Source of the DNA: an uncultured Chloroflexia bacterium
GTDB taxonomy: Bacteria > Chloroflexota > Limnocylindria > Limnocylindrales > CSP1-4
Reading direction: 5' to 3'
Assembly (NCBI GenBank): GCA_963834915.1
Contig: CAWIDI010000006.1
Location: 11,272-75,271, forward strand
Length of the DNA stretch: 64,000 nucleotides
The notes under the pieces are model-generated. The model saw only the letters and a list, made by a program, of their open reading frames with translations, had not been told where the DNA came from and ran no database searches. Of this stretch, positions 1 through 64,000 are shown one piece after another. Within the stretch, counting starts at the first letter, position 1. Every line of letters starts with the position of its first letter. The translations under genes and the position numbers were made by a program.

Positions 1-96
1 ACCCTCTCGCGGACGATCTACGGGTTCGTGTACGACGTCCGCAGCGGCCGCCTGATCGAGGTGCCCGACGCGACAGCCGCCGGCCGGGCGAGCTAG
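1..96 (+). CDS. 3' end of a CDS entering from upstream; the tail resembles beta-carbonic-anhydrase C-termini
   Basis: Frame 1 is open from the window edge to TAG at 94-96 (TLSRTIYGFVYDVRSGRLIEVPDATAAGRAS*). Only 31 aa are visible. Confidence 0.3.
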   Translation, partial: TLSRTIYGFVYDVRSGRLIEVPDATAAGRAS

Positions 97-117
97 ACCG
101 ACCTCAAGCCCGGGCCA

Positions 118-777
118 TCATCCGGCTGTTTCCCGATGCGGGGCATCGACGGGCTTGGACTCCGGGGACCCCTTCTGGCGCAGGAAGATGCTCAGGACGA
201 CCAGGGCGCCGATCGACATGAACTCGCTCTGCCAGTTCTGGAAGGACTCGAACCAGAGTTGTGGCGTCGGCGAGGTAGGCGATCGGCGAAACCTCCGCAC
301 CACCGTGAGCGCGCTCTTCCTCCGAGTACCGGGCGGCGCCGGTGACGACATGGAGCGCGAATGACAGCACGAACAGGCCGAGGAGCGCCATCGACAGGGA
401 GCTTGCGTAGAGCTTGGCCGCGAAGCCGCCCGCGCGCACCGGCCAGGGGCGCTCCACGCCGCCTCGGGTCCGGGCTGCGGTCGATATCTTCCTTGCCCTC
501 GATGGGCTTCGACTCGGGGGAGCCTCTCTGGTCGTAGCCACACGGTGAAGAGGACGAAGAGCCCCATCTGGAGGAACTCGCTCTCCCAGTTCTCGAAGAC
601 CGCCTCACCGAAGTGCGGGGTCGTCAGATAGGCAGGCAATGACACGGCCGCCGATCCGTGCACCTGCTGGTCGTCGTCATAGACGGACCAGCCGCTCAGG
701 ATCTGACCCACCAGGGCAAACACGAATAGCAGCGTCATCACGAGGGTGAGGCTGTTTTCGCGGATGAACCTGGGCAT
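118..777 (-). pseudogene. DUF6766-like membrane protein; the frame is broken about 3 times as assembled
   Basis: N-terminus is MPRFIRENSLTLVMTLLFVFALVGQ. There are two copies of the module NW(E/Q)SEF...L(R)Q(R/K)GSPESKP. The protein continues across minus-strand ORFs 118..777 -> 192..608 -> 104..541 -> 118..777, with shifts near 540, 470 and 270. Confidence 0.6.
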
Positions 778-785
778 GGCGCTGA

Positions 786-2850
786 TTACGCGCGACGCGA
801 TGTGCCGTCAACGTCGTCGCGGCGCCATCAGGGCTTGCGCCCGCGCGACAAGGCGGAGGGGGTGGAGTCGGCGCGACCACCCTGTCGGAGCGGAGCTATG
901 CCGCCGACGGCACCATCAGCTGGCGCAAGGACGGCGACGGCGCGGCCATCGGCCAGTCGGACTTCACCTATGACTGGGCCAAGCGACTGACGCTGGTCGA
1001 CCTGCCCGACGCGAACTTCTCGACCGCCCAGCCGGGCTTCGCCTGGCGGCTCGACGGCCTGATCGGCAGCCGCACCTGGAACGGCGGCACCGCCGCGACG
1101 TTCAGCTACGACGGGGCCAAGCGCCTGACCGGGATCACCAAGGGCTCGCTCACCGAGACGCAGGCCTACGACGTCGACGGGAACGTCACGTCCGAGGCGC
1201 GCTCGTTCACCGGGATCAGCGGCGACGCCGGGACCAATACCCAGTCATTCGCCTACGACGCGCTCAACCGGGTGACCTCGAGCACGGGGCTCGCCTCGGG
1301 CACCCGCTCCTACACCTACGACCTCGACGGCAACCGCCTGACCAAGACCGAGGGCGGGGTCACCTTCACCTCGGTGTACGACCGGGCCGACGAGCTCGTG
1401 TCGGTCATCAAGACCGGCGGCTCGACCCAGAACTTCAGCTATGACGCCTTCGGGAACATGACAGGCAACGCCGAGACCGCGGTCGCGGTCACGTCGAGCA
1501 CGTACGACGTCGACAACCAGCTGACGGCGATCGATGCCACGGGCACGGCCAACAAGGCGACCTTCACTACGACGCCCTGGGCCGGTTCCGGACCCGGGTC
1601 GCTGGCGTCGTCCACCGAGACCTACAGCTACGTCGACACCAGCGAGACGGTCGTCCGGGTCGCAACAGCGTCGCGGGCAACCACCGACTCGATCGGTCAG
1701 CCCGCCGGCGACAGGCTCGGGGTCAAGGTCGGCGCAGCACGGTCAACTGGTTCCTGCCCGACCTCCACGGCAGCATCGCGGCCTCGCTCAGCGCGACCGA
1801 GAGCGCGGTCAGCAACGCGATCCGCTACGACGCCTACGGGATGACGATCGCCACCGGGCTCGGCTGCGCGGCCAGACCCCGGTGGGCGAGCAGACCTGGA
1901 AGTACCAGGGCCGGCTCGACGTCAGCCCGGCCGGGCTCGGCACCCCGCTGTACGAGATGGGTGCCCGGTTCTATGCCCCCGGGCTGGGTGCGTTCACCAG
2001 CCTCGACACCGTCGCGGGCTCGGCCCAGAACCCGCTGTCGATGAACCGCTTCCTCTATGCCGAGGCCAACCCGGCCACGCTGGTGGATCCGACGGGCCAC
2101 GAAATCTGCACAAACGCCTCGTCTAATGACCCCGTTGCCGTCTTCGGCAGCGTGATGTGCCAGTTGGCCATGACGGTCGCGGCGGGAGCGGGAGGCATTA
2201 CCATCGGCCCCGAGATCGCAGTTGCGGGTGCATTCGCCGCCGTCAGAATCGCAGTCGCCTATGTCGTGGTCACCAACAGGTCGACGATATCGCTCAATCC
2301 AAACGACTACGCGCCCGGAGAACCAATGCCGACATTCCCTCCGAGCGCCAGGTCGGCTCCTACCCCGGTCCAAGGGCCGATGCCAGGAACCCCCGCAACG
2401 CTGGATATCCCGAGACCACAGCCTGGGCCGCCCCCCGTTGCGATGACCAAGGAGGACCCCACCCACCCTACTAGGACGGTTCCATACGTGCCCGCAATTG
2501 ATCAGGATCCGCCAGGCAAAGGCCCACCGCGCGTACCGCCAAATCTACCCCGCGGCTCGGGCCGATTGGGTGTACTGATGTTCGCGATCCTGAAGCTGTT
2601 CCACGGGATGCAAACCGAGGCGCCACCCCAAACCAAACCGACCCCGACCCCTCGCCAAACACCCACTCGGACTCCGACGCCTGCGCCCTCTCCGTCACCT
2701 TGCCGCAGCCTGTTCCTATGTCCCCCCAAGCCTTCATTTCGCCAGCCAACTCCGCCCCGACCGTGCACCGGACACCGACGCCTACTCGGACGCCGTCGGC
2801 TATCCCAAACTACTCGGACTGGCGAATCTACCTCAGGTTTGAGGAGCCCT
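786..2850 (+). pseudogene. 5'-truncated RHS/YD-repeat protein fragment with the RHS core end and a non-enzymatic-looking C-terminal extension; 2 frameshifts
   Basis: YD repeats (FTYDWAKRL, FSYDGAKRLTGI, FAYDALNRVTS, YTYDLDGNRLTK, FSYDAFGNMTG) lie in frame 3, open from 786 with no in-frame start before GTG 1272. VNWFLPDLHGSIAA is in frame 2 (1742-1860). The core end KYQGRLDV..GARFYAPGLGAFTSLDTVAGSAQNPLSMNRFLYAEANPATLVDPTGH is in frame 1 (ends about 2100). Shifts are near 1738 and 1860. Confidence 0.8.
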
Positions 2851-3420
2851 GTGAGTATCGACCTACTTGGCATCTCCGTCCCAGTCGAGATCTTCATTGG
2901 CGCCGTCATCGTATGCCTGTCCGCACTCTGGCGTAGGTCGCCTCAAGATGGTTGGGTACGGTACACGCTGCTGGCAGTTGTGCCAACCAGCGTCGCGCTC
3001 CTGAGCTTGACGCAGAGTGGGCCAACGGCGTACGTCGTGCTTGGGACTGCCGCGGCATATCTCCTCGTCGCACTCTTCCTAGATCGCATGATGGCGGGTC
3101 CCGGAAATCGGGCGTCGCACATGCGCTTGTTTGTCGTCGAAGTATCTGCATTGGTGAACGAGATTCTTGCCATCGAGGAACGTATCCGCGATCGGGCCGA
3201 CCACGAATTGCTCGAGCTCGATGCCAACGCGGCAACTGCGAGCCTCCAGAGAGTCCACCCGCCCGACACGCGAGCGGCCAGCCTTCGAAACGACTACGTA
3301 GCCCTGTTGAAGATGAGGACCCAAGCCTGCATTTCGCGCGCCGGCGCGGCCGAGTTCCTGGTCATTGATGGGCGGGTCGACGAGCTTAATCGGCGATTGC
3401 TCTCCCTTGTCGGTCAGTAG
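2851..3420 (+). CDS. Candidate immunity/partner protein with 3 predicted TM helices and a helical C-terminal domain
   Basis: GTG at 2851 follows GAGGAG (2841-2846) by 4 nt. Hydrophobic helices are ISVPVEIFIGAVIVCLSAL, YTLLAVVPTSVALLSL and YVVLGTAAAYLLVALFL. It is in frame with the Rhs ORF with no stop between, so the boundary is inferred. Confidence 0.4.
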   Translation: MSIDLLGISVPVEIFIGAVIVCLSALWRRSPQDGWVRYTLLAVVPTSVALLSLTQSGPTAYVVLGTAAAYLLVALFLDRMMAGPGNRASHMRLFVVEVSALVNEILAIEERIRDRADHELLELDANAATASLQRVHPPDTRAASLRNDYVALLKMRTQACISRAGAAEFLVIDGRVDELNRRLLSLVGQ

Positions 3421-3706
3421 CCGCACGCATTTCCCGAGATCTTCAATCAGCACTTGATGAAGTGAACCGTCCTGGGTCTGACGGCAACCGAGCTGGAACC
3501 CGATACCAGGCAGGCATCGCCGCAGACTTGCACGCAGTTCGTAGGGCAGGTCGGACCAAGTGATCATTTCAGGAGGTGTTTGAACCGCGAAACTGGCGAG
3601 TGGCTCGGCGAGGAGGCGCTCCAGCCGCGCCGAAGGGGGAGCCGCGTACTGTTCTCGGCACGCCTGCCTGGAATCGAGCCGCGTCGACGCGCCGTTGTGG
3701 TGTGCG

Positions 3707-5513
3707 CTACGCCCCCGCGAGGTAGTGGCTCAGGACCGTTGGCCCTCTGGCTGAGCACCTTGCTGTAGAGGGCGACCTCGTCGATGACCCCGTCGAAGTA
3801 GGCCGAGCTGTCGTCGTTGCGCCGGCCGATCACCAGCGGGTCGGTGCCCTGCGAGCTCGAGCTGCTGAACCAGCTCGTGGTCACCGTTCGCACTAGGACG
3901 CCGTTGACATAGAACTCGACCTTGTCGGTGGCGTCGTCGAGGGTCACCACGATGTGGCTGGTCTCGTCGTCGGGGACGGTGTCGGCGCCCGACGAGGTGA
4001 CGATCCGGTCCGAGCCCCCGGAGGTCCAGAGGTTCACCCAGATCTCGTCGTCCTCCCACCAGACCCAGTAGTCGTAGCCGTGGCCCGAGCTGCCGCGGAA
4101 GACCACGGTCTCGGTCGGGTTGTCGCCGGTCGGCGCGATCCAGGCCTCGAACGACTTCTTGCCGGTCGAGGCGAACGACAGCGGCGAGTCGACCCCGCTG
4201 GTCACGTAGCTCGACGATCCGTCGAACTCGACCGCGGTGACCGCCTCGCTGACCAGCAGGCCGTCCTCGCCGAGGCTGGCCGAGCCGTGGTAGCTGCCGG
4301 CGTAGTCGGTGGTCACGTCGACCGCGGTAGTGCCCGACGCCTCGCCGAGACGCCAGTAGGCCTGGGGGCCGTCGGTCATGACGGTCGGCCCGTACAGGTC
4401 CACGGCACCAGTCGGAAGCGTGGTGGCGGCATCGGCGACGCCGGGGGCTTCCTCCACGTTCGCCGCGTTGTCTTCAGCACGCGTATACGAACTCGTAGTC
4501 GCCTGGACCTGCACCCAAGCTGAACGTGAAGGGCGAGGACTCCTGCGTGTCGGCGAGGGACCACGAACCCCAGCTCTCCCCGGGCGGCTGATGCCTCGAC
4601 CAGAGCTGTACGCGGCAAATTCCAACGCCGGCGCCGTCATCCGTCGTAAACGGGATGGGCACCGTGGTTGCGGAGGGGTTCTGCTCGGCATCGATCAAGC
4701 CAACGGACGACGTCGGCGGACTCACGTCGGCTTCAATCAATTCGAGATTGCCAATCTTCCACCCGTCGTCGAAAACAAGATCAATCCCTGAGTCGTACGT
4801 CGCCTCGCACTGGTCCTTGCTTACTGTGATCGCGATTTCAGAATGTGCGATATCCCAGCCTGCGTCGTTGGCAGACAACAACGGACTACCCACTGTCACG
4901 ACGGAGGTGAGCTCACCCTGAGCCCCAAAGGCCGTCTCCAGCCCATCAACAAATTCTCCCTCCGTAATGGACCCAGAAATGGTTGGGTGAAGACTCGCGT
5001 AGATGGCTTCCCAGTCCTCGTTCGCGATATTCGAGACCGCTGTCGCAATGGCTGTGGATGCACCACTAGCCGGATCGAGGTCATCGAGTTCGTATTCGGT
5101 CTCGTCCGCCGTAACCAATAAGGTCCCTGACGTGTGGTTTGCGTTGATGGTCCCCTCGATTTCGAGGTCGACTGCGGTGCGGGTGTTGCCTGCACTGAAG
5201 ATCCAAGTTGTGGCGTCGAACGTCGCGTCGGGTGCTTGCCAGCCCGGCCCGGAGTACGAGACTGCAGAACTGATCCGTTCACCTGCGTCGTGATCTCGAC
5301 CGGATCGTCCGACCAGAACAGACCGGCCTCTGCATCGATAAACAGCAGTCGAGCGGACGTCGGCGAGGCGCCGAATTCCACACGTGCGTAACGCTCAGTG
5401 GCGTGGTCCGCGAAGCTTGCAATCTCGACGTCGGCCCGAGCCGGTTTCGGGGCGAGCACGATCCAAGCAATGACGCCTAGCAATCCAATCGCGGCCGTAC
5501 ATGCCCTGGCCAT
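3707..5513 (-). pseudogene. Secreted LamG (Laminin_G_3 / concanavalin-like) domain protein; 2-3 frame breaks
   Basis: Signal peptide MARACTAAIGLLGVIAWIVLAPKPARA. LamG-like C-terminal part is YWRLGEASGTTAVD...FDGSSSYV...FEAWI...VEFYVNGVL...IGRRND..YFDGVIDEVALYSKVLS. The pieces lie in ORFs 4896..5513, 4474..5118 and 3564..4691 (shifts near 5270 and 4487). A probable third shift near 3750 would give ..VLSHYLAGA* with the stop at 3707. Confidence 0.7.
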
Positions 5514-5646
5514 GCGTCTGGTGATCAGTGGCCTTCATTCTTAGGTGCCCGGGTTCGGAACGCATAGATGGGGAATGCCTGTCATTCGTCCATCGATCAC
5601 GTTCGTGACGGCCTTCAATAGGGAATCGACCACATGTGAGCGGCAG

Positions 5647-6781
5647 TCAGGCACCTGAATGATTTTCATGCTGCTCTACGAAATTCGCGTGGAATGCAGG
5701 CTCTGCAAGAAGCCAGCCAGTATCCGGAATTCCAAAATCTGGTTCGAACCGATTGAACGTCGTCGTGTCCGACAGGTTCCACTGCCAGTTCTGAGTGCCG
5801 AGGCTGCCATTCAGGAAGCGCGACCCGCCTCCGCTCGGCACGTCAAATGGACTGTTGGTCCCAGCTGGCAGGAGGCCGTCGCCGTATTCGATCCTTTCAC
5901 CCAGAGGAACGCACGGACCGAAGAAGATACAAAATTCCGCTTGCGCGCCGAGGTCGCCGAACGCATTGAAAGTCGGAAGCGCCGGCAAACGCTCTGGGCC
6001 GGGATTGGCCCACTCGAACCAGGAACTCTCGGAGTTGAGTTCAGAAAGGGCCGGACGAAACGCCGAGCAACCGTTGGTCATCAAGCAGACTGCTGGCCCG
6101 AGTCCATTCAGTTGGGCCCACGCAATGCCATAGGCTGCGACATTGGCGAGAGGTGTCCCGTCATGTGCGCCCTCGAGGAATACCAAGCTGTCGACCATCG
6201 TGGTTGCCACGTCATCTTCCAGTTCGGCCGAATAGCTGAGGAATCCGCGCACGATCGCGGCGCCCATGCTATTGGCGACGATGACTACGGGACGCTCTGT
6301 TTCGAGGTAGATAGTTTGGATATCGGCGTGCAAGGCGACCGCGTTCAACCCGAGGTCGCTTTGGCTGTCGCAGATCTCAGTCGGAGTTCCCGCTGGAGTT
6401 GACGGGCATCCCACCGTTGGGGGTTACGGGCACCGGCAGTGCTCTAGGGGCGCACTCTGCTTCTTCGATACTCCCGAGATCCTGGTAGTACTCGAATAGG
6501 AGGACTCGTCCGATGCCATATGTGTCAATGATCGGGGAAAGAAGGTCGCCAAATTCGTTCGTGTTCTGATATGCCGCGTTGATGCCATGGACGAAGAGGA
6601 GCGTCGGGCCAACCGCGGGGTCGGTGGCAACCCGGCCCGGCTCGCCGTCTGGAGGAGTTGGCGACGCACTGACGGGCTGGGGATGGATGCCTGACAGCAC
6701 GAGGCAAGCACTCACAAGAAGCCCGATGCCGAATCGGCGCCCAAGATCGTGGGCTCCCGACAATTGTCCTCTCGCCGCCAT
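5647..6781 (-). CDS. Secreted alpha/beta-hydrolase, lipase/esterase-like (1 apparent frameshift near 6395)
   Basis: Signal peptide is in ORF 6377..6781 (RRFGIGLLVSACLVLSG). The motifs LLFVHGINAAY and nucleophile elbow VIVANSMGAAI (AxSxG) lie in ORF 5647..6414. The two ORFs join as ..PNGGMPVNSSG/TPTEICDS. Confidence 0.7.
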
Positions 6782-6888
6782 GTTGCCTCCCCGGCTGTCA
6801 GCCTTAGGGAAACCGTAGTGGTCTGAGCACTGCCGTGGCGTAGGACCAAGGGGGTAGTGATGGGGTTATTGGTCCGGCGGACTGCGAA

Positions 6889-7434
6889 CTAGTTGCCGTG
6901 TTCCACCCGGCACCAGCCCACGTCATGCTCCGGGACCGCGTCGGCAAGACGAAAGTCGAAGGCGAGGTCGACTGGCGGATCGTCGGGGTGCCGGGCCTTG
7001 TACTCATCCATCTTCCAAAATGACAGCCTCGCCGTCGTAGTGTTGTTGTGCCAGCCGCATATTTGGGCCTCGGCAATCGAGCCTACGATCGACATGCCCC
7101 CGCCGCGCGACCAACCCATGGCAGTCAGCTGGCGGTCGTAATAGTCGATCACCTCGTCGATGCTCGACATGGTGGCGAAGCGGGTCGCTACGGCAGCCTC
7201 CGCGCCAGATGTTCCCTCATAGCCTGTGAGCGCGACCAAGCGCTCCGCCCCCGGGTACGCGAGCTGGGCCTCTGGCAACGCTAACAGTCGCGCTCGCCCC
7301 TTGGCCGGCTGAAGGGCAAACACTGAAATGATCACTAGGCCGACCGCCACAGCCGTCACGGCGGCAACGCGGTAACCGCGCCTGCCACCTACAACTCCCC
7401 GACCTTGTCCGTTTGCCATGTCGTCGCCTCTCAA
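6889..7434 (-). CDS. Hypothetical protein with an N-terminal membrane anchor
   Basis: Intact 181-aa ORF with TM segment YRVAAVTAVAVGLVIISVFAL. The start could instead be the Met at 7419. No family recognised. Confidence 0.55.
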   Translation of the reverse strand: MRGDDMANGQGRGVVGGRRGYRVAAVTAVAVGLVIISVFALQPAKGRARLLALPEAQLAYPGAERLVALTGYEGTSGAEAAVATRFATMSSIDEVIDYYDRQLTAMGWSRGGGMSIVGSIAEAQICGWHNNTTTARLSFWKMDEYKARHPDDPPVDLAFDFRLADAVPEHDVGWCRVEHGN

Positions 7435-7505
7435 CCCGGCGGGCTTTCGCCGACGGGCCTGGGAACCGCAAGCGTACTCGGAAGCAAAGGGTTTGGCCCT
7501 TGACG

Positions 7506-7520
7506 CCGGGGCCGCCCCGG
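7506..7520 (-). terminator. GC hairpin just downstream of tRNA-Thr
   Basis: CCGGGG-ccg-CCCCGG gives a perfect 6-bp stem. There is no U-tract. Confidence 0.3.
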
Positions 7521-7553
7521 CTTAGCGCGGCCAGCAGGACGATCCCTGGGGAG

Positions 7554-7628
7554 TGGAGCCGACACTCGGACTTGAACCGAGGACCTGCTGTTTACGAAAC
7601 AGCTGCTCTACCACTGAGCTATGTCGGC
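7554..7628 (-). tRNA. tRNA-Thr (anticodon CGU), CCA encoded
   Basis: The reverse complement folds as a cloverleaf. Acceptor is GCCGACA/UGUCGGC, D arm GCUC..GAGC, anticodon stem GCUGU/ACAGC with loop UUCGUAA, T arm CUCGG-UUCAAGU-CCGAG, then U-CCA. Confidence 0.92.
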
Positions 7629-7736
7629 GCGACGGAGAGTGTACCAAGCCCTCGAATCAAGCCTGGAACCGGCGCGACGATGTTCGAACTCCCGTACGGC
7701 CGCCGCCGAAGTCCGCGAGGTCGAGCACTTCATCGG

Positions 7737-7766
7737 TTGCTACCGTGGTCGTACCGATGGTAGCAT
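7737..7766 (+). promoter_or_regulatory. Candidate promoter/operator of the mazEF-like operon, probably giving a leaderless mRNA
   Basis: TTGCTA-N18-TAGCAT, with the -10 ending 6 nt before ATG 7773. Inverted repeat GCTACC...GGTAGC (7739-7764) spans the spacer. Confidence 0.4.
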
Positions 7767-7772
7767 CGTGGT

Positions 7773-7994
7773 ATGAAAGTCAGTGTCAGCCTGCCCGGCG
7801 AGGACGTCGAATTCCTCGACGGATACGCCAAGGAGCAGGGTCTGGACTCGCGGTCAGCAGCCCTGCATCGCGCGATCCGGTTGCTCCGAACCTCGGAGCT
7901 GGGCGCCACCTACGAGGCGGCATGGAAGGAGTGGTCGGACGACGCCGAGGGCGATGCCTGGGAGACCACCAGCGGCGACGGAGTCGGGAGCTGA
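7773..7994 (+). CDS. Ribbon-helix-helix antitoxin (MazE-like)
   Basis: 73 aa, MKVSVSLPGEDVEFLDGYAKEQGLDSRSAALHRAIRLL with an acidic tail. Its stop overlaps the toxin ATG (ATGA at 7994). Confidence 0.8.
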   Translation: MKVSVSLPGEDVEFLDGYAKEQGLDSRSAALHRAIRLLRTSELGATYEAAWKEWSDDAEGDAWETTSGDGVGS

Positions 7995-8341
7995 TGCGGC
8001 GCGGCGACATCTACGCGATCGACCTTGATCCGGTTCGCGGTTCGGAAGCCGCCAAGCGGCGACCGGCCGTGATCGTCAGCAACGATGCAGCGAATGCGAC
8101 GGCGCTGCGCCTCGAACGGGGCGTCATCACGGTCGTGCCAGTGACCTCGAACGTGGAACGGATCTATCCATTCCAGGTCCTGCTGCCGGCCGCCCGGACG
8201 GGACTCACGCGAGACTCGAAGGCCCAGGCCGAGCAGATCCGATCGATCGCCGTCGAGCGGGTCGGTGAACGTCTCGGCGGGGTTCCCGCCGCGGTGATGG
8301 TCGAGATCGACGAGGCCCTGCGGCTGCATCTGGGTCTCTGA
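7994..8341 (+). CDS. mazF: MazF/PemK family endoribonuclease toxin
   Basis: MRRGDIYAIDLDPVRGSEAAKRRPAVIVSND...VITVVPVTSN...TRDSKAQAEQIRSI, typical PemK/MazF motifs. Confidence 0.88.
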   Translation: MRRGDIYAIDLDPVRGSEAAKRRPAVIVSNDAANATALRLERGVITVVPVTSNVERIYPFQVLLPAARTGLTRDSKAQAEQIRSIAVERVGERLGGVPAAVMVEIDEALRLHLGL

Positions 8342-8414
8342 CCGCGGAAGCTGGACGCTCGTTGTGGCGGCCGGACCGGCGGGATGCCAGTGCCAGCGGT
8401 GGTACCATACGTCC

Positions 8415-8630
8415 GTGGACAAGACGACGATCTACCTCCCGATCGAGCTCAAGACGGCGATCAAGCGCGTCGCCCGGCAGCGAGGTGTCTCCGAAGCCGA
8501 GGTCATCCGCGACTCGATCCGCCACGCTGTCGGCGATGACCGACCGCGCCCCCGCGGGGGCCTCTTCGCGAGCGGCGCTCCGATCGCCCGCGAGGCGGAT
8601 GAACACCTGCCGGGATTCGGCGAGCGGTGA
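8415..8630 (+). CDS. vapB: RHH (CopG/VapB-like) antitoxin
   Basis: VDKTTIYLPIELKTAIKRVARQRGVSEAEVIRDSIRHAV. GTG 8415 is chosen over the upstream start at 8364. The stop overlaps the vapC GTG. Confidence 0.7.
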   Translation: MDKTTIYLPIELKTAIKRVARQRGVSEAEVIRDSIRHAVGDDRPRPRGGLFASGAPIAREADEHLPGFGER

Positions 8631-9035
8631 TCGTCGATACCAGCGCGCTCCTGGCGTTCTTCGATACCGATGAGCCCGATCACGAGGCCGTATCGGCGGT
8701 CCTCGAGCGGGGCGGACGAGGCCCTCGTGGTCTCGCCCTACGTGATCGCCGAGCTCGACTATCTCGTGGCGTCCAGGCTCGGCGTCGCGGCCGAGGTGGC
8801 TGTCCTGCGAGAGCTGACCGGCGGTGCCTGGGACCTGCCCGCGATCGACGCGGCGGACCTCGTCGCCGCGCGCGCCGTCATCGAGCGCTATGCCGACCAG
8901 GGCATCGGCGTCGCGGACGCCTCGAACGTGATCCTGGCCGAGCGCTACCGGACGCGGACGATCGTCACGCTCGATCGCCGGCACTTCGACGTCCTGCGCC
9001 CACTCAGCGGCGGGCGGTTCCGGATCCTCCCCTAA
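8627..9035 (+). CDS. vapC: PIN-domain VapC toxin (1 apparent frameshift near 8712)
   Basis: VIVDTSALLAFFDTDEPDHEAVSAVLERG (frame of ORF 8627..) continues as DEALVVSPYVIAELDYLVA...GIGVADASNVILAE...IVTLDRRHF (ORF 8670..9035). Confidence 0.8.
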
Positions 9036-9138
9036 GGCGACACGGCGCCGATCAGGCCGCCGCGTCGCGGATCCCGAGCCGGAGCGTTCCGACCCGCCCC
9101 CCACGCGGCAACGCTCGACCACCCCTTGCGCTCCGCAG

Positions 9139-9178
9139 CAATATACGTATACTCGTACGTATAGATACCTCGTACGAC
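9139..9178 (+). promoter_or_regulatory. AT-rich repeat-containing candidate promoter/operator upstream of the EXLDI gene
   Basis: caATATACGTATACTCGTACGTATAGATACCTCGTACG contains TACGTATA twice, CTCGTACG twice and the palindrome TATACGTATA. It stands out in GC-rich DNA. Confidence 0.45.
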
Positions 9179-9193
9179 TGGAGTTACGATGTC

Positions 9194-9715
9194 GTGGTGC
9201 CGAACAAGACGATCTACGTCTCCGATGGAGACCTCCCCCTCTACCAGCGCGCCCAGGAGCTCGCCGGCGACAACCTCTCGGCGGCCATCGCCTCGGCCCT
9301 TCGTCGCTACGTCGACGTCGAGGAGGGCCGTCGCGAGGGCTTCGACGAGTTCATCGTCCGGGTCGGGCCCGGCAAGGGCCGCAAGGTCCGCTTCACCGGG
9401 GTCCTCCTCGGCGAGTGGGTCAACACCTCGTACAGCCGCGTCGAGTCCTTCCGCGTCTACCGCAGCCGGACGGGCAAGTACGTCCTGCACATCGAGCGCA
9501 GCCCCGATTTCTCGGTGCTCAACGCCGAGGGCAAGCCGGCCGGCTGGCGCGGCTACCTGGGGATCGGCGACATCAGCTACGGCAACGTCCCGGGCGAATC
9601 GACGCTCGAGGTCGTCGAGTCGCTCGACGAGCTCCGCGACCGCATCCCGCCGCAGCTCTTCGACAGCGTGGCCAGCTTCGCCAAGCAGCCGCCCGTGGAA
9701 GACCTCGACATCTGA
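9194..9715 (+). CDS. EXLDI family protein (TIGR04342-like) with an RHH-like N-terminus
   Basis: VVPNKTIYVSDGDLPLYQRAQELAGDNLSAAIASALRRYV...; the C-terminus ends ..QPPVEDLDI*. It lies in the frame of ORF 8627..9715. The start is GTG 9194 or 9197, after GGAG at 9180-9183. Confidence 0.75.
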   Translation: MVPNKTIYVSDGDLPLYQRAQELAGDNLSAAIASALRRYVDVEEGRREGFDEFIVRVGPGKGRKVRFTGVLLGEWVNTSYSRVESFRVYRSRTGKYVLHIERSPDFSVLNAEGKPAGWRGYLGIGDISYGNVPGESTLEVVESLDELRDRIPPQLFDSVASFAKQPPVEDLDI

Positions 9716-9748
9716 TCCCCGCCGCGCCGAGCGGCGCGGAGGTGCGGC

Positions 9749-10709
9749 ATGACCGCCGTCGAGCCCCGGGTCGCGATCCACGCGGCCGGGCTGCGCAAGT
9801 CCTACGGGACGCTGGTCGTCCTCGACGGCATCGACCTCGATGTCGCCGAGGGAACGGTCTTCGCCCTCCTCGGCCCGAACGGTGCCGGCAAGACGACCAT
9901 GGTCCGGATCCTCTCCACCCTGATCGCCGCGGACGGCGGCGAGGTCCGCATCGCCGGCCATGACATCGCCCGCGAGTCCGACGCGGTCCGCGGCCTCATC
10001 GGCGTCACCGGCCAGTTCTCCGCGGTCGACGGGCTCTTCACCGGCGAGGAGAACCTGCGGCTGATGGCCGACCTGCGCCACCTCGGCAAGGTGGAGGGCC
10101 GCCGGCGCGTGGACGAGCTCCTGGAGCGGTTCGACCTGGTCGACGCCGCGAAGAAGCCGGTCAACACCTACTCGGGCGGCATGCGCCGCCGGCTGGACCT
10201 CGCCATGACCCTCATCGGCGACCCGCGGATCATCTTCCTCGACGAGCCGACCGCGGGCCTCGACCCGCGCAGCCGGCGCGGCATGTGGCAGACGATCCAG
10301 GAGCTCGTCGCGGGCGGCGTCACGATCTTCCTGACGACGCAATACCTCGAGGAGGCGGACCGCCTCGCCGACCGGATCGGCGTCCTGGACCACGGCGTCC
10401 TCGTCGCCGAGGGGACGCCCGACGAGCTCAAGCGGCTCGTTCCGGGCGGCCACATCCAGCTGTCGTTCGCCGACAGCGTGCGCGCTCGATCGAGCGGCGG
10501 CGGCCTTCGCGGGCGCCGCCCGCGACGACGAGGCGCTCACGCTCCAGGTCCCGAGCGACGGCGGCGTCGGCTCGCTGCGGGCGATCCTCGACCGCCTCGA
10601 CGCCGCGTCGATCGACGTCGGTGAGCTGTCGCTCCAGACCCCCGACCTCGACGACGTCTTCCTGTCGCTCACCGGCGACCACGACTCGCGAAAGGTGACC
10701 ACCGCATGA
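9749..10709 (+). CDS. ABC transporter ATP-binding protein, DrrA-like (1 apparent frameshift near 10480)
   Basis: Walker A LLGPNGAGKTT, signature YSGGMRRRL, Walker B IIFLDEPTAGLD. After ..HIQLSFADS the true frame gives ALDRAAAAFAG...LSLQTPDLDDVFLSLTG..*, with TGA at 10707-10709. Confidence 0.85.
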
Positions 10710-10745
10710 CTGCCTACCCGCTCGCCCTCGACCGATTCGGCGACC

Positions 10746-11501
10746 ATGCTCCGGCGCAACCTCCGGCGGATGCGCCGCTACCCCTCGCTGACGATCTTCA
10801 TCGCCGGCATCCCGGTCGTGCTCCTGCTGCTGTTCGTGTACGTGCTCGGGGGCACGCTCGGGGCCGGTCTGGGCCTCCCCGCCGGCGGCGGGCGCGACGA
10901 CTACATCGCGTACGTCGTGCCGGGGATCCTGCTGATCACGGTGGCCGGCGCGGCGCAGGGCACCGCGATCTCGATCGCGATGGACATGACCGAGGGGATC
11001 ATCTCCAGGTTCCGGACCATGGACATCGCCCGCAGCTCCGTGCTCACCGGCCACGTGGTCGGGAGCGTCATCCAGACGATGCTGGCCATCGCCATCGTCA
11101 TGGTCGTCGCGGTGCTGATCGGGTTCCGCTCCACCACGGGTCCCGCGGAATGGCTTGCGGCGACCGGACTGCTGGCCCTGACGGCGTTCGCGATCTCGTG
11201 GCTGTCGATGGGCCTCGGCCTGTCGGCCGGGAGCGTCGAGACCGCCAGCAACACCCCGATGTTCCTGATCCTCCTGCCGTTGCTGAGCAGCGGCTTCGTC
11301 CCGACGGATTCGATGCCCGGCCCGCTCGGCTGGTTCGCCGAGCACCAGCCGTTCACGCCGCTGATCGAGACCGTCCGCGGGCTGCTGCTCGGGACGCCGA
11401 TCGGGGACAGCGGCATCGTCGCGGTCGCCTGGTGCGTCGGGATCGCAGCGGTGAGCTATGTCTGGGCGCGCCGGCTGTACGACCGCGAGCCCAAGGCCTA
11501 G
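10746..11501 (+). CDS. ABC-2 type transporter permease (DrrB-like)
   Basis: Intact 251-aa ORF with 6 hydrophobic segments, MLRRNLRRMRRYPSLTIFIAGIPVVLLLLF..., directly after the ATPase. Confidence 0.85.
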   Translation: MLRRNLRRMRRYPSLTIFIAGIPVVLLLLFVYVLGGTLGAGLGLPAGGGRDDYIAYVVPGILLITVAGAAQGTAISIAMDMTEGIISRFRTMDIARSSVLTGHVVGSVIQTMLAIAIVMVVAVLIGFRSTTGPAEWLAATGLLALTAFAISWLSMGLGLSAGSVETASNTPMFLILLPLLSSGFVPTDSMPGPLGWFAEHQPFTPLIETVRGLLLGTPIGDSGIVAVAWCVGIAAVSYVWARRLYDREPKA

Positions 11502-11569
11502 CGCAAGACGGCGGGCGGCGGTGCCCACGGGGGCACGCGGGTGCGCGACACTGACCACGTGCGGTTCGC

Positions 11570-12835
11570 ATGCTGATCGTCGGCGTCTTCGCGGCAACCC
11601 TCCTGGGTTACGCGCTGGTCTCCAGGTCGCTGGGCGCATGGAGCGTGACCCCCCAGATCGCCAGCCTGGCGGTCGGGCTGCTCATCGGCCTCGTCTCGAC
11701 CGAGATCACCGCGGGTGACGTCGTCAGCGGGCAGCTCCGCCTGGTCGGCGAGATCGCGCTCGTCCTGTGCCTGTTCACGGACGCCTCGCGCATCGATATC
11801 CGCTCCATCCGCGGGACCGCCAACCTGCCCGGGCGGCTCCTGCTCGTTGGCCTGCCGCTGACGATCGCCCTGGGCGTGGCGCTCGCCCTGGTCGTCGTGC
11901 CGGGGATCGGCCTGGCGGCGGCGTTCCTGCTCGCCGTGCTCCTGGCCCCGACCGATGCCGGGCTGGGCGCGGCCGTGGTCAACGACCGCCGGATCCCCGT
12001 CCGGATCCGCCAGGCGATCAACGTGGAATCCGGCCTCAACGACGGCCTCGTGACGCCGCTGGTGCTGTTCGCGGTCGCGATCGAGGAGACGGAGTCGGGC
12101 GGCGACGCTACGCACTGGCTTCGGTTCGCGGCCTCGGAGATCGGGGTCGGGGTCCTCGTTGGGATCGCGATCGGTGTCCTGGGCGCGCGGCTCGTGCGCT
12201 GGGCGAGGGACAGAGGACCACCTGGCGCCATCGTTCCGCTGGGCGGCCGCGCCGGCGCTCGCGGTCCTCGCCTGGGCGATCACGCCGATCCTCGGGGGAA
12301 CGCGTTCATCGCGGCATTCGTGGCCGGCATGGCGGCGACGGCCGCGGGCGGGCGGCTGCCGGACGCGTTCACGGAATTCGGCGAGACGGCCGGCGAGGTG
12401 GCTGGCCTCGCCGTCTTCTTCCTGTTCGGGGCACTCGTGCCGCTGCTCGACGGGTACTCGCTGCCGATCGTCCTGTACGCGCTGCTGTCGCTGACCGTGA
12501 TCCGCATGCTCCCGGTGGCGATCGCCCTGCTCCGCACGCGGCTATCGATCCCGACGATCGCATTCATCGGGTGGTTCGGCCCGCGCGGGCTGGCGTCGAT
12601 CGTGCTCGCCCTCCTCGCGCTGGGCGACGCGCGCTCGCCGCACCTGGCGCCGGGCGTGGCGGCAGCGGTCGCGACGACCGTCCTGCTGAGCATCGTGCTC
12701 CACGGCCTGTCGGCCGGCCCGCTGGTGCGGCGCTACGCGCGGTTCACGGAAGGGCTTCCGGCCTCGTCACCAGAGCTCGACGATACGCCCGAGCTGGCGA
12801 CGCGTCGGACGTCCAGCCACCCGACTAGCGGCTGA
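11570..12835 (+). CDS. Cation:proton (Na+/H+) antiporter, CPA1-like (a compensated frameshift pair at about 12210 and 12296)
   Basis: Motifs APTDAGL, INVESGLNDGL and FGPRGLASIVLAL. Residues from 12210 to 12296 read better in the frame of ORF 12159..12494 (HLAPSFRWAAAPALAVLAWAITPILGG). Confidence 0.85.
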   Translation: MLIVGVFAATLLGYALVSRSLGAWSVTPQIASLAVGLLIGLVSTEITAGDVVSGQLRLVGEIALVLCLFTDASRIDIRSIRGTANLPGRLLLVGLPLTIALGVALALVVVPGIGLAAAFLLAVLLAPTDAGLGAAVVNDRRIPVRIRQAINVESGLNDGLVTPLVLFAVAIEETESGGDATHWLRFAASEIGVGVLVGIAIGVLGARLVRWARDRGPPGAIVPLGGRAGARGPRLGDHADPRGNAFIAAFVAGMAATAAGGRLPDAFTEFGETAGEVAGLAVFFLFGALVPLLDGYSLPIVLYALLSLTVIRMLPVAIALLRTRLSIPTIAFIGWFGPRGLASIVLALLALGDARSPHLAPGVAAAVATTVLLSIVLHGLSAGPLVRRYARFTEGLPASSPELDDTPELATRRTSSHPTSG

Positions 12836-14327
12836 TCCATTCGGCGAGGACGCCGTGGCGGAGGCCGCGGTCGCTGACGGTCAGCGAGGTCTGCCCGAGC
12901 TTGTCCATGACCGTCCGGACGATGCAGGCGCCCGCAAGGATGACCTCGGCGCGCTTGGGCTGGAGGCCGACGATCCCGCGGCGCCCGTCGGCATCCAGGC
13001 CGCGGTAGCGCTCGATCTGGCGATCGAGCTCGGCTCGGTCCAGGACCGTGCCCTGGACCACGGACGGGTCGTAGACGGCCATCGCGTGCTTGACGGCGGT
13101 GATGTTCGTGATGGCACCGCCCATGCCGACGAGCGCATCGGGTCGCGGTCGGCCGTCGAGGCTCGAGAGCTCGGCCGCGATCGCCGCGATGGCCTCGTCC
13201 AGCACGGCCTGGGTCACGGCACCGGCCAGCCCGTAGCGCTCGGTGAATCGCACCGCGCCCACCGGCACGCTGTACTGCTCGTCGACGTGGCCGTCGTGGC
13301 CGAACGTGAACTGCGAGCTGCCGCCGCCGGTATCGAAGACGACGAGGCTCCCGCGGGTCGTCCCGAGTCCTGCCTCGACCGCCTGGTACGCGAGCCGTCC
13401 CTCCTCCTCGCCCGGGATCACCCGGATGGCGACACCGGTCCGCTCGCGGATCGCCGCCAGGACCGCCTCGCGGTTGCCGGCCGCGCGCAGCCCGGCCGTC
13501 CCGACGGCCGACGTCGCGGTGACGCCGAGCGCGGCCGCCTCGTCGGCCATGCCCTTGATCGCGACGACGGCCCGCTCGAGCGCCTCCGGGACGATCTCGC
13601 CGCCGGCGTCGATGCCCTGGCCGAGGCGAGTGACATCCGCCCGGTCGACGATGGTCTCGAGCCGCCCGTCCGCCTCGAGCTCGCCGACGTGGAACTTGAT
13701 CGAGTTGGTCCCGACGTCGATGACGGCATACCGCTCGGGCCGGCCGTCCAGCAGCGCGGCGAGCCCGCGCGGGTAGTTGGTGTTGGCGTAGCCCCCCAGG
13801 CCCACGGACCGGACGGCTTCGACGACGGCCGCCGCGTCGGTCGATTCGATCGCGATGGTCCGCGCGGACCGGCCGTCCGCGACGACGTCGGAGACCTCCG
13901 CCGAGCAGCCGCCGACCGTGTAGCGGACGCGGTGCTTGTGGACGGCGACCGCGCGGACCCCGTTCGGGGCGGCGATCTCATCGAGGAACTGCGCCAGCGT
14001 GGTGCTGTCGCGGGCCGGCTCCGGCGGCCGCAGGCGGAGCGCCTCGCAGACCTTCGCGACATCCGCGGCTGCCATCGGGAAGCCGACCTTCAAGACCGGC
14101 TCCCAGCGCTCGAGCCCCGCGTCCGAGGTCTCGCGCAGCAGCTTGATATCCATGAGGTCGAAGCGGATCTTCACGATCGCGGCAGGCGCATCGGCGCCTT
14201 CGACCAGCAAGTAGGTCTCGTCGCTGTCGGCGGTGCCGGTCGAGGGCAGCGCCTCGATCGCGGTCGCCGCGTCCCCGAGGTGCCTCCCGAACGTGCGCCA
14301 CTCCCAGCGCGGGATGATGACGGCCAT
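12825..14327 (-). CDS. CYTH-like domain fused to a Ppx/GppA phosphatase
   Basis: Intact 500 aa. The N-terminal ~190 aa are CYTH-like (IIPRWEWRTFG..., KIRFDLMDIKLLR). The C-terminal part carries the Ppx/GppA motifs AVIDVGTNSIKFHV, VGTAGLRAAGN and VVFDTGGGSSQF. Confidence 0.8.
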   Translation of the reverse strand: MAVIIPRWEWRTFGRHLGDAATAIEALPSTGTADSDETYLLVEGADAPAAIVKIRFDLMDIKLLRETSDAGLERWEPVLKVGFPMAAADVAKVCEALRLRPPEPARDSTTLAQFLDEIAAPNGVRAVAVHKHRVRYTVGGCSAEVSDVVADGRSARTIAIESTDAAAVVEAVRSVGLGGYANTNYPRGLAALLDGRPERYAVIDVGTNSIKFHVGELEADGRLETIVDRADVTRLGQGIDAGGEIVPEALERAVVAIKGMADEAAALGVTATSAVGTAGLRAAGNREAVLAAIRERTGVAIRVIPGEEEGRLAYQAVEAGLGTTRGSLVVFDTGGGSSQFTFGHDGHVDEQYSVPVGAVRFTERYGLAGAVTQAVLDEAIAAIAAELSSLDGRPRPDALVGMGGAITNITAVKHAMAVYDPSVVQGTVLDRAELDRQIERYRGLDADGRRGIVGLQPKRAEVILAGACIVRTVMDKLGQTSLTVSDRGLRHGVLAEWISR

Positions 14328-14463
14328 CTGTCTGCCTCGATCCTTGCGGCCAGAATGGTGACGCGCGCGGCGGCCGGAGAAGGCATGCTAGCAGCGAGGA
14401 GGTCGGTGGAGGCTGGTCGCGTGCGCGATCACGGTCCCGGCGCATCCTCTTGGAGGGTCGGTC

Positions 14464-15246
14464 ATGGCCAGGAAGCCCGCCGCACCGAAGCCCCTGTCGG
14501 GCGAGCAGCTCATTGAGATCCTCAAGCTGCTCAAGGGCGCCGACTCGATCGAGCTGAAGCTCACGATCCCGGAGGGCGACCAGCGCTCGGCGATCCAGGC
14601 CCTCGGCATGGACCCGCTGGACGCGCAGATGCGCCAGATCGTGTTCTTCGACACGCCAGACCTCGCGCTGAACAAGGTCGGTCTGGTCGTCCGGGCGCGG
14701 CGCGTCCAGGGCAAGGGCGACGATTCGGTCGTGAAGCTCCGTCCGGTCGTGCCCGAGGAGCTGTCGGCGGAGCTGCGCAAGTCGCCCGACTTCGGCGTCG
14801 AGGTGGACGCCATGCCCGGCGGCTTCGTCTGCTCTGGTTCGTACAAGGCCTCGTGGGGGCCATCGGCGGTCAAGGACGTGCTGTTCGGCGAGCGTCCGAT
14901 CCGGAAGCTGTTCTCGAGCGGGCAGCGCGCGTTCTACGCGGCCCATGCCCCTGAGGGGGTCGGCCTGGACGACCTGGAGCCCCTGGGGCCGATCACGGCG
15001 CTCAAGCTGAAGTTCGTGCCGAAGGAGTTCACGCGTCCGATGGTGGCCGAGCTCTGGTTCTACCCCGACGGATCGCGCATCCTGGAGCTCTCGACCAAGG
15101 CGCTGCCGAGCCTGGGGTTCCAGGTCGCCGCGGAGGCGCGTGCGTTCCTGACCAGCAAGGGCATCGACGTGTCCGGCGAGCAGCAGACCAAGACCCGGAC
15201 CGCTCTCGAGTACTACAGCAAGATCAGCGCATCCAGCAAGTCGTGA
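14464..15246 (+). CDS. CYTH-like (triphosphate tunnel / class IV adenylate cyclase-like) protein
   Basis: Intact 260 aa with SIELKLTIPEGD..., LVVRARRVQGKGDDSVVKLRP and ELWFYPDGSRILELSTK. RBS is GGAGGG. It is divergent from the CYTH-Ppx gene. Confidence 0.6.
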   Translation: MARKPAAPKPLSGEQLIEILKLLKGADSIELKLTIPEGDQRSAIQALGMDPLDAQMRQIVFFDTPDLALNKVGLVVRARRVQGKGDDSVVKLRPVVPEELSAELRKSPDFGVEVDAMPGGFVCSGSYKASWGPSAVKDVLFGERPIRKLFSSGQRAFYAAHAPEGVGLDDLEPLGPITALKLKFVPKEFTRPMVAELWFYPDGSRILELSTKALPSLGFQVAAEARAFLTSKGIDVSGEQQTKTRTALEYYSKISASSKS

Positions 15247-16896
15247 CGACGGACCGGGCCGGCGGCGGCCGGTGGTTCGCCATCCTCATCCTGGCGTCGG
15301 CCCAGTTCGTGATGGTGCTCGACAGCAGCGTCATGAACGTGGCGATCTCGCAGATCGTGGCCGACCTCGACACCACCATCCAGGGCGTCCAGCTGGCGAT
15401 CACCGCCGTACACCCTGGTGATGGCCGCATTCATGCTCGTCGGCGCCAAGATCGGGGACATCTGGGGACGCGACCGGGCGTTCGCCGTGGGCCTCGCGAT
15501 CTACGGCGTGGGCTCGCTGACGACGGCCTTCAGCCCGAATCTCGGGGTCCTGCTCATCGGCTGGTCGCTCATCGAGGGGCTCGGCGCGGTGCTGGTGATC
15601 CCCGCGATCGCCGCGCTGATCGCCACGAACTACGAGGGCAAGGACCGCGCGCTCGCGTACGGGATCATCGGCGGGATCGCCGCCGCCGCGGTCGCGGCCG
15701 GGCCGCTGATCGGTGGCTGGGTCACGACCGCGTTCACGTGGCGCCTGGTCTTCGCGGCCGAGACCGTGGTCGTCGTCGCCATCCTGCTCGTGCGTCGGCG
15801 GATGAAGGCCTCGCCGCGACCCGAGCGCCCGCCGAAGCTCGACCTGGTCGGGGCGGCCCTGTCCGCCTCGGGCCTCGCGCTCATCGTGTTCGGCGTGCTG
15901 CAGAGCAGCGCGTGGGGCTGGATCGAGCCGAAGGGCGCGCTGGCCATCGCCGGCCGCGAGATCACCCCACTCGGCATCTCGGTCGTGCCGTTCCTGATCC
16001 TGGGCGGCCTCGGGCTCCTGTGGGCCTTCGCGGATTGGGAGGAGCGCCAGGAACGGCTCGGTCGCGACTCCCTGCTGAAGCTGCCGATGCTCCGGATCCA
16101 GACCCTGCGCGCTGGCCTGTCGACGCTGTTCATGCTGCAGCTCGTCCTGCTCGGGACGTTCTTCGTCCTGCCGGTCTTCCTGCAGGTGGTCCTCGGCCTC
16201 GATGCGTTCGAGACCGGCGTCCGCCTCGTCCCGATGTCGGTCGCGATGCTGCTCTTCGCCATCGGCGGTCCACGGCTCGCGGCGCGGTTCTCCCCGAAAC
16301 GGGTCTCGCAGGCCGGGCTGGTCGGCCTCGCGATCGGCGCCGCGATCCTGGTCGGCACGGTCGACATCGAGTTGGCGCGCCTCGAGTTCGCGGTCGGCCT
16401 GGCGATCTTCGGCGCCGGTGCCGGACTCCTCGCCTCGCAGCTCGGCAACGTGATCATGTCGTCCGTGGACCCGTCGCAGACCAATGAGGCCGGCGGGCTG
16501 CAGGGGACGGCGCAGAACCTCGGCTCGTCGTTCGGCACCGCGCTGATCGGCGCGATCCTGCTGAGCGGCCTGACCGGGGCGTTCATCGACCGCGTCGTGA
16601 CCAATCCGGCGCTGCCGCCCGACGTCCGGACGGCGATCGCGGAGAAGGCTGCCGCCGAGGGGCTCCAGGTCGTGCCGGCCGCGGACGTGCAGGCCGCCGC
16701 GGTGGCGGCTGGACTGCCGGCCGACCAGGCCGCCGCGATCGCCAGCGATTACTCGGCCGCGCAGCTGGCGGGCCTGCGCAGCGCGTTGACCGCGGTCGCG
16801 ATCTTCGCGGTCCTCGGGCTGTGGTTCACGCGCAGGCTGCCCACCGGGCCGCCTGGTGGCGTGGCGCCTGAGGCGGCCGCGGGCGCCAGCGCCTGA
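15243..16896 (+). CDS. MFS transporter, DHA2 (EmrB/QacA) type, 14-TMS class (1 apparent frameshift near 15404)
   Basis: FAILILASAQFVMVLDSSVMNVAISQI...LAITA (ORF 15243..) continues as YTLVMAAFMLVGAKIGDIWGRDR (ORF 15418..16896). Confidence 0.85.
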
Positions 16897-16993
16897 GCGG
16901 TCGCGCGCCCGCCCATCAGCGTGCGTGCCGGCCGTCACGACGGCCCATTCGTGCACGCGGTCCCGGGTCCGAGTGACAAGCGGCCCCCTTTTC

Positions 16994-17004
16994 ATGTGAC
17001 ACAT
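16994..17004. promoter_or_regulatory. Small perfect palindrome upstream of doxX-MCO (candidate operator)
   Basis: ATGTG-A-CACAT lies about 100 nt upstream of ATG 17101. It is a single occurrence. Confidence 0.2.
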
Positions 17005-17100
17005 CGCCGTATCGACCGCATCGGCTGAACCGCCAACCTCCCGACATCAGTCCTGAGGGACTCGGCCCATCGGCCGGAACGGGAGAAGGAGGCATTCGAG

Positions 17101-17868
17101 ATGGCGACGATCCGTCGGTACGGGATCCCCTTGGGGATCATCGCGACCGCGCTATTGATCCTGTTGTTCAATCCATGGGTCCTGATCGACGAGGGTCCGC
17201 TCCGCCAGGCGATGACGGTCGGCTTCTGGATCTCCTTCATCGCGCTGCTCGTGGTCCTGTTCCAGGCCCGGAAGGACCCGGGCGCCGAGGACGTCCAGAT
17301 GGAAGGCCCGCGCTTCGCGCGATTCCTCTTCTACAACGCCCAGGCCGGGCTCTTCTGGCTGCCGATCCGCCTGTTCCTCGGGTTCGCGTGGCTCGAGGCC
17401 GGCTGGCACAAGCTCACCGGCGGCGGCTGGATCGACGGCGGCTCCGCGCTCGCCGGCTTCTGGCAGGCCGCGGCCAAGGTCCCCGAGGCGGGGCAGGGAC
17501 GCCCACCGATCTCCTACGACTGGTATCGCGACTTCATCAACTTCCTGATCACCGGGCACCACGAGACCTGGTTCGCGTGGCTCATCACGTTCGGTGAGCT
17601 CGCCATCGGCCTCGGCCTGCTGTTCGGCGCGCTGACCGGCGTCGCGGCCTTCTTCGGGGCGCTGATGAACATGTCGTTCCTGCTCGCCGGCTCGTCATCG
17701 ACCAACCCGGTCCTGTTCACCATGGCGGTCGGCCTGATCCTGGCCTGGCGCGTCGCCGGCTACTACGGCGTCGACCGCTACCTGCTTCCGGCGCTCGGTG
17801 CGCCGTGGCGGCCCGGAACGGTCTTCCACGGGGGAGGCACCCCCGCATCCTCGGCCAACCAGGCGTGA
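17101..17868 (+). CDS. DoxX/DoxD-like membrane protein
   Basis: Intact 255 aa. RBS GAAGGAGG. LFLGFAWLEAGWHKL and ELAIGLGLLFGALTGVAAFFGALMN are typical of the DoxX family. Confidence 0.7.
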   Translation: MATIRRYGIPLGIIATALLILLFNPWVLIDEGPLRQAMTVGFWISFIALLVVLFQARKDPGAEDVQMEGPRFARFLFYNAQAGLFWLPIRLFLGFAWLEAGWHKLTGGGWIDGGSALAGFWQAAAKVPEAGQGRPPISYDWYRDFINFLITGHHETWFAWLITFGELAIGLGLLFGALTGVAAFFGALMNMSFLLAGSSSTNPVLFTMAVGLILAWRVAGYYGVDRYLLPALGAPWRPGTVFHGGGTPASSANQA

Positions 17869-19187
17869 ATCCCTCCTCCCCGTCCCAGGCCTCCTCCGCC
17901 CCGCAAGGGGCGGAGGAGGCAGCCCTCGCCGGGCCTCTCTCCCGGCGAGGGTTCCTTCGGGCCGCGACCGTCACGGGCGCGGGCATCGTCGCGACCACGG
18001 TCGTGGCCTGCACGCCGCCCGTCGCGGCCCGCGGCTGGACCTACGCCCCGGCGACCCCGGGGCCGTACGCCCCCAGCCCGGCAGCGTCGGCCGATGCGAG
18101 CGCGGCGCCGTCCGCGTCGGTCGCCCCATCGATGGATCACGCGTCGGGGTCGGCGTCGCCTGCGCCCAGCGCGAGCCCGCCCGTCGACCACGACGCGATG
18201 GCCCTGGCCGTGGTCAAGCGGTTCCTCGGCGGCGAGAGCGCCGCGATGGAGGGCAGCGGCAACCAGCCGCTCGAGCCCACGGTCGATGGCGACACCAAGG
18301 TGTTCGAGCTCACGGTCGACCCGATCAAGCACAAGATCGACGCCAACGCCAAGGACCTCGACGCGCTCGGCTTCAACGGGACATGGCCGGGACCGCGGAT
18401 CACGGTCACCGAGGGTGACAAGGTCCGCGCCATCTTCAAGAACAACATGGCCGAGTCCACCGGGATCCATTTCCATGGCCAGCGCGTGCCGAACGCGATG
18501 GACGGCGTCCCGCACATCACCCAGGACCCGATCCCGCCGGGCGGCAGCTTCACCTACGAGTTCGTGGCGAAGATGTCCGGCTCGCACATGTACCACTCGC
18601 ACCACAACGCCACCGACCAGGTGGGGCGCGGGCTGCTCGGGGCGTTCATCGTCGAGCCGAAGGACCCCGCCGAGCGCTACGACAAGCTGTACGGCGCGAC
18701 CCAGGACATCGTCTGGATCAGCAATGACGCGCTCGGCGGTTTCACGATCAACGGCCGTGGGTTCCCCGCGACCGCACCGATCGTGGCGACCCTCGGCGAG
18801 ACCATCGTCATCCGGTTCATGAACGAAGGGAACATGAGCCACCCGTGGCACCTCCACGGGGTGCCGATGCGGGTCGTGGCACGGGACGGGCATCCGCTCG
18901 GGACCGCGGCGTTCACGTGCGACACCCTGGGCGTCAACCCCGGGGAGCGCTGGGACGTCGTCATCAAGTGCGACGAGCTCGGGGCGTGGGCGTTCCACTG
19001 CCACATCCTCCAGCACGCCGAAGGCCAGAACGGGATGTTCGGGATGGTCACCGCGCTGGTCGTCCAGGAAGCCGCGGCCGCATCGACGGTCGTGCCGGGG
19101 ACGACGGCCAGTGGCTCCGCCGTCGCGGCGGCCGCTCGGGCCGCTGGGTCGACCGCGTTCGCGTGTCAGGTGCCGCAGGTCAGCTAG
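17865..19187 (+). CDS. Tat-exported multicopper oxidase
   Basis: GTG 17865 overlaps the doxX stop (GTGA). Tat motif SRRGFLRAA. Copper motifs are IHFHGQ, YHSHHN, HPWHLHG and HCHILQHAEGQNGM. Confidence 0.85.
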   Translation: MNPSSPSQASSAPQGAEEAALAGPLSRRGFLRAATVTGAGIVATTVVACTPPVAARGWTYAPATPGPYAPSPAASADASAAPSASVAPSMDHASGSASPAPSASPPVDHDAMALAVVKRFLGGESAAMEGSGNQPLEPTVDGDTKVFELTVDPIKHKIDANAKDLDALGFNGTWPGPRITVTEGDKVRAIFKNNMAESTGIHFHGQRVPNAMDGVPHITQDPIPPGGSFTYEFVAKMSGSHMYHSHHNATDQVGRGLLGAFIVEPKDPAERYDKLYGATQDIVWISNDALGGFTINGRGFPATAPIVATLGETIVIRFMNEGNMSHPWHLHGVPMRVVARDGHPLGTAAFTCDTLGVNPGERWDVVIKCDELGAWAFHCHILQHAEGQNGMFGMVTALVVQEAAAASTVVPGTTASGSAVAAAARAAGSTAFACQVPQVS

Positions 19188-19314
19188 GGTCTTCCGTGCC
19201 GTCGCCGGCGCCGGCGCCCGCGCCCGTGACCGCGACCGCGACCCGCCAGCGCCCGCGATCGGCGCACGAATCACGAATCACGACGCCCGGATCGACGTGG
19301 TCGACCCGGGCGTT

Positions 19315-19405
19315 CGATATGCACGATCTGCGCGACGGAAGTCGTTGGTGTTCGGGGTATCCATATCGGATGCATATGCATCCGAGTGGCATACGCCAGG
19401 CGTGT
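19315..19405. repeat. Dispersed AT-rich intergenic element, copy A
   Basis: CGATATGCACG...GGATGCATATGCATCC (perfect 16-bp palindrome, 19368-19383)...GAGTGGCATACGCCAGGCGT. It is related to the copies at 22811, 40395 and 52589. Confidence 0.7.
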
Positions 19406-19408
19406 GCT

Positions 19409-19480
19409 CGGGCCAGACGGGCCAGACGGGCCAGACCGGGCCAGACGGGCCAGACCGGGCCAGACCGGGCCAGACCGGGC
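19409..19480. repeat. Tandem 9/10-nt repeat (GGGCCAGAC[C]), about 7 units
   Basis: cgGGCCAGACGGGCCAGACGGGCCAGACCGGGCCAGACGGGCCAGACCGGGCCAGACCGGGCCAGACCGGGC, ending at the stop codon of the vWA gene. Confidence 0.9.
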
Positions 19481-20574
19481 TACGGCAACCGGCCGAACCA
19501 GAGAGCGGACATGCCGGCCCCGGCCACGACCAGCACGAGCGCCGCGGCCGCGAACGCGAATGTGACCTCCTGCGTCTCCTGCGTGTAGCCGACGCGCGAT
19601 TGCAGGTTGTCGTACACGGCACTGAGGTCGTTGGCGGTCGTGGCGTCGAACGCCGTCGCGCCGGTGATCTCCGCGATCTGCGCGAGCGTCTCGGTGTCGG
19701 GCGGCACGTCCAGGGTCAGGAGCTGACCATTGTCGTCGCGGACCTGGATGCGGCCCTCCGGCGTCCCCAGCGCGATCGTGTAGACGGGGACGCCCAGCGC
19801 GGCGGCGCGGTCGGCCGCATCGAGCGGCTGCGCTTCCCCGACGGAGTTGGCCCCGTCTGACAGCAGGATCGCGGCGACCAGCGGCTGGCCGGACGGCTCG
19901 TCAGCGGGCGCCCCACTCGCGGGAGGTGCCCCACTCGAGGACGGGGCAAGGGACGCTGACGCGTCGGGCGCGGCCGACGGATCCGCGGACGGGGCCGGAG
20001 CGGCCCCGGCCGACCCGTTGTCGCTGCCTTCGGCCTTGATGGCCTCGGCGATGTCGAGGACCTGCATCAGGGCATCGCCCATGGCGGTCCCGTCGCGCGG
20101 CCGCAGACCGTCGATCGCCTCGTCCAGCGTCGCGTGGTCCGCGGTCGGCTCGACCAGCGTCTCCGGCTTCGAGGCGAACGACACGATCCCGACCCGGATC
20201 CCCTCGGGCAGCTGTGCCACGAACGACTTGGCTGCGGCCTTCGCGGCATCGAGCCGGGTCGGTGCCACATCGGTGGCCTTCATCGAGCCCGAGATGTCGA
20301 TGGCCAGGATGACCGTGGCATCTTCCCGGGGAGTGGCGAGGACCATGGTCGGGCGCGCGAGCCCAACGGCCAGCAGGGCGATGGCGACCAGGTAGAAGGC
20401 CGCAGGCACGTGGCGCCGCCACGCGGGTCGTGTCGGCGCCAGGTTCGCGAGCAGGTCCAGGTTGGTGAACCGGACCGCGTACCGGGTCCGCCGCCGCTGG
20501 ACCAGCACGTACAGGCCGAGCAGGACCGGCACAAGAAGCAGGCCCAGGAGGAGCATCGGCGCGAGGAAGTTCAT
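19480..20574 (-). CDS. vWA-domain membrane protein (BatA-like)
   Basis: MNFLAPMLLLGLLLVPVLLGLYVLVQRRR.., MIDAS motif AIDISGSM, C-terminal TM. It lies within composite ORF 19480..21594, and the ATG at 20574 overlaps the DUF58 stop. Confidence 0.85.
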   Translation of the reverse strand: MNFLAPMLLLGLLLVPVLLGLYVLVQRRRTRYAVRFTNLDLLANLAPTRPAWRRHVPAAFYLVAIALLAVGLARPTMVLATPREDATVILAIDISGSMKATDVAPTRLDAAKAAAKSFVAQLPEGIRVGIVSFASKPETLVEPTADHATLDEAIDGLRPRDGTAMGDALMQVLDIAEAIKAEGSDNGSAGAAPAPSADPSAAPDASASLAPSSSGAPPASGAPADEPSGQPLVAAILLSDGANSVGEAQPLDAADRAAALGVPVYTIALGTPEGRIQVRDDNGQLLTLDVPPDTETLAQIAEITGATAFDATTANDLSAVYDNLQSRVGYTQETQEVTFAFAAAALVLVVAGAGMSALWFGRLP

Positions 20575-21551
20575 GCGGTTCGTCCAGTCGTGTCGAGGCC
20601 GCGCGCGAACGCGGTCAGCCAGGGTCCGTCGGTGGAAAGTCGAAGGTGTCGCACGCCGAGTCGGGCGAACTCGGCGGCGAGGGCCGCGCGCTCGGTCGCG
20701 GCGGCATCGGAGAAGGTGCTGCGCAGGCGTCGGTCGCCGGTATCGATGCGCACGGTCCGGCCCGTCTCGGGATCGATCAGGGTCAGCTCGCCGACGTCGA
20801 CGAGGGTCTCCTCGCGCGGGTCGGTGATCTCGATCGCGAGGACCGTGTGGCGGCCCGCGATGGCGGTCATCTCGCGGCGCCAGTCCCGGGCGCCGCGGAA
20901 GTCCGAGATGACCACGACGAGGCCGGCGGTCGTCCGTGCCGCCGCGATGACGCGCAGGGCGCGCTGCATCGACGTCGGGCCGCCACCCTCCTCGGCCGGC
21001 TCGGCCGAGAGCGCCCGGATCAGGCCGGTGAGCCCGACCCGCCCGCCAGCGGGCGGCGTGATCGTCTCGCGCTCGCCCGAGCCGAAGGTGATGACGCCGA
21101 GCCGGTCGGTCCGTCGGGCGACGAAGCGGCCGACCACGAGCGCTGCGCCCTCGGCGACGTCCGCCTTGCGCCGGTCGGCCGTGCCGAACTGCATCGAGGC
21201 GGACTGGTCGAGGAGGACCCACGCGGTCATCTGGCGGTCCGGCACGTCCTCGCGGACCTGCGGGACCAGGCTGCGCGCGGTCGCGTTCCAGTCGATGCGG
21301 CGGACGTCGTCGCCCGGCTCGTACGGCCGGAGCCGGTCGAGGTCGAGGCCTTCGCCGAGGCCGCGGCCGCGGTGGTCGCCGGTCATCCGGCCGCCGACCC
21401 GACGGGTCAGCGACACCTCGAGCCGGCGGACGAGGTCGTCCGCGATGGGGCCGGGGCCGGGGCGCGCGGGGGTCCGTGCCCGCGCGGCCGAGGCGGCCGA
21501 GCCGATGGCCGGCCGAGCGGCTGCGCCGCTCGGCCGTACGGAACCCGTCAT
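20571..21551 (-). CDS. DUF58 domain protein
   Basis: Intact 326 aa with RPYEPGDDVRRIDWNATAR. It has 4-nt overlaps on both sides. Confidence 0.85.
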   Translation of the reverse strand: MTGSVRPSGAAARPAIGSAASAARARTPARPGPGPIADDLVRRLEVSLTRRVGGRMTGDHRGRGLGEGLDLDRLRPYEPGDDVRRIDWNATARSLVPQVREDVPDRQMTAWVLLDQSASMQFGTADRRKADVAEGAALVVGRFVARRTDRLGVITFGSGERETITPPAGGRVGLTGLIRALSAEPAEEGGGPTSMQRALRVIAAARTTAGLVVVISDFRGARDWRREMTAIAGRHTVLAIEITDPREETLVDVGELTLIDPETGRTVRIDTGDRRLRSTFSDAAATERAALAAEFARLGVRHLRLSTDGPWLTAFARGLDTTGRTA

Positions 21552-22642
21552 GCCGAGATCTCGCCCGCCATGTCGAGGTGCGGGGCGCGGACAAGGGTCA
21601 GCACCCGGGCGATGATCGCGTCGGGGGTGATCCCGTCGGCCAGCGCCGCGTAGCTGAGGATGATCCGGTGGCGGAGGACGTCGGGCGCGAGCTCGGCCAC
21701 GTCCGACGGCAGCACGTAGCGGCGGCCGCGCAGGACGGCCAGCGCGCGGGCGCCGTTGACGAGATTGATCGAGCCGCGCGGGCTGGCGCCGTACGAGACG
21801 TAGTCGGCGAGGTCCGGCGCGCCCCAGTACTCGAGCTTGCGGGTGGCCTCGACCAGCCCGACGGCGTAGCTGATGATCCGCGGGTCGACGTAGACGTCGT
21901 TGACTCGCTCCTGGAGCTGGAGCAGCTCCTCGGTGTCGAGGACCTTGCGCGGCGGCAGCCCGGGGCGGAGCGAGCGGGCGACGATCTGCGCCTCCTCGGT
22001 CGCGCTCGGGTAGCCGACCAGGATCTTGAGCATGAAGCGGTCGACCTGCGCCTCGGGGAGCGGGTAGGTGCCCTCGGCCTCGATCGGGTTCTCCGTGGCG
22101 AGGACCAGGAACGGGGAGGGGACCTGGTAGGTCGTGTGGCCGATCGTGACCTGGTGCTCCTGCATGACCTCGAGGAGGGCCGACTGGACCTTCGCCGGGG
22201 CGCGGTTGATCTCGTCCGCGAGGAGGAAGTTCGCGAAGACCGGGCCGAGCTCGGTGTCGAAGGTCGCGGCGCCCGGGCGGTAGATGCGGGTGCCGACGAG
22301 GTCGGACGGCATGAGGTCCGGCGTGAACTGGATGCGCTTGAACGAGCCGCCGAGGACGTCGGCGAGCGTCTTGATCGTCAGCGTCTTGGCGAGGCCGGGG
22401 ACGCCCTCGAGGAGGATGTGGCCCCCGGACAGCAGGCCGACGAGGATCCGCTCGAGCATCTGGTCCTGGCCGACGATGACGCGGCGGACCTCGAAGAGCA
22501 CCGATTCCGCGACGGTGCGGGCGTCGGCGGTGTCCGGCACCGAGTGGAGGTCACGCGTGGTGGTGGCGGCAGGCTCCGCGGTCGCAGCCGCGGCAGGCGC
22601 GCGGGTCGGATCGGGGGACTGGGTCATGGCGGCACATCTCAC
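21548..22642 (-). CDS. MoxR-family AAA+ ATPase
   Basis: GHILLEGVPGLAKT (Walker A) and FLLADEINRAPAKVQSALLEVMQE. Intact 364 aa. Confidence 0.9.
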   Translation of the reverse strand: MRCAAMTQSPDPTRAPAAAATAEPAATTTRDLHSVPDTADARTVAESVLFEVRRVIVGQDQMLERILVGLLSGGHILLEGVPGLAKTLTIKTLADVLGGSFKRIQFTPDLMPSDLVGTRIYRPGAATFDTELGPVFANFLLADEINRAPAKVQSALLEVMQEHQVTIGHTTYQVPSPFLVLATENPIEAEGTYPLPEAQVDRFMLKILVGYPSATEEAQIVARSLRPGLPPRKVLDTEELLQLQERVNDVYVDPRIISYAVGLVEATRKLEYWGAPDLADYVSYGASPRGSINLVNGARALAVLRGRRYVLPSDVAELAPDVLRHRIILSYAALADGITPDAIIARVLTLVRAPHLDMAGEISA

Positions 22643-22810
22643 GGTTCGGGTGGGTGGTCGGATGGCTCGAGTCGAGCCCGTTGCCGCCCACTATCGCGTC
22701 CATTTCTGAAGGCACGGTGAGAGGACCGGTTTGGAAATCTGAATATCGTCGGGGTGGCCGCAGCGGTCCGGCGGGCTCCCCGTCGCGTGCTCCAGCCCGG
22801 CACGCCGCCG

Positions 22811-22930
22811 GAATCCTTATGCATGTCGGATGCATATGCCCCCCTTGGCGATCCGTCCGCTCGAGCACCCGTGAATATGCATCCGAGGTGCATACCGAAT
22901 CGGGTTGCCCCCCGGACGGGCGCAACCCCG
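22811..22930. repeat. Dispersed AT-rich intergenic element, copy B
   Basis: TTATGCATGTCGGATGCATATGCC...GTGAATATGCATCCGAGGTGCATACCGAATCGGG, then hairpin GGGTTGC-N13-GCAACCC (22902-22928). Confidence 0.7.
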
Positions 22931-22942
22931 TACGATGAGCGC

Positions 22943-23776
22943 GTGAAGCTCAACGTCGCCCTCGTCCAGCTCGACGCCACCGGTGACGTCGACGCGAACA
23001 TCGAGCGCGCGACCACCCTCGCGGACGAAGCGGCCGCGGGCGGCGCCCGGCTGGTCGCGCTCCCTGAATACCTCCAATACCGCGGCCCCGACGACGGCTT
23101 CCGCGCCAGCGCGCGCCCGATCCCGGGCGAGCACACCACCGCCTTCGCCGAGGTCGCGCGACGGCATGGCACCTGGATCCTCGTCGGCAGCCTGGCCGAG
23201 GCCTCCGCCGACCCGCTCCGCCCCTTCAACACCAGCGTCCTGATCGACCCGGCCGGCGAGATCAGCGCCACCTACCGCAAGATCCACCTCTTCGACGTCG
23301 CGGTCGACGAAGGGCCGGCGGACACGGAGTCCAAGCGGGTCAGCGCCGGCGACTCGACGACGGTCGCCGAGGTGGACGGCACGAAGCTCGGGATGACCAT
23401 CTGCTACGACGTCCGCTTCCCCGAGCTCTACCGCACGCTCGCGCTCGCCGGCGCCGAGATCCTCACCGTCCCTGCCAACTTCACCGAACGCACCGGTCGC
23501 GACCACTGGGAGGTCCTGCTTCGCGCGCGGGCCATCGAGAATGGCGCGTACGTCCTCGCCCCGGCGCAGACCGGCGGCGGTCCCAAGGCGCCGGCGTACG
23601 GCCGGAGCATGGTCGTCGATCCGTGGGGGACCGTGATCGCCCAGGCCGCCGACACGGTCGGGATCATCCGCGCGGAGCTCGACCTCGACCGCGTCGCCGC
23701 GGTCCGCCGCCAGATCCCGGCCCTCGCGAACCGCCGTCCGGAGACCTATTCCGTGGCGGGTTCGCCCGGGAGGTAG
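22943..23776 (+). CDS. Carbon-nitrogen hydrolase (nitrilase superfamily)
   Basis: GTG 22943 (VKLNVALVQLD). E-K-C triad context is LVALPEY, YRKIHLFD and GMTICYDVRFPE. Confidence 0.85.
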   Translation: MKLNVALVQLDATGDVDANIERATTLADEAAAGGARLVALPEYLQYRGPDDGFRASARPIPGEHTTAFAEVARRHGTWILVGSLAEASADPLRPFNTSVLIDPAGEISATYRKIHLFDVAVDEGPADTESKRVSAGDSTTVAEVDGTKLGMTICYDVRFPELYRTLALAGAEILTVPANFTERTGRDHWEVLLRARAIENGAYVLAPAQTGGGPKAPAYGRSMVVDPWGTVIAQAADTVGIIRAELDLDRVAAVRRQIPALANRRPETYSVAGSPGR

Positions 23777-25332
23777 ATGCTGAACGAGGCGCCCCTGCCC
23801 GGCACCGGCGGCTCCAGGACGAGGTCCCCGTCCATCGCCCGGCACAGCTCGCGCGAGACGTAGAGCCCGAGTCCGGACCCTTCGAGCCCCGACCCTTCGA
23901 AGCCGCCCATCGAGTCGGACGACGGTTGCGTGCCGCGCTGGAACCGGCCGAACAGCCGATCGCGATCGGCCTCGGAGACCCCGCGGCCGCCGTCGGTGAT
24001 CGTCACCCGGAGCTGGGAGACGTCCGGCGACGCGGCGATGGTGATGAGCTCGACGGAGACGGGCTGCCGCTCCCCGTACTTCACGGCGTTGTCGAGCAGG
24101 GCCCAGAGGACCTGGTCGAGCTGGTCGGCATCGGCGATGGCCAGCCACCCGTCGGAGCGGTCGTCGAGCGTGAACGCGACGCCATCGGCGCCGAGCGCCT
24201 CCCAGGCCTTGCGCACTCGGCCGCCGAGCGCGACCACGTCGGCCTTCGGCTTGAAGGCACCCGACTCGAGCCGCGTGACGGTCAGCAGCTGGCGGACCAT
24301 CCGTGACAGCCGCTCCGATTGCTCCGCGATGATCCCGAGCCGGCGGTCCGGCCGGTCCTCGTGGAGCTGCTCCGCGTGCGCGCGGATCGAGGTCAAAGGC
24401 GTCTGGAGGTTGTGGCTGACGCCGCGGAGGAACTCGTCCTTGGCCGCGTCGAGCTCGATGAGCTGCGCATTCTGCTGGTCGACCTGGGCGAACAGCTGCG
24501 CGTTGCGGATGGCGACGCCCACATTGCTCGCGAACAGCTCCAGCAGGTCCCCGTCGGCGCGCTCCCAAGACCTGGTCGCGGGCAGCCGACCGAACAGCAC
24601 GCCCAGTTCCTCGCCGCCCGCCCGGAGCACCGCCCGCAGCGGCCGCGACTCCCCGGGGACCGCGTCCATGATCGGGATATGGGCGGGATCGCCCAGGTAG
24701 ACCACCGCGTCGATCATCCCGAACGCGGCCTTCGCGTCGTCGGCGGCCCGTGAGGCCAGGAACTGGACCCCGTCCCGTGGCGAGACCGCCTCGATGGCCG
24801 CCAGGATCCGGCCCAGCTCCAGGTTTCGACGGAGCAGGTCGGCGGCCAGGCGATTGTGGCTCTCGGCGAGGTGCGCCAGCTCGTCGTCGCCCGCGATCTG
24901 GATCGGCTGCGAGAGATCGCCCGCGGAGACGCGGTCCACCGCCTGCGCGAAGCCCCGCAGCGGCGAGGTGAGATCCTCGACCAGCAGGTACGAACCGATG
25001 ATCGCGAGCGTGATCACGATGGCCAGCGCGAAGAGCAGCAGCCGCGCGACGGTCGGGTCGAGCGGCCCGTCGACGAGCACGACCACGATCCCGAGGGCGA
25101 TCAGGCAGAAGATCGCCAGCGGCAGGATCGCGCTCAGGAGGAGCGACAGCGTGAGCCGGGTCCGGAACGCGAATCGCGACGTCCGGCCGGGGGCGGTGGC
25201 GCGGACCGGGGCCGGGACCGGGACCGCCGGTCGGCCCCCCAGGCTCGACGCCGATGGCGCGACGGGCCGCGCCAGCACGGGCGACGTGGACCTCGGCGAC
25301 CGGCCGGAAGCGCCGCGCTGCTCGTCAGCCAT
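23746..25332 (-). CDS. Sensor histidine kinase (TM-HAMP-GAF-HisKA-HATPase)
   Basis: MADEQRG.. at 25332. HAMP DLTSPLRGFAQAVDRVSAGDL, H-box FLRGVSHNLQTPLTSI, and G-box GSGLGLYVSREL. Confidence 0.88.
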   Translation of the reverse strand: MADEQRGASGRSPRSTSPVLARPVAPSASSLGGRPAVPVPAPVRATAPGRTSRFAFRTRLTLSLLLSAILPLAIFCLIALGIVVVLVDGPLDPTVARLLLFALAIVITLAIIGSYLLVEDLTSPLRGFAQAVDRVSAGDLSQPIQIAGDDELAHLAESHNRLAADLLRRNLELGRILAAIEAVSPRDGVQFLASRAADDAKAAFGMIDAVVYLGDPAHIPIMDAVPGESRPLRAVLRAGGEELGVLFGRLPATRSWERADGDLLELFASNVGVAIRNAQLFAQVDQQNAQLIELDAAKDEFLRGVSHNLQTPLTSIRAHAEQLHEDRPDRRLGIIAEQSERLSRMVRQLLTVTRLESGAFKPKADVVALGGRVRKAWEALGADGVAFTLDDRSDGWLAIADADQLDQVLWALLDNAVKYGERQPVSVELITIAASPDVSQLRVTITDGGRGVSEADRDRLFGRFQRGTQPSSDSMGGFEGSGLEGSGLGLYVSRELCRAMDGDLVLEPPVPGRGASFSIYLPGEPATE

Positions 25333-25337
25333 GTCCC

Positions 25338-26073
25338 TCAGCCTCCGGCCGGATCGTCCGCGGAGACCAGTCGATACCCGACGCCGCGGACCGTCAGCAG
25401 GTGGGCCGGCTTGTTGGGATCCATCTCCAGCTTCTGGCGCAGCCGGCGCATCGTGACCCACACGTAGGAGGGATCGGCGTCCTCGGTCTCGGCCCAGCCG
25501 CGGACGAGCAGCGTCTCGGTCGGGACCGTGATGCTGAGGTTGGCGGCGAGCGCGTACAGCAGCCGCGATTCGGTCGGTGTCAGCTTGACGGTCTGGGTGC
25601 CCACGGTCGCCTCGCGACGATGCAGGTCGAGGGTCAGGTCCGGCCCGAGGACCAGGCTCCGTCGCGGCACCTTGTCGCCGAGCCGGCGCAGGACCCGGTT
25701 GATGCGCGCCCGCAGCTCCGGGTAGTGGTAGGGCTTGGTGATGTAGTCCTCGGCCACCTCGTCGAGGAGGTCGGCCTTCGAATCCCCGGCATCGATCGCG
25801 GACAGCACGATGATCGGCAGGTCGGCCATCGCCTTGATCTCGCGGGCGAGGGACAGCCCGTCGCGACGGGGCATCATCATGTCGATGAGGAGGAGATCCG
25901 GCCACGCCGTTTCGAGGCGACGCGCGGCTTCCACCCCGTCCCGTGCCGTGGTGACGAGATACCCATCGTTCCGCGAGCTGGTTCGCGAGGAGCACCAGGA
26001 GATCGGCGTCGTCGTCGACGAGCAGGATCCGCGGGGCGCCCACGCCGTACCCCGTCGAGCCGATGGGGCCCAT
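25338..26073 (-). CDS. OmpR-family response regulator (1 apparent frameshift near 25975)
   Basis: PRILLVDDDADLLVLLANQL (frame of ORF 23746..26304) joins NDGYLVTTARDG...LLLIDMMMP...ITKPYHYPEL...VRGVGYRL (frame of ORF 25338..). Confidence 0.85.
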
Positions 26074-26152
26074 TCGCGCACCGCCATCCGAACCGCCGCC
26101 GAGCATGCCGGGAGGATAGCAGCGGCATCCCGGCCCGACGACGGGACAAAGG

Positions 26153-26822
26153 TCAGCCCGGTCGGTCGCCCTTCGAGCCGCGCCGCGCGGGGATGAGGAA
26201 GAGCGCCAGCACGATGAGCACGATCGCGACCGGGACGATGATCGCGGCATACAGCCCGACGTTCGAGCCGCCGCCGTCGGGCGCGGCCTGCGCCACGGAC
26301 GCATCCGCGCTCGCGCTGGGCTCGACCGACGCCGCGGCGGGCGGGCGAGGTGGCGGCCGACGGCGAGGTGGCGGCCGACGGCGATCCGGACCCCGACGAC
26401 GTGGCCGCGGTCACGATGACCTTCCCGCTCATCTGATGGATCGTGCAGTGGTAGGTGTACGTGCCGACCTTGTCGAAGACGACCCCGTACGTATCGCGAT
26501 AGCCGAGGTCGTGGCTTTCGAAGCTGCCGCCGTCGGACGTGACCGTGTGGAGCAGATTGCTGCTCTGGATCCAGGTCACGGTGTCGCCGACGCTGACGGT
26601 CACCGTGGCGGGCTGGTATGCCGTGTCCATGATCGTGACGGTCTGGTCCTGTGCGACCGCCACCGGCGCGAGGGCCGCGAGCGCGATCGCGAGCGCGCCG
26701 ACCAGGCCGGCGGTCGCCCCAAGGCGGCGCCGTCGCTCGCGGACGCGTCGGACGCCGTCGCCGGCGATTCGCTGGTGGATCACGTCGGGATTGTAGGGGC
26801 CGTCGGCGTCCGGTCTACGCAT
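26153..26822 (-). CDS. Membrane-anchored cupredoxin (plastocyanin/azurin-like) (1 apparent frameshift near 26335)
   Basis: N-terminal anchor ATAGLVGALAIALAALAPVAVA. Type-1 Cu ligand context is LHTVTSDGG...YTYHCTIHQMSGKVIV. After the STP-rich linker, the shifted frame gives a C-terminal TM (LYAAIIVPVAIVLIVLALFLIP) and a stop at 26153. Confidence 0.7.
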
Positions 26823-26971
26823 CAGGCCCGGAATCCGCGGCCCTGGTACTCCGATAGGACGATAGTCCGGTGCCGAGCAGTGGGGTCCGCTGCGAAGAAT
26901 GGTGCTGGAGACCGTTGCGCCGAAGCGACGAATCTCTTGATTGTGGCCGCGGAGTCGGGTCAAATAGTCAC

Positions 26972-27502
26972 ATGCCACAGGAAGTGAACGACCTGGTCCA
27001 CACGGCACTCGCCTCGCCGGCCCTGCTGGCGGCGGCCCTCCTGATCGCCCCAAGCACCGTCTGGGTCATCTATCGGATGACGTTCGGACGGGCCGCTCGC
27101 CAGGTGGCCTCGGTCACCGGCTACCTCTGGGTCTGCCAGGTCTGCCATTCCGCGAATCCCCCGGCCGAGAAGACCTGCTACGGCTGCGGCTCGGCGATCG
27201 ACCGCTTCGACTCGATCAAGCTCGTCGACTCCGTGACCGGCCAGGTGATCGAGTCCGTCCCGGACGAGGCCACCGCGGCGCCGGCTGTTCGCGTCACCAA
27301 GCCGGGCGCGCTCCCCGAGGTCATCGCCGTGGGTCCCGGCCGGACGGCCGAACCGGTGGGCAGCACCGCCGCGAGCTCGGCCGTCGCGCCCGTCGCCGTC
27401 GAGGCTGACGGGGCGGCCACCACCCACGTCCCGCCCGAACGCTCGATGTCCGCGGTGGGTGCCCGGCGGCCGCACGAGATCGAGACCGCCCCTCGCGACT
27501 GA
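26972..27502 (+). CDS. Hypothetical membrane protein with a zinc-ribbon motif
   Basis: MPQEVNDLVHTALASPALLAAALLIAPSTVWVIY (TM), then CQVCHSANPPAEKTCYGCG. The ATG at 26972 is chosen within ORF 26870..27502. Confidence 0.5.
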   Translation: MPQEVNDLVHTALASPALLAAALLIAPSTVWVIYRMTFGRAARQVASVTGYLWVCQVCHSANPPAEKTCYGCGSAIDRFDSIKLVDSVTGQVIESVPDEATAAPAVRVTKPGALPEVIAVGPGRTAEPVGSTAASSAVAPVAVEADGAATTHVPPERSMSAVGARRPHEIETAPRD

Positions 27503-27515
27503 CGCGAGACCCCGA

Positions 27516-28130
27516 CTACAGGTCCGGCATGTCCTCCGGCGCGATGTCGCCGTGCCGCCCGACCTCGGACGCCGCGATCATCTGGGTCCGGTTGACCAGC
27601 ACGAACTTGTAGTGGCTGATGATCCGCCGATCGGCGAGCGAGCGCGTCGTGACCTCGGTGAGGGCGATGAAGCGCGGGTCGTCCGAGTCGACGAAGCCGG
27701 CGAGATCCGTCCCGCCGTAGACGTGCGCCGAACCGGTCACGGTGTGGCCGGGCGTGAAGATCACGAACTGGCGCGGCGTTCGGGTGAGCCCGTCCTCCGC
27801 CTGGAATTCGGCCATGGCGCCCGCACCGGCCATCCCTGACGCTTCCGCCGGCGCGGGCGGGTCATCCTGGGCGATGAACGAGATCTCGTCCTTGTCGATC
27901 ATCAGCTCGGGGAGGGTCAGCGTCGTCGGGTCGCCGTTGCGGCGCAGCAGGCGAGCGTCGTGGACGCGGATGTAGCCGCCCGTGGCGTTGATGAGGTCGG
28001 TCAGTCGCCCGAACCGGCCCAGCTGCAGGATCCCGGTCAGGCGGAGGTGCGTGCCGACGAGTTCGATCGTCTCCGCGCGTCCCTCAGGTTCGTCGCCCGC
28101 GAAGGCGTCGATCGGCATGTTCCAGCTCAT
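27516..28130 (-). CDS. Hypothetical protein with an internal duplication
   Basis: Intact 204 aa. Two ~75-aa halves of similar pattern are separated by an acidic/Ala-rich linker. No family recognised. Confidence 0.55.
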   Translation of the reverse strand: MSWNMPIDAFAGDEPEGRAETIELVGTHLRLTGILQLGRFGRLTDLINATGGYIRVHDARLLRRNGDPTTLTLPELMIDKDEISFIAQDDPPAPAEASGMAGAGAMAEFQAEDGLTRTPRQFVIFTPGHTVTGSAHVYGGTDLAGFVDSDDPRFIALTEVTTRSLADRRIISHYKFVLVNRTQMIAASEVGRHGDIAPEDMPDL

Positions 28131-28231
28131 CGGGACGATTGTATTCGCTCGACGGGCCGCTGACCCCCCGGACGGATGGCTGGTGGCCCGCTGGGACCCT
28201 TCGAGGTCCCAGCGCCGTGCCGATCGCGAAC

Positions 28232-29284
28232 CTAGGTCGTCGGCCCCGAGGGCTTGGGGCTCGCGCCCGGACCGGTCTTGTCGACCCGCTTGCCATGCCC
28301 GCCGATCACGTCGGCGTCGATGGAGCCGTCGGCACGGAGCGCACCGCTGGCTGTGACCTTGTCGCCGACCGCGATGTCGGCCAGGGTCCCGGGGGTCTTG
28401 CCCTTGCCGGCCACGTAGACCTTGGTCGAGCTGTCCACGTGGAGCACGACGGTCTTCCCGGCGCGGGTCTTGATGGTCACGCTGGTCGATGTCTTCGCGG
28501 TGACCTCGCCCCCGACCGCGCTCGGGATGATACGCACGGACGAGGCGGTGAAGGTCTCGCCGCTGACGGTGCCCTGCGCGAAGATCTGCGAACCGACGAC
28601 GATGTCGCCCTTGGTCGCGGCGTCCTTGCCGAAGTGGTAATCGGTCGCGCCGTTCACGGTGATCGTCCGCGTCTTGCCGCCGCGGCCCGCGATGGTCAGC
28701 GTGCTCGAGCCGATCGCCGTGACCTTGCCCTGGGCCGTCGGGACCGGGACGTTGATCGAGACGATCGTGTACGTCCCGTCGGCGTTGCGCTTCTGGCGGA
28801 AGGTGACCTTGTCGGCGACGTTCAGGTCGGCCACGGTGATGGTCTTGCCGCCCTTGGTGATCTTGGTGTCGGCCGTGACGGTGATCGTGCGGGACCAGCC
28901 GTCGGCGGTCTTCAGGCCGATCTTCGAGCCGTCGATGGACGCGATGGTGATGGCGCCGAACCCATGGCCGCCCCGCCCGCCGTCGCCCTTGAAGCCGTTC
29001 GGCTTGGTGGTGTCCGGCTTGGTCGTGGCGCCGGGCGCGGCCGTGCCCGCGGGTGCGGGTGCCGAGGCGGATGCGGAGGGCTCGACGGTCGTCGTCGGCT
29101 CCGCGGTCGCAGAGGGATCCACGGATGCCGAGGCCGTCGCGGTGGCGTTCGGATCGAGCGAGCCCGACGGCTCCGGTGACGCCGCGAAGACGGCGACCGG
29201 GACGAGGATGGCGAAGGCGACGAGGACGGCGAGTCCGACGCGGAATGCGCCCATCCGGCGGATCCGCTGCTTGGCTTCGGTCAC
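28232..29284 (-). CDS. Secreted repetitive protein (DUF5666-like repeats)
   Basis: Signal/anchor FRVGLAVLVAFAILVPVAVFAA, an STP-rich linker, then about 4 repeats of the pattern G.VT.I..S.LTI....G...T.TV...T....G......DI.VGD.V. Confidence 0.65.
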   Translation of the reverse strand: MTEAKQRIRRMGAFRVGLAVLVAFAILVPVAVFAASPEPSGSLDPNATATASASVDPSATAEPTTTVEPSASASAPAPAGTAAPGATTKPDTTKPNGFKGDGGRGGHGFGAITIASIDGSKIGLKTADGWSRTITVTADTKITKGGKTITVADLNVADKVTFRQKRNADGTYTIVSINVPVPTAQGKVTAIGSSTLTIAGRGGKTRTITVNGATDYHFGKDAATKGDIVVGSQIFAQGTVSGETFTASSVRIIPSAVGGEVTAKTSTSVTIKTRAGKTVVLHVDSSTKVYVAGKGKTPGTLADIAVGDKVTASGALRADGSIDADVIGGHGKRVDKTGPGASPKPSGPTT

Positions 29285-29425
29285 GGCTGGTCCTCGCGCT
29301 GGACTGGATGCTACCGATGCGTCGAAACGAACGCTCGCGCGTCCGTCCCGACTCTAGTCCTTCTTGACCCTGCTGGGTGTTTGGATCGTATTCAGATGGT
29401 GCGCGGACGCATCACCAATCCACGG

Positions 29426-31759
29426 TCACGGGACGACGAGGTGGACCGGGTTGTTGTGCATGGTGACCTGCCACGTCGTCAGGTCGGTCGAGAAGTCGCT
29501 GCTGCTGCCACCCATGTTGTAGCGGATCTTCCACCACCCCTTCTCGCCGGAGACCGGGTCGACCGGGGCCGAGTAGTTGTCCGGGATCGCGACCTGGATC
29601 CGGAGCCAGCAGCCGTTGTAGAGACTGTTGCCACCCGTATTGGTCGTGACCGAGGTGGACGTGCCCGACCGGCTGTTGCAGTTCGAGGCGTCGCGGTTCG
29701 AGGTCCCCTGCGAACCCTGGTACTTGAACGACGTGGGGGACCAGCCGCCCGCCTGCGGGGCCAGGATCTGCAGGTTCGCCGACAGGTCGCCGGTGTCGCC
29801 CGGATCCCAGAGGTCGATGAACATGGTCTTGCCCGCGTTCACCGCATCGATCTGGGCGAGATAGAACTCCGAGGAACGGCCACCGGGAAGTCGGACGTAC
29901 GCCTCCATCGCGCCGATGCCGTAGATGCGGGGTTTCGTACCGGTCGCGTTCGCGTAGAACGCATAGGCGTTCACGGCGGTCGAGTCGTTCTGGTCGGTCG
30001 AGGAGTTCGGATCCGTCGAGAACGCATGGATGCGGTACGTCCCGGCAGGCAGCGGCGAGCTGTTGAGCTGTCGCCAGCCGTAATGCCAGCTCTGACCCGA
30101 GCAGTCGCTCTTGTCCGTGTTCCGGTTCAGGACGTCGTAGACCTGGTGGTCCTGGTAGGAGAGCCGGCGATACGTATTGCCGGTGCCGTTGACGAGCGTG
30201 TCGTCGTCGTTGTTGCCCAGCGTCCCGTTGGTGTTGTAGAGGTCGAAGAAGGCGCTGATCGGCTGCTCATTGCTGGGGCCGTAGTCCTCACCGTTGCTGG
30301 AGGTGCCGCTCGACCAGTACTCGCCGAGCCCGCCCTCGGCGGTGGTGTCGCAGAACCCCGGGTCGTAGACGTAGATGTTGGCATTCGACGCGCCGGTAGG
30401 CACCTCGACCGCGTAGTTGTAGAACGAGTCCGGCAGGTAGTTGGCGTCCGGGTCCTGCCCAGGGTCCTTGTCGTTGAGCGTGCCCTTGCGGCGTTCGTAC
30501 TTGGTCATGAACGCGTCGCCCTGGATGTTCGGCGCCCCCTGGCTCTGCATCGCCGCCCAGAAGTTCTGCGGGGGGAGGGTCTGGCCGTCCGGACTGACCA
30601 CCGGCGCGTTCTGCTGGAGGGTCGTCACCGTGGTCGTCGTGGTCGTGGTCATCGAGTACCCGATCTCGATCCGGATCTGATCGACCCGGACCTCGGGATT
30701 GTTGCTGCAGTTCTCGTCGTAGGTCAGGCGGACGCGGAAGTTGGCGTTGTCGAAGTCGTCCCGCGTCCACGTGTGCCCGCCCCACGAGTTGCTCGTGGTC
30801 TGCCCGAGCGTCTCGTCGTTGTTGGAGCTCGTCGGCAGGCCGCCCGTCGCGAGGTCCGACGTCCAGCTGCCGGGCGCACCCCCGTCCCACGACAGGTCGG
30901 CCAGGAGCTGGCCCCGCCGGTTGAAGCCGCTGCACGAGGTCGACAGGCGCGTGTTGTCGAGGTAGACGCGGACGCCGCGGATGGTCATCGTCTGGTTCGC
31001 CGCAGGAGTCGGCAGTCCGCCGCTCCCGAACAGGTTGAAGGTGCCCCACTGCTGCTCGTCGCCACTGCTGCTCGTGCGGGCGTACTCGCTGTCGTCATTG
31101 TCGACGGACGTCGCGACGTTCCGGCCGAAGCCGGTCGGCGTGTAGGACCAATCGCCGGAGATGGCGGGATTGTGGGTGACGAATGTGTTGTTGGTCGTGA
31201 AGTTGCTCGTGTTCGTGTTGGTCTGCGTCGTCTGCTTCGGCTTCACCAGGTAGCCCACGCCGAAGAAGTTCTGCGGGCTGCCAAGCGGCACCGGCTGGAC
31301 ATACTCCGCCTTCGACGCGCGCGAGACGGTGACCGTGGGGATCCCGACGACACGCATGAAGTAGGTCCCGACCTGCGCCGTGATCGACACGTTCAGCCGG
31401 TTGGGGAACGTCTTGTCCTGCAACGGGATGACGGACGTGCCGCCCTGGCCGTTCACATAGCCGTTCTTGGCGGCTTCCTTGTACGCCAGGTCATACGCAT
31501 GACCGGACCCGGCATCCGGATACTTCGGCAGCTGGACCGCGCCGGCGAGCGCGGCGGCATCGGCTGCCCGCTGCACGCGCAGCGCGTTCGCCCAGAACCA
31601 CGAGACGTCGACCACGATGGCCGCGATCATCATCAGCAGGAACATCGCCCCGGCGAAGATGACGAGGACCTGGCCCCGGCTCCTGGGGTCGCGCGTGGTC
31701 GCGCGGGGCGCGACGGTGCGGACCCTGGGCACTGGCTGGCGTTCGTTGGATCGTGGCAT
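29426..31759 (-). CDS. TadG-like (Flp pilus-assembly TadE/G-like N-terminus) large secreted protein
   Basis: Start MPRSNERQ at 31759. RGQVLVIFAGAMFLLMMIAAIVVDVSWFWANALRVQRAADAAALAGA is the typical TadG-like N-terminus. It is followed by a ~650-aa Asn/Thr/Gly-rich region. Confidence 0.75.
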   Translation of the reverse strand: MPRSNERQPVPRVRTVAPRATTRDPRSRGQVLVIFAGAMFLLMMIAAIVVDVSWFWANALRVQRAADAAALAGAVQLPKYPDAGSGHAYDLAYKEAAKNGYVNGQGGTSVIPLQDKTFPNRLNVSITAQVGTYFMRVVGIPTVTVSRASKAEYVQPVPLGSPQNFFGVGYLVKPKQTTQTNTNTSNFTTNNTFVTHNPAISGDWSYTPTGFGRNVATSVDNDDSEYARTSSSGDEQQWGTFNLFGSGGLPTPAANQTMTIRGVRVYLDNTRLSTSCSGFNRRGQLLADLSWDGGAPGSWTSDLATGGLPTSSNNDETLGQTTSNSWGGHTWTRDDFDNANFRVRLTYDENCSNNPEVRVDQIRIEIGYSMTTTTTTTVTTLQQNAPVVSPDGQTLPPQNFWAAMQSQGAPNIQGDAFMTKYERRKGTLNDKDPGQDPDANYLPDSFYNYAVEVPTGASNANIYVYDPGFCDTTAEGGLGEYWSSGTSSNGEDYGPSNEQPISAFFDLYNTNGTLGNNDDDTLVNGTGNTYRRLSYQDHQVYDVLNRNTDKSDCSGQSWHYGWRQLNSSPLPAGTYRIHAFSTDPNSSTDQNDSTAVNAYAFYANATGTKPRIYGIGAMEAYVRLPGGRSSEFYLAQIDAVNAGKTMFIDLWDPGDTGDLSANLQILAPQAGGWSPTSFKYQGSQGTSNRDASNCNSRSGTSTSVTTNTGGNSLYNGCWLRIQVAIPDNYSAPVDPVSGEKGWWKIRYNMGGSSSDFSTDLTTWQVTMHNNPVHLVVP

Positions 31760-31776
31760 CGGGCAGGTGTCCTCGT

Positions 31777-32400
31777 TCAGACCGGATCGGGGTTGAGCGC
31801 CATCACGGTGTGGTCGGACATCGGCAGCGTGGCTGCCCCGACGATCCCCATGAGCGACCCGAGGGGCGTGATGAATCGGTAGGTGTACTTGATGGAGACG
31901 CCGATCGAATCCACCGGGTCGAAGGTGCCCGAGGAAACGTTGTCCCGCGAGTTCCCGCAGGCGTCCCATCCATGCCGCGATTCCGTGAACAGCAGCGGCT
32001 GGCCACCAACGCTCCGGGAGGAGGTCCCGGGCACCCAGACGTTCACGGCCGAAGTCTCGGCACCGGTGGAGGTGGCTTTGAAGATGTGGATCTCCTCGAC
32101 GTCGGCCAGCGAGATCTGCGAGCCGGAGCCCGTCAGGACGCGCTGGACGGCGGCGATGACCTGGTTGTCGACGTTGTCGTCGTCGATCCCGTTGCAGGCG
32201 ATCTGGTCGGTCCCGTTGTTGAGGGCCGCTCCGGTGCGCGCGCCTTCGCGGGTGGCGTACTCGGTCGTCAGGTGATGGGAGAACGCGAACCCGAATTCGA
32301 GGACCCCGAGCAGGATCAACAGGAAGATCGGCACGGACATCGCGTACTCGACGAGGCTCTGGCCCCGCTCATCCCGGCGTGAGCTCACGCGCCGGCTCAC
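31777..32400 (-). CDS. TadE-like pseudopilin
   Basis: RGQSLVEYAMSVPIFLLILLGVLEFGFAFSHHL. Intact 207 aa. Confidence 0.8.
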   Translation of the reverse strand: MSRRVSSRRDERGQSLVEYAMSVPIFLLILLGVLEFGFAFSHHLTTEYATREGARTGAALNNGTDQIACNGIDDDNVDNQVIAAVQRVLTGSGSQISLADVEEIHIFKATSTGAETSAVNVWVPGTSSRSVGGQPLLFTESRHGWDACGNSRDNVSSGTFDPVDSIGVSIKYTYRFITPLGSLMGIVGAATLPMSDHTVMALNPDPV

Positions 32401-33206
32401 AGGATCGGCTCCATGCGCATCGCGTTACCGGTCGTGAACAGGTAACCGTTCCCGCCCATCGGGAGGAGTCCGGGCAGCGGCGTCTTCCAGGTGTACTGGT
32501 AGGTCATCTCGACGCCGATGGTGTCGACGCTCTTCTGGCCAGCGATCTTGCAGCCGTCGAGCTGGTTGCAGCGGAACTTCTCGTCGTACGACATCTGGGT
32601 CCGCTGATACGGGACCTTGCCGGTGCCGTCCGGGCAGACGTACTGGTTGTTCGGGTTCGTCGTCCTGACGAAGATGTTCGCCTGGGGCGGCGATACGTTG
32701 TTGCCGTTCGCCAGGGCCTTGTAGATGCGCACCTGGATGATCGCGCCGCCGTCGTTGGGGGCCTGGGTCCGCGATTCGACGACCCTGAGGATGGAGCAGT
32801 CCGAGCCCGACTCGTTGCCGGATTCCGCGGCGGTCAGGGCCGCGTCGCGGGTCGTGTATTCGGTGGACAGCAGCGCGTTCAGCGCGAACCCGAACTCGAC
32901 GACGCCGAACAGGATCAGCATGAAGAAGGGGAAGACCAAGGCGAACTCGGCCAGCGACTGGCCGTCCTGCCGGCGCCAGAAGCGGCGGCGCCGGCGGGTT
33001 CGCGATGGGGTGGTGGAAGGATCGGCGCGACCCGTGACGGGGTCCGCGCGATCGAGTGCGTCGATGTCAGAACTCCCCTTCGAAGTGTCCGCGGAGGCGG
33101 ACTTTAGTCCTATGGGTCTCGGCTCACAAGTACCGCATACGAACCTTGCCTGAGACCTTACGGATATGGGGCTCCAAACACGGTTGTCGGGGCTCGGACG
33201 CACCAC
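32397..33206 (-). CDS. TadE-like pseudopilin (start uncertain)
   Basis: DGQSLAEFALVFPFFMLILFGVVEFGFALNALL. The only in-frame canonical start is GTG 33206, but the first ~55 codons have non-coding-like codon usage. Confidence 0.7.
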   Translation of the reverse strand: MVRPSPDNRVWSPISVRSQARFVCGTCEPRPIGLKSASADTSKGSSDIDALDRADPVTGRADPSTTPSRTRRRRRFWRRQDGQSLAEFALVFPFFMLILFGVVEFGFALNALLSTEYTTRDAALTAAESGNESGSDCSILRVVESRTQAPNDGGAIIQVRIYKALANGNNVSPPQANIFVRTTNPNNQYVCPDGTGKVPYQRTQMSYDEKFRCNQLDGCKIAGQKSVDTIGVEMTYQYTWKTPLPGLLPMGGNGYLFTTGNAMRMEPIL

Positions 33207-33290
33207 TCGGCGGTGCGGTCCGCGGGCGTCCGGGGACCTCGGTGGCGGACTTGGGTGGTCGCCCGGGATAGGCCGGAAGTCCGGGGTCGT

Positions 33291-34163
33291 TCAGGGCGCC
33301 TTCGGGTCGACGAAACGGCAGCGTTCGATGAGCGGGCAGAGCTCGTGGGCCGGGCGCAGGGCGTGGCAGACGACGCGGCCGTGGTGGATGAGGTTGACGT
33401 GCGCCTCGTACATCTGGTCCGGCTCGAGCATCGCGAGGAAGAGGTCGTGGGCGTCGTCCGCGGAGGTCTTCACCGGGATCAGGCCGACCCGCTTGGCGAC
33501 CCGCTCCACGTGCCGGTCGACCGGCATCAGTGGCGTCCCGAACGAGAAGAGCAGCAGCACCGAGGCGGTCTTCTTGCCGATGCCGTCGATCTGGGTCAGC
33601 CAGGCCCGCGCCTCGAGCCCGGTCATCTCGCCGAGGAACTCGAGGGAGTAGTCGCCGCGCTGCTCGCGGATATGGCGGAGCGTGGCCTGGAGGCGGGGTG
33701 CCTTCTGGTTGGCGAGGCCGCCGGGCCGGATCACGTCGGTGAGCTCCTGGATTGGCGCGAACTCCACGGCCGACCAGTCGGGCGGCGCGCCCGGCGGCAG
33801 CCCGACGCCACCCCACCCGATCCCGGGCCGATGGACCTCGATCGGGAGGCCGGACGGGTATGCCTCGCGGAGCAGCTGGAAGGCGACCTCCGCGTTCGTG
33901 TCGGCGCTGTTCTGGGTGAGGATCGTCAGGATCAGCTCGCTCGTGGGGTCGAGGCGGCGGGACCACGGCTCGCGACCGTAGCGCTCGGCGAGGGCGTCGA
34001 GCACGAACGGGACCAGCCCCGGCCGGAGCCGCGCCAGCCGCTTCGCGTAGGTCGCCGCCGGGTTCGAGAACTTGCGCTTCTTCGGGCGCGGCTTGCGCTT
34101 GGGCTGGAGCTTGGGCTCGGGTGTGGGTCGGCTGGCGGGTCCGGGTGGTGGCGCGGCGGTCAC
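33291..34163 (-). CDS. Endonuclease III-like HhH-GPD DNA glycosylase with an Fe-S cluster loop
   Basis: HhH motif LTQIDGIGKKTASVLLLF, then VDRHVERV and the Cys cluster CHALRPAHELCPLIERC. The N-terminus is Lys/Pro-rich. Confidence 0.8.
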   Translation of the reverse strand: MTAAPPPGPASRPTPEPKLQPKRKPRPKKRKFSNPAATYAKRLARLRPGLVPFVLDALAERYGREPWSRRLDPTSELILTILTQNSADTNAEVAFQLLREAYPSGLPIEVHRPGIGWGGVGLPPGAPPDWSAVEFAPIQELTDVIRPGGLANQKAPRLQATLRHIREQRGDYSLEFLGEMTGLEARAWLTQIDGIGKKTASVLLLFSFGTPLMPVDRHVERVAKRVGLIPVKTSADDAHDLFLAMLEPDQMYEAHVNLIHHGRVVCHALRPAHELCPLIERCRFVDPKAP

Positions 34164-34546
34164 CAGATGGTCTCGACGTCGTAGCGTGTGATCGCGGAGT
34201 CGCCCGTCAGCAGCGGGATCCCTTCCAGCTGGGATTGGGCGATGAGCATGCGATCGAATGGATCCCCATGGATCTTCGGCAGGCTCGCCGCTCGCACCGC
34301 ATGGTGCTCATCGATCGCGAGCGGAGCCCATCGGTCGCGTCGGAGCCGGTCGGCGACGAAGGCATCGAGGTCGCCGGGCAGGTCCAGTCGCCCCTTCGAG
34401 ACCTTGAGCGCCACCTCCCAGACGGAAGCGGCGCTCAGGAGCACATCCGAGCGGCCGTCGCGGATGATCTCGCGGACCCGATCCGAGAGTCGGTGATCAT
34501 CGAGGCCCCACCACAGGAACGCATGCGTATCGAGGAGGACCTTCAC
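34160..34546 (-). CDS. vapC: PIN-domain VapC toxin
   Basis: MKVLLDTHAFLWW...SAASVWEVALK...DPFDRMLIAQS. Intact 128 aa. Confidence 0.88.
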   Translation of the reverse strand: MKVLLDTHAFLWWGLDDHRLSDRVREIIRDGRSDVLLSAASVWEVALKVSKGRLDLPGDLDAFVADRLRRDRWAPLAIDEHHAVRAASLPKIHGDPFDRMLIAQSQLEGIPLLTGDSAITRYDVETIW

Positions 34547-34791
34547 GAATATTCCTCGAACTCCGGCAGGGGATCGTCGAAATCGTCGTGGATCACGATC
34601 AGGCCCTTGTCCAGGCCGGGGACACGGTCGGGAGGACGCTTCTCGGCGGGGGAAAGGATGGCGACTGGTTTTCCCGCGCGCGCGATGACGATCCGCTCAC
34701 CGGCCTCGACACGCTCGAGCAGGCGAGACAGATGCGTCTTCGCCTCGTGGACGTTGAAGATCTCCATGCCGTCCAGAATGGACTTAGTCAC
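34543..34791 (-). CDS. Phd/YefM-family antitoxin
   Basis: FNVHEAKTHLSRLLERVEAGERIVIARAGKPVAIL. Intact 82 aa, with a 4-nt overlap with vapC. Confidence 0.85.
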   Translation of the reverse strand: MTKSILDGMEIFNVHEAKTHLSRLLERVEAGERIVIARAGKPVAILSPAEKRPPDRVPGLDKGLIVIHDDFDDPLPEFEEYS

Positions 34792-35941
34792 CTGACTTAG
34801 TCAACCAAGACCGCCGTGCCAGCCGCTCCCCGCAGCGTTCGACCGGGGCTGCGCCGGCGGCCATGGCGTCTTCGATGCTGACGACCTGCTCTGAGACGGG
34901 GACCGCGGTCGCACCGACGGCTGCCAGGACCGCGATGCCCTCCGGCTCGACGCCGCCGCCGACCGCGATGCACGGCACGCCCGCAGCCTGGGCTCGCGTG
35001 GCGACGCCGAGGGCCGTCTTGCCGAACGCGGTCGAGGCGTCGATGCGGCCCTCGCCGGTGATCACCAGGTCGGCCCGGGCGAGCTTGGCGTCGAAGTCGG
35101 TCGCCTCCATGACGAGGTCGATGCCGGGGCGCAGCGCGAAGGAGTGGAACCGGTCCTGGATCGCCAGCAGCGCGAACCCGACGCCACCGGCGGCGCCGGC
35201 ACCTGGGATGTCGCGGACGCGGCGGCCCACGCGCGTCTCGAGCTCGTCGGCCCAGGCGGCGTTGCGTGCGTCCAGGAACGCGACCTGTTCGGGCGTCGCG
35301 CCCTTCTGCGGGCCGTAGATGGCGGCAGCTCCGTTCGGTCCGAGGAGCGGGTTCGAGACGTCGCAGGCGATCTCGAGGTCCGTGGCGGCGAGCCCGGGCT
35401 GCCCGACGCCGAGGCCGTCGATGAGGCCCCGGCCGCCGTCGGTCGTGGCGCTGCCGCCGAGCCCCAGGGTGATGTGGCCGACGCCCTGGTCGATGGCTGC
35501 CCAGACGAGCTCGCCGGTCCCCACGCTGGTCGCCTCGATCGGGTCGCGCTCCTCCGGACGGACCAGCGAGAGGCCAGAGGCCTGGGCCATCTCGATGTAG
35601 GCCGTCCCGGTGCCGGCGGCGTCCCGCCACAGCCAATGCGCCTCGGTCGGTCGCTCGAGGGGGTCGTGGACGGTCGTCGACCTCCATTCCCAGCCGCCTG
35701 CAGCGTCCACCGCGGCCAGCGTGCCCTCTCCGCCGTCGGCCAGCGGCGACAGGACGATCTCGTCCTGGGGGCGGGCGCGCGCCCAGCCGTCGGCCAGGGC
35801 ACGGGCGACCTCGACCGAGGTCAGCGAGCCCTTGAACGAGTCGGGCGCGATGAGGATCGTGCGGGGGCGGTCGGTGTCGGCCGCGGCGGGCTCGGTGGCG
35901 AGGGCGGGGGCGTCGGGCTCGGTGGCGCCTTGGTCGGTCAC
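34784..35941 (-). CDS. Glycerate kinase
   Basis: ILIAPDSFKGSLTSVEVA, LADGGEGT, and ITGEGRIDASTAFGK. GTG 35941 overlaps the GNAT stop (GTGA). Confidence 0.85.
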   Translation of the reverse strand: MTDQGATEPDAPALATEPAAADTDRPRTILIAPDSFKGSLTSVEVARALADGWARARPQDEIVLSPLADGGEGTLAAVDAAGGWEWRSTTVHDPLERPTEAHWLWRDAAGTGTAYIEMAQASGLSLVRPEERDPIEATSVGTGELVWAAIDQGVGHITLGLGGSATTDGGRGLIDGLGVGQPGLAATDLEIACDVSNPLLGPNGAAAIYGPQKGATPEQVAFLDARNAAWADELETRVGRRVRDIPGAGAAGGVGFALLAIQDRFHSFALRPGIDLVMEATDFDAKLARADLVITGEGRIDASTAFGKTALGVATRAQAAGVPCIAVGGGVEPEGIAVLAAVGATAVPVSEQVVSIEDAMAAGAAPVERCGERLARRSWLTKSGD

Positions 35942-36489
35942 CGCAGGTCCTTCCAGAAGTAGGTCGTCGTGGAGAGCGTGCCATCGGCGAGCAACGCATG
36001 GTTCGGGACGACCCCGAACGCCTGCCAACCGAGCGCGTGGTACATGGCCTCGGCATCACTGCCGGTCTGGGTATCGAGGAGGAGCAGCCACCGACCATCC
36101 GCGCGGGCCGCCTCCTCCGCCGCGGCCATCAGGGCACGAGCGACCCCGCGTCGCCGCGCGGCACGGAGGACGATGACCTTGCCGATCTCGGCGCGGTGCG
36201 GGGAGTTGGGGTTCGTCGAGCGGATCAGGATCGTCGATCCGATGATGCGACCCGGGTCGTCGGGGTCGCGGGGGTCGTCGGGGTCGTCGGGGTCGCGGGC
36301 CACGAAGGCGGTGATCGTCCTGTCGCGGACGGCGTCGAGACGGTCGCGCCACCAGGCGGACGCCTCCTCCACGGTCACGCCGGCGAGGAAGTTGACCGAG
36401 GCGCCGCCCTCGACGGCATCGACCAGCAGCGCTCCGAGCGCCGGGATCGTTGCCTCGTACTCGGCTGGGTTCAGGGCGACGATGTTCAC
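35938..36489 (-). CDS. GNAT family N-acetyltransferase
   Basis: VLRAARRRGVARALM (acetyl-CoA motif). Intact 183 aa, containing an in-frame DPDDPDDPRDPDDP repeat insert. Confidence 0.8.
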   Translation of the reverse strand: MNIVALNPAEYEATIPALGALLVDAVEGGASVNFLAGVTVEEASAWWRDRLDAVRDRTITAFVARDPDDPDDPRDPDDPGRIIGSTILIRSTNPNSPHRAEIGKVIVLRAARRRGVARALMAAAEEAARADGRWLLLLDTQTGSDAEAMYHALGWQAFGVVPNHALLADGTLSTTTYFWKDLR

Positions 36490-36776
36490 GGCAACACCAG
36501 GCCCGAAGGACCGCCGGTCGAATGGCCGACGGCCTCGCCGCCAGCGGGCTGCTTCCTGCTGCGGATATGTCGCTCATTCATAGAAGCGGGGTTGACCGAC
36601 CCATAGGCGCCCCAGGCGGCCCCCATCTGGGGTCCGGTCGCACGTCGTCGAGCGTGGCCAGGAGCCAGGCGGGCTGTGCCTCGGGCCCGGCTGGCTCTGG
36701 ATCCGGCCGCGGGAGCCACGTGCCATCGAACTTGTGCGTGGGTTAGGAATGGGCGACATAGAGCGGCGCGGAAGGG

Positions 36777-36839
36777 CCCGTGCGAGCCTGGCTGCGGCCC
36801 GTGCGAGCCTGGCTGCGGCTCGTGCGAGCTTGGGCGGCG
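36777..36839. repeat. Tandem 21-nt repeat, about 3 copies
   Basis: CCCGTGCGAGCCTGGCTGCGG x2, then CTCGTGCGAGCTTGGGCGGCG. Confidence 0.85.
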
Positions 36840-36895
36840 CCACTCCCCGCCCGCGGGCCGCGGCGCCCCGACCCCGATCCCGGCACGAAACGCGT

Positions 36896-38806
36896 TCATC
36901 GCGACTGGCGGCGCTCCAGGTACTCGGGGATGCGGATCATCGGCGGGCGTTCCTGGTCCGCGAGCTCGATGACCTCGAGCGACAGGCGCCCGCGCCCGGA
37001 GCGCGGCAGCTTCATCGTCGATCCCATCTCGGCGAACAGGCGGGCCTTGCGGCGCTCCTCGAGTCGCTTCATCACGGCCTGGAGGATCACGAACGACATC
37101 CGGCTCAGGCCTTCGAGCTCCTGGTTGCGATGGATCCGGCGCTCCAGGTCGACCTGGCCGAGACCTTCGATGCCGAGGCGCTCGGTGACGTCGATCAGGT
37201 GCCCGATCTCGACGGCGTAGCCGGTGAAGAACGGGATCGATTCGAGGAGCGTCCGGCGGCCGGCGTACTCGCCGCTCAGCGGCTGGATCATGCCCGAGAG
37301 CTCCGGGTAGAACAGGTTGATCAGGGGCCGGGCGACCAGCTCGGTCACGCGCCCCCCGCCGCCCTCCTTGAGGACGCCGCCCTCGACGATCGGGCGCTGG
37401 TAGTAGCCCTTCACGTACTGCAGTCGAGGCTCGTGCAGCAGCGGGCCGAGCGTCCCGTAGACCATCCGGGGGTGCCAGTTCCGCACGTCCGTGTCGGCCC
37501 ACACGACGATGTCGCCGGTGGTCTCGAAGAGCGACTTCCAGAGCGCCTCGCCCTTGCCGCGGAACGAGCCGTAGCGGGTGAGCACGTCGGGGTGCTGGAC
37601 GACCCGGGCGCCCTCGGATTCGGCGATCTCGCGGGTCCGGTCGGTCGAGGCCGAGTCGATCACAAGCACCTCGTCGAGGAGCGGCACCCGGCCGACCATC
37701 TCGCGCATCGCCTTGCGGACGATGGGGCCGATGGTCTCCTCCTCGTCGAGGGTCGGCAGGACCAGGCTGATCGTGATGCCCTGCTTCTCCTTGAGCGTCA
37801 CGAGGCGGCGGAGGTCGGCGAACTCGGCATGGTGGAAGTTGGCCTCGCCGAACCAGCGCTCGACGCGGGCCGGGACGGCGCGGGCCTCCTCGGCGGCGCG
37901 GTCGGCGGCGGCCAGCGTCTCGGCCCGCGACGCCAGTTGCTCGAAGGTGGTCCGGCCGATCGTCTCGCGGGTGCGGACCACCACGACCGAGGGCTTGGCC
38001 CGCAGCGCGATCGACTCCGGGAGCGCCCCGAAGAGGTGGCTCTCGGCACCGGTGCCGCCGGGGTTCGCGGACGCGCCCATCACCACGAGGTCGGCCTTCT
38101 CGGCCTCGCGCAGGATCGCGTTGCGGACGTTCGGGGCCTCACGGAGCAGGGCCTCGCCGCGGCCGCGCAGGTGCTGCTTGACGAAGGCCGCCAGCGCGCG
38201 CTCGGCCTGGGCGCGGACCGCGAGCGTGATGCCGGGCGGGACGAGGTGGAGGACCACGACCGTCGCGTCGTAGTAGCGGCCGATTGCGTCGGCGTAGCGG
38301 ATCGCGAGCTCGGCATGGGGGCCGCCACGGACCGGGACCAGGATCCGCTTGATCTCCTTAGGCCCGCGCTGCTTGACGACCGCGATATCGCACGGGGCGT
38401 CGCGGACCACCTCGTCGATCGTGGGGGAGACGACCGAGGTGGCCGCGCCTTCGCGATGCGCCCCGGTGCGGCCGCCCCAGCCGAAGATGATGAGGTCGGC
38501 CTCCTGCTCGGCCGACGCCTCGACGATCCCCTCGGCCGCGTGCCGGCCGATGCGCACGATCGGGTGGATGGTCGTCCCGTCGGGGGCGTAGTCGAGGACG
38601 CGCTGGAGGAGTCGCCGAGCGTGGCGGGCGCGGGTGGCACCCTCGGACAGCGGCATCCCCTCGGGGACCTCGACGATGCCGAGCGCCGAGATCGCCCCGT
38701 GCTTCGGGTCGAGCATCGCGGCCCCGAGGCGGATCAGCTCCTCGGCGGTCATCGGGTTCGCGACCGGGATGAGGATCCGGCCGGGGAGCGGTGGTTTGGC
38801 GGCCAT
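36896..38806 (-). CDS. gpgS: Tandem universal-stress-protein domains fused to glucosyl-3-phosphoglycerate synthase
   Basis: Two USP modules (RILIPVANP...IIFGWGG; RILVPVRGG...LVVMGASA). The GpgS part is LVLPTLDEEETI, RGKGEALWKS, GGGRVTELVARPL, LQPLSGEYAGRR and YAVEIGHLID. Intact 636 aa. Confidence 0.85.
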   Translation of the reverse strand: MAAKPPLPGRILIPVANPMTAEELIRLGAAMLDPKHGAISALGIVEVPEGMPLSEGATRARHARRLLQRVLDYAPDGTTIHPIVRIGRHAAEGIVEASAEQEADLIIFGWGGRTGAHREGAATSVVSPTIDEVVRDAPCDIAVVKQRGPKEIKRILVPVRGGPHAELAIRYADAIGRYYDATVVVLHLVPPGITLAVRAQAERALAAFVKQHLRGRGEALLREAPNVRNAILREAEKADLVVMGASANPGGTGAESHLFGALPESIALRAKPSVVVVRTRETIGRTTFEQLASRAETLAAADRAAEEARAVPARVERWFGEANFHHAEFADLRRLVTLKEKQGITISLVLPTLDEEETIGPIVRKAMREMVGRVPLLDEVLVIDSASTDRTREIAESEGARVVQHPDVLTRYGSFRGKGEALWKSLFETTGDIVVWADTDVRNWHPRMVYGTLGPLLHEPRLQYVKGYYQRPIVEGGVLKEGGGGRVTELVARPLINLFYPELSGMIQPLSGEYAGRRTLLESIPFFTGYAVEIGHLIDVTERLGIEGLGQVDLERRIHRNQELEGLSRMSFVILQAVMKRLEERRKARLFAEMGSTMKLPRSGRGRLSLEVIELADQERPPMIRIPEYLERRQSR

Positions 38807-40278
38807 CAGGGCTTCGCCTCGGGCTCGGGAGCGGCGGCATCGTGCGCCGCGCCGGCGTCGGCGGCGTCGGCGGCGTCAGCGGCGAGCGTCGCTCCGACGG
38901 CGGCCCAGCGCTCGATCAGGTACGGCTTCAGCAGCTCGAACTCGCGCGCCTGGCGCTCGACCCGGTCTTCCGCGCCATCGGTCGGGACCGAGCGGTTCTC
39001 GATGACGAAGCTGCCGACCCGCCCGAAGTAGATCGGCACGAGTGCGGCGACCAGCGTCTCGACCGCGGCACCCTTGTCCGGCCCCTCGATCGACGCCCGC
39101 GCCGCCACGACCAGGTCGTACACGACGCGCGCCCACAGGTCGTCGGGGAAGTGGAACGTGGAGACCGCATCGGCCATCTCAAGGGTGGTGGCCGACGCTG
39201 ACGAGACGTCCCCGCCGACCCCGAGCTTGGTCCGGGCGACGTCCGCGAGCTTCCCTGCTTCCTTGGCGAGGGTCAGGACGGTCTCCACGGTCGCTGGGGC
39301 GAGCATCTTCCGCCACGTGTCGGCGAGGGTCAGCGAGCCGGCCTCGAACTCGGCGAGGAGCCGCAGCGTGTTCACCTCGAGCGGGGGCGGGTCGATGATC
39401 CGCTCGAACCCGTAGGCCGGGACGTCGTGACTGCCACTGATGGGGAGCCAGTGGTCCGCGTAGCGGTCCGCGAGCCGCAGGATCGTGCCGACGACCTGGC
39501 GGAACATCGGGCCGAGGTCAGAGCCGGGGTCCTTCGGGTCATGGATCTTCGCCCCGAGCCGGGTCTGGCAGACCGCGAACCCGCCGGCCAGGGCCGAGGT
39601 CGTCATCCAGATGTCGATGCCGAACTTGCTGATGTCCGGCGTCCAGTCGTCGAGCTCGAGGTAGTAGCGGACCAGGTCGCCCGAGACGCCGAAGTCGCCG
39701 CCGATCGGCTGCCGGATGCGGTGGCCGTAGAGGGCGCGGGTCAGCGGGTACGTGACGGTGTTGGTGATGGTGCCGTCGTACTTGTACCGCGCGTAGAGCG
39801 GGGCCACGAAGTCATAGCCGCCCTTGAGGATCGGGCCGGCGAGGAGCTCGATCCACTCGGGGACGATGCTGCGCAGATCGGAGTCGACGACGACGAGCGC
39901 CTGGACCTCGAGGGCCGCCGCGATCTCGAAGATCGTGCGCAGGGCGGCGCCCTTGCCGCCGACCCCGTCGATCTCCGGGTAGGTCAGGCTGACCCGTTGG
40001 AGTCGCTGGCTGGGACGCACCAGGAGGATCTGCTCGATGTAGTCGGGCGGCTCCGTCTCGACGACGACACGGCCGGTGCCGTCCGGGGAGCCGGCGTCCG
40101 AGTTGACGACGACCGGGTGGAGGTCCGGGAAGTACTGGACCAGGCCGGCCTGAGCCGCCCGGACGACGTAGCCGATCGTCGCGGCATTCTTGAAGCTTGG
40201 GATCCCGACCATGATGTCGGCCCGGCCGATGCGCGCGATCTCGTCGCGGATGGCCGGCGTCAAGGCGGTTTGGGGCAC
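38806..40278 (-). CDS. GT-A glycosyltransferase resembling mannosyl/glucosyl-glycerate synthases
   Basis: IMVGIPSFKNAATIG, GGKGAALRTIF, VVVDSDLRSIVPEWI and RQPIGGDFGVSG. The domain order resembles MGS/GpgS-type enzymes by eye. Its stop overlaps the gpgS-fusion ATG by 1 nt. Confidence 0.65.
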   Translation of the reverse strand: MPQTALTPAIRDEIARIGRADIMVGIPSFKNAATIGYVVRAAQAGLVQYFPDLHPVVVNSDAGSPDGTGRVVVETEPPDYIEQILLVRPSQRLQRVSLTYPEIDGVGGKGAALRTIFEIAAALEVQALVVVDSDLRSIVPEWIELLAGPILKGGYDFVAPLYARYKYDGTITNTVTYPLTRALYGHRIRQPIGGDFGVSGDLVRYYLELDDWTPDISKFGIDIWMTTSALAGGFAVCQTRLGAKIHDPKDPGSDLGPMFRQVVGTILRLADRYADHWLPISGSHDVPAYGFERIIDPPPLEVNTLRLLAEFEAGSLTLADTWRKMLAPATVETVLTLAKEAGKLADVARTKLGVGGDVSSASATTLEMADAVSTFHFPDDLWARVVYDLVVAARASIEGPDKGAAVETLVAALVPIYFGRVGSFVIENRSVPTDGAEDRVERQAREFELLKPYLIERWAAVGATLAADAADAADAGAAHDAAAPEPEAKP

Positions 40279-40394
40279 GAGCCCACCGTACCATCATGGT
40301 CGGCTGTGTGCGGCGCCGCGCGGGCGTGGGCGCCGGCGCCGGGTCCGACGGCGCCAAGCGCCCGCCAGGCGTCGATCAGCAGGGCGTCAGGCGC

Positions 40395-40560
40395 CGATAT
40401 GCACGAATCCTCCTGCCGGCCGTCGTTCTCCCGAGTATGCATGTCGGCTGCATATGCAAGATCGGCTGCATCTGCAAAGTGGTCGGGGTGAAGCTCGGCA
40501 TCCCCGCGACACTCGCGGCGACTGAATATGCAGCAGAGGTGAATATCGATTCGGGGGTCG
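40395..40560. repeat. Dispersed AT-rich intergenic element, copy C (longest)
   Basis: CGATATGCACGAATCC...GTATGCATGTCGGCTGCATATGCAAG...CTGAATATGCAGCAGAGGTGAATATCGATTCGGGGG. Confidence 0.7.
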
Positions 40561-40623
40561 CTCGAGCCGGCCGATCGGGCATCCGCGGGAAACGGCAGCG
40601 CGCGCGGGTGGCCCCCGGCGCCG

Positions 40624-41355
40624 CTACCGCCGAGGGATCGTCACGGTCGCCCAGTCGTCGCCGACGGCCCCCGGCCGATACCGGCTGTTGGCGCCGCGGA
40701 AGCTCATCTCGTGGAATCCGACCGCGCGCCAGGATCCGATCCAGCTGTCGATGGGCGGCCGCACGTACGCCCCCAGCCGAATCAGCTCGGACTCCGCCAC
40801 GACGCCCTCGAGCAGGCGCTTCCGCTCGAGGAGCGGCACGTCGAGCAGGGACTGGCCGTCGAGCCACAGCAGGTCGACGATCACGAGGCTCACGACGTCC
40901 TCGGCCGCGAAGACGTTCGCCGCGTCGATGCGACGCTGCTCCTCGAGCCGCTCGGCCGTCTTGGCGATCCGGCCGCCGACGAAGAACTGCGTCATCCGCG
41001 CATTGACCGAGAAGGTCGGGGCCTCAGGCCCGACATAGACGCCGACACCGTCGTGCGACACCTGCTTGGTGAGGTAGCCATCGACGATGAGGCTCCCCGC
41101 GCGCGCCGCGATCCCGAGTGCCGTCACGACCCCCGGCCGGTCGATGACGGGATCGCCGTCGGCATCGATGATCTCCGCCGCGACGCCCTCCGCTTCGCCG
41201 CCCGCCTCGCGATCGACCCCGGCGAGCACGCGCCAACCGACCCACAGCGGCTCGACGATCGGGTTCGCGACGTTCTTCGTGCCCTTCGTGCCGTGCGTCT
41301 CGGGCCGCCAGCCGCGCAGGGTCGAAAGGGTGGCCGACTCCGTCATGGCGCGCAT
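40624..41355 (-). CDS. ATP-dependent DNA ligase-like protein lacking the catalytic lysine
   Basis: EPLWVGWRVLA sits where ligases have EPKWDGYR. DLLWLDGQSLLDVPLLERKRLLE is strongly ligase-like. Motif V is degenerate (GFHEMSFRGANSRYRPG). Intact 243 aa. Confidence 0.6.
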   Translation of the reverse strand: MRAMTESATLSTLRGWRPETHGTKGTKNVANPIVEPLWVGWRVLAGVDREAGGEAEGVAAEIIDADGDPVIDRPGVVTALGIAARAGSLIVDGYLTKQVSHDGVGVYVGPEAPTFSVNARMTQFFVGGRIAKTAERLEEQRRIDAANVFAAEDVVSLVIVDLLWLDGQSLLDVPLLERKRLLEGVVAESELIRLGAYVRPPIDSWIGSWRAVGFHEMSFRGANSRYRPGAVGDDWATVTIPRR

Positions 41356-41417
41356 CGTAGCGGCTGGTCCGGCGCCGGCAAGGGGCGGGGCCTCGGCCGC
41401 GGCGGCCGCGCCTGCCC

Positions 41418-42836
41418 TCAGCCTCCCGCCGGTCCCCCGCCGAGGCCCGGCTCGGTCATCGCCGCGGGGTCAAGCAGCCTGTCGACCTCGACCTCGTCCA
41501 TCCCGCGTTCGAGCGCCAGCTCTCGGATCGTGCGGCCGCTCTTCAACGCCTCCTTGGCGAGCTTCGCAGCGTCGTCGTAGCCGATGACCGGTGCCAGCGC
41601 GGTCGCGAGCATCAGTCCCTGTTCGACGAGCTGCGGGCCGCGCGCGGTGGCCGTCAGGCCCTCGATGCAGCGCTCGCTGAAGTTCGCCGCCGCGGCCCCG
41701 AGGAGCGAGACCGACTCGAGGAGCGAGACCGCGGTCACCGGCAGCATCACGTTGAGCTCCAGGAACGACCCGGTCTGGGCGAACGCCACGGTCGCATCGT
41801 TGCCGACGACCCGCGCGACCACCATCGTCAGCGACTCGACGATGACCGGGTTCACCTTGCCGGGCATGATCGACGACCCGGGCTGGGTCTCGGGGAGTGC
41901 CACCTCGGCGATCCCCGCGCGCGGGCCCATCCCCATCAGCCTGACGTCGCTGGCGATCTTCCACAGGCTCAGCGCGATCGTCCGGATCGCGCCGTGGGCC
42001 GCGATCGCCGCGTCGAGCGTCGACTGAGCGTGGAAATGGTTCGAGGTCTCGCGGACGTCCAGTCCGGTCAGCACCGAGAGCCTCGCGCACGCGCGCAGCG
42101 CGTACTCGGGATGGGCGTTGATCCCGGTCCCCACCGCGGTCCCGCCGAGCGGCACCGAGAGCAGCTCCGCCTGCGCTGCCTCGGCGCGGCGGAGCGACTC
42201 CTCGACCTGCCCGGCGTAGCCGCGGAATTCCTGGCCGAGGCGGATCGGAGTCGCGTCCTGGAGGTGCGTCCGCCCGGTCTTCACGACCGGCCAGAGCTCC
42301 TGCTCCTTGGCGACGAGCGCCGTGTGCAGCCGTTCGAGACCCGGGAGCAGGACCTCCTCGATGGCCATGGCGGCCGAAAGCTGCAGCGCGGTCGGGATCG
42401 TGTCATTCGAGCTCTGGCAGCGGTTGACGTCATCGTTGGGGTGGACTTTGCGTCCGTCGCCGAGCCGGGTGGCCGCCAGGTGCGCCACGACCTCGTTCAT
42501 GTTGGTGTTGGTCGAGGTGCCCGAGCCGGTCTGGTAGATATCGATGGGGAACTGGTCGTCGTAGCCGCCGTCGGCGACGTCGCGGGCCGCCGCCGCGATC
42601 GCGTCCGCGACCTCCGCGTCGAGGAGCCCGAGCCCACCGTTGGTCTCGGCCGCGGCAAGCTTGATGAGCGCCAGCGCACGGATGAAGCGGCGCGGGAAGT
42701 GCTCGCCCGAGATCGGGAAGTTCAGCACCGCGCGCTGGGTCGAGGCGCCATAGAGCGCGTCCACGGGGACCGCCATCTCGCCCATCGAGTCGCGCTCGAT
42801 CCGGGTGCCGGCGGCGGGTGGGGTCTGGTCGCTCAT
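41418..42836 (-). CDS. fumC: Class II fumarate hydratase
   Basis: MSDQTPP.. at 42836. QTGSGTSTNTNMNEV, SQ-type CQSSNDTIPTA, and the signature GSSIMPGKVNP. Confidence 0.88.
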   Translation of the reverse strand: MSDQTPPAAGTRIERDSMGEMAVPVDALYGASTQRAVLNFPISGEHFPRRFIRALALIKLAAAETNGGLGLLDAEVADAIAAAARDVADGGYDDQFPIDIYQTGSGTSTNTNMNEVVAHLAATRLGDGRKVHPNDDVNRCQSSNDTIPTALQLSAAMAIEEVLLPGLERLHTALVAKEQELWPVVKTGRTHLQDATPIRLGQEFRGYAGQVEESLRRAEAAQAELLSVPLGGTAVGTGINAHPEYALRACARLSVLTGLDVRETSNHFHAQSTLDAAIAAHGAIRTIALSLWKIASDVRLMGMGPRAGIAEVALPETQPGSSIMPGKVNPVIVESLTMVVARVVGNDATVAFAQTGSFLELNVMLPVTAVSLLESVSLLGAAAANFSERCIEGLTATARGPQLVEQGLMLATALAPVIGYDDAAKLAKEALKSGRTIRELALERGMDEVEVDRLLDPAAMTEPGLGGGPAGG

Positions 42837-42899
42837 CGGGACGATCGTAGCAGTCGACCGGCCCGCGGACGCCCGCCCGGGCGGTAGCATCGGGCGACG

Positions 42900-43661
42900 A
42901 TGCCGACGATCGAGGCCAACGGGCTGCGGATGGGCTATGGGGCCGCCGGCGACGGCCCGCCCCTGGTCGTGCTCCACGAAGCGGGGTCGACCGGTGCGGT
43001 CGACCTCGGCCCGGCGGTCGAAGGGCTGGCCGCCCGGTTCCGGCTCTACCGCCCCGACGCGCGCGGTCACGGAACGACCCGCTGGGACGCCGCCGACGGG
43101 TTCACCACGACCGACCTCGTCGCCGACGTCATCGCGTTCGCGGACGCGCTCGAGCTCGCGACTTTCCACGTGCTCGGCTTCTCGATGGGTGCCACGACCG
43201 CCCTCAACGTGGCTGCCGGCCACCCCGGGCGGCTCCGCTCGCTCGTGGTCATCGCCATCAGCCCGGAGCGCGAGCCGCGGGCCCGGGTCGCCCGGCACGC
43301 CCTGGATCCAGAGCGGATCGAGCGCGACGAACCGGCCTGGGCTCGGCGCCTCGATGCCCGCCACGACGACGGCCAGGGGCGCCGCGCATGGCACCGACTG
43401 CTGCCCGCGATCGCGGCCGACGTGGCCGAGCATCCCCTGCTGACCGCCGCCGCCATCCACGGCATCGCGGTGCCGACCCTCGTCGCCTGCGGGGATCGCG
43501 ACCCCTTCACGCCCGTGGGCCAGGCAGCGGCGCTGGCACGCGAGGTGCCCCACGGCCGCCTCCTGGTCGCGTCGGCCTGCGGCCACGAGCTCCCACGCGA
43601 GCGACCGGCGCTCCTGGCGTCGGCGCTCGACGACCTGTACCGAAAGGAGACCCCACCATGA
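42900..43661 (+). CDS. Alpha/beta hydrolase
   Basis: LVVLHEAGS..., nucleophile elbow VLGFSMGA, and CGDRDPF. Intact 253 aa. Confidence 0.8.
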   Translation: MPTIEANGLRMGYGAAGDGPPLVVLHEAGSTGAVDLGPAVEGLAARFRLYRPDARGHGTTRWDAADGFTTTDLVADVIAFADALELATFHVLGFSMGATTALNVAAGHPGRLRSLVVIAISPEREPRARVARHALDPERIERDEPAWARRLDARHDDGQGRRAWHRLLPAIAADVAEHPLLTAAAIHGIAVPTLVACGDRDPFTPVGQAAALAREVPHGRLLVASACGHELPRERPALLASALDDLYRKETPP

Positions 43662-44035
43662 CGACCCTGCTCGCGCTGTACCGCCGTCCCGAGGGCGGCC
43701 CGGAGGCGCTCGCCGAGTTCGAGCGGCGCTATGCCGCGGAGCACCTGCCGCTCGTCGCGGGCACGCCCGGGTTATGCGGCACCCGCGTGCGGCGGGTCGT
43801 GCAGGGTCTCGGCGCGGAGACCGACCTCGTGCTCGTCACGGCGATGTCGTTCGATGACCGCGGTGCACTGGACGCGGGGCTCGCGTCGGATGCCATGCGA
43901 GCCGCCGGACGGAATCTGCGCGAGATCGCGCCCGGGCTGGCCACGCTGCTCGTGCTCGAGGACGTGCCCGAAATGGACAGGGCCGCTTCCTCGGGTGTGG
44001 ATACTGTCACCACGCCCAGCGAAGGAGCCGAGTGA
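43658..44035 (+). CDS. EthD-family protein
   Basis: MTTLLALYRRPEGGPEALAEFERRYAAEHLPLV. RBS AAGGAGA. ATGA overlap with the upstream gene. Confidence 0.6.
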   Translation: MTTLLALYRRPEGGPEALAEFERRYAAEHLPLVAGTPGLCGTRVRRVVQGLGAETDLVLVTAMSFDDRGALDAGLASDAMRAAGRNLREIAPGLATLLVLEDVPEMDRAASSGVDTVTTPSEGAE

Positions 44036-44880
44036 CGAACCCCGCCGCGGCCACGGCCGCGACCAGCACCACGACCCCTGTCGCGGTCGCGTTCCCCGCG
44101 CCGGCTCCGGCGTCGGCCGCGCCGCAGACGGCGCTCGACCGCGTCGCGCTGGTGACGATCGACCGGCCCGAGGCGCTCAACGCGCTCTCGTTCGACCTCC
44201 TGGACGCACTTGCCGATGCGCTGCACGCGCTCGACGAGGATCCGGCATGTCTCGCGATCGTGGTGACGGGCGCCGGGACCCGGGCCTTCGCGGCGGGCGC
44301 GGACATCAAGGAGCTGGCGGCGCAGACCTCGAGCTCGCTGGAGTCGGGGCACCGCTTCGACGTCTGGGACCGGCTCGGCGCGGTCCACACGCCGCTCATC
44401 GCGGCCGTTCGAGGGTTCGCCCTCGGTGGCGGCCTCGAGCTGGCGATGACCTGCGACATGATCGTGGCCGGCGACGATGCGACCTTCGGCCAGCCCGAGA
44501 TCGGCATCGGGGTCATGCCCGGCGCCGGCGGGACCCAGCGGCTGACCCGGGCGGTCGGCCAGGCACGTGCCATGGAGCTGATCCTCACCGGGCGGTCGAT
44601 CACCGCGGCGGAGGCCGAGCGGTTCGGGCTGGTGACCCGGGTCGTGCCGGCCGCGGCCACCCTCGACGCGGCCCTCGAGCTGGCAGGTCGGATCGCGGCG
44701 ATGCCGCCGCTGGCAGTCCGTGCGGCGAAGGCCGCCGTCCGCGACGCCAGTGAGCGACCATTGAGCATCGGACTCGCCGCGGAGCGAGCGGCGTTCTTCG
44801 CGCTGTTCGACACCGACGATCGATCCGAAGGCATGAACGCCTTCACCGGCAAGCGCGCGCCGGTCTGGACTGGACACTGA
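44032..44880 (+). CDS. Enoyl-CoA hydratase (crotonase, PaaF-like)
   Basis: VTIDRPEALNAL, VVTGAGTRAFAAGADI and GFALGGGLELAMTCD. Intact 282 aa. Confidence 0.85.
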   Translation: MTNPAAATAATSTTTPVAVAFPAPAPASAAPQTALDRVALVTIDRPEALNALSFDLLDALADALHALDEDPACLAIVVTGAGTRAFAAGADIKELAAQTSSSLESGHRFDVWDRLGAVHTPLIAAVRGFALGGGLELAMTCDMIVAGDDATFGQPEIGIGVMPGAGGTQRLTRAVGQARAMELILTGRSITAAEAERFGLVTRVVPAAATLDAALELAGRIAAMPPLAVRAAKAAVRDASERPLSIGLAAERAAFFALFDTDDRSEGMNAFTGKRAPVWTGH

Positions 44881-44903
44881 GCGCGGGGACGCGAGGAGGA
44901 ACG

Positions 44904-45704
44904 ATGGAGCGCGACTTGCCCAACGGGAGCGATGTTGGCAGCGATCTGGGGCGGGAGTTCGGCGACGAACCGGCGCCCGCCTACCGCGATAGCGCGCCCG
45001 ACTACCTCGCGCCGCTCGACGACACCTCCCCGGTGAGCGGCCACGTGCCGGCGCCCGAGGCGACAGAATCGCCGATGGACTCGCCCGAGCACGACTGGGA
45101 GCGGGCGAAGGAGCTCATCTATCCGGCCTTCCGCCCGGTCGGCACGCTGGGCCTCGACATCGAGTCGCTCGATCGCGACCGCCTCTCGACCCAGGGTGCC
45201 ATCAGCCACGCGCAGCCGCTCCTCGATGTCGGTCCGGCGGGCCTGCCCGTCGTGTACACCCTCGACGCGGGCGCCTTCGACGTCGTCGTCAACGGCGACC
45301 ACCTGCTGTCGTGGGGAGTCGAGCCGGCGGCGATCCAGGAAGCCGCGATGGCCAACCTCGCGCGATGGTCCGCCAGCGCCCCGTGGACCGACGAGATCTC
45401 GGGCGACCGGCGGCTGCTCAGCTCGGACACCGGCGATGGCTGGGACGCGGCCCGGATCCTGCTCCCCGAGGTGGTCGCGCACCTGACCGCCGAGCTGGCA
45501 CCGCAGGGCCGGATCCTCATCGGCCTTCCCGAGCGGCACCTGCTGACCGCGGCCTCGCTCCGCCCGGACGACCCGGAGTTCGTCGGGCTCTTCGCCGACT
45601 TCACGGTCGAGCACTCCGGTGGCGCCGACGAGCCCATCGACCGCCGCGTCTTCGAACTGGTCGATGGCCGCCTCGTCGAGTTCGACGGGGGCGCCGCCGC
45701 CTGA
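44904..45704 (+). CDS. Hypothetical protein
   Basis: Intact 266-aa ORF with coding-like composition, wedged between two crotonase genes. No family recognised. Confidence 0.55.
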   Translation: MERDLPNGSDVGSDLGREFGDEPAPAYRDSAPDYLAPLDDTSPVSGHVPAPEATESPMDSPEHDWERAKELIYPAFRPVGTLGLDIESLDRDRLSTQGAISHAQPLLDVGPAGLPVVYTLDAGAFDVVVNGDHLLSWGVEPAAIQEAAMANLARWSASAPWTDEISGDRRLLSSDTGDGWDAARILLPEVVAHLTAELAPQGRILIGLPERHLLTAASLRPDDPEFVGLFADFTVEHSGGADEPIDRRVFELVDGRLVEFDGGAAA

Positions 45705-46510
45705 TGGCGGCCCAGGGCGGGGGGATGCCGGCCTTCGAGACGCTGCGCGTCGAGGTCGCCGATGCCGTCGCGCTCGTCACCCTCGACCGTCCCGCCGCGC
45801 TCAATGCGCTGACCGTCGGACTCAAGCGGGAGCTGCTGGCGGCCTTCCGGTCGATCGCGCGCGACCGCTCGATCCGCGCGGTCGTGCTGACCGGTGCCGG
45901 CCGGGCCTTTTGCGCTGGCCAGGACCTCAGGGAGCGGCAGGAGCCGGACGCGGCGCCGCTCGCGGTCGAGCTGCGCGAGCGCTACAACCCGATCATCCGC
46001 GCGATGCGCGCGCTCGACCAGCCGATCGTCGGGGCGATCAACGGCGTGGCCGCCGGAGCCGGCGCGTCGCTCGCGTTCGCCTGCGACATCCGGGTCGCTG
46101 CGACCGAGGCGAGCTTCCTGCTGGCGTTCGGGCGGATCGGGCTGGTGCCCGACAGCGGCGCGACCTGGCTGCTGCCGCGACTGGTCGGCGGCGCCAAGGC
46201 CGCCGAGCTGGCCCTGACCACGGACCCGTTCTCGGCGGCCGACGCCGAGCGGTTCGGGCTGGTCGCGGCGGTCGTGCCCGCGGACGAGGTCGTCGAGGCG
46301 GCCCGCACGATCGCGGTCCGGCTCGCGGGCCTGGCGCCGGGCGCCCTCGCCTCCACGAAGCACGCCCTGGACCGTGCCTGGGAGATCGATCTTGACCGGG
46401 CGCTCGAGGAGGAGGCCTACCGCCAGGGAGTGGCCGGTGCGAGCGCGGACCACGCCGAGGGGATGGCCGCGTTCCTCGAGAAGCGGCCGCCTCGGTTCAC
46501 CGGGGAGTAG
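45704..46510 (+). CDS. paaG: Enoyl-CoA hydratase/isomerase, PaaG-like
   Basis: VTLDRPAALNAL, LTGAGRAFCAGQDL and GVAAGAGASLAFACD. The ATG at 45704 overlaps the upstream stop. Confidence 0.7.
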   Translation: MAAQGGGMPAFETLRVEVADAVALVTLDRPAALNALTVGLKRELLAAFRSIARDRSIRAVVLTGAGRAFCAGQDLRERQEPDAAPLAVELRERYNPIIRAMRALDQPIVGAINGVAAGAGASLAFACDIRVAATEASFLLAFGRIGLVPDSGATWLLPRLVGGAKAAELALTTDPFSAADAERFGLVAAVVPADEVVEAARTIAVRLAGLAPGALASTKHALDRAWEIDLDRALEEEAYRQGVAGASADHAEGMAAFLEKRPPRFTGE

Positions 46511-46745
46511 CCCGCCGCGGTTCGCCAGGGAGTTCCCGCCGGGCGCCTCGGACCGTCGCGGGCTCACCCACGGGGAGTGCCTCGGACGCCTCGTTCCGCC
46601 CAGGGTGAACAACGAGCCGGTGAACCGCCGCGAGGGATCCATCTACGACCGCAAATGGAGCCTTCTGTTCGCTGCAGGCGAACGGAACCGCTCCAAGCAT
46701 CGCCCCGGCTCCCGATCCGGCTTGTTCAGCCTGCTTTCGTTCACC

Positions 46746-46830
46746 GACCGCGAACAGGGTCGACGACCGAATGACCGTGAACGCCGGCCGAGGACCGCAA
46801 CGACCGCGAACGCCGGCCGACGACCGCAGT
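46746..46830. repeat. Three imperfect ~28-nt direct repeats in the paaG / TetR gap
   Basis: GACCGCGAACAGGGTCGACGACCGAAT / GACCGTGAACGCCGGCCGAGGACCGCAAC / GACCGCGAACGCCGGCCGACGACCGCAGT. Confidence 0.7.
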
Positions 46831-46902
46831 GGGCACCACCCCACCCAGCCCCGCGCCGATCCTCACCCTTGTCCCGGTTCGGCCGATGCCGTAGGCTGCG
46901 GC

Positions 46903-46916
46903 CTAACAAGCGTTAG
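46903..46916. promoter_or_regulatory. Palindromic candidate TetR (PaaR-type) operator
   Basis: CTAACA-AG-CGTTAG lies immediately upstream of AGGAGG (46919-46924) and GTG 46934. Confidence 0.5.
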
Positions 46917-46933
46917 TTAGGAGGTCGCCGGCC

Positions 46934-47545
46934 GTGGTCGAAACCACCCGTCGACGCGAGATCGAGGCCGCCGCGAGCACTCTGTTCCGGGAGCGCGGCT
47001 ACTCGGGGACCAGCGTTCGCGACATCGCCCGTGCCCTGGACATCCAGGGTGCCAGTCTCTATGCGCACGTCACCTCGAAGGAAGAGGTGCTGTGGTCGAT
47101 CGTCGAGCGGACGGCGACCCGCTTCGAAGCCGCCGCCGACGCCGCGACGGAGGGCATCGACGCCGACGACGCCGCGGGCCGCCTCGACGCGCTGGTGCGC
47201 GCCCATATCGACGTGGTCACCGAAGACGTCGAGCGCGCGAGCGTCTTCGTCCACGAATGGCGGTCGCTGGCGAGCGGCAAGCGGACCAGCATCTCGCGGC
47301 GGCGCGACGCGTACGAGGCGCGGTTCCGCTCCGTGGTCGAGCGGGGCGTCGCGACAGCCGACTTCGCGGCCGTCGATGCCATCGTGGCCGCGGCCTTCAT
47401 CCTGACCGCTCTCAACGGCCTGGTGGCCTGGTATCAGCCGGGCGGCCGGCTGCGCCCGGCCGAGATCGCCGACACGTACGCAGGGCTGGCGCTGGGTGCG
47501 GTCGGCGCGCCGGCCCGATCCCGGCCCGAGGGAGCGGCCGGATGA
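46934..47545 (+). CDS. TetR-family regulator (PaaR-like by position)
   Basis: HTH RREIEAAASTLFRERGYSGTSVRDIARALDIQGASLYAHV. Its stop overlaps the paaA ATG. Confidence 0.85.
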   Translation: MVETTRRREIEAAASTLFRERGYSGTSVRDIARALDIQGASLYAHVTSKEEVLWSIVERTATRFEAAADAATEGIDADDAAGRLDALVRAHIDVVTEDVERASVFVHEWRSLASGKRTSISRRRDAYEARFRSVVERGVATADFAAVDAIVAAAFILTALNGLVAWYQPGGRLRPAEIADTYAGLALGAVGAPARSRPEGAAG

Positions 47546-48529
47546 CCGACCCCCTGGCCCTCGATCCCATCCTGTCGCCACGCGAGCGGAGCAGCCCGGC
47601 GTCCAACGCCGAACTGCCGCATGACGAGCGGTTCGCGCTGTTCGAGGCGCATGTCGCGGACGGCGGCTCGGTCGAGGCCACCGACTGGATGCCCGACGAG
47701 TACCGGACCGCCGTGCTGCGCTTCGTCGAGATGCACGCGAACTCGGAGCTGATGGGCGTCCTCCCCGAGCGCGAGTGGCTCATGCGCGCGCCGACCCTGC
47801 GCCGGAAGCTGGCCCTCACGGCGAAGGTGCAGGACGAAGTGGGCCACGCCCAGCTCCTGTACCGGATCGCGGAAGACCTCGGCAAGCCGCGGGAGGCGAT
47901 GTTCGACGACCTGCTGGCGGGCAAGACCAAGTTCCACAACGTCTTCCACTACCCGACGACCGGCTGGGCCGATGTCGGGATGATCGCCTGGCTCGTGGAC
48001 GCCGCCGCGATCGTCGCCCAGCAAGCGCTGCGCGACTCGTCGTACGCGCCGTACGCCCGCACGATGCGCAAGATCTGTTGGGAGGAATCGGTCCACATCA
48101 TGCATGGGCGCGACGTGGTGGTGACGATGGTCACCGGGACGGCCGCCCAGCGCGCCGCGATCCAGGACGCGCTCGACCGCTGGTGGGGGCCGCTGATGCA
48201 GATGCACGGTCCGCGCTCGCCGCGCGAGACCGACCGCGACCTCCATTGGCGGATCAAAGCCAAGACGTCAGAGGAGCTGCGCCAGGAGTTCCTGACCATC
48301 TACGTGCCGCGCATCCGCGAGCTCGGGCTGGTCGATCCCCGATCCGGACCTGCGGTTCGACGACGCGACCGGCAGCTGGGTCTATGGCGAGCCCGACTGG
48401 GCGGAGCTGCGGACCGTCGTGACCAACCACGGACCGATGTCGGAGGCGCGGCTCGAGTTCCGCCGCCTCGCCCGGGCCGAGACGCGCTGGGTCCGCGACG
48501 CGATCCTGGCGGCGCCGCGGGCGGCATGA
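47542..48529 (+). CDS. paaA: 1,2-phenylacetyl-CoA epoxidase subunit A (1 apparent frameshift near 48336 in a CCCC run)
   Basis: EMHANSELMG, QDEVGHAQLLY and CWEESVHIMHG (di-iron ligands). After ..ELGLVD the true frame reads PDPDLRFDDATGSWVYGEPDW...AAPRAA*. Confidence 0.88.
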
Positions 48530-48864
48530 CGCGCAAGCAGCCGCGGGGGGACTCCACCCTCGAGCCCTGGGAGGTCTTCCGCCGCGAGAAGGAAGGCGAC
48601 GCGATGCGCCACGGCGGCAGCGTGATGGCCCCCGACGCCGTCCTCGCGACCCATTACGCCCGCGAGCTGTTCGGCCGCCGCCAGGAGAGCGTCCGGCTCT
48701 GGGTCGTCCGCCGGGCCGACATCGTCGATCTCGCGGACCCCGACCTGCTCCAGCCCCCGCTCGACCGCTCCTTCAAGAAGCCGGGCGGATACGTGATGCG
48801 CGACAAGCTCGCCGCCGCGCGCGAGGCCGCGGGACAGGCCAAGCCGAAGGCGCGCTCCAAGTGA
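48526..48864 (+). CDS. paaB: 1,2-phenylacetyl-CoA epoxidase subunit B
   Basis: MTRKQPRGDSTLEPWEVFRREKEGDAMRHGGSV...LWVVRRADI. ATGA overlap with paaA. Confidence 0.85.
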   Translation: MTRKQPRGDSTLEPWEVFRREKEGDAMRHGGSVMAPDAVLATHYARELFGRRQESVRLWVVRRADIVDLADPDLLQPPLDRSFKKPGGYVMRDKLAAAREAAGQAKPKARSK

Positions 48865-49637
48865 GCATCGCGGCGCAACCCGGCACGGGGGTCGACCTGG
48901 GCCTCGAGTCGCTGCTGCGCTCGATGGCCGACGACGAGTTCGTCATCGGCTACAGCGATTCCGAGTGGACCGGCATCGCGCCGATCCTCGAGGAGGACAT
49001 CGCGATGAGCTCACTGTCGCAGGACGAGCTCGGTCATGCCGCCGCCCTGTACGGGCTGCTCGCCGGGCTGACCGGCAGCGACCCCGACGCGCTCGCCTAC
49101 GACCGCGAGCCCGACGCCTACCGCCACGCCCGGCTGCTGGACCACGGCCGCGGCGACTGGGCGATGACGATCGCCCGCCGCTACCTCTACGAGACCGCCG
49201 ATGCCGTCCGGCTCGCGGCGCTCGCCGGCGGGTCCTGGACGCCGCTGGTCGACCTCGTCGGCAAGATGATCCGCGAGGAGCGCTATCACCGGATGCACAT
49301 CGACACCTGGCTGGACCGGCTCGCCTCGGACGACGGGGAGGCGCGGGTCCGCCTCATGGCGGCGTTCGAGACGCTCGCACCGGATGCTGCCACGGTCTTC
49401 ACGCCACTCCCCGGGGAGCCGGCACTGGTCGAGGCGGGGGTCCTCGCCCTCCCCATGCGCGAGCTCGAGACGGTCTGGCGCGAGGCGATCACTCCCACGC
49501 TGCGCGGTCTCGGTCTGGCGCCACTCCCCGTCGAGCCGGCACCGGCCGACGGCCGCGAGGGCCACGGCGCGGCGTTCGAGTGGCTCTGGAGCGAGTTCAC
49601 GATGGTTCGCGCCTCGGACCCGGGGGCGACCTGGTGA
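48861..49637 (+). CDS. paaC: 1,2-phenylacetyl-CoA epoxidase subunit C
   Basis: [38 protein letters not shown] and EERYHRMH. Intact 258 aa. Confidence 0.85.
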
Positions 49638-50179
49638 GCGAGGGCGGGATCCACCTGGCGGTCGCGCGGGCACGCGCCGGTCTTGCGCCGGGACCGGCGT
49701 CCCAGCCCGATCTCGCGGCCCAGCCCGACCGCGCGACCGTCCTCGCCACGCTCGCGGAGGTCGTCGACCCGGAGCTGCCGATGGTCTCGATCGTGGACCT
49801 CGGCATGGTCGGCCGGGTCGAGGTCGCCGCGTCGGCGATCCGGGTCGAGCTGCTGCCGACCTTCATCGGCTGCCCCGCCATCGAGCTGATCCGAGCCGCT
49901 GTCATCGAGCGCCTCGCGCCGATGGCCGTCGAGGGCCGGGCGGTCGAGGTGGTCGCCAGCTTCGCCGAGCCGTGGACCAGCGAGCGGATCACGCCCGACG
50001 GGCTCGCGGCCCTGGCGCGGGCCGGCATCGCTCCGCCGACCGCGCCGGCCGACGTGCGCTGCCCGCACTGCGGGGACGGCCGGGTCGTGATGGACAGCGC
50101 GTTCGGGCCGACGCAGTGCCGCTCGCTGTTCTTCTGCCGGGCCTGCCGCCAGCCGTTCGAAGCGATCAAGCCGATCTGA
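49634..50179 (+). CDS. paaD: Phenylacetate-CoA oxygenase subunit PaaD (PaaJ in some nomenclatures)
   Basis: [26 protein letters not shown] and a C-terminal Cys pair CPHCG...[12 protein letters not shown] 49634 overlaps the paaC stop. Confidence 0.85.
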
Positions 50180-50181
50180 CC

Positions 50182-51285
50182 GTGGGCGCCACGTCGTCGG
50201 CCACGGTCGGCATCGTCGGGGCCGGGCGGATGGGCTCCGGGATCGCGCAGGTCGCGCTCGAATCCGGCGATCTCGTGCTCCTCGAGGACGCGGACGCGGC
50301 CGCGCTCGAGCGGGGAGCCGCGGCGATCCGGGCCGGGCTCGGCCGCCGCGCGGCGCGGCTCGAGCTCGATGCCGACTCGATCGACGACTGGATCGACGGT
50401 CGCCTGGGACGGCTCCGGCGCACGACCTCGCTCGGCGACCTCGCAAGCGCGGACCTGGTCATCGAAGCGGCGATCGAGGACCTCGAGGTCAAGCGCGCGA
50501 TCGCCGCCGAGCTCGACGCGATGCAGGCGCCCGACGCCATCGTGGCGACCAACACCAGCGCCCTGTCCGTCGCCGCCATCGCCGCCGCGACGGCGCACCC
50601 GGAGCGCCTCATCGGGCTGCACTTCTTCAACCCGGCCCCGCTGATGGCGCTGGTCGAGGTCGTCGCGACGCCGACGACGGACGACGCGGTCGTGGCCCGG
50701 GCGATGGCCCGCATGACGGCCTGGGGCAAGACCCCGGTCCGTGCCGCGGACACGCCAGGGTTCATCGTCAACCGCGTCAACCGGCCGTTCACGATCGAGG
50801 CGCTGCGGATGCTCGAGACCGCGGACGCGTCGGTCGAGGCGATCGATGGCGCGCTGCGCAGCGCCGGCGTTCCCGATGGGGCCGTTCGAGCTGATGGACC
50901 TGACCGGCATCGACGTGTCCTTCGCGGCGGCCCGGAGCATCTGGGATGGCCTCGGTCGCCCGGACCGAGCTGCGGCCGTCACCGATCCAGGAGCGACTCG
51001 TGGCGCGAGGGTCGTCTCGGGCGCTCGACCGGTGCCGGCTTCTATGGATACGCGGACGGGATCCGCGGGCTCGTCGACCCGGCGTTCGCGGGCGGGAACG
51101 ACCGCCTGGGCTGCGGACGCGATCGCCATGCGCATCCTCGCCGCGATCGAAGCGGAGGCGCGACGAGCGGTCGCCGAGGGTGTCGCCACCGAACCGGACG
51201 TCGACCTGGCGCTGCGGCTCGGGGCGGGCCATCCCGTCGGTCCGTTCGAACGGGCTCGCGGGTCGACGCGCGCTACCATCGGCGG

Positions 51286-51289
<4 letters not shown>
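50182..51289 (+). pseudogene. paaH: 3-hydroxyacyl-CoA dehydrogenase (PaaH-like); 4 successive frame breaks in the C-terminal domain
   Basis: [42 protein letters not shown] and PGFIVNR are in frame 1. [16 protein letters not shown] is in frame 2, [15 protein letters not shown] in frame 3, [13 protein letters not shown] in frame 1, and [25 protein letters not shown] in frame 2. Confidence 0.8.
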
Positions 51290-52516
<1,227 letters not shown>

Positions 52517-52588
52517 GGCCGCCCGGCGGCCCGCAGCGGGCACTCCGGCCCCCGGACCCGGGCGGTCACCATGCGCGATCTCGGGGTC

Positions 52589-52745
52589 CCATATGCACGT
52601 CTCCGGCGGAAGGCTTCCCGATCCGATATGCACTCGGATGCATATGCCGACGGATGCATATGCCGATGGCGCTCTGCGCGGCCGCACACGCAAATGAATA
52701 TGCAGCCGACATGCATACGCCCGGAAGGACGCCGCCCGGGCGTGG
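52589..52745. repeat. Dispersed AT-rich intergenic element, copy D
   Basis: CCATATGCACG...CGATATGCACTCGGATGCATATGCCGACGGATGCATATGCC...TGAATATGCAGCCGACATGCATACG, then hairpin ACGCCCGG-N11-CCGGGCGT (52717-52743). Confidence 0.7.
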
Positions 52746-52835
52746 CAATACAGGCAGGTTCGGCGCGGCGACGGTTCGGCGCGGCGACGTCGGCGCGGCG
52801 ACGGCCAAGCTCCGGGCGGCGTCACCGCCGCGGCG

Positions 52836-53774
52836 TCACCATCCGGGCGCCTCAAGCGCCCGAGCGCCGGCCCCGGCGCGCTGCCGGCGTCGGCCGATCA
52901 GCCAAGCGACCAGCGCGACCAGCAGCCCCACGGTCGCCAGCAGCGCGGACTGGACGACCAGCAAGCCCAGGAACGCGTCGTACACCTCGCTCGCGGCCAG
53001 ACGCCCGGTCTCGTCGTTGGGGATCGCCGCTACGTACCGGCCAGCCAGCCAGATCAGCAGGATCGTGAGGAGCCCGGCGAAGGCGAGGGCGATCCCGAGG
53101 ATCCGCAGCGCCCGCAGCCGTCGATGGGCGAGGAGCAGGATCAGCAGCGCGACCGCGACCGCGGCGATCGGCAGGACGAGCTGCAGGGCCTGGAGCGTGT
53201 CAAGCGTCTGCTGGAACGCGGGCAGTGCCGGCACCGATGCCACGACGAACGGCGACGTCAGCCGACCGCCGGTGGCCGCAACGAGAACGGCGATCCGCCC
53301 GTCGGTGGCCTCCGCGATGCGGGCGACGAGCACCGTCGGGTCGAGGATGATGTCCGACCCACGGATCGTGACGCTGCCATCCCCTCGCTCCCCGGGCCGG
53401 AGGATGACGCGATGGATCGAGACGATCACCTCGTCCCGTGCCGCCCGGACCTGCGGGTTCGCGAACGCGACCCGCACGCGTGTCGCCAGCGCCGCCCGGA
53501 CCGCCGCCGCATCGACCGGCGCCGCTATCCCGAGGACTTGCGTCCCGAGTTGCTCCACTGCTGCCGGCGCCAGCGCCAGCCGATCGACGATCGCGTCCGC
53601 GACGGCCGCTGCGACCGCACGTTCGAGGGCCGGGCTGTCGAGCGTCCGGGTCACGGTCGTCGTGAAGGCCTGATCGTCGAGGACCGCGCGCAGCGCCCAG
53701 GTCGACGCGTTCGTGATGACGAGGACCGGCAGGAGGACGACGAGCAGCAGCGCGGCCAGCAGCGTCCGGGGCAT
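52836..53774 (-). CDS. Hypothetical integral membrane protein
   Basis: Intact 312 aa with an N-terminal TM ([16 protein letters not shown]) and about 3 C-terminal TM helices. No family recognised. Confidence 0.6.
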
Positions 53775-53907
53775 GCGCGCCAGTCTATCGGGGAGTTTCG
53801 GCGCGGGTGCTTGTCGAAACCGGTTGACGTGCGTACGATGGGCCGGACGCCAAGAGAGCCGGGCACGCCGGCAGACCCGACGGCGACATCATCGAGGACC
53901 TGCCCGC

Positions 53908-54307
53908 ATGATCGACCAGCAGACGACGATCGACCCTCAGACGACGGTCGTGTCGCTCACCGATGCCGCGGTCTCGAAGCTCCAGGAGCTGACGGCCGCC
54001 GAGACGAATCCGGCGATCGGCCTGCGGGTCTACGTCTATTCCGGCGGCTGCTCCGGCTTCCGCTACGGGATGATGCTCGAGGACGCGCCGACCCCCGAAG
54101 ACCGCATCCTCGACTCGAACGGGATCAAGGTCTACGTCGACGACGGCAGCGTGAAGCTCCTGACAGGGCGCGGAGATCGATTACGTCGACACGCTCATGG
54201 GTGCCGGCTTCACGGTCAACAACCCGAACGCGGTCGCGGCCTGCGGCTGCGGCTCCAGCTTCCGGACAGCGGACGATGCCGGGACCGCCCGGTCCTGCGC
54301 CCACTGA
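53908..54307 (+). CDS. HesB/IscA/ErpA-type Fe-S cluster insertion protein (1 apparent frameshift near 54165)
   Basis: [29 protein letters not shown]. After ..SVKLL the true frame reads [32 protein letters not shown]...*, with the stop at 54305-54307. Confidence 0.8.
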
Positions 54308-54319
54308 CCACCGCCTTGC

Positions 54320-54339
54320 GCGGCGCCGAGGGGCGCCGC
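54320..54339 (+). terminator. GC hairpin after the erpA-like gene
   Basis: GCGGCGCC-gagg-GGCGCCGC gives a perfect 8-bp stem. There is no U-tract. Confidence 0.4.
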
Positions 54340-54378
54340 TGACCCTCGACTGATGCGATGGACCCGCCGGGCGACCGG

Positions 54379-54416
54379 CGGGTTCGTTCGTGCGTGGCGG
54401 GTTCGTTCGTGCGTGG
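54379..54416. repeat. Perfect tandem duplication of 19 nt
   Basis: CGGGTTCGTTCGTGCGTGG x2, upstream of the GGDEF gene. Confidence 0.9.
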
Positions 54417-54461
54417 CGCGATCGTCGGACCATCGCGCCGCGGCGCCGGTACTGTCGACCC

Positions 54462-56095
54462 ATGGGGCGGGCCGGCCCGCTCCCCGACGCTAGCGGTGGT
54501 ACGGACTTGGCCACCGAACGACGCTCCACGCCCCGCACCCCTCTTTGGGCGGCATATTTCGCGCTCGGGGCGCTGGCGGTCGCCATCCACCAACTGGCCT
54601 TCGAGAGCGGCAGCCTCCAGCAGAGCTGGTTCTACGACATCATCGGCGGCTCGGCCGTGCTGGTCGCCTTCATCGCGATCGCATGGTTCCGGCCCGAGCG
54701 CCGGCTCCCGTGGTGGCTCATGGCCACCGGACAGGCGCTCTTCGTGGCCGGCGACATCGTGTGGAACTGGTACGAGACGATCGGCGAGTCGCCGTTCCCG
54801 TCCACGGCCGACATCCTCTACCTCGCCGGCTACCCATTCATCGCGGTCGGACTGCTGCTGCTCATCCGCCGTCGCCTGGGCGACGGGGACCGGGGCGGCC
54901 TCCTCGACGCCGCGATCCTCACCACCGGCGTCGCCATCCTGTCCTGGACCTTCTTCATCCGGCCGCTGACCATCGACACCGAGCTTGATGCGCTCTCGAT
55001 GGCGATCAGCCTGGCCTATCCGATCGCCGACCTCATCCTCATCGGCGTCGCGATGGGGCTGCTCACGACGCCCGGTGCGCGCACGCCGGCCTTCCGGATG
55101 CTCGGCCTCAGCCTCGTGGCGCTGCTCGTCGCGGACCAGATCTACGCGTTCCAGAACCTCGACGAGTCCTACGTCGCCGGCGGCCCGCTCGACAGCCTCT
55201 ATCTGATCGCCTACGTGCTGTTCGGGACCGCGGTCGCCCACCCCTCGATGCGGCGGCTGACGGATCCGTCGCCGGTGTCGGTGACGTGGCTCGGGCCGAT
55301 GCGGCTCATCTGCCTGGCGGCCGCGATGGTGACCGGGCCGATCCTGGTCACCATCGGCCCCGATGCCGACGGCGGCCTGGCGGTGATCGCGGGCGGGACC
55401 GCGCTCCTCTCCCTGCTCGTCCTGGCACGCCTGTACGGGCTGGTCGGGTCCTGAACCGCGACGTGGCCAAGCGGCAGGCCCTCGAGACCCAGCTGAGCTA
55501 TCAGGCGTTCCATGACCCGCTGACCGGCCTCGCCAACCGGCGACGCTTCGTGGACCAGGCCGAAGCCGGCATCGGCCGTCGGGAGCGCGTCGGATCGCTG
55601 GCCGCCCTCTTCGTGGACCTCGATGACTTCAAGACCGTCAACGACAGCCTCGGCCATGCGGCCGGCGACGAGCTCCTCGTCGCCGTGGCCGCGCGGATCC
55701 GGGATGGCTTGCGGACCACGGACCTCGCCGCGCGCCTTGGGGGCGACGAGTTCGGCGTGCTGCTGTTCGGCATCCCCGACGTCGCCTACGCCACGGTCGT
55801 CGCCGAGCGCCTCCTGGCAGGGATCTCGGCCCCGCTCACGATCGGCGCCACGCAAGTCCACGTCAACGCCAGCATCGGCGTCGCCGTGGACTCGGCGTCC
55901 ATGCAGAGCGTCGACGACCTGTTGAGCGACGCCGACGTGGCCATGTACCAGGCGAAGGCCCTGGGCAAGGGCCGCCACCACGTCTTCGACGGCAACCCGC
56001 ACGGCCGCGCCGCTGACACGATGCGGTCCACCGATCACCGGACCGTCCGCCGTCCCGCCGTCAGGCCACCGCGGCTGGAGCCCGAGGTCGGCTAG
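54462..56095 (+). CDS. Membrane-sensor diguanylate cyclase (multi-TM N-domain + GGDEF) (1 apparent frameshift near 55447)
   Basis: About 9 TM helices lie in ORF 54390..55454. LNRDVAKRQALETQLSYQAFHDPLTGLANRR...RLGGDEFGVLL...MYQAK lies in ORF 55286..56095. The start could be 54390 or 54462. Confidence 0.8.
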
Positions 56096-56184
56096 GACCC
56101 GGCCATCGGACTAGACTCGGTACGGCGGCGACAGCGTCATGGCCGCTCCTGCGCAGGTCCCGGTCCGATGAGGATCCCGGTCCG

Positions 56185-57039
56185 ATGAAGATCCCCCTCT
56201 TCCCGCTCCACACCGTGCTCTGCCCCGGGATCGTGGTGCCGCTGCATATCTTCGAGGAGCGGTACCGCGAGATGACGAGGCGCTGCCTCGACACCGGCGA
56301 GCCCTTCGGCGTCGTCCTCATCCGCGATGGCAAGGAGGTCGGGGCGCGGAGCGTCTCGACCCTGGCCGGCGTGGGCGCGTTCGCCGAGATCCGCCGGGCC
56401 GGCCGATACCCGGATGGGCGCTACGACCTGCTCGCGGCCGGGACCGGCCGGTTCACGATCGAATCGGTCGACACGGGGAGTGCCGCATACCTCGTGGCCG
56501 ACGTGACCCCGCTCGACGACGAGGTCGGGGACGAGCCGCGCGCGGAACGGCTGGCCGCGACCGCGATCGGCCGGTTCGTGCGCTACCTCGAGCTGATGCG
56601 GGCGCGCGACGGCGAGACGGCGGACGTGCTGGACATCCAGGTCGAGGTCGAGACGGCCGTGGCCGACGACGACGTGGACGACGTGGACGACGCGGATGAG
56701 GACGCGGTCACCGACGAAGCGATCGGCGCGGCGATGGCCGCGGCCGTGGCGGAGCCGGTGGCGATCGGCCCGGGTGATGACGATGACGATGACGACGATG
56801 ACGAGGCGCCGACAGCCGACCTCACGATCCCAGACGACCCGACCGTGCTCTCGTACCTGCTCTCGGGGATCGTCTCGATCGAGCTACCGCGGCGCCAGGC
56901 GCTGCTCGAGGCGGCGACCACGGTCACTCGCCTCGAGGGACTGATCCGGATCCTGGACCGCGAGATCCTGTTGCTCGGGGAGCGGCTCCGCCTCTTCACG
57001 CCGGACGTCCGCGTGCTGGGTGGCGTCCGCCGCAGCTGA
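56185..57039 (+). CDS. LON substrate-binding (Lon N-terminal) domain protein with an acidic insert
   Basis: MKIPLFPLHTVLCPGIVVPLHIFEERYREM. Intact 284 aa, with a run GDDDDDDDDDE. Confidence 0.75.
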   Translation: MKIPLFPLHTVLCPGIVVPLHIFEERYREMTRRCLDTGEPFGVVLIRDGKEVGARSVSTLAGVGAFAEIRRAGRYPDGRYDLLAAGTGRFTIESVDTGSAAYLVADVTPLDDEVGDEPRAERLAATAIGRFVRYLELMRARDGETADVLDIQVEVETAVADDDVDDVDDADEDAVTDEAIGAAMAAAVAEPVAIGPGDDDDDDDDDEAPTADLTIPDDPTVLSYLLSGIVSIELPRRQALLEAATTVTRLEGLIRILDREILLLGERLRLFTPDVRVLGGVRRS

Positions 57040-57189
57040 GCGTCGCGGGCACACGAAACCGAGTCGGATCGGGCGTCCGAAGCGACGACCGCGCCGAAAC
57101 CCTGCCGTACGCCACCGGGGCGGGCGTTCGGCGGCGCGTGACGCGTAGACGACTGGTGTGGAGGCCGGAAGTCCTGTCAAAACGCCGTT

Positions 57190-57312
57190 AGCGCCACCCG
57201 GGGTGGCGGCTGGCACGTTCGCTGGCGCAGGCTCGAGCTAATGCCACCCGCGGTGGCGTCCGGCAGGTTCGCGGTGGCGTCCGGCAGGTTCGCGGTGGCG
57301 TCCGGCAGTTTG
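57190..57312. repeat. Array of hairpin-containing 21-nt repeats
   Basis: GCGCCACCCGGGGTGGCGGCTGGCACGTTCGC (57190-), then GCGGTGGCGTCCGGCAGGTTC x3 (57250-57312) preceded by GCCACCCGCGGTGGC. It is followed by (GGCGCT)x4. Confidence 0.85.
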
Positions 57313-57385
57313 CGGCTGGCGCCGGAGCTCGGAGCCGCCGCCCGGAGCCGGCGCTGGCGCTGGCGCTGGCGCGAGAGGTGCCGCC

Positions 57386-57988
57386 TTACTCGCTGAAGCG
57401 CTCTTCCTTCCAGGGATCGGCGTCGTTGTTGTAGCCGTAGCGCTCCCAGAAGCCGAGCTGGTCGTGGTCGAGGAACTCGAGGCCGCGGACCCATTTGCTG
57501 CTCTTCCAGAAGTAGCGCTTCGGGATCAGCATGCGGAGCGGATAGCCGTGCTCGAGCTCGAGCGGCTCGCCGCCGAACGTGTCGGCCAGCAGGACGTCGT
57601 CGTCATCGAGGATCGAGAGCGGGACGTTCGCGGTATAGCCCTGCTCGGCGTGCGAGACGACGTGCGTCGCCGACGGGCGGACCCCGGCCATCTCGAGGAT
57701 CGTCTGGATCGGGACGCCCTCCCAGGTCGTGTCGAGCTTGGTCCAGCGGGTCACGCAGTGGATGTCGGTCTGGACCGTCTTGCGCGGGAGGGCCTTGAAC
57801 TGCTCCCAGCTCAGCGTGAACGGCGAGTCGACCTCGCCCCAGACCTTGAAGTCCCACGTCGCCAGGTCGGTCCGCGGCACGGACCCGTAGTGGAGGACCG
57901 GGAACTTGTCGGTCTTGTACTGGCCGGGCGGGATCCGCGACGCGATGGCGGGATCCTTCTCGCCGGACCCGAAGAGTCGTTCGAACAT
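57386..57988 (-). CDS. Sulfite-oxidase-family molybdopterin oxidoreductase, small cytoplasmic YuiH-like type
   Basis: MFERLFG.. at 57988. DIHCVTRWTKLDTTWEGV, GGEPLELEHGYPLRMLIP and YFWKSSKWVRGLEF. Confidence 0.8.
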   Translation of the reverse strand: MFERLFGSGEKDPAIASRIPPGQYKTDKFPVLHYGSVPRTDLATWDFKVWGEVDSPFTLSWEQFKALPRKTVQTDIHCVTRWTKLDTTWEGVPIQTILEMAGVRPSATHVVSHAEQGYTANVPLSILDDDDVLLADTFGGEPLELEHGYPLRMLIPKRYFWKSSKWVRGLEFLDHDQLGFWERYGYNNDADPWKEERFSE

Positions 57989-58116
57989 GGGGCGGGCTTC
58001 CTCGAGCTGGGGGGAGGCCGATATCGTGCCACATCGGCGGTGGCGTTCCGGTGGCGATGTGGCCCGGACCATCGAGTGGTCCCGGGGCGTCGCGGCGCTG
58101 CGGTACCCTTCGCGCC

Positions 58117-58926
58117 GTGGACTCCCCGCCCAGCCCGACCACGCCGCCGAGCCCGCCCACGCCGCCGGCCGCCCTTCCGCGCCTGGTGATCGTCATGCCG
58201 GCGTACAACGCCGCGCGGACGCTGGAGCGGACCTACGCGGACATCCCGCACGACCTCGTCGAGCGGATCATCCTCGTGGACGACGTCTCCCGCGACGAGA
58301 CCGTCGAGATCGCGAAGCAGCTCGGGCTCGACGTCATCATCCACAGCCAGAACCGCGGCTACGGCGGCAACCAGAAGACCTGCTACGACGCGGCCCTCGC
58401 GGCCGACGCCGACATCGTCGTGATGCTCCATCCGGACTACCAGTACGACGCGACACGGATCCCCGCCCTCATCGCGCCGATCGCCGCGGGCGAGCGCGAC
58501 CTGATGCTCGGGAGCCGCTTCCTCGGCGACCCGCTGGCCGGCGGGATGCCGCGCTGGAAGTACGTCTCGAACCGGTTCCTCACCGGCGTCGAGAACGTGG
58601 CCTTCGGGCTCCACCTGTCCGAGTACCACACGGGCCTGCGCGCGTACAGCCGGCATCTGCTCGAGACGATCCCCTACCAGCGCAACAGCGATGACTTCGT
58701 GTTCGACCAGGAGCTGGTCGCACAGGTCGTGGCCGCGGGGATGCGCCGGCGGATCGGCGAGATCGCCGTGCCGACGCGCTACTTCGAGGAGGCGTCCTCG
58801 GTCGGCTTCAAGCGCAGCGTCGTCTACGGGCTCTCGACCCTCCGAGTCGTGGCCCGCTACCTGCTCCACCGGCTCCGGGTGCGGCGCTCGCCCAAGCTCG
58901 TCGCTCGCGACGACCGCGCGGACTGA
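58117..58926 (+). CDS. Family 2 glycosyltransferase
   Basis: LVIVMPAYNAARTL, ILVDDVSRDET and NRGYGGNQK. GTG 58117 is chosen within ORF 58051..58926. Confidence 0.8.
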   Translation: MDSPPSPTTPPSPPTPPAALPRLVIVMPAYNAARTLERTYADIPHDLVERIILVDDVSRDETVEIAKQLGLDVIIHSQNRGYGGNQKTCYDAALAADADIVVMLHPDYQYDATRIPALIAPIAAGERDLMLGSRFLGDPLAGGMPRWKYVSNRFLTGVENVAFGLHLSEYHTGLRAYSRHLLETIPYQRNSDDFVFDQELVAQVVAAGMRRRIGEIAVPTRYFEEASSVGFKRSVVYGLSTLRVVARYLLHRLRVRRSPKLVARDDRAD

Positions 58927-58942
58927 CGGGGCGCCGCAAGGG

Positions 58943-59998
58943 GTGCGGATCAGCACGAGCTCGCTCCTGCGCGGCGGCATCGGGATCGGGGTCAGCCTCG
59001 TCGCGATCTGGATCCTCATCGGGTCCGTCGACGTCCCGAAGGTCGTTGACGTCCTGCGCAGGGCCTCACCGGCGTGGATCGTCGTGATGCTCGCGACGAC
59101 CCTCGTCGACATCGGCGCCCGCGGCGCGCGGTGGCAGACGCTGCTCGCCCCGATCGCGGCGGTGCCGTACCGGCGTGTCCTCGGCTACACGTACCTCGGC
59201 TACCTCGCCAACAACATCCTGCCGGCCCGGCTCGGCGAGCTCGTCCGGAGCCACGCGCTGGGCGAGGGCGAGGGGATCAGCCGGACGACGGTCCTCGGGA
59301 CCGTGGTGGTGGAGCGGATCGTTGACACCGTGATGGTCGTGACCATCGCCGCGCTGAGCGTGCTGGTCCTGAGCGTCCGGGGCGTCATCACCAGCGCGGT
59401 GCTGCTCGGGCTGGCGTTCGTGACACTGCTCGTGGTCGCCCTCGGGCTCGGGATGGCGGCGCATCGCCTGCCGGGAGCCGATCGCGTCGCCGCGTTCCTC
59501 GAGCGCTGGCCGCGGATCGTCGAGCTCGGGCGCCGCCTGCGTGACGGGCTGCGCGTCGCGGGCCGGCCGCGGACCCTCGCCGCCGCCATCGCCCTGAGCG
59601 CGGTCGCCTGGGGTGCCTCGATCACGACGTTCCTCGCCGGCGGCCAGGCGGTCGGCATCGAGCTGAGCCTGGCGCAAGGCGCCCTGATCGCCACGGGCGT
59701 GGCGCTCGCGACGATCGTGCCGTCGGGGCCGGGCTTCGTCGGGACCTTCGAGCTGACCGCGGCGGCGATCGCGACGACGTTCGGGTTCGACCAGAACGAG
59801 GCGGTCGCGATGGCCCTGCTGGTCCACGTGACGATCCTGGTGGTCACCTCGGTCGGCGGGGTGGTGGCGATCATCGCGGGCCGTGGCCGGCGGTCGGCCG
59901 CGGGGGCCGCTGGAGGTGCCGGGGCACCGGACGTCGCTGCCAAAGCGGAGGCAAGCGGCCCCGTCGAGGCGCCCGGAATCGACGGACCCCCGGCCTGA
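58943..59998 (+). CDS. Flippase-like / lysyl-PG-synthase TM-region (UPF0104) membrane protein
   Basis: GTG 58943 in the frame of ORF 58691..59998. YLGYLANNILPARLGELVRS, with about 8 TM helices. Confidence 0.7.
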   Translation: MRISTSSLLRGGIGIGVSLVAIWILIGSVDVPKVVDVLRRASPAWIVVMLATTLVDIGARGARWQTLLAPIAAVPYRRVLGYTYLGYLANNILPARLGELVRSHALGEGEGISRTTVLGTVVVERIVDTVMVVTIAALSVLVLSVRGVITSAVLLGLAFVTLLVVALGLGMAAHRLPGADRVAAFLERWPRIVELGRRLRDGLRVAGRPRTLAAAIALSAVAWGASITTFLAGGQAVGIELSLAQGALIATGVALATIVPSGPGFVGTFELTAAAIATTFGFDQNEAVAMALLVHVTILVVTSVGGVVAIIAGRGRRSAAGAAGGAGAPDVAAKAEASGPVEAPGIDGPPA

Positions 59999-60024
59999 GC
60001 CGAGGGTCCGAGCGGTCTGGCGAC

Positions 60025-60045
60025 GGTCGGACCGGGGGTCCGACC
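60025..60045. terminator. Bidirectional hairpin between convergent genes
   Basis: GGTCGGACC-ggg-GGTCCGACC gives a perfect 9-bp stem. Confidence 0.5.
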
Positions 60046-60052
60046 GGATGGG

Positions 60053-60953
60053 TTACTTGACGATGCCCTGGGCCTGCAGCCAGGCCTTGGCCACCACCGC
60101 GAGGTCCTTCTTGTCGACCGGGACCTGCTTGTACAGGTCGGCGAGCGTCGGCGTGTCGATCTTGGCGGACACGTCGTCGAGGAGCTTCGAGAAGGCGGCC
60201 TTGTCGGTCTTGGCCAGGAAGTCGTCGCGCACGATCGGCGCGATGTTCTCGGCCGGCTGCGTCGCCTTGTCGTCCTCGAGCCGGACCCACCCGTTGACGA
60301 TGATCTCGGGGCTGGTCGAGCACAGCTCCGCGAGGTCGACGGTCTTCTGGAGGAGCGCATCGGCCATCGGGCCGCTGCACGCGTCCAGGAGCGTGACGTT
60401 CTTGGGCTCGAGGCCATAGGCGGTCTTGAGCGCGGCCGCGCAGACCGGGTTGGTCGGGCAGTCGGTCGCAAGCGCCCACTTGAGATCGTCCTGGTGGGCG
60501 GTGACGTCGCTCAGCTTGGCGAGGCCGAACTGGTCGGCGGTCTCCTTGCGGACGACGAACGCGTTGGTGTCCTGCCCGGGCGTGTACGCGAGCACCGAGA
60601 TGCCCTTGGGCGTGAGGGCCTCGGCGAGCAGCTTCGCGTTGGTCGCCGAGTCCGTCGGTCGTGGTGCCGGGCGCGTAGTAGCCCAACCCGCCGCCGAGGT
60701 ACTCGGGCTTGAGATCGATCTGGCCGCTCTCGATGGCGGCGGCCGTGACCTTGCGCGTGCCGAGCCCGATCCCGGCCCGGTCGACCGTGTAGCCGTTGGC
60801 CTCGAGGACCTGGGCATAGACCTCGGCCACGACCCTGGCTTCGTCGAAGCCGTCGGAGCCGATCTTGATGGTTGGCTTGCCCCCACCCGTCGAGCAGGCG
60901 CCGAACAGCACCAGCATCGACGCCCCGAGGGCAAGCACGCGGGACAACCGCAT
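60053..60953 (-). CDS. Osmoprotectant (glycine betaine/choline-type) ABC substrate-binding lipoprotein (1 apparent frameshift near 60655)
   Basis: Lipobox LVLFGAC is in ORF 59871..60953 (..KIGSDGFDEARVVAEVYAQVLE..). The protein continues in ORF 60053..60934 (..SATNAKLLAEALTPKGISVLAYTPGQDTNAFVV..). Confidence 0.8.
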
Positions 60954-61003
60954 GGGTTCCTCCTATACCGTCGCGCGGAAGACGCGAAAACCCGGCGACC
61001 TTA

Positions 61004-61747
61004 TCACGATGTACGTGACAACCCGGTGTCAGGATCGACAGCGAGCGTGAGGGTTTCGGTGGCGGGCCGACGCAGGCCGGGGGAGACGGCCAGGCGACCC
61101 AGCATCGCGAACGTGAACTCGGTCGCGAGCGAGAGGGCGGCCACGAGCACCACCCCGCCGAAGAGCATGCCATCGTCGACCTGCGCGATGCCCTCGACGA
61201 GATAGCGGCCCAGGCCCGGGCCGCCGAAGATCGCCGCCAGCGTCAGCGTGGCGACGACCTGGACCGCCGCCGACCGGACGCCGCCGAGGATGACCGGCAG
61301 GGCGACGGGCACCTCGACGCGCCGCACCAGCTGCTGGCCGCGCATCCCCATGCCCTTGCCGGCTTCGACGAGGTCGGGATCGACCTCGGTCACGCCCGTC
61401 TGGGCGTTGAGCAGGACCGGCGGGATCGCCAGGACGACCATCGCGATGACCGCCGGGTAGATCTTGAACCCGTTCTCCGGATCGATGGCCGCGGTGATCG
61501 GCAGGACCAGGGCGATCACGGCCAGGGTCGGCAGCGCCCGGCCCATGTTGGCCACCTGGACGACGATCCGCGTCCCGCGGCGCGTGTGGCCGACCCACAG
61601 CCCGAGCGGCAGCGCGATGGCGATCGCGATCACGAGGGAGATGCCCGACAGGAGGACGTGCTGGGCCAGCCGGAGCGGGATGCCGTTCGGCCCCGACCAG
61701 TTCACCGGGTCGGTCAGCCAGGCGACGGTCTCGCTGAGGAAGTTCAC
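61004..61747 (-). CDS. ABC transporter permease (osmoprotectant uptake)
   Basis: VNFLSETVAWLTDP.. with the EAA-like loop DPDLVEAGKGMGMRGQQLV. GTG 61747 overlaps the upstream stop. Confidence 0.85.
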   Translation of the reverse strand: MNFLSETVAWLTDPVNWSGPNGIPLRLAQHVLLSGISLVIAIAIALPLGLWVGHTRRGTRIVVQVANMGRALPTLAVIALVLPITAAIDPENGFKIYPAVIAMVVLAIPPVLLNAQTGVTEVDPDLVEAGKGMGMRGQQLVRRVEVPVALPVILGGVRSAAVQVVATLTLAAIFGGPGLGRYLVEGIAQVDDGMLFGGVVLVAALSLATEFTFAMLGRLAVSPGLRRPATETLTLAVDPDTGLSRTS

Positions 61748-62418
61748 GCCGCAGCCGCCGGTCGCGCCGGGTCGCCGGCCGGTGCCGTCCACGGGGTGAT
61801 GCGCCGCTCCAGGCGGACGAGCACGAGGTCGATCGCGACGGCCAGGATGATCGACGGGATCGCGCCCATCAGGATCTCGGTCGGGAAGGTGTGCCGCCAG
61901 CCCTCGAAGATGAAGAACCCGAGGCCGCCGAACCGGTCGCCGAGGATCCCGGTGACCGTGACCAACCCGATCGTCGACACCGTCGCGAGCCGGATGCCGG
62001 TGACGATCAGCGGGATCGCCAGGGGTAGCTCGACCCGCCACAGGCGGCGGTCGCGCGGATAGCCCATGCCGTCGGCCGCCTCGAGGACGTCGCGCGGGAC
62101 CGTGTCGAAGCCGGCCACCATGTTGCGGACCAGGATCAGCAGCGTGTACAGGATCAGCGGGATCTCCGCGGTCAGGATCGAGAGGCCGGTGATCGGCACG
62201 AAGACCGCGAACATCGCGAGACTGGGGATCGTGTAGGCCACGCCCGTGACCGCGACGATCGGACCGTAGACGCCGCGACGGCGGATCGACCAGATCGCGA
62301 GGCCGAAGGCGATCACGCACCCGACCCCGACCGCGATCGCGGTAAGCAGCAGATGCTGGAAGGTCCGGTAGGCCAGCTCGTCGAGGTGGTCCGCGACCCA
62401 GGCCCAGTCGATGGTCAT
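61744..62418 (-). CDS. ABC transporter permease (osmoprotectant uptake)
   Basis: Intact 224 aa with the loop PRDVLEAADGMGYPRDRRLWRVELP. Confidence 0.85.
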   Translation of the reverse strand: MTIDWAWVADHLDELAYRTFQHLLLTAIAVGVGCVIAFGLAIWSIRRRGVYGPIVAVTGVAYTIPSLAMFAVFVPITGLSILTAEIPLILYTLLILVRNMVAGFDTVPRDVLEAADGMGYPRDRRLWRVELPLAIPLIVTGIRLATVSTIGLVTVTGILGDRFGGLGFFIFEGWRHTFPTEILMGAIPSIILAVAIDLVLVRLERRITPWTAPAGDPARPAAAA

Positions 62419-63665
62419 CCCGCCGTCGCCCCGGACCCCTCGCTCCCCGCGACGGCCCGCTCGTGCGCTTCGGCGTCCGCCTCGTGGGCGTCGAGGAGCG
62501 CCGACGCGGGCAGGATCGTCGCCGCACCCGGCTCCGCCGTCTCGCGCATGAACCCGGCCACCTGGTCGACCGTGACGAGGCCGCGGACCTTCCCGGTCCG
62601 GTCCACGACGATCCCGGCCTGGACCGCGGCGTCGAGGAGCAGCGAGAGGGCGTCGCGGAGCGTGGTCCGCCGGTCGAGGAGCGGCGACATCGGCTCGGCC
62701 ATCTCGGTCGTCAGCGTGTCCGTCCCCCGCAGGGTGTCGTCATCGACCCAGCCGATCGGCCGGTCGCCGTCGTCGATCAGCAGGGCGTAGTGGAACGGGT
62801 CCGCCGCGAGCCGACGGCGGACCTCGGCGGCGTCGTCACCGACGCGCGCGAGCACCGGCGCCTGGAGCTCCAGCTCGCCGACCCGTCGCAGGGACAGCCG
62901 CTTGAGGCCGCGGTCCGCCCCGACGAAGCGGGCGACGAACTCGCTGGCCGGCGCCGCCAGGATGTCCGCGGGCGGGCCGAACTGGGCGAGGTGGCCGCCG
63001 ACCTGCATGACGGCCACGAGGTCGCCCATCTTGATGGCCTCGTCGATGTCGTGGGTCACGAACAGGATCGTCTTCGCGAGCTCCTCCTGGAGGCGCAGGA
63101 ACTCGTTCTGGAGCCGCTCGCGGACGATCGGGTCGACCGCCCCGAAGGGCTCGTCCATGAGCATGATCGGCGGGTCGGCGGCGAGCGCCCGCGCGACGCC
63201 GACGCGCTGCCGCTCCCCGCCCGAGAGCTGGCTGGGGTACCGATCGCGGTACTTCGCGGGGTCCAGCCCGATCAGGGCGAGGAGCTCGTCCGCGCGTTCG
63301 CGCTGGCGCGCCATGGGCCAGCCCAGCAGGCGCGGAACCACCGCGACGTTCTCGCCGATGGTCTGGTGCGGGAAGAGCCCGACCTGCTGGATCACGTAGC
63401 CGATCGAGCGCCGCAGCTCGTCCACGTTGCGCGTCGCGGCGTCGACGCCGTCGATGAGGATCCGGCCGCCGGTCGGCTCGATGAGGCGGTTGACCATCTT
63501 GAGCGAGGTCGTCTTGCCGCAGCCGGACGGCCCGACCAGCACGCAGATCTTCCCCGCAGGGACCAGGAACGACAGGTCGTTGACCGCGCCCGGCGTGTCC
63601 TTCGCGTTCGGGTCGTAGCGCTTGGTGACGTGGTCGAATTCGACCGTCGCCGCGGTCGCGGTCAC
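62415..63665 (-). CDS. Osmoprotectant ABC transporter ATP-binding protein with a C-terminal CBS pair (OpuCA/ProV-like)
   Basis: GPSGCGKTT, LSGGERQRVGVARAL and MLMDEPFGAVD, followed by a CBS-like tail. Intact 416 aa. Confidence 0.88.
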   Translation of the reverse strand: MTATAATVEFDHVTKRYDPNAKDTPGAVNDLSFLVPAGKICVLVGPSGCGKTTSLKMVNRLIEPTGGRILIDGVDAATRNVDELRRSIGYVIQQVGLFPHQTIGENVAVVPRLLGWPMARQRERADELLALIGLDPAKYRDRYPSQLSGGERQRVGVARALAADPPIMLMDEPFGAVDPIVRERLQNEFLRLQEELAKTILFVTHDIDEAIKMGDLVAVMQVGGHLAQFGPPADILAAPASEFVARFVGADRGLKRLSLRRVGELELQAPVLARVGDDAAEVRRRLAADPFHYALLIDDGDRPIGWVDDDTLRGTDTLTTEMAEPMSPLLDRRTTLRDALSLLLDAAVQAGIVVDRTGKVRGLVTVDQVAGFMRETAEPGAATILPASALLDAHEADAEAHERAVAGSEGSGATAG

Positions 63666-63693
63666 CGACCGGCCCCGGTGGCGGCGCCCGCCA

Positions 63694-64000
63694 TCAGCCG
63701 GCGTCGATGAGCGGCTTCACCTCGCCGACGAAGCGCTCGAGCGTCTCGGTGTCGTACGGCGCCGGCTGCTCGGAGATGACGGTCCGGAAGCCCATCTCGA
63801 CGTACGGGCGCAGGCGGTCGGCGATCTGCTCGGCGCTGCCGTTCCAGAACGTGTCGTCGTCTTCGACCTCCGCGAGGGGCGTCTTGTTGTGCGCCATCGC
63901 GGCGTGCTGGACGCGCTCGGCCTCGGCGGCCGAATCGCGGATCGTGAGCTTGACCCCGAGGGTGAACTCGATGTCGCCGATGTCGCGCCCGACCGCGTCG
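63694..64000 (-). CDS. C-terminal part of an LLM-class (luciferase-like, probably F420-dependent) oxidoreductase; the 5' end is beyond the window
   Basis: GSAEQIADRLRPYVEMGF..ISEQ... The frame stays open upstream of the listed Met to the window edge. Confidence 0.6.
   Translation of the reverse strand, partial: DAVGRDIGDIEFTLGVKLTIRDSAAEAERVQHAAMAHNKTPLAEVEDDDTFWNGSAEQIADRLRPYVEMGFRTVISEQPAPYDTETLERFVGEVKPLIDAG

Follow-up and report, generated by a model that had tools for sequence, protein, structure and literature searches.

A dispersed, mirror-symmetric intergenic module of uncultured soil Chloroflexia and its candidate XRE-family regulator

Described repeat families and XRE operators

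Several families of short, extragenic and imperfectly palindromic sequences with conserved ends and a variable middle have been described in bacteria, among them BOX in Streptococcus pneumoniae, Correia/NEMIS in Neisseria, ERIC/IRU in enterobacteria, and REP/BIME/REPIN. Some intergenic repeat families carry protein sites, as with IHF in Correia, or RIP elements. The module described here shares this general anatomy, as well as the preference of these families for 3' regions and convergent gaps. It differs from them in having no sequence similarity to any, in occurring in tens (an estimate) rather than hundreds of copies per genome, in lacking a target-site duplication, in being heterogeneous outside its conserved blocks and in occupying orthologous positions; moreover, one of its copies holds the gene of a candidate cognate regulator. 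A REP sequence is an imperfect palindrome of 20-40 nt with a GTAG or CGTC tag at one end (PMC3733652), whereas the unit of the module measures 57-62 nt, its conserved blocks are AT-rich and its arm consensus contains neither tag. The spacers of different copies are only about 39% identical. Terminal inverted repeats, as in a MITE, are present in the module; a target-site duplication, similarity over the whole length, insertion polymorphism between relatives and a transposase partner were not found in the loci examined.

DdrO of Deinococcus is a small XRE-family repressor, close in size to the candidate regulator described below, with a palindromic motif, RDRM, at tens of loci including its own gene, and RDRM sites lie in promoters. 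SinR of Bacillus subtilis, also an XRE-type helix-turn-helix (HTH) protein, forms tetramers and has half-sites in both direct and inverted arrangement, with looping. The module recalls the DdrO regulon in that some of its neighbours are repair or stress genes (ImuA/B, UvrD, DinB_2, Usp, OsmC). It departs from DdrO/RDRM in its motif, in the lack of an IrrE/COG2856 protease in the neighbourhood of the candidate XRE gene, and in the many sites found between convergent genes; the XRE protein itself has no specific sequence similarity to DdrO and gave a weak fold match to it (rank 46). By analogy, SinR may serve as a model for reading an outer half-site together with a dyad, although the two have nothing in common in recognition sequence, protein tail, taxon or regulon.

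The module most likely functions in the manner of operators that serve small dimeric XRE regulators (C-protein, 434 repressor or SinR type); in appearance it resembles the modular intergenic repeats (BOX, Correia, ERIC, REPIN), and it is undescribed. The original prediction had assigned it to no described family, and this view held: there was no Rfam match, and a search of the literature on the motif and on Chloroflexi repeats turned up no description of the module and nothing relevant to it.

Anatomy, contexts and distribution of the module

The window, meaning the whole stretch of 64,000 nucleotides that was analysed, has a G+C content of 70.3%. Four AT-rich palindromic segments are present in it (copies A to D, Table 1), at the places where the original prediction had put four related AT-rich segments, and their relatedness was confirmed in several ways. 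The heptamer ATATGCA has 15 occurrences in the window, where shuffled sequence gives 0.86 +/- 0.93. The four gaps hold 14 of them; the isolated one, at 56243, is not a module copy. The 14-mer TCGGATGCATATGC, allowing up to 3 mismatches, was found 11 times against 4.3 expected, with 10 occurrences inside the gaps. An unprompted repeat search of the window recovered both a block-3 family (D9) and a block-2 family (D16). Furthermore, PWMs built from the arms of other genomes alone matched exactly these four loci: the dyad PWM found seven dyads in the window (29-41 bits) and none in shuffles, and the outer-block PWM had matches at copies A, C and D (16.5-25 bits).

The copies had been thought to share three separate blocks. 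The blocks are real, but blocks 2 and 3 are one and the same 19-bp dyad, TATGCA-N7-TGCATA, read in opposite orientations. As the unit is mirror-symmetric, to say that all copies point the same way on the + strand has no meaning. In its full form the unit consists of two mirrored arms of 57 or 62 nt around a variable core. Each arm reads, in order, an outer block (GATATGCACG), a spacer of about 24 nt that is variable in sequence and fixed in length, GAWTCG, and the dyad; in the MAGs the outer block reads sGATATGCACG(A/T)TC and the dyad TATGCA-yyTCGGm-TGCATA. The cores, which cannot be aligned between copies, range from 30 to over 500 nt, with 30-230 nt in the MAG copies, and can hold a whole gene. 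Within one element the left and right dyad spacers differ. A pair of recombination sites (an inverton) was rejected on the grounds that these spacers are not identical and that the dyads lie as little as 58 bp apart.

The window copies are eroded relative to the full unit. Copy A is left without core and right arm, and the loss of the core between its two dyads accounts for its perfect palindrome, which had been predicted at 16 bp and in fact measures 20 bp; the orthologue of copy A in locus L019 (3274-3431) retains the core and the full right arm. Copy B has lost both outer blocks, which are present in its orthologues in L019, L043 and L006. The half-dyad unit of copy C is an 18-nt direct duplication (TCGGCTGCATATGCAAGA / TCGGCTGCATCTGCAAAG; TRF row 40436-40477). 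In copy D, the block-2 copies have a spacer of 6 nt instead of 7 and do not exactly fit the block-2 pattern as it had been written. GC hairpins had been said to follow copies A, B and D; they are there after B and D, but as part of the variable spacer of the right arm. Tandem amplification of sub-units, seen in window copies C and D, reaches five copies in L076/L111. Tandem minisatellites were ruled out as a part of the element, being common in all intergenic regions of the window's genome.

Table 1. Parts of the four module copies in the window, with the evidence for each.
Feature	Position	Strand	Evidence or remark
Copy A, left outer block (CGATATGCACGATCTG)	19315..19330	.	PWM from MAG arms, 25.1 bits
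Copy A, left dyad TATCCATATCGGATGCATA, one mismatch in outer hexamer	19358..19376	.	PWM, 32.0 bits
Copy A, right dyad TATGCATCCGAGTGGCATA, 2-bp overlap with left dyad	19375..19393	.	PWM, 29.1 bits
Copy A, perfect palindrome, 20 bp (TCGGATGCATATGCATCCGA)	19366-19385		Formed by both overlapping dyads
Copy B, left GAWTC-like stretch (GGAATCC) and left dyad TATGCATGTCGGATGCATA (22818-22836)	22811..22836	.	PWM, 39.1 bits; arm of inverted repeat I3
Copy B, right dyad TATGCATCCGAGGTGCATA (22876-22894) and CCGAATCGGG	22876..22904	.	PWM, 40.6 bits
Copy B, GC hairpin (GGGTTGC...GCAACCC), remnant of right-arm spacer	22902..22929	.	Read from sequence and MFE structure
-10-like TACGAT after copy B hairpin	22931-22936		Followed by GTG start of CN-hydrolase gene (22943; Pfam CN_hydrolase)
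Copy C, left outer block (CGATATGCACGAATCC)	40395..40410	.	PWM, 23.6 bits
Copy C, left dyad TATGCATGTCGGCTGCATA (40436-40454) and duplicated half-dyad unit	40436..40479	.	PWM, 30.1 bits
Copy C, right dyad TATGCAGCAGAGGTGAATA and CGATTCGGG	40527..40555	.	PWM, 29.6 bits; repeat family D9
Copy C, right outer block, degenerate, GATCGGGCATCC (consensus GATCGTGCATATC)	40573..40584	.	Alignment with orthologues L031, L078, L009
Copy D, left outer block (CCATATGCACGTCTCC)	52589..52604	.	PWM, 16.5 bits
Copy D, two tandem left dyads (TATGCACTCGGATGCATA and TATGCCGACGGATGCATA), 6-nt spacers, 16-nt tandem unit	52627..52660	.	TRF row 52635-52666
Copy D, right dyad TATGCAGCCGACATGCATA	52699..52717	.	PWM, 36.1 bits
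Copy D, putative right outer block, degenerate, CGTGGCAATAC, past spacer hairpin	52741..52751	.	By analogy with full elements

The gene contexts of the four copies are as originally described. Two copies lie between convergent 3' ends: copy A is flanked in this way by a multicopper oxidase gene and a VWA/BatA gene, copy D by the post-paa gene (ending at 52516) and an unknown gene. Copy B occupies a divergent gap from which a MoxR ATPase gene and a CN-hydrolase gene are read outwards, with the centre of its right dyad 58 bp upstream of the GTG start of the latter (22885 to 22943); judged from the -10-like sequence ahead of that start, the CN-hydrolase gene looks leaderless. Copy C is upstream of an unknown 495-aa gene, 100-150 nt before the gene start, and downstream of another gene. 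The conclusion that the module is not a gene-specific operator was upheld. No regulator gene was found beside the window copies in Pfam scans of about 50 window ORFs.

According to a crude GC3-based gene caller, 37 elements fall into 16 convergent, 14 tandem and 7 divergent gaps, and 46 arms have the outer block towards the 3' end of a gene as compared to 33 that have it towards a 5' end, a skew too slight for a rule that the outer block follows the stop codon, which was dropped. Many copies start just 11-70 nt past a stop codon. Such a convergent-gap excess and 3' bias are unusual for a transcription-factor regulon. The flanking genes include an F420 ligase, an aquaporin, DinB_2, an ImuA/B cassette, UvrD, ABC transporters, oxidases, a SorC regulator and a tRNA, with no functional theme among them. 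Copies cluster by region: a 33-kb part of the window contains four, and the 8 kb surrounding the XRE locus described below contain several. Small ORFs starting from a GTG in the outer block were rejected for want of a conserved frame and for an implausible Shine-Dalgarno spacing.

Beyond the window, the pattern TATGCAKCCGANNTGCATA was searched for in 185,579 species-representative genomes and returned 96 stretches. Eleven MAGs named 'uncultured Chloroflexia bacterium' (Microflora Danica bins, 68-75% G+C) account for 38 of them, the rest being singletons scattered over unrelated taxa. In these 11 MAGs the full mirrored unit is seen in about 40 copies, which answers the search for further copies that had been suggested as a check; mirrored arms of 57 or 62 nt, as terminal inverted repeats, were counted in about 30 full elements. 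A regular expression collected 98 arms, of which about 80 were judged real, nearly always 57 nt long; other MAGs hold a second subfamily, the arms of which measure 62 nt and carry TTTATGCACGATTTCGG...CTATGCATGTCGGATGCATAG. The module is confined to one group of uncultured soil Chloroflexia, and the pattern matches give an estimate of tens of copies per genome, not hundreds. A viral origin was discarded, the viral collection having yielded only two chance matches, on low-GC contigs. ATATGC repeats upstream of a PadR gene in L001 were set aside as a different dyad.

Conservation in place, mobility and RNA structure

Loci from other MAGs were compared with the window by BLAST. L019 is syntenic with window positions 16977-23736, and where the window has copies A and B it carries full elements; L031, L078 and L009 are syntenic with 36893-42860 and have full elements at the position of copy C; L043 and L006 also carry the copy B locus. 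Copies A, B and C are therefore found at orthologous positions in 2-4 species. In these syntenic matches coding DNA is 79-90% identical, and intergenic DNA aligns at the blocks only. Identity between orthologous arms was 0.96 in the dyad hexamers, 0.86 in the outer block, 0.77 in the dyad spacer and 0.43 in the arm spacer, this last value being indistinguishable from the 0.39 obtained for the spacers of unrelated arms. That the blocks have stayed 86-96% identical while the arm spacers are saturated indicates that the blocks are under purifying selection in place. We propose that the copies are now inherited vertically, with purifying selection acting on the contact blocks only. As the erosion of the outer blocks at copy B and of the right arm at copy A illustrates, constraint is not absolute.

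The MoxR locus was followed through relatives of decreasing identity. The window's MoxR is missing from the protein collection, and its nearest relatives are metagenomic; L005 (MoxR 95% identical) has a degenerate remnant only, L006 (89%) has blocks 1, 2 and 3 and a mirrored block 1 upstream of MoxR, and MoxR loci at 82-84% identity have no module. Such a patchy record would fit a non-autonomous transposable element of the MITE, REPIN or BOX kind, in which the arms would be terminal inverted repeats with transposase sites and the copies would persist, selfishly or neutrally, in intergenic havens. The dispersal of copies of 150-300 bp with mirrored arms and a variable core is in keeping with it, as are the bias towards 3' ends and convergent gaps, which resembles that of REP/MITE families, and the tandem amplification of sub-units; an identical multi-block architecture would also be hard to arrive at without copying. 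However, no target-site duplication was detected in 30 elements, the longest k-mer shared by the two flanks averaging 4.20 where mismatched controls give 4.16 +/- 1.14. Within a genome, no protein family comes up repeatedly beside the copies, whether a transposase, RAYT or any other. Among the loci examined there was no transposase-bearing version; the gene-bearing ones enclose an XRE HTH gene, a DUF4395 gene or other non-transposase genes. The orthologous positions and the missing REP tags also speak against a transposable element, and conserved blocks amid unrelated spacers and cores are the opposite of neutral decay from a master copy. A transposable element as the explanation of the module today is unlikely in our estimation. 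Of the REP/MITE-like character suggested in the original prediction, what stands is the mirrored-arm anatomy and perhaps the mode of spread; present-day mobility does not, in view of the missing duplications and transposase, the orthologous positions and the heterogeneous cores and spacers. Many loci share the identical four blocks at fixed distances, which is difficult to explain other than by copying. The dispersed copies therefore likely go back to a MITE-like episode, and such an origin is compatible with the operator reading preferred here.

A different possibility is that the module acts as RNA, as a small RNA, a stabiliser in 3'-UTRs or a bidirectional hairpin terminator transcribed within neighbouring mRNAs. 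The predicted folds of whole elements are far better than those of dinucleotide shuffles (mean z -4.6; -6.3 for window copy B), copies that start 11-70 nt past a stop leave little room for another terminator, and a simple scan found no canonical terminators in 19100-23000, the region that holds copies A and B. The strong folding of whole elements nevertheless results from the blocks shared between their arms. RNAalifold found no spacer helix in a gapless alignment of 41 arms, and in a scan of column pairs in the same arms none exceeded expected pairing by more than 0.16, leaving the proposed covariation check without a covarying pair. Spacer hairpins, which had seemed to covary by eye, were ruled out by these two analyses together with their weak z-scores (mean z -0.57 relative to shuffles). 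Partner-arm spacers were no more complementary than unrelated ones (-22.2 vs -21.7 kcal/mol, permutation p=0.27) and no more alike (identity 0.44 vs 0.40); these tests rule out a co-evolution of the arms as a long hairpin or cruciform. The dyad spacers, moreover, differ between left and right within an element, it is the primary sequence of the AT-rich blocks that is conserved, and a U-tract is missing. The Rfam search of the window, at the gathering threshold and at E<=1, returned tRNA only and no match to the module. With arms that do not co-evolve and a unit that is symmetric on both strands, the small-RNA family put forward in the original prediction lacks support, and we regard a structured RNA as very improbable.

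A candidate XRE-family regulator and its putative operators

A metagenome scan with the whole arm and a variable gap gave six contigs. In L106, two arms enclose a 546-nt core that codes for a protein of 119-139 aa with HTH_31 and HTH_3 domains (Pfam). An XRE homologue 87% identical to it adjoins the five-fold tandem dyad array of L076/L111, another, 47% identical, lies beside an element in L081, from a MAG of the 62-nt subfamily, and a third, with only its N-terminus on the contig, is beside an element in L109. In the eight usable loci that came from two homology searches the XRE gene is orthologous and chromosomal. In every case it has a divergent ABC-exporter/OsmC operon on one side and, on the other, a convergent methyltransferase/flavoprotein/luciferase-like operon, an arrangement that holds down to about 55% identity. 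With the dyad defined as ATGCA-N7-TGCAT with up to 1 mismatch, dyads were found within 350 nt of the XRE gene in 10/10 loci, all outside the window, at 4.0 per kb as compared to 0.26 per kb elsewhere in these loci, where most of the background dyads belong to further elements. Several other genes near the XRE locus are also bracketed by arms, and adjacency to arms is not unique to the XRE gene.

The distant orthologues L116-L118 have neither arms nor an outer block; 2-3 dyads (GATGCA-N7-TGCATC) in the divergent gap between the ABC and XRE genes are all that is present, a layout which, as read from these sequences, is ordinary for an autoregulated, divergently transcribed regulator. That the same dyad appears as a plain operator by the XRE gene in armless genomes is a further point against a transposable element. 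The recognition helix, G(V/I)DQT(V/L)IS(R/K)LE(N/T)G, is essentially invariant across three protein clades, and the ATGCA...TGCAT core is invariant across three operator variants. The family is small: at E<=1e-10, 1.84 billion proteins yielded 93 representatives. No XRE homologue is encoded in the window; from close relatives (L113 and L006 share a sample of origin) we infer that the source genome probably has the gene. The link between the XRE protein and the dyad is one of association, drawn from these loci.

The best match of the XRE protein among PDB sequences was a 434-repressor derivative, while NCBIfam gave sub-threshold generic matches only. An AlphaFold model (mean pLDDT 68; 78-90 in the HTH core) matched the folds of dimeric C-proteins including C.Esp1396I, of ClgR and of HipB, with DdrO at rank 46. 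By its domain, sequence and fold matches, the candidate binder has an HTH fold in common with C.Esp1396I, phage 434 repressor, ClgR and HipB. By their PDB titles, the C.Esp1396I entries matched show the protein bound to 19-bp DNA and, in another case, forming a tetramer on the operator natural to it; the module dyad is also 19 bp long. The likeness to the C-protein system is confined to the fold: next to the XRE gene lie the ABC exporter, OsmC and a SAM methyltransferase of the Methyltransf_11/23/25 type, no endonuclease was called there, and restriction-modification, toxin or clp genes, as in C-protein, HipB and ClgR systems, are absent from its surroundings. We take the site sequence of the module to be unrelated to C-boxes or the 434 operator. 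With the operators of small XRE regulators in general the module shares the autoregulatory layout, dyads lying in the regulator's own divergent promoter region; it differs from them in that its dyads are set in arms of 57 or 62 nt with an extra outer half-site, and in that its sites are dispersed, many of them without a promoter. Both dyads of operator size and sites at the regulator's own promoter, which the operator set of an XRE (HTH_3) regulator should have, were thus found. From centre to centre the hexamers are separated by 13 bp, a wide spacing for a simple HTH dimer. Motifs of actinobacterial regulators and similar sites were rejected for misfit in sequence or spacing, namely the ArgR ARG box, NsrR, PadR ATGT-N8-ACAT, LysR T-N11-A, sigma-54 -24/-12, dif/Xer and attC; the organism, moreover, proved to be related to Chloroflexia and not to be an actinobacterium.

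The above findings point to protein-binding sites, and the clustered sites for a DNA-binding protein named in the original prediction are the option they favour: blocks are kept in place, spacers are saturated, and dyads flank the XRE gene in every one of the ten loci. The binder need not be the XRE protein, and sites for a nucleoid- or chromosome-organising protein in the manner of matS/MatP, SlmA or RefZ, or for a topoisomerase or IHF-type protein at gene boundaries, would likewise be conserved in sequence and position next to genes without a functional theme. They would also suit the enrichment in convergent gaps and the regional clustering, and the outer block and GAWTCG are not obviously explained by a single HTH dimer. 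The dyad, however, tracks the XRE gene across all orthologues, including those from genomes in which the dispersed module was not seen, protein clades correspond to operator variants, and the conserved neighbourhood has no other DNA-binding gene. We consider a binder other than the XRE protein quite unlikely.

The account that we favour, with modest confidence that it is right, is that the modules are operator sets of a small XRE regulator which spread once within a subclade, perhaps in a MITE-like way, and have been under selection since. The dyads would be putative operators of a helix-turn-helix protein similar to 434 repressor or to C-proteins. The ancestral state would be that of plain dyads at the regulator's own divergent promoter region; in the subclade of the window's organism the operator may then have been absorbed into the 57- or 62-nt arm, and the resulting module copied as a mirrored pair to more intergenic sites, probably in a MITE-like process that has since ceased. 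One dimer would bind each dyad, the outer half-sites could provide additional cooperative contacts, and paired arms could permit a tetramer or loop. The bound complex would modulate neighbouring promoters at copies B and C. At the convergent copies A and D, with no promoter to regulate, it might act as a block or boundary to read-through, which is a guess and the weakest step of the scheme.

This last function can be made the main one. The XRE operator set, complete and of high affinity, would then have been packaged in the mirror module, spread over the genome and kept by selection mainly at gene boundaries, convergent gaps included, as a bacterial system of boundary elements. The protein bound there would stand in the way of transcription or supercoiling, as a conditional roadblock or as an insulator, in place of acting as on a classical promoter operator, and inverted single arms around whole genes (XRE, DUF4395) would delimit protein-bridged loops. 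We think it unlikely that this is the principal role of the module.

The evolutionary trace that leads from a plain operator to the dispersed module is an unusually clean one; the copies in convergent gaps are a puzzle. Should the link to the XRE protein prove wrong, the module would still be an undescribed repeat that is conserved in place. Should the operator-set account hold, the module would be a clear natural case in bacteria of an operator made portable, spread, and then fixed by selection. It would illustrate the growth of a regulon through copying rather than point mutation, with the ancestral plain dyads still visible in sister lineages, and the copies in convergent gaps raise the question of whether sequence-specific DNA-binding proteins may serve as boundary or termination devices in bacteria. 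For an abundant uncultured group of soil Chloroflexia, the module and the XRE protein would be the first pair of a cis-element and its regulator.

Single arms around genes and tandem dyad units

Single arms of the element in inverted orientation were found to flank entire genes at three loci of relatives, enclosing a DUF4395 gene, a 296-aa ORF and a methyltransferase operon; because such arms bracket whole genes, a gene can serve as the "core" of an element. The dyad was also amplified. A 27-nt unit with one dyad was present in five tandem copies immediately 3' of the XRE regulator gene at L076, and the same array was found at L111. At L112, two dyads lay upstream in place of this downstream array. 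Smaller duplications of the unit were observed in copies C and D of the window.

Repeats and gene content around the window copies

At copy A, the expected place of the right arm was occupied by about 7.5 tandem copies of the 9-10-nt unit CGGGCCAGAC (95% matches). The orthologous locus L019 has a right arm at this position. Minisatellites were frequent in intergenic regions of the window genome and its relatives, as short arrays of 2-5 copies with a period of 9-55 nt; they frequently adjoined elements, yet showed no specificity for them.

Copy D lies directly beyond the last gene after the phenylacetate (paa) catabolic cluster. A lone ATATGCA within a LON_substr_bdg gene had no support from the position matrices and was taken as chance. 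One stretch of reduced GC content (57-65% versus 70%) adjoins a tRNA gene. It codes for a Laminin_G_3 protein, and several of its ORFs had no Pfam match. Since no integrase or transposase was found in this stretch, it may be an old island.

Promoter- and operator-like sequences

At two loci of relatives, a LexA-box-like palindrome, TAGAACATCTGTTCTA, was located between an element and an ImuA/ImuB-type cassette (RecA-like protein plus IMS polymerase). At L001, a relative without elements, the region upstream of a PadR-family gene holds ATATGC three times, together with a dyad, TACTGT...ACAGTA; kinship with the elements was rejected, as this is a distinct operator having the ATATGC string alone in common. 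At L064, a lone arm of the 62-nt subfamily is followed after 56 nt by a TATCAT -10 hexamer, which precedes an apparent tRNA gene. The -10-like hexamers TACGAT or TAGCGT were detected 6-9 nt 5' of start codons that have no Shine-Dalgarno sequence, in the window and at five loci of relatives. These data suggest that leaderless mRNAs are common in the clade of the window organism.

Positions of the features described, in the window and at loci of related genomes
Feature	Location	Position
Inverted single arms	L111	438-505, 1190-1245
Inverted single arms	L112	52-110, 935-1040, 7398-7460, 8383-8440
Inverted single arms	L034	579-640, 2032-2093
Five-copy 27-nt unit	L076	7634-7799
Five-copy 27-nt unit	L111	4409-4568
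9-10-nt tandem array	Window	19409-19480
Minisatellites	Window	36775-36833, 46487-46541, 46745-46828, 52757-52804, 57249-57325
Minisatellites	L005, L025, L029, L040, L043, L056, L081	
paa cluster (paaA/paaB...)	Window	46921-52516 (+)
Lone ATATGCA	Window	56243-56249 (-)
Low-GC stretch	Window	2000-7500
Adjoining tRNA gene	Window	7557-7628 (-)
LexA-box-like palindrome	L038	about 3925-3960
LexA-box-like palindrome	L029	about 2350-2375
PadR-upstream repeats	L001	16040-16095
Lone 62-nt-subfamily arm	L064	about 2200-2360 (minus-strand reading)
-10-like hexamer	Window	22931-22945 (with start codon)
-10-like hexamer	L063, L034, L019, L043, L113
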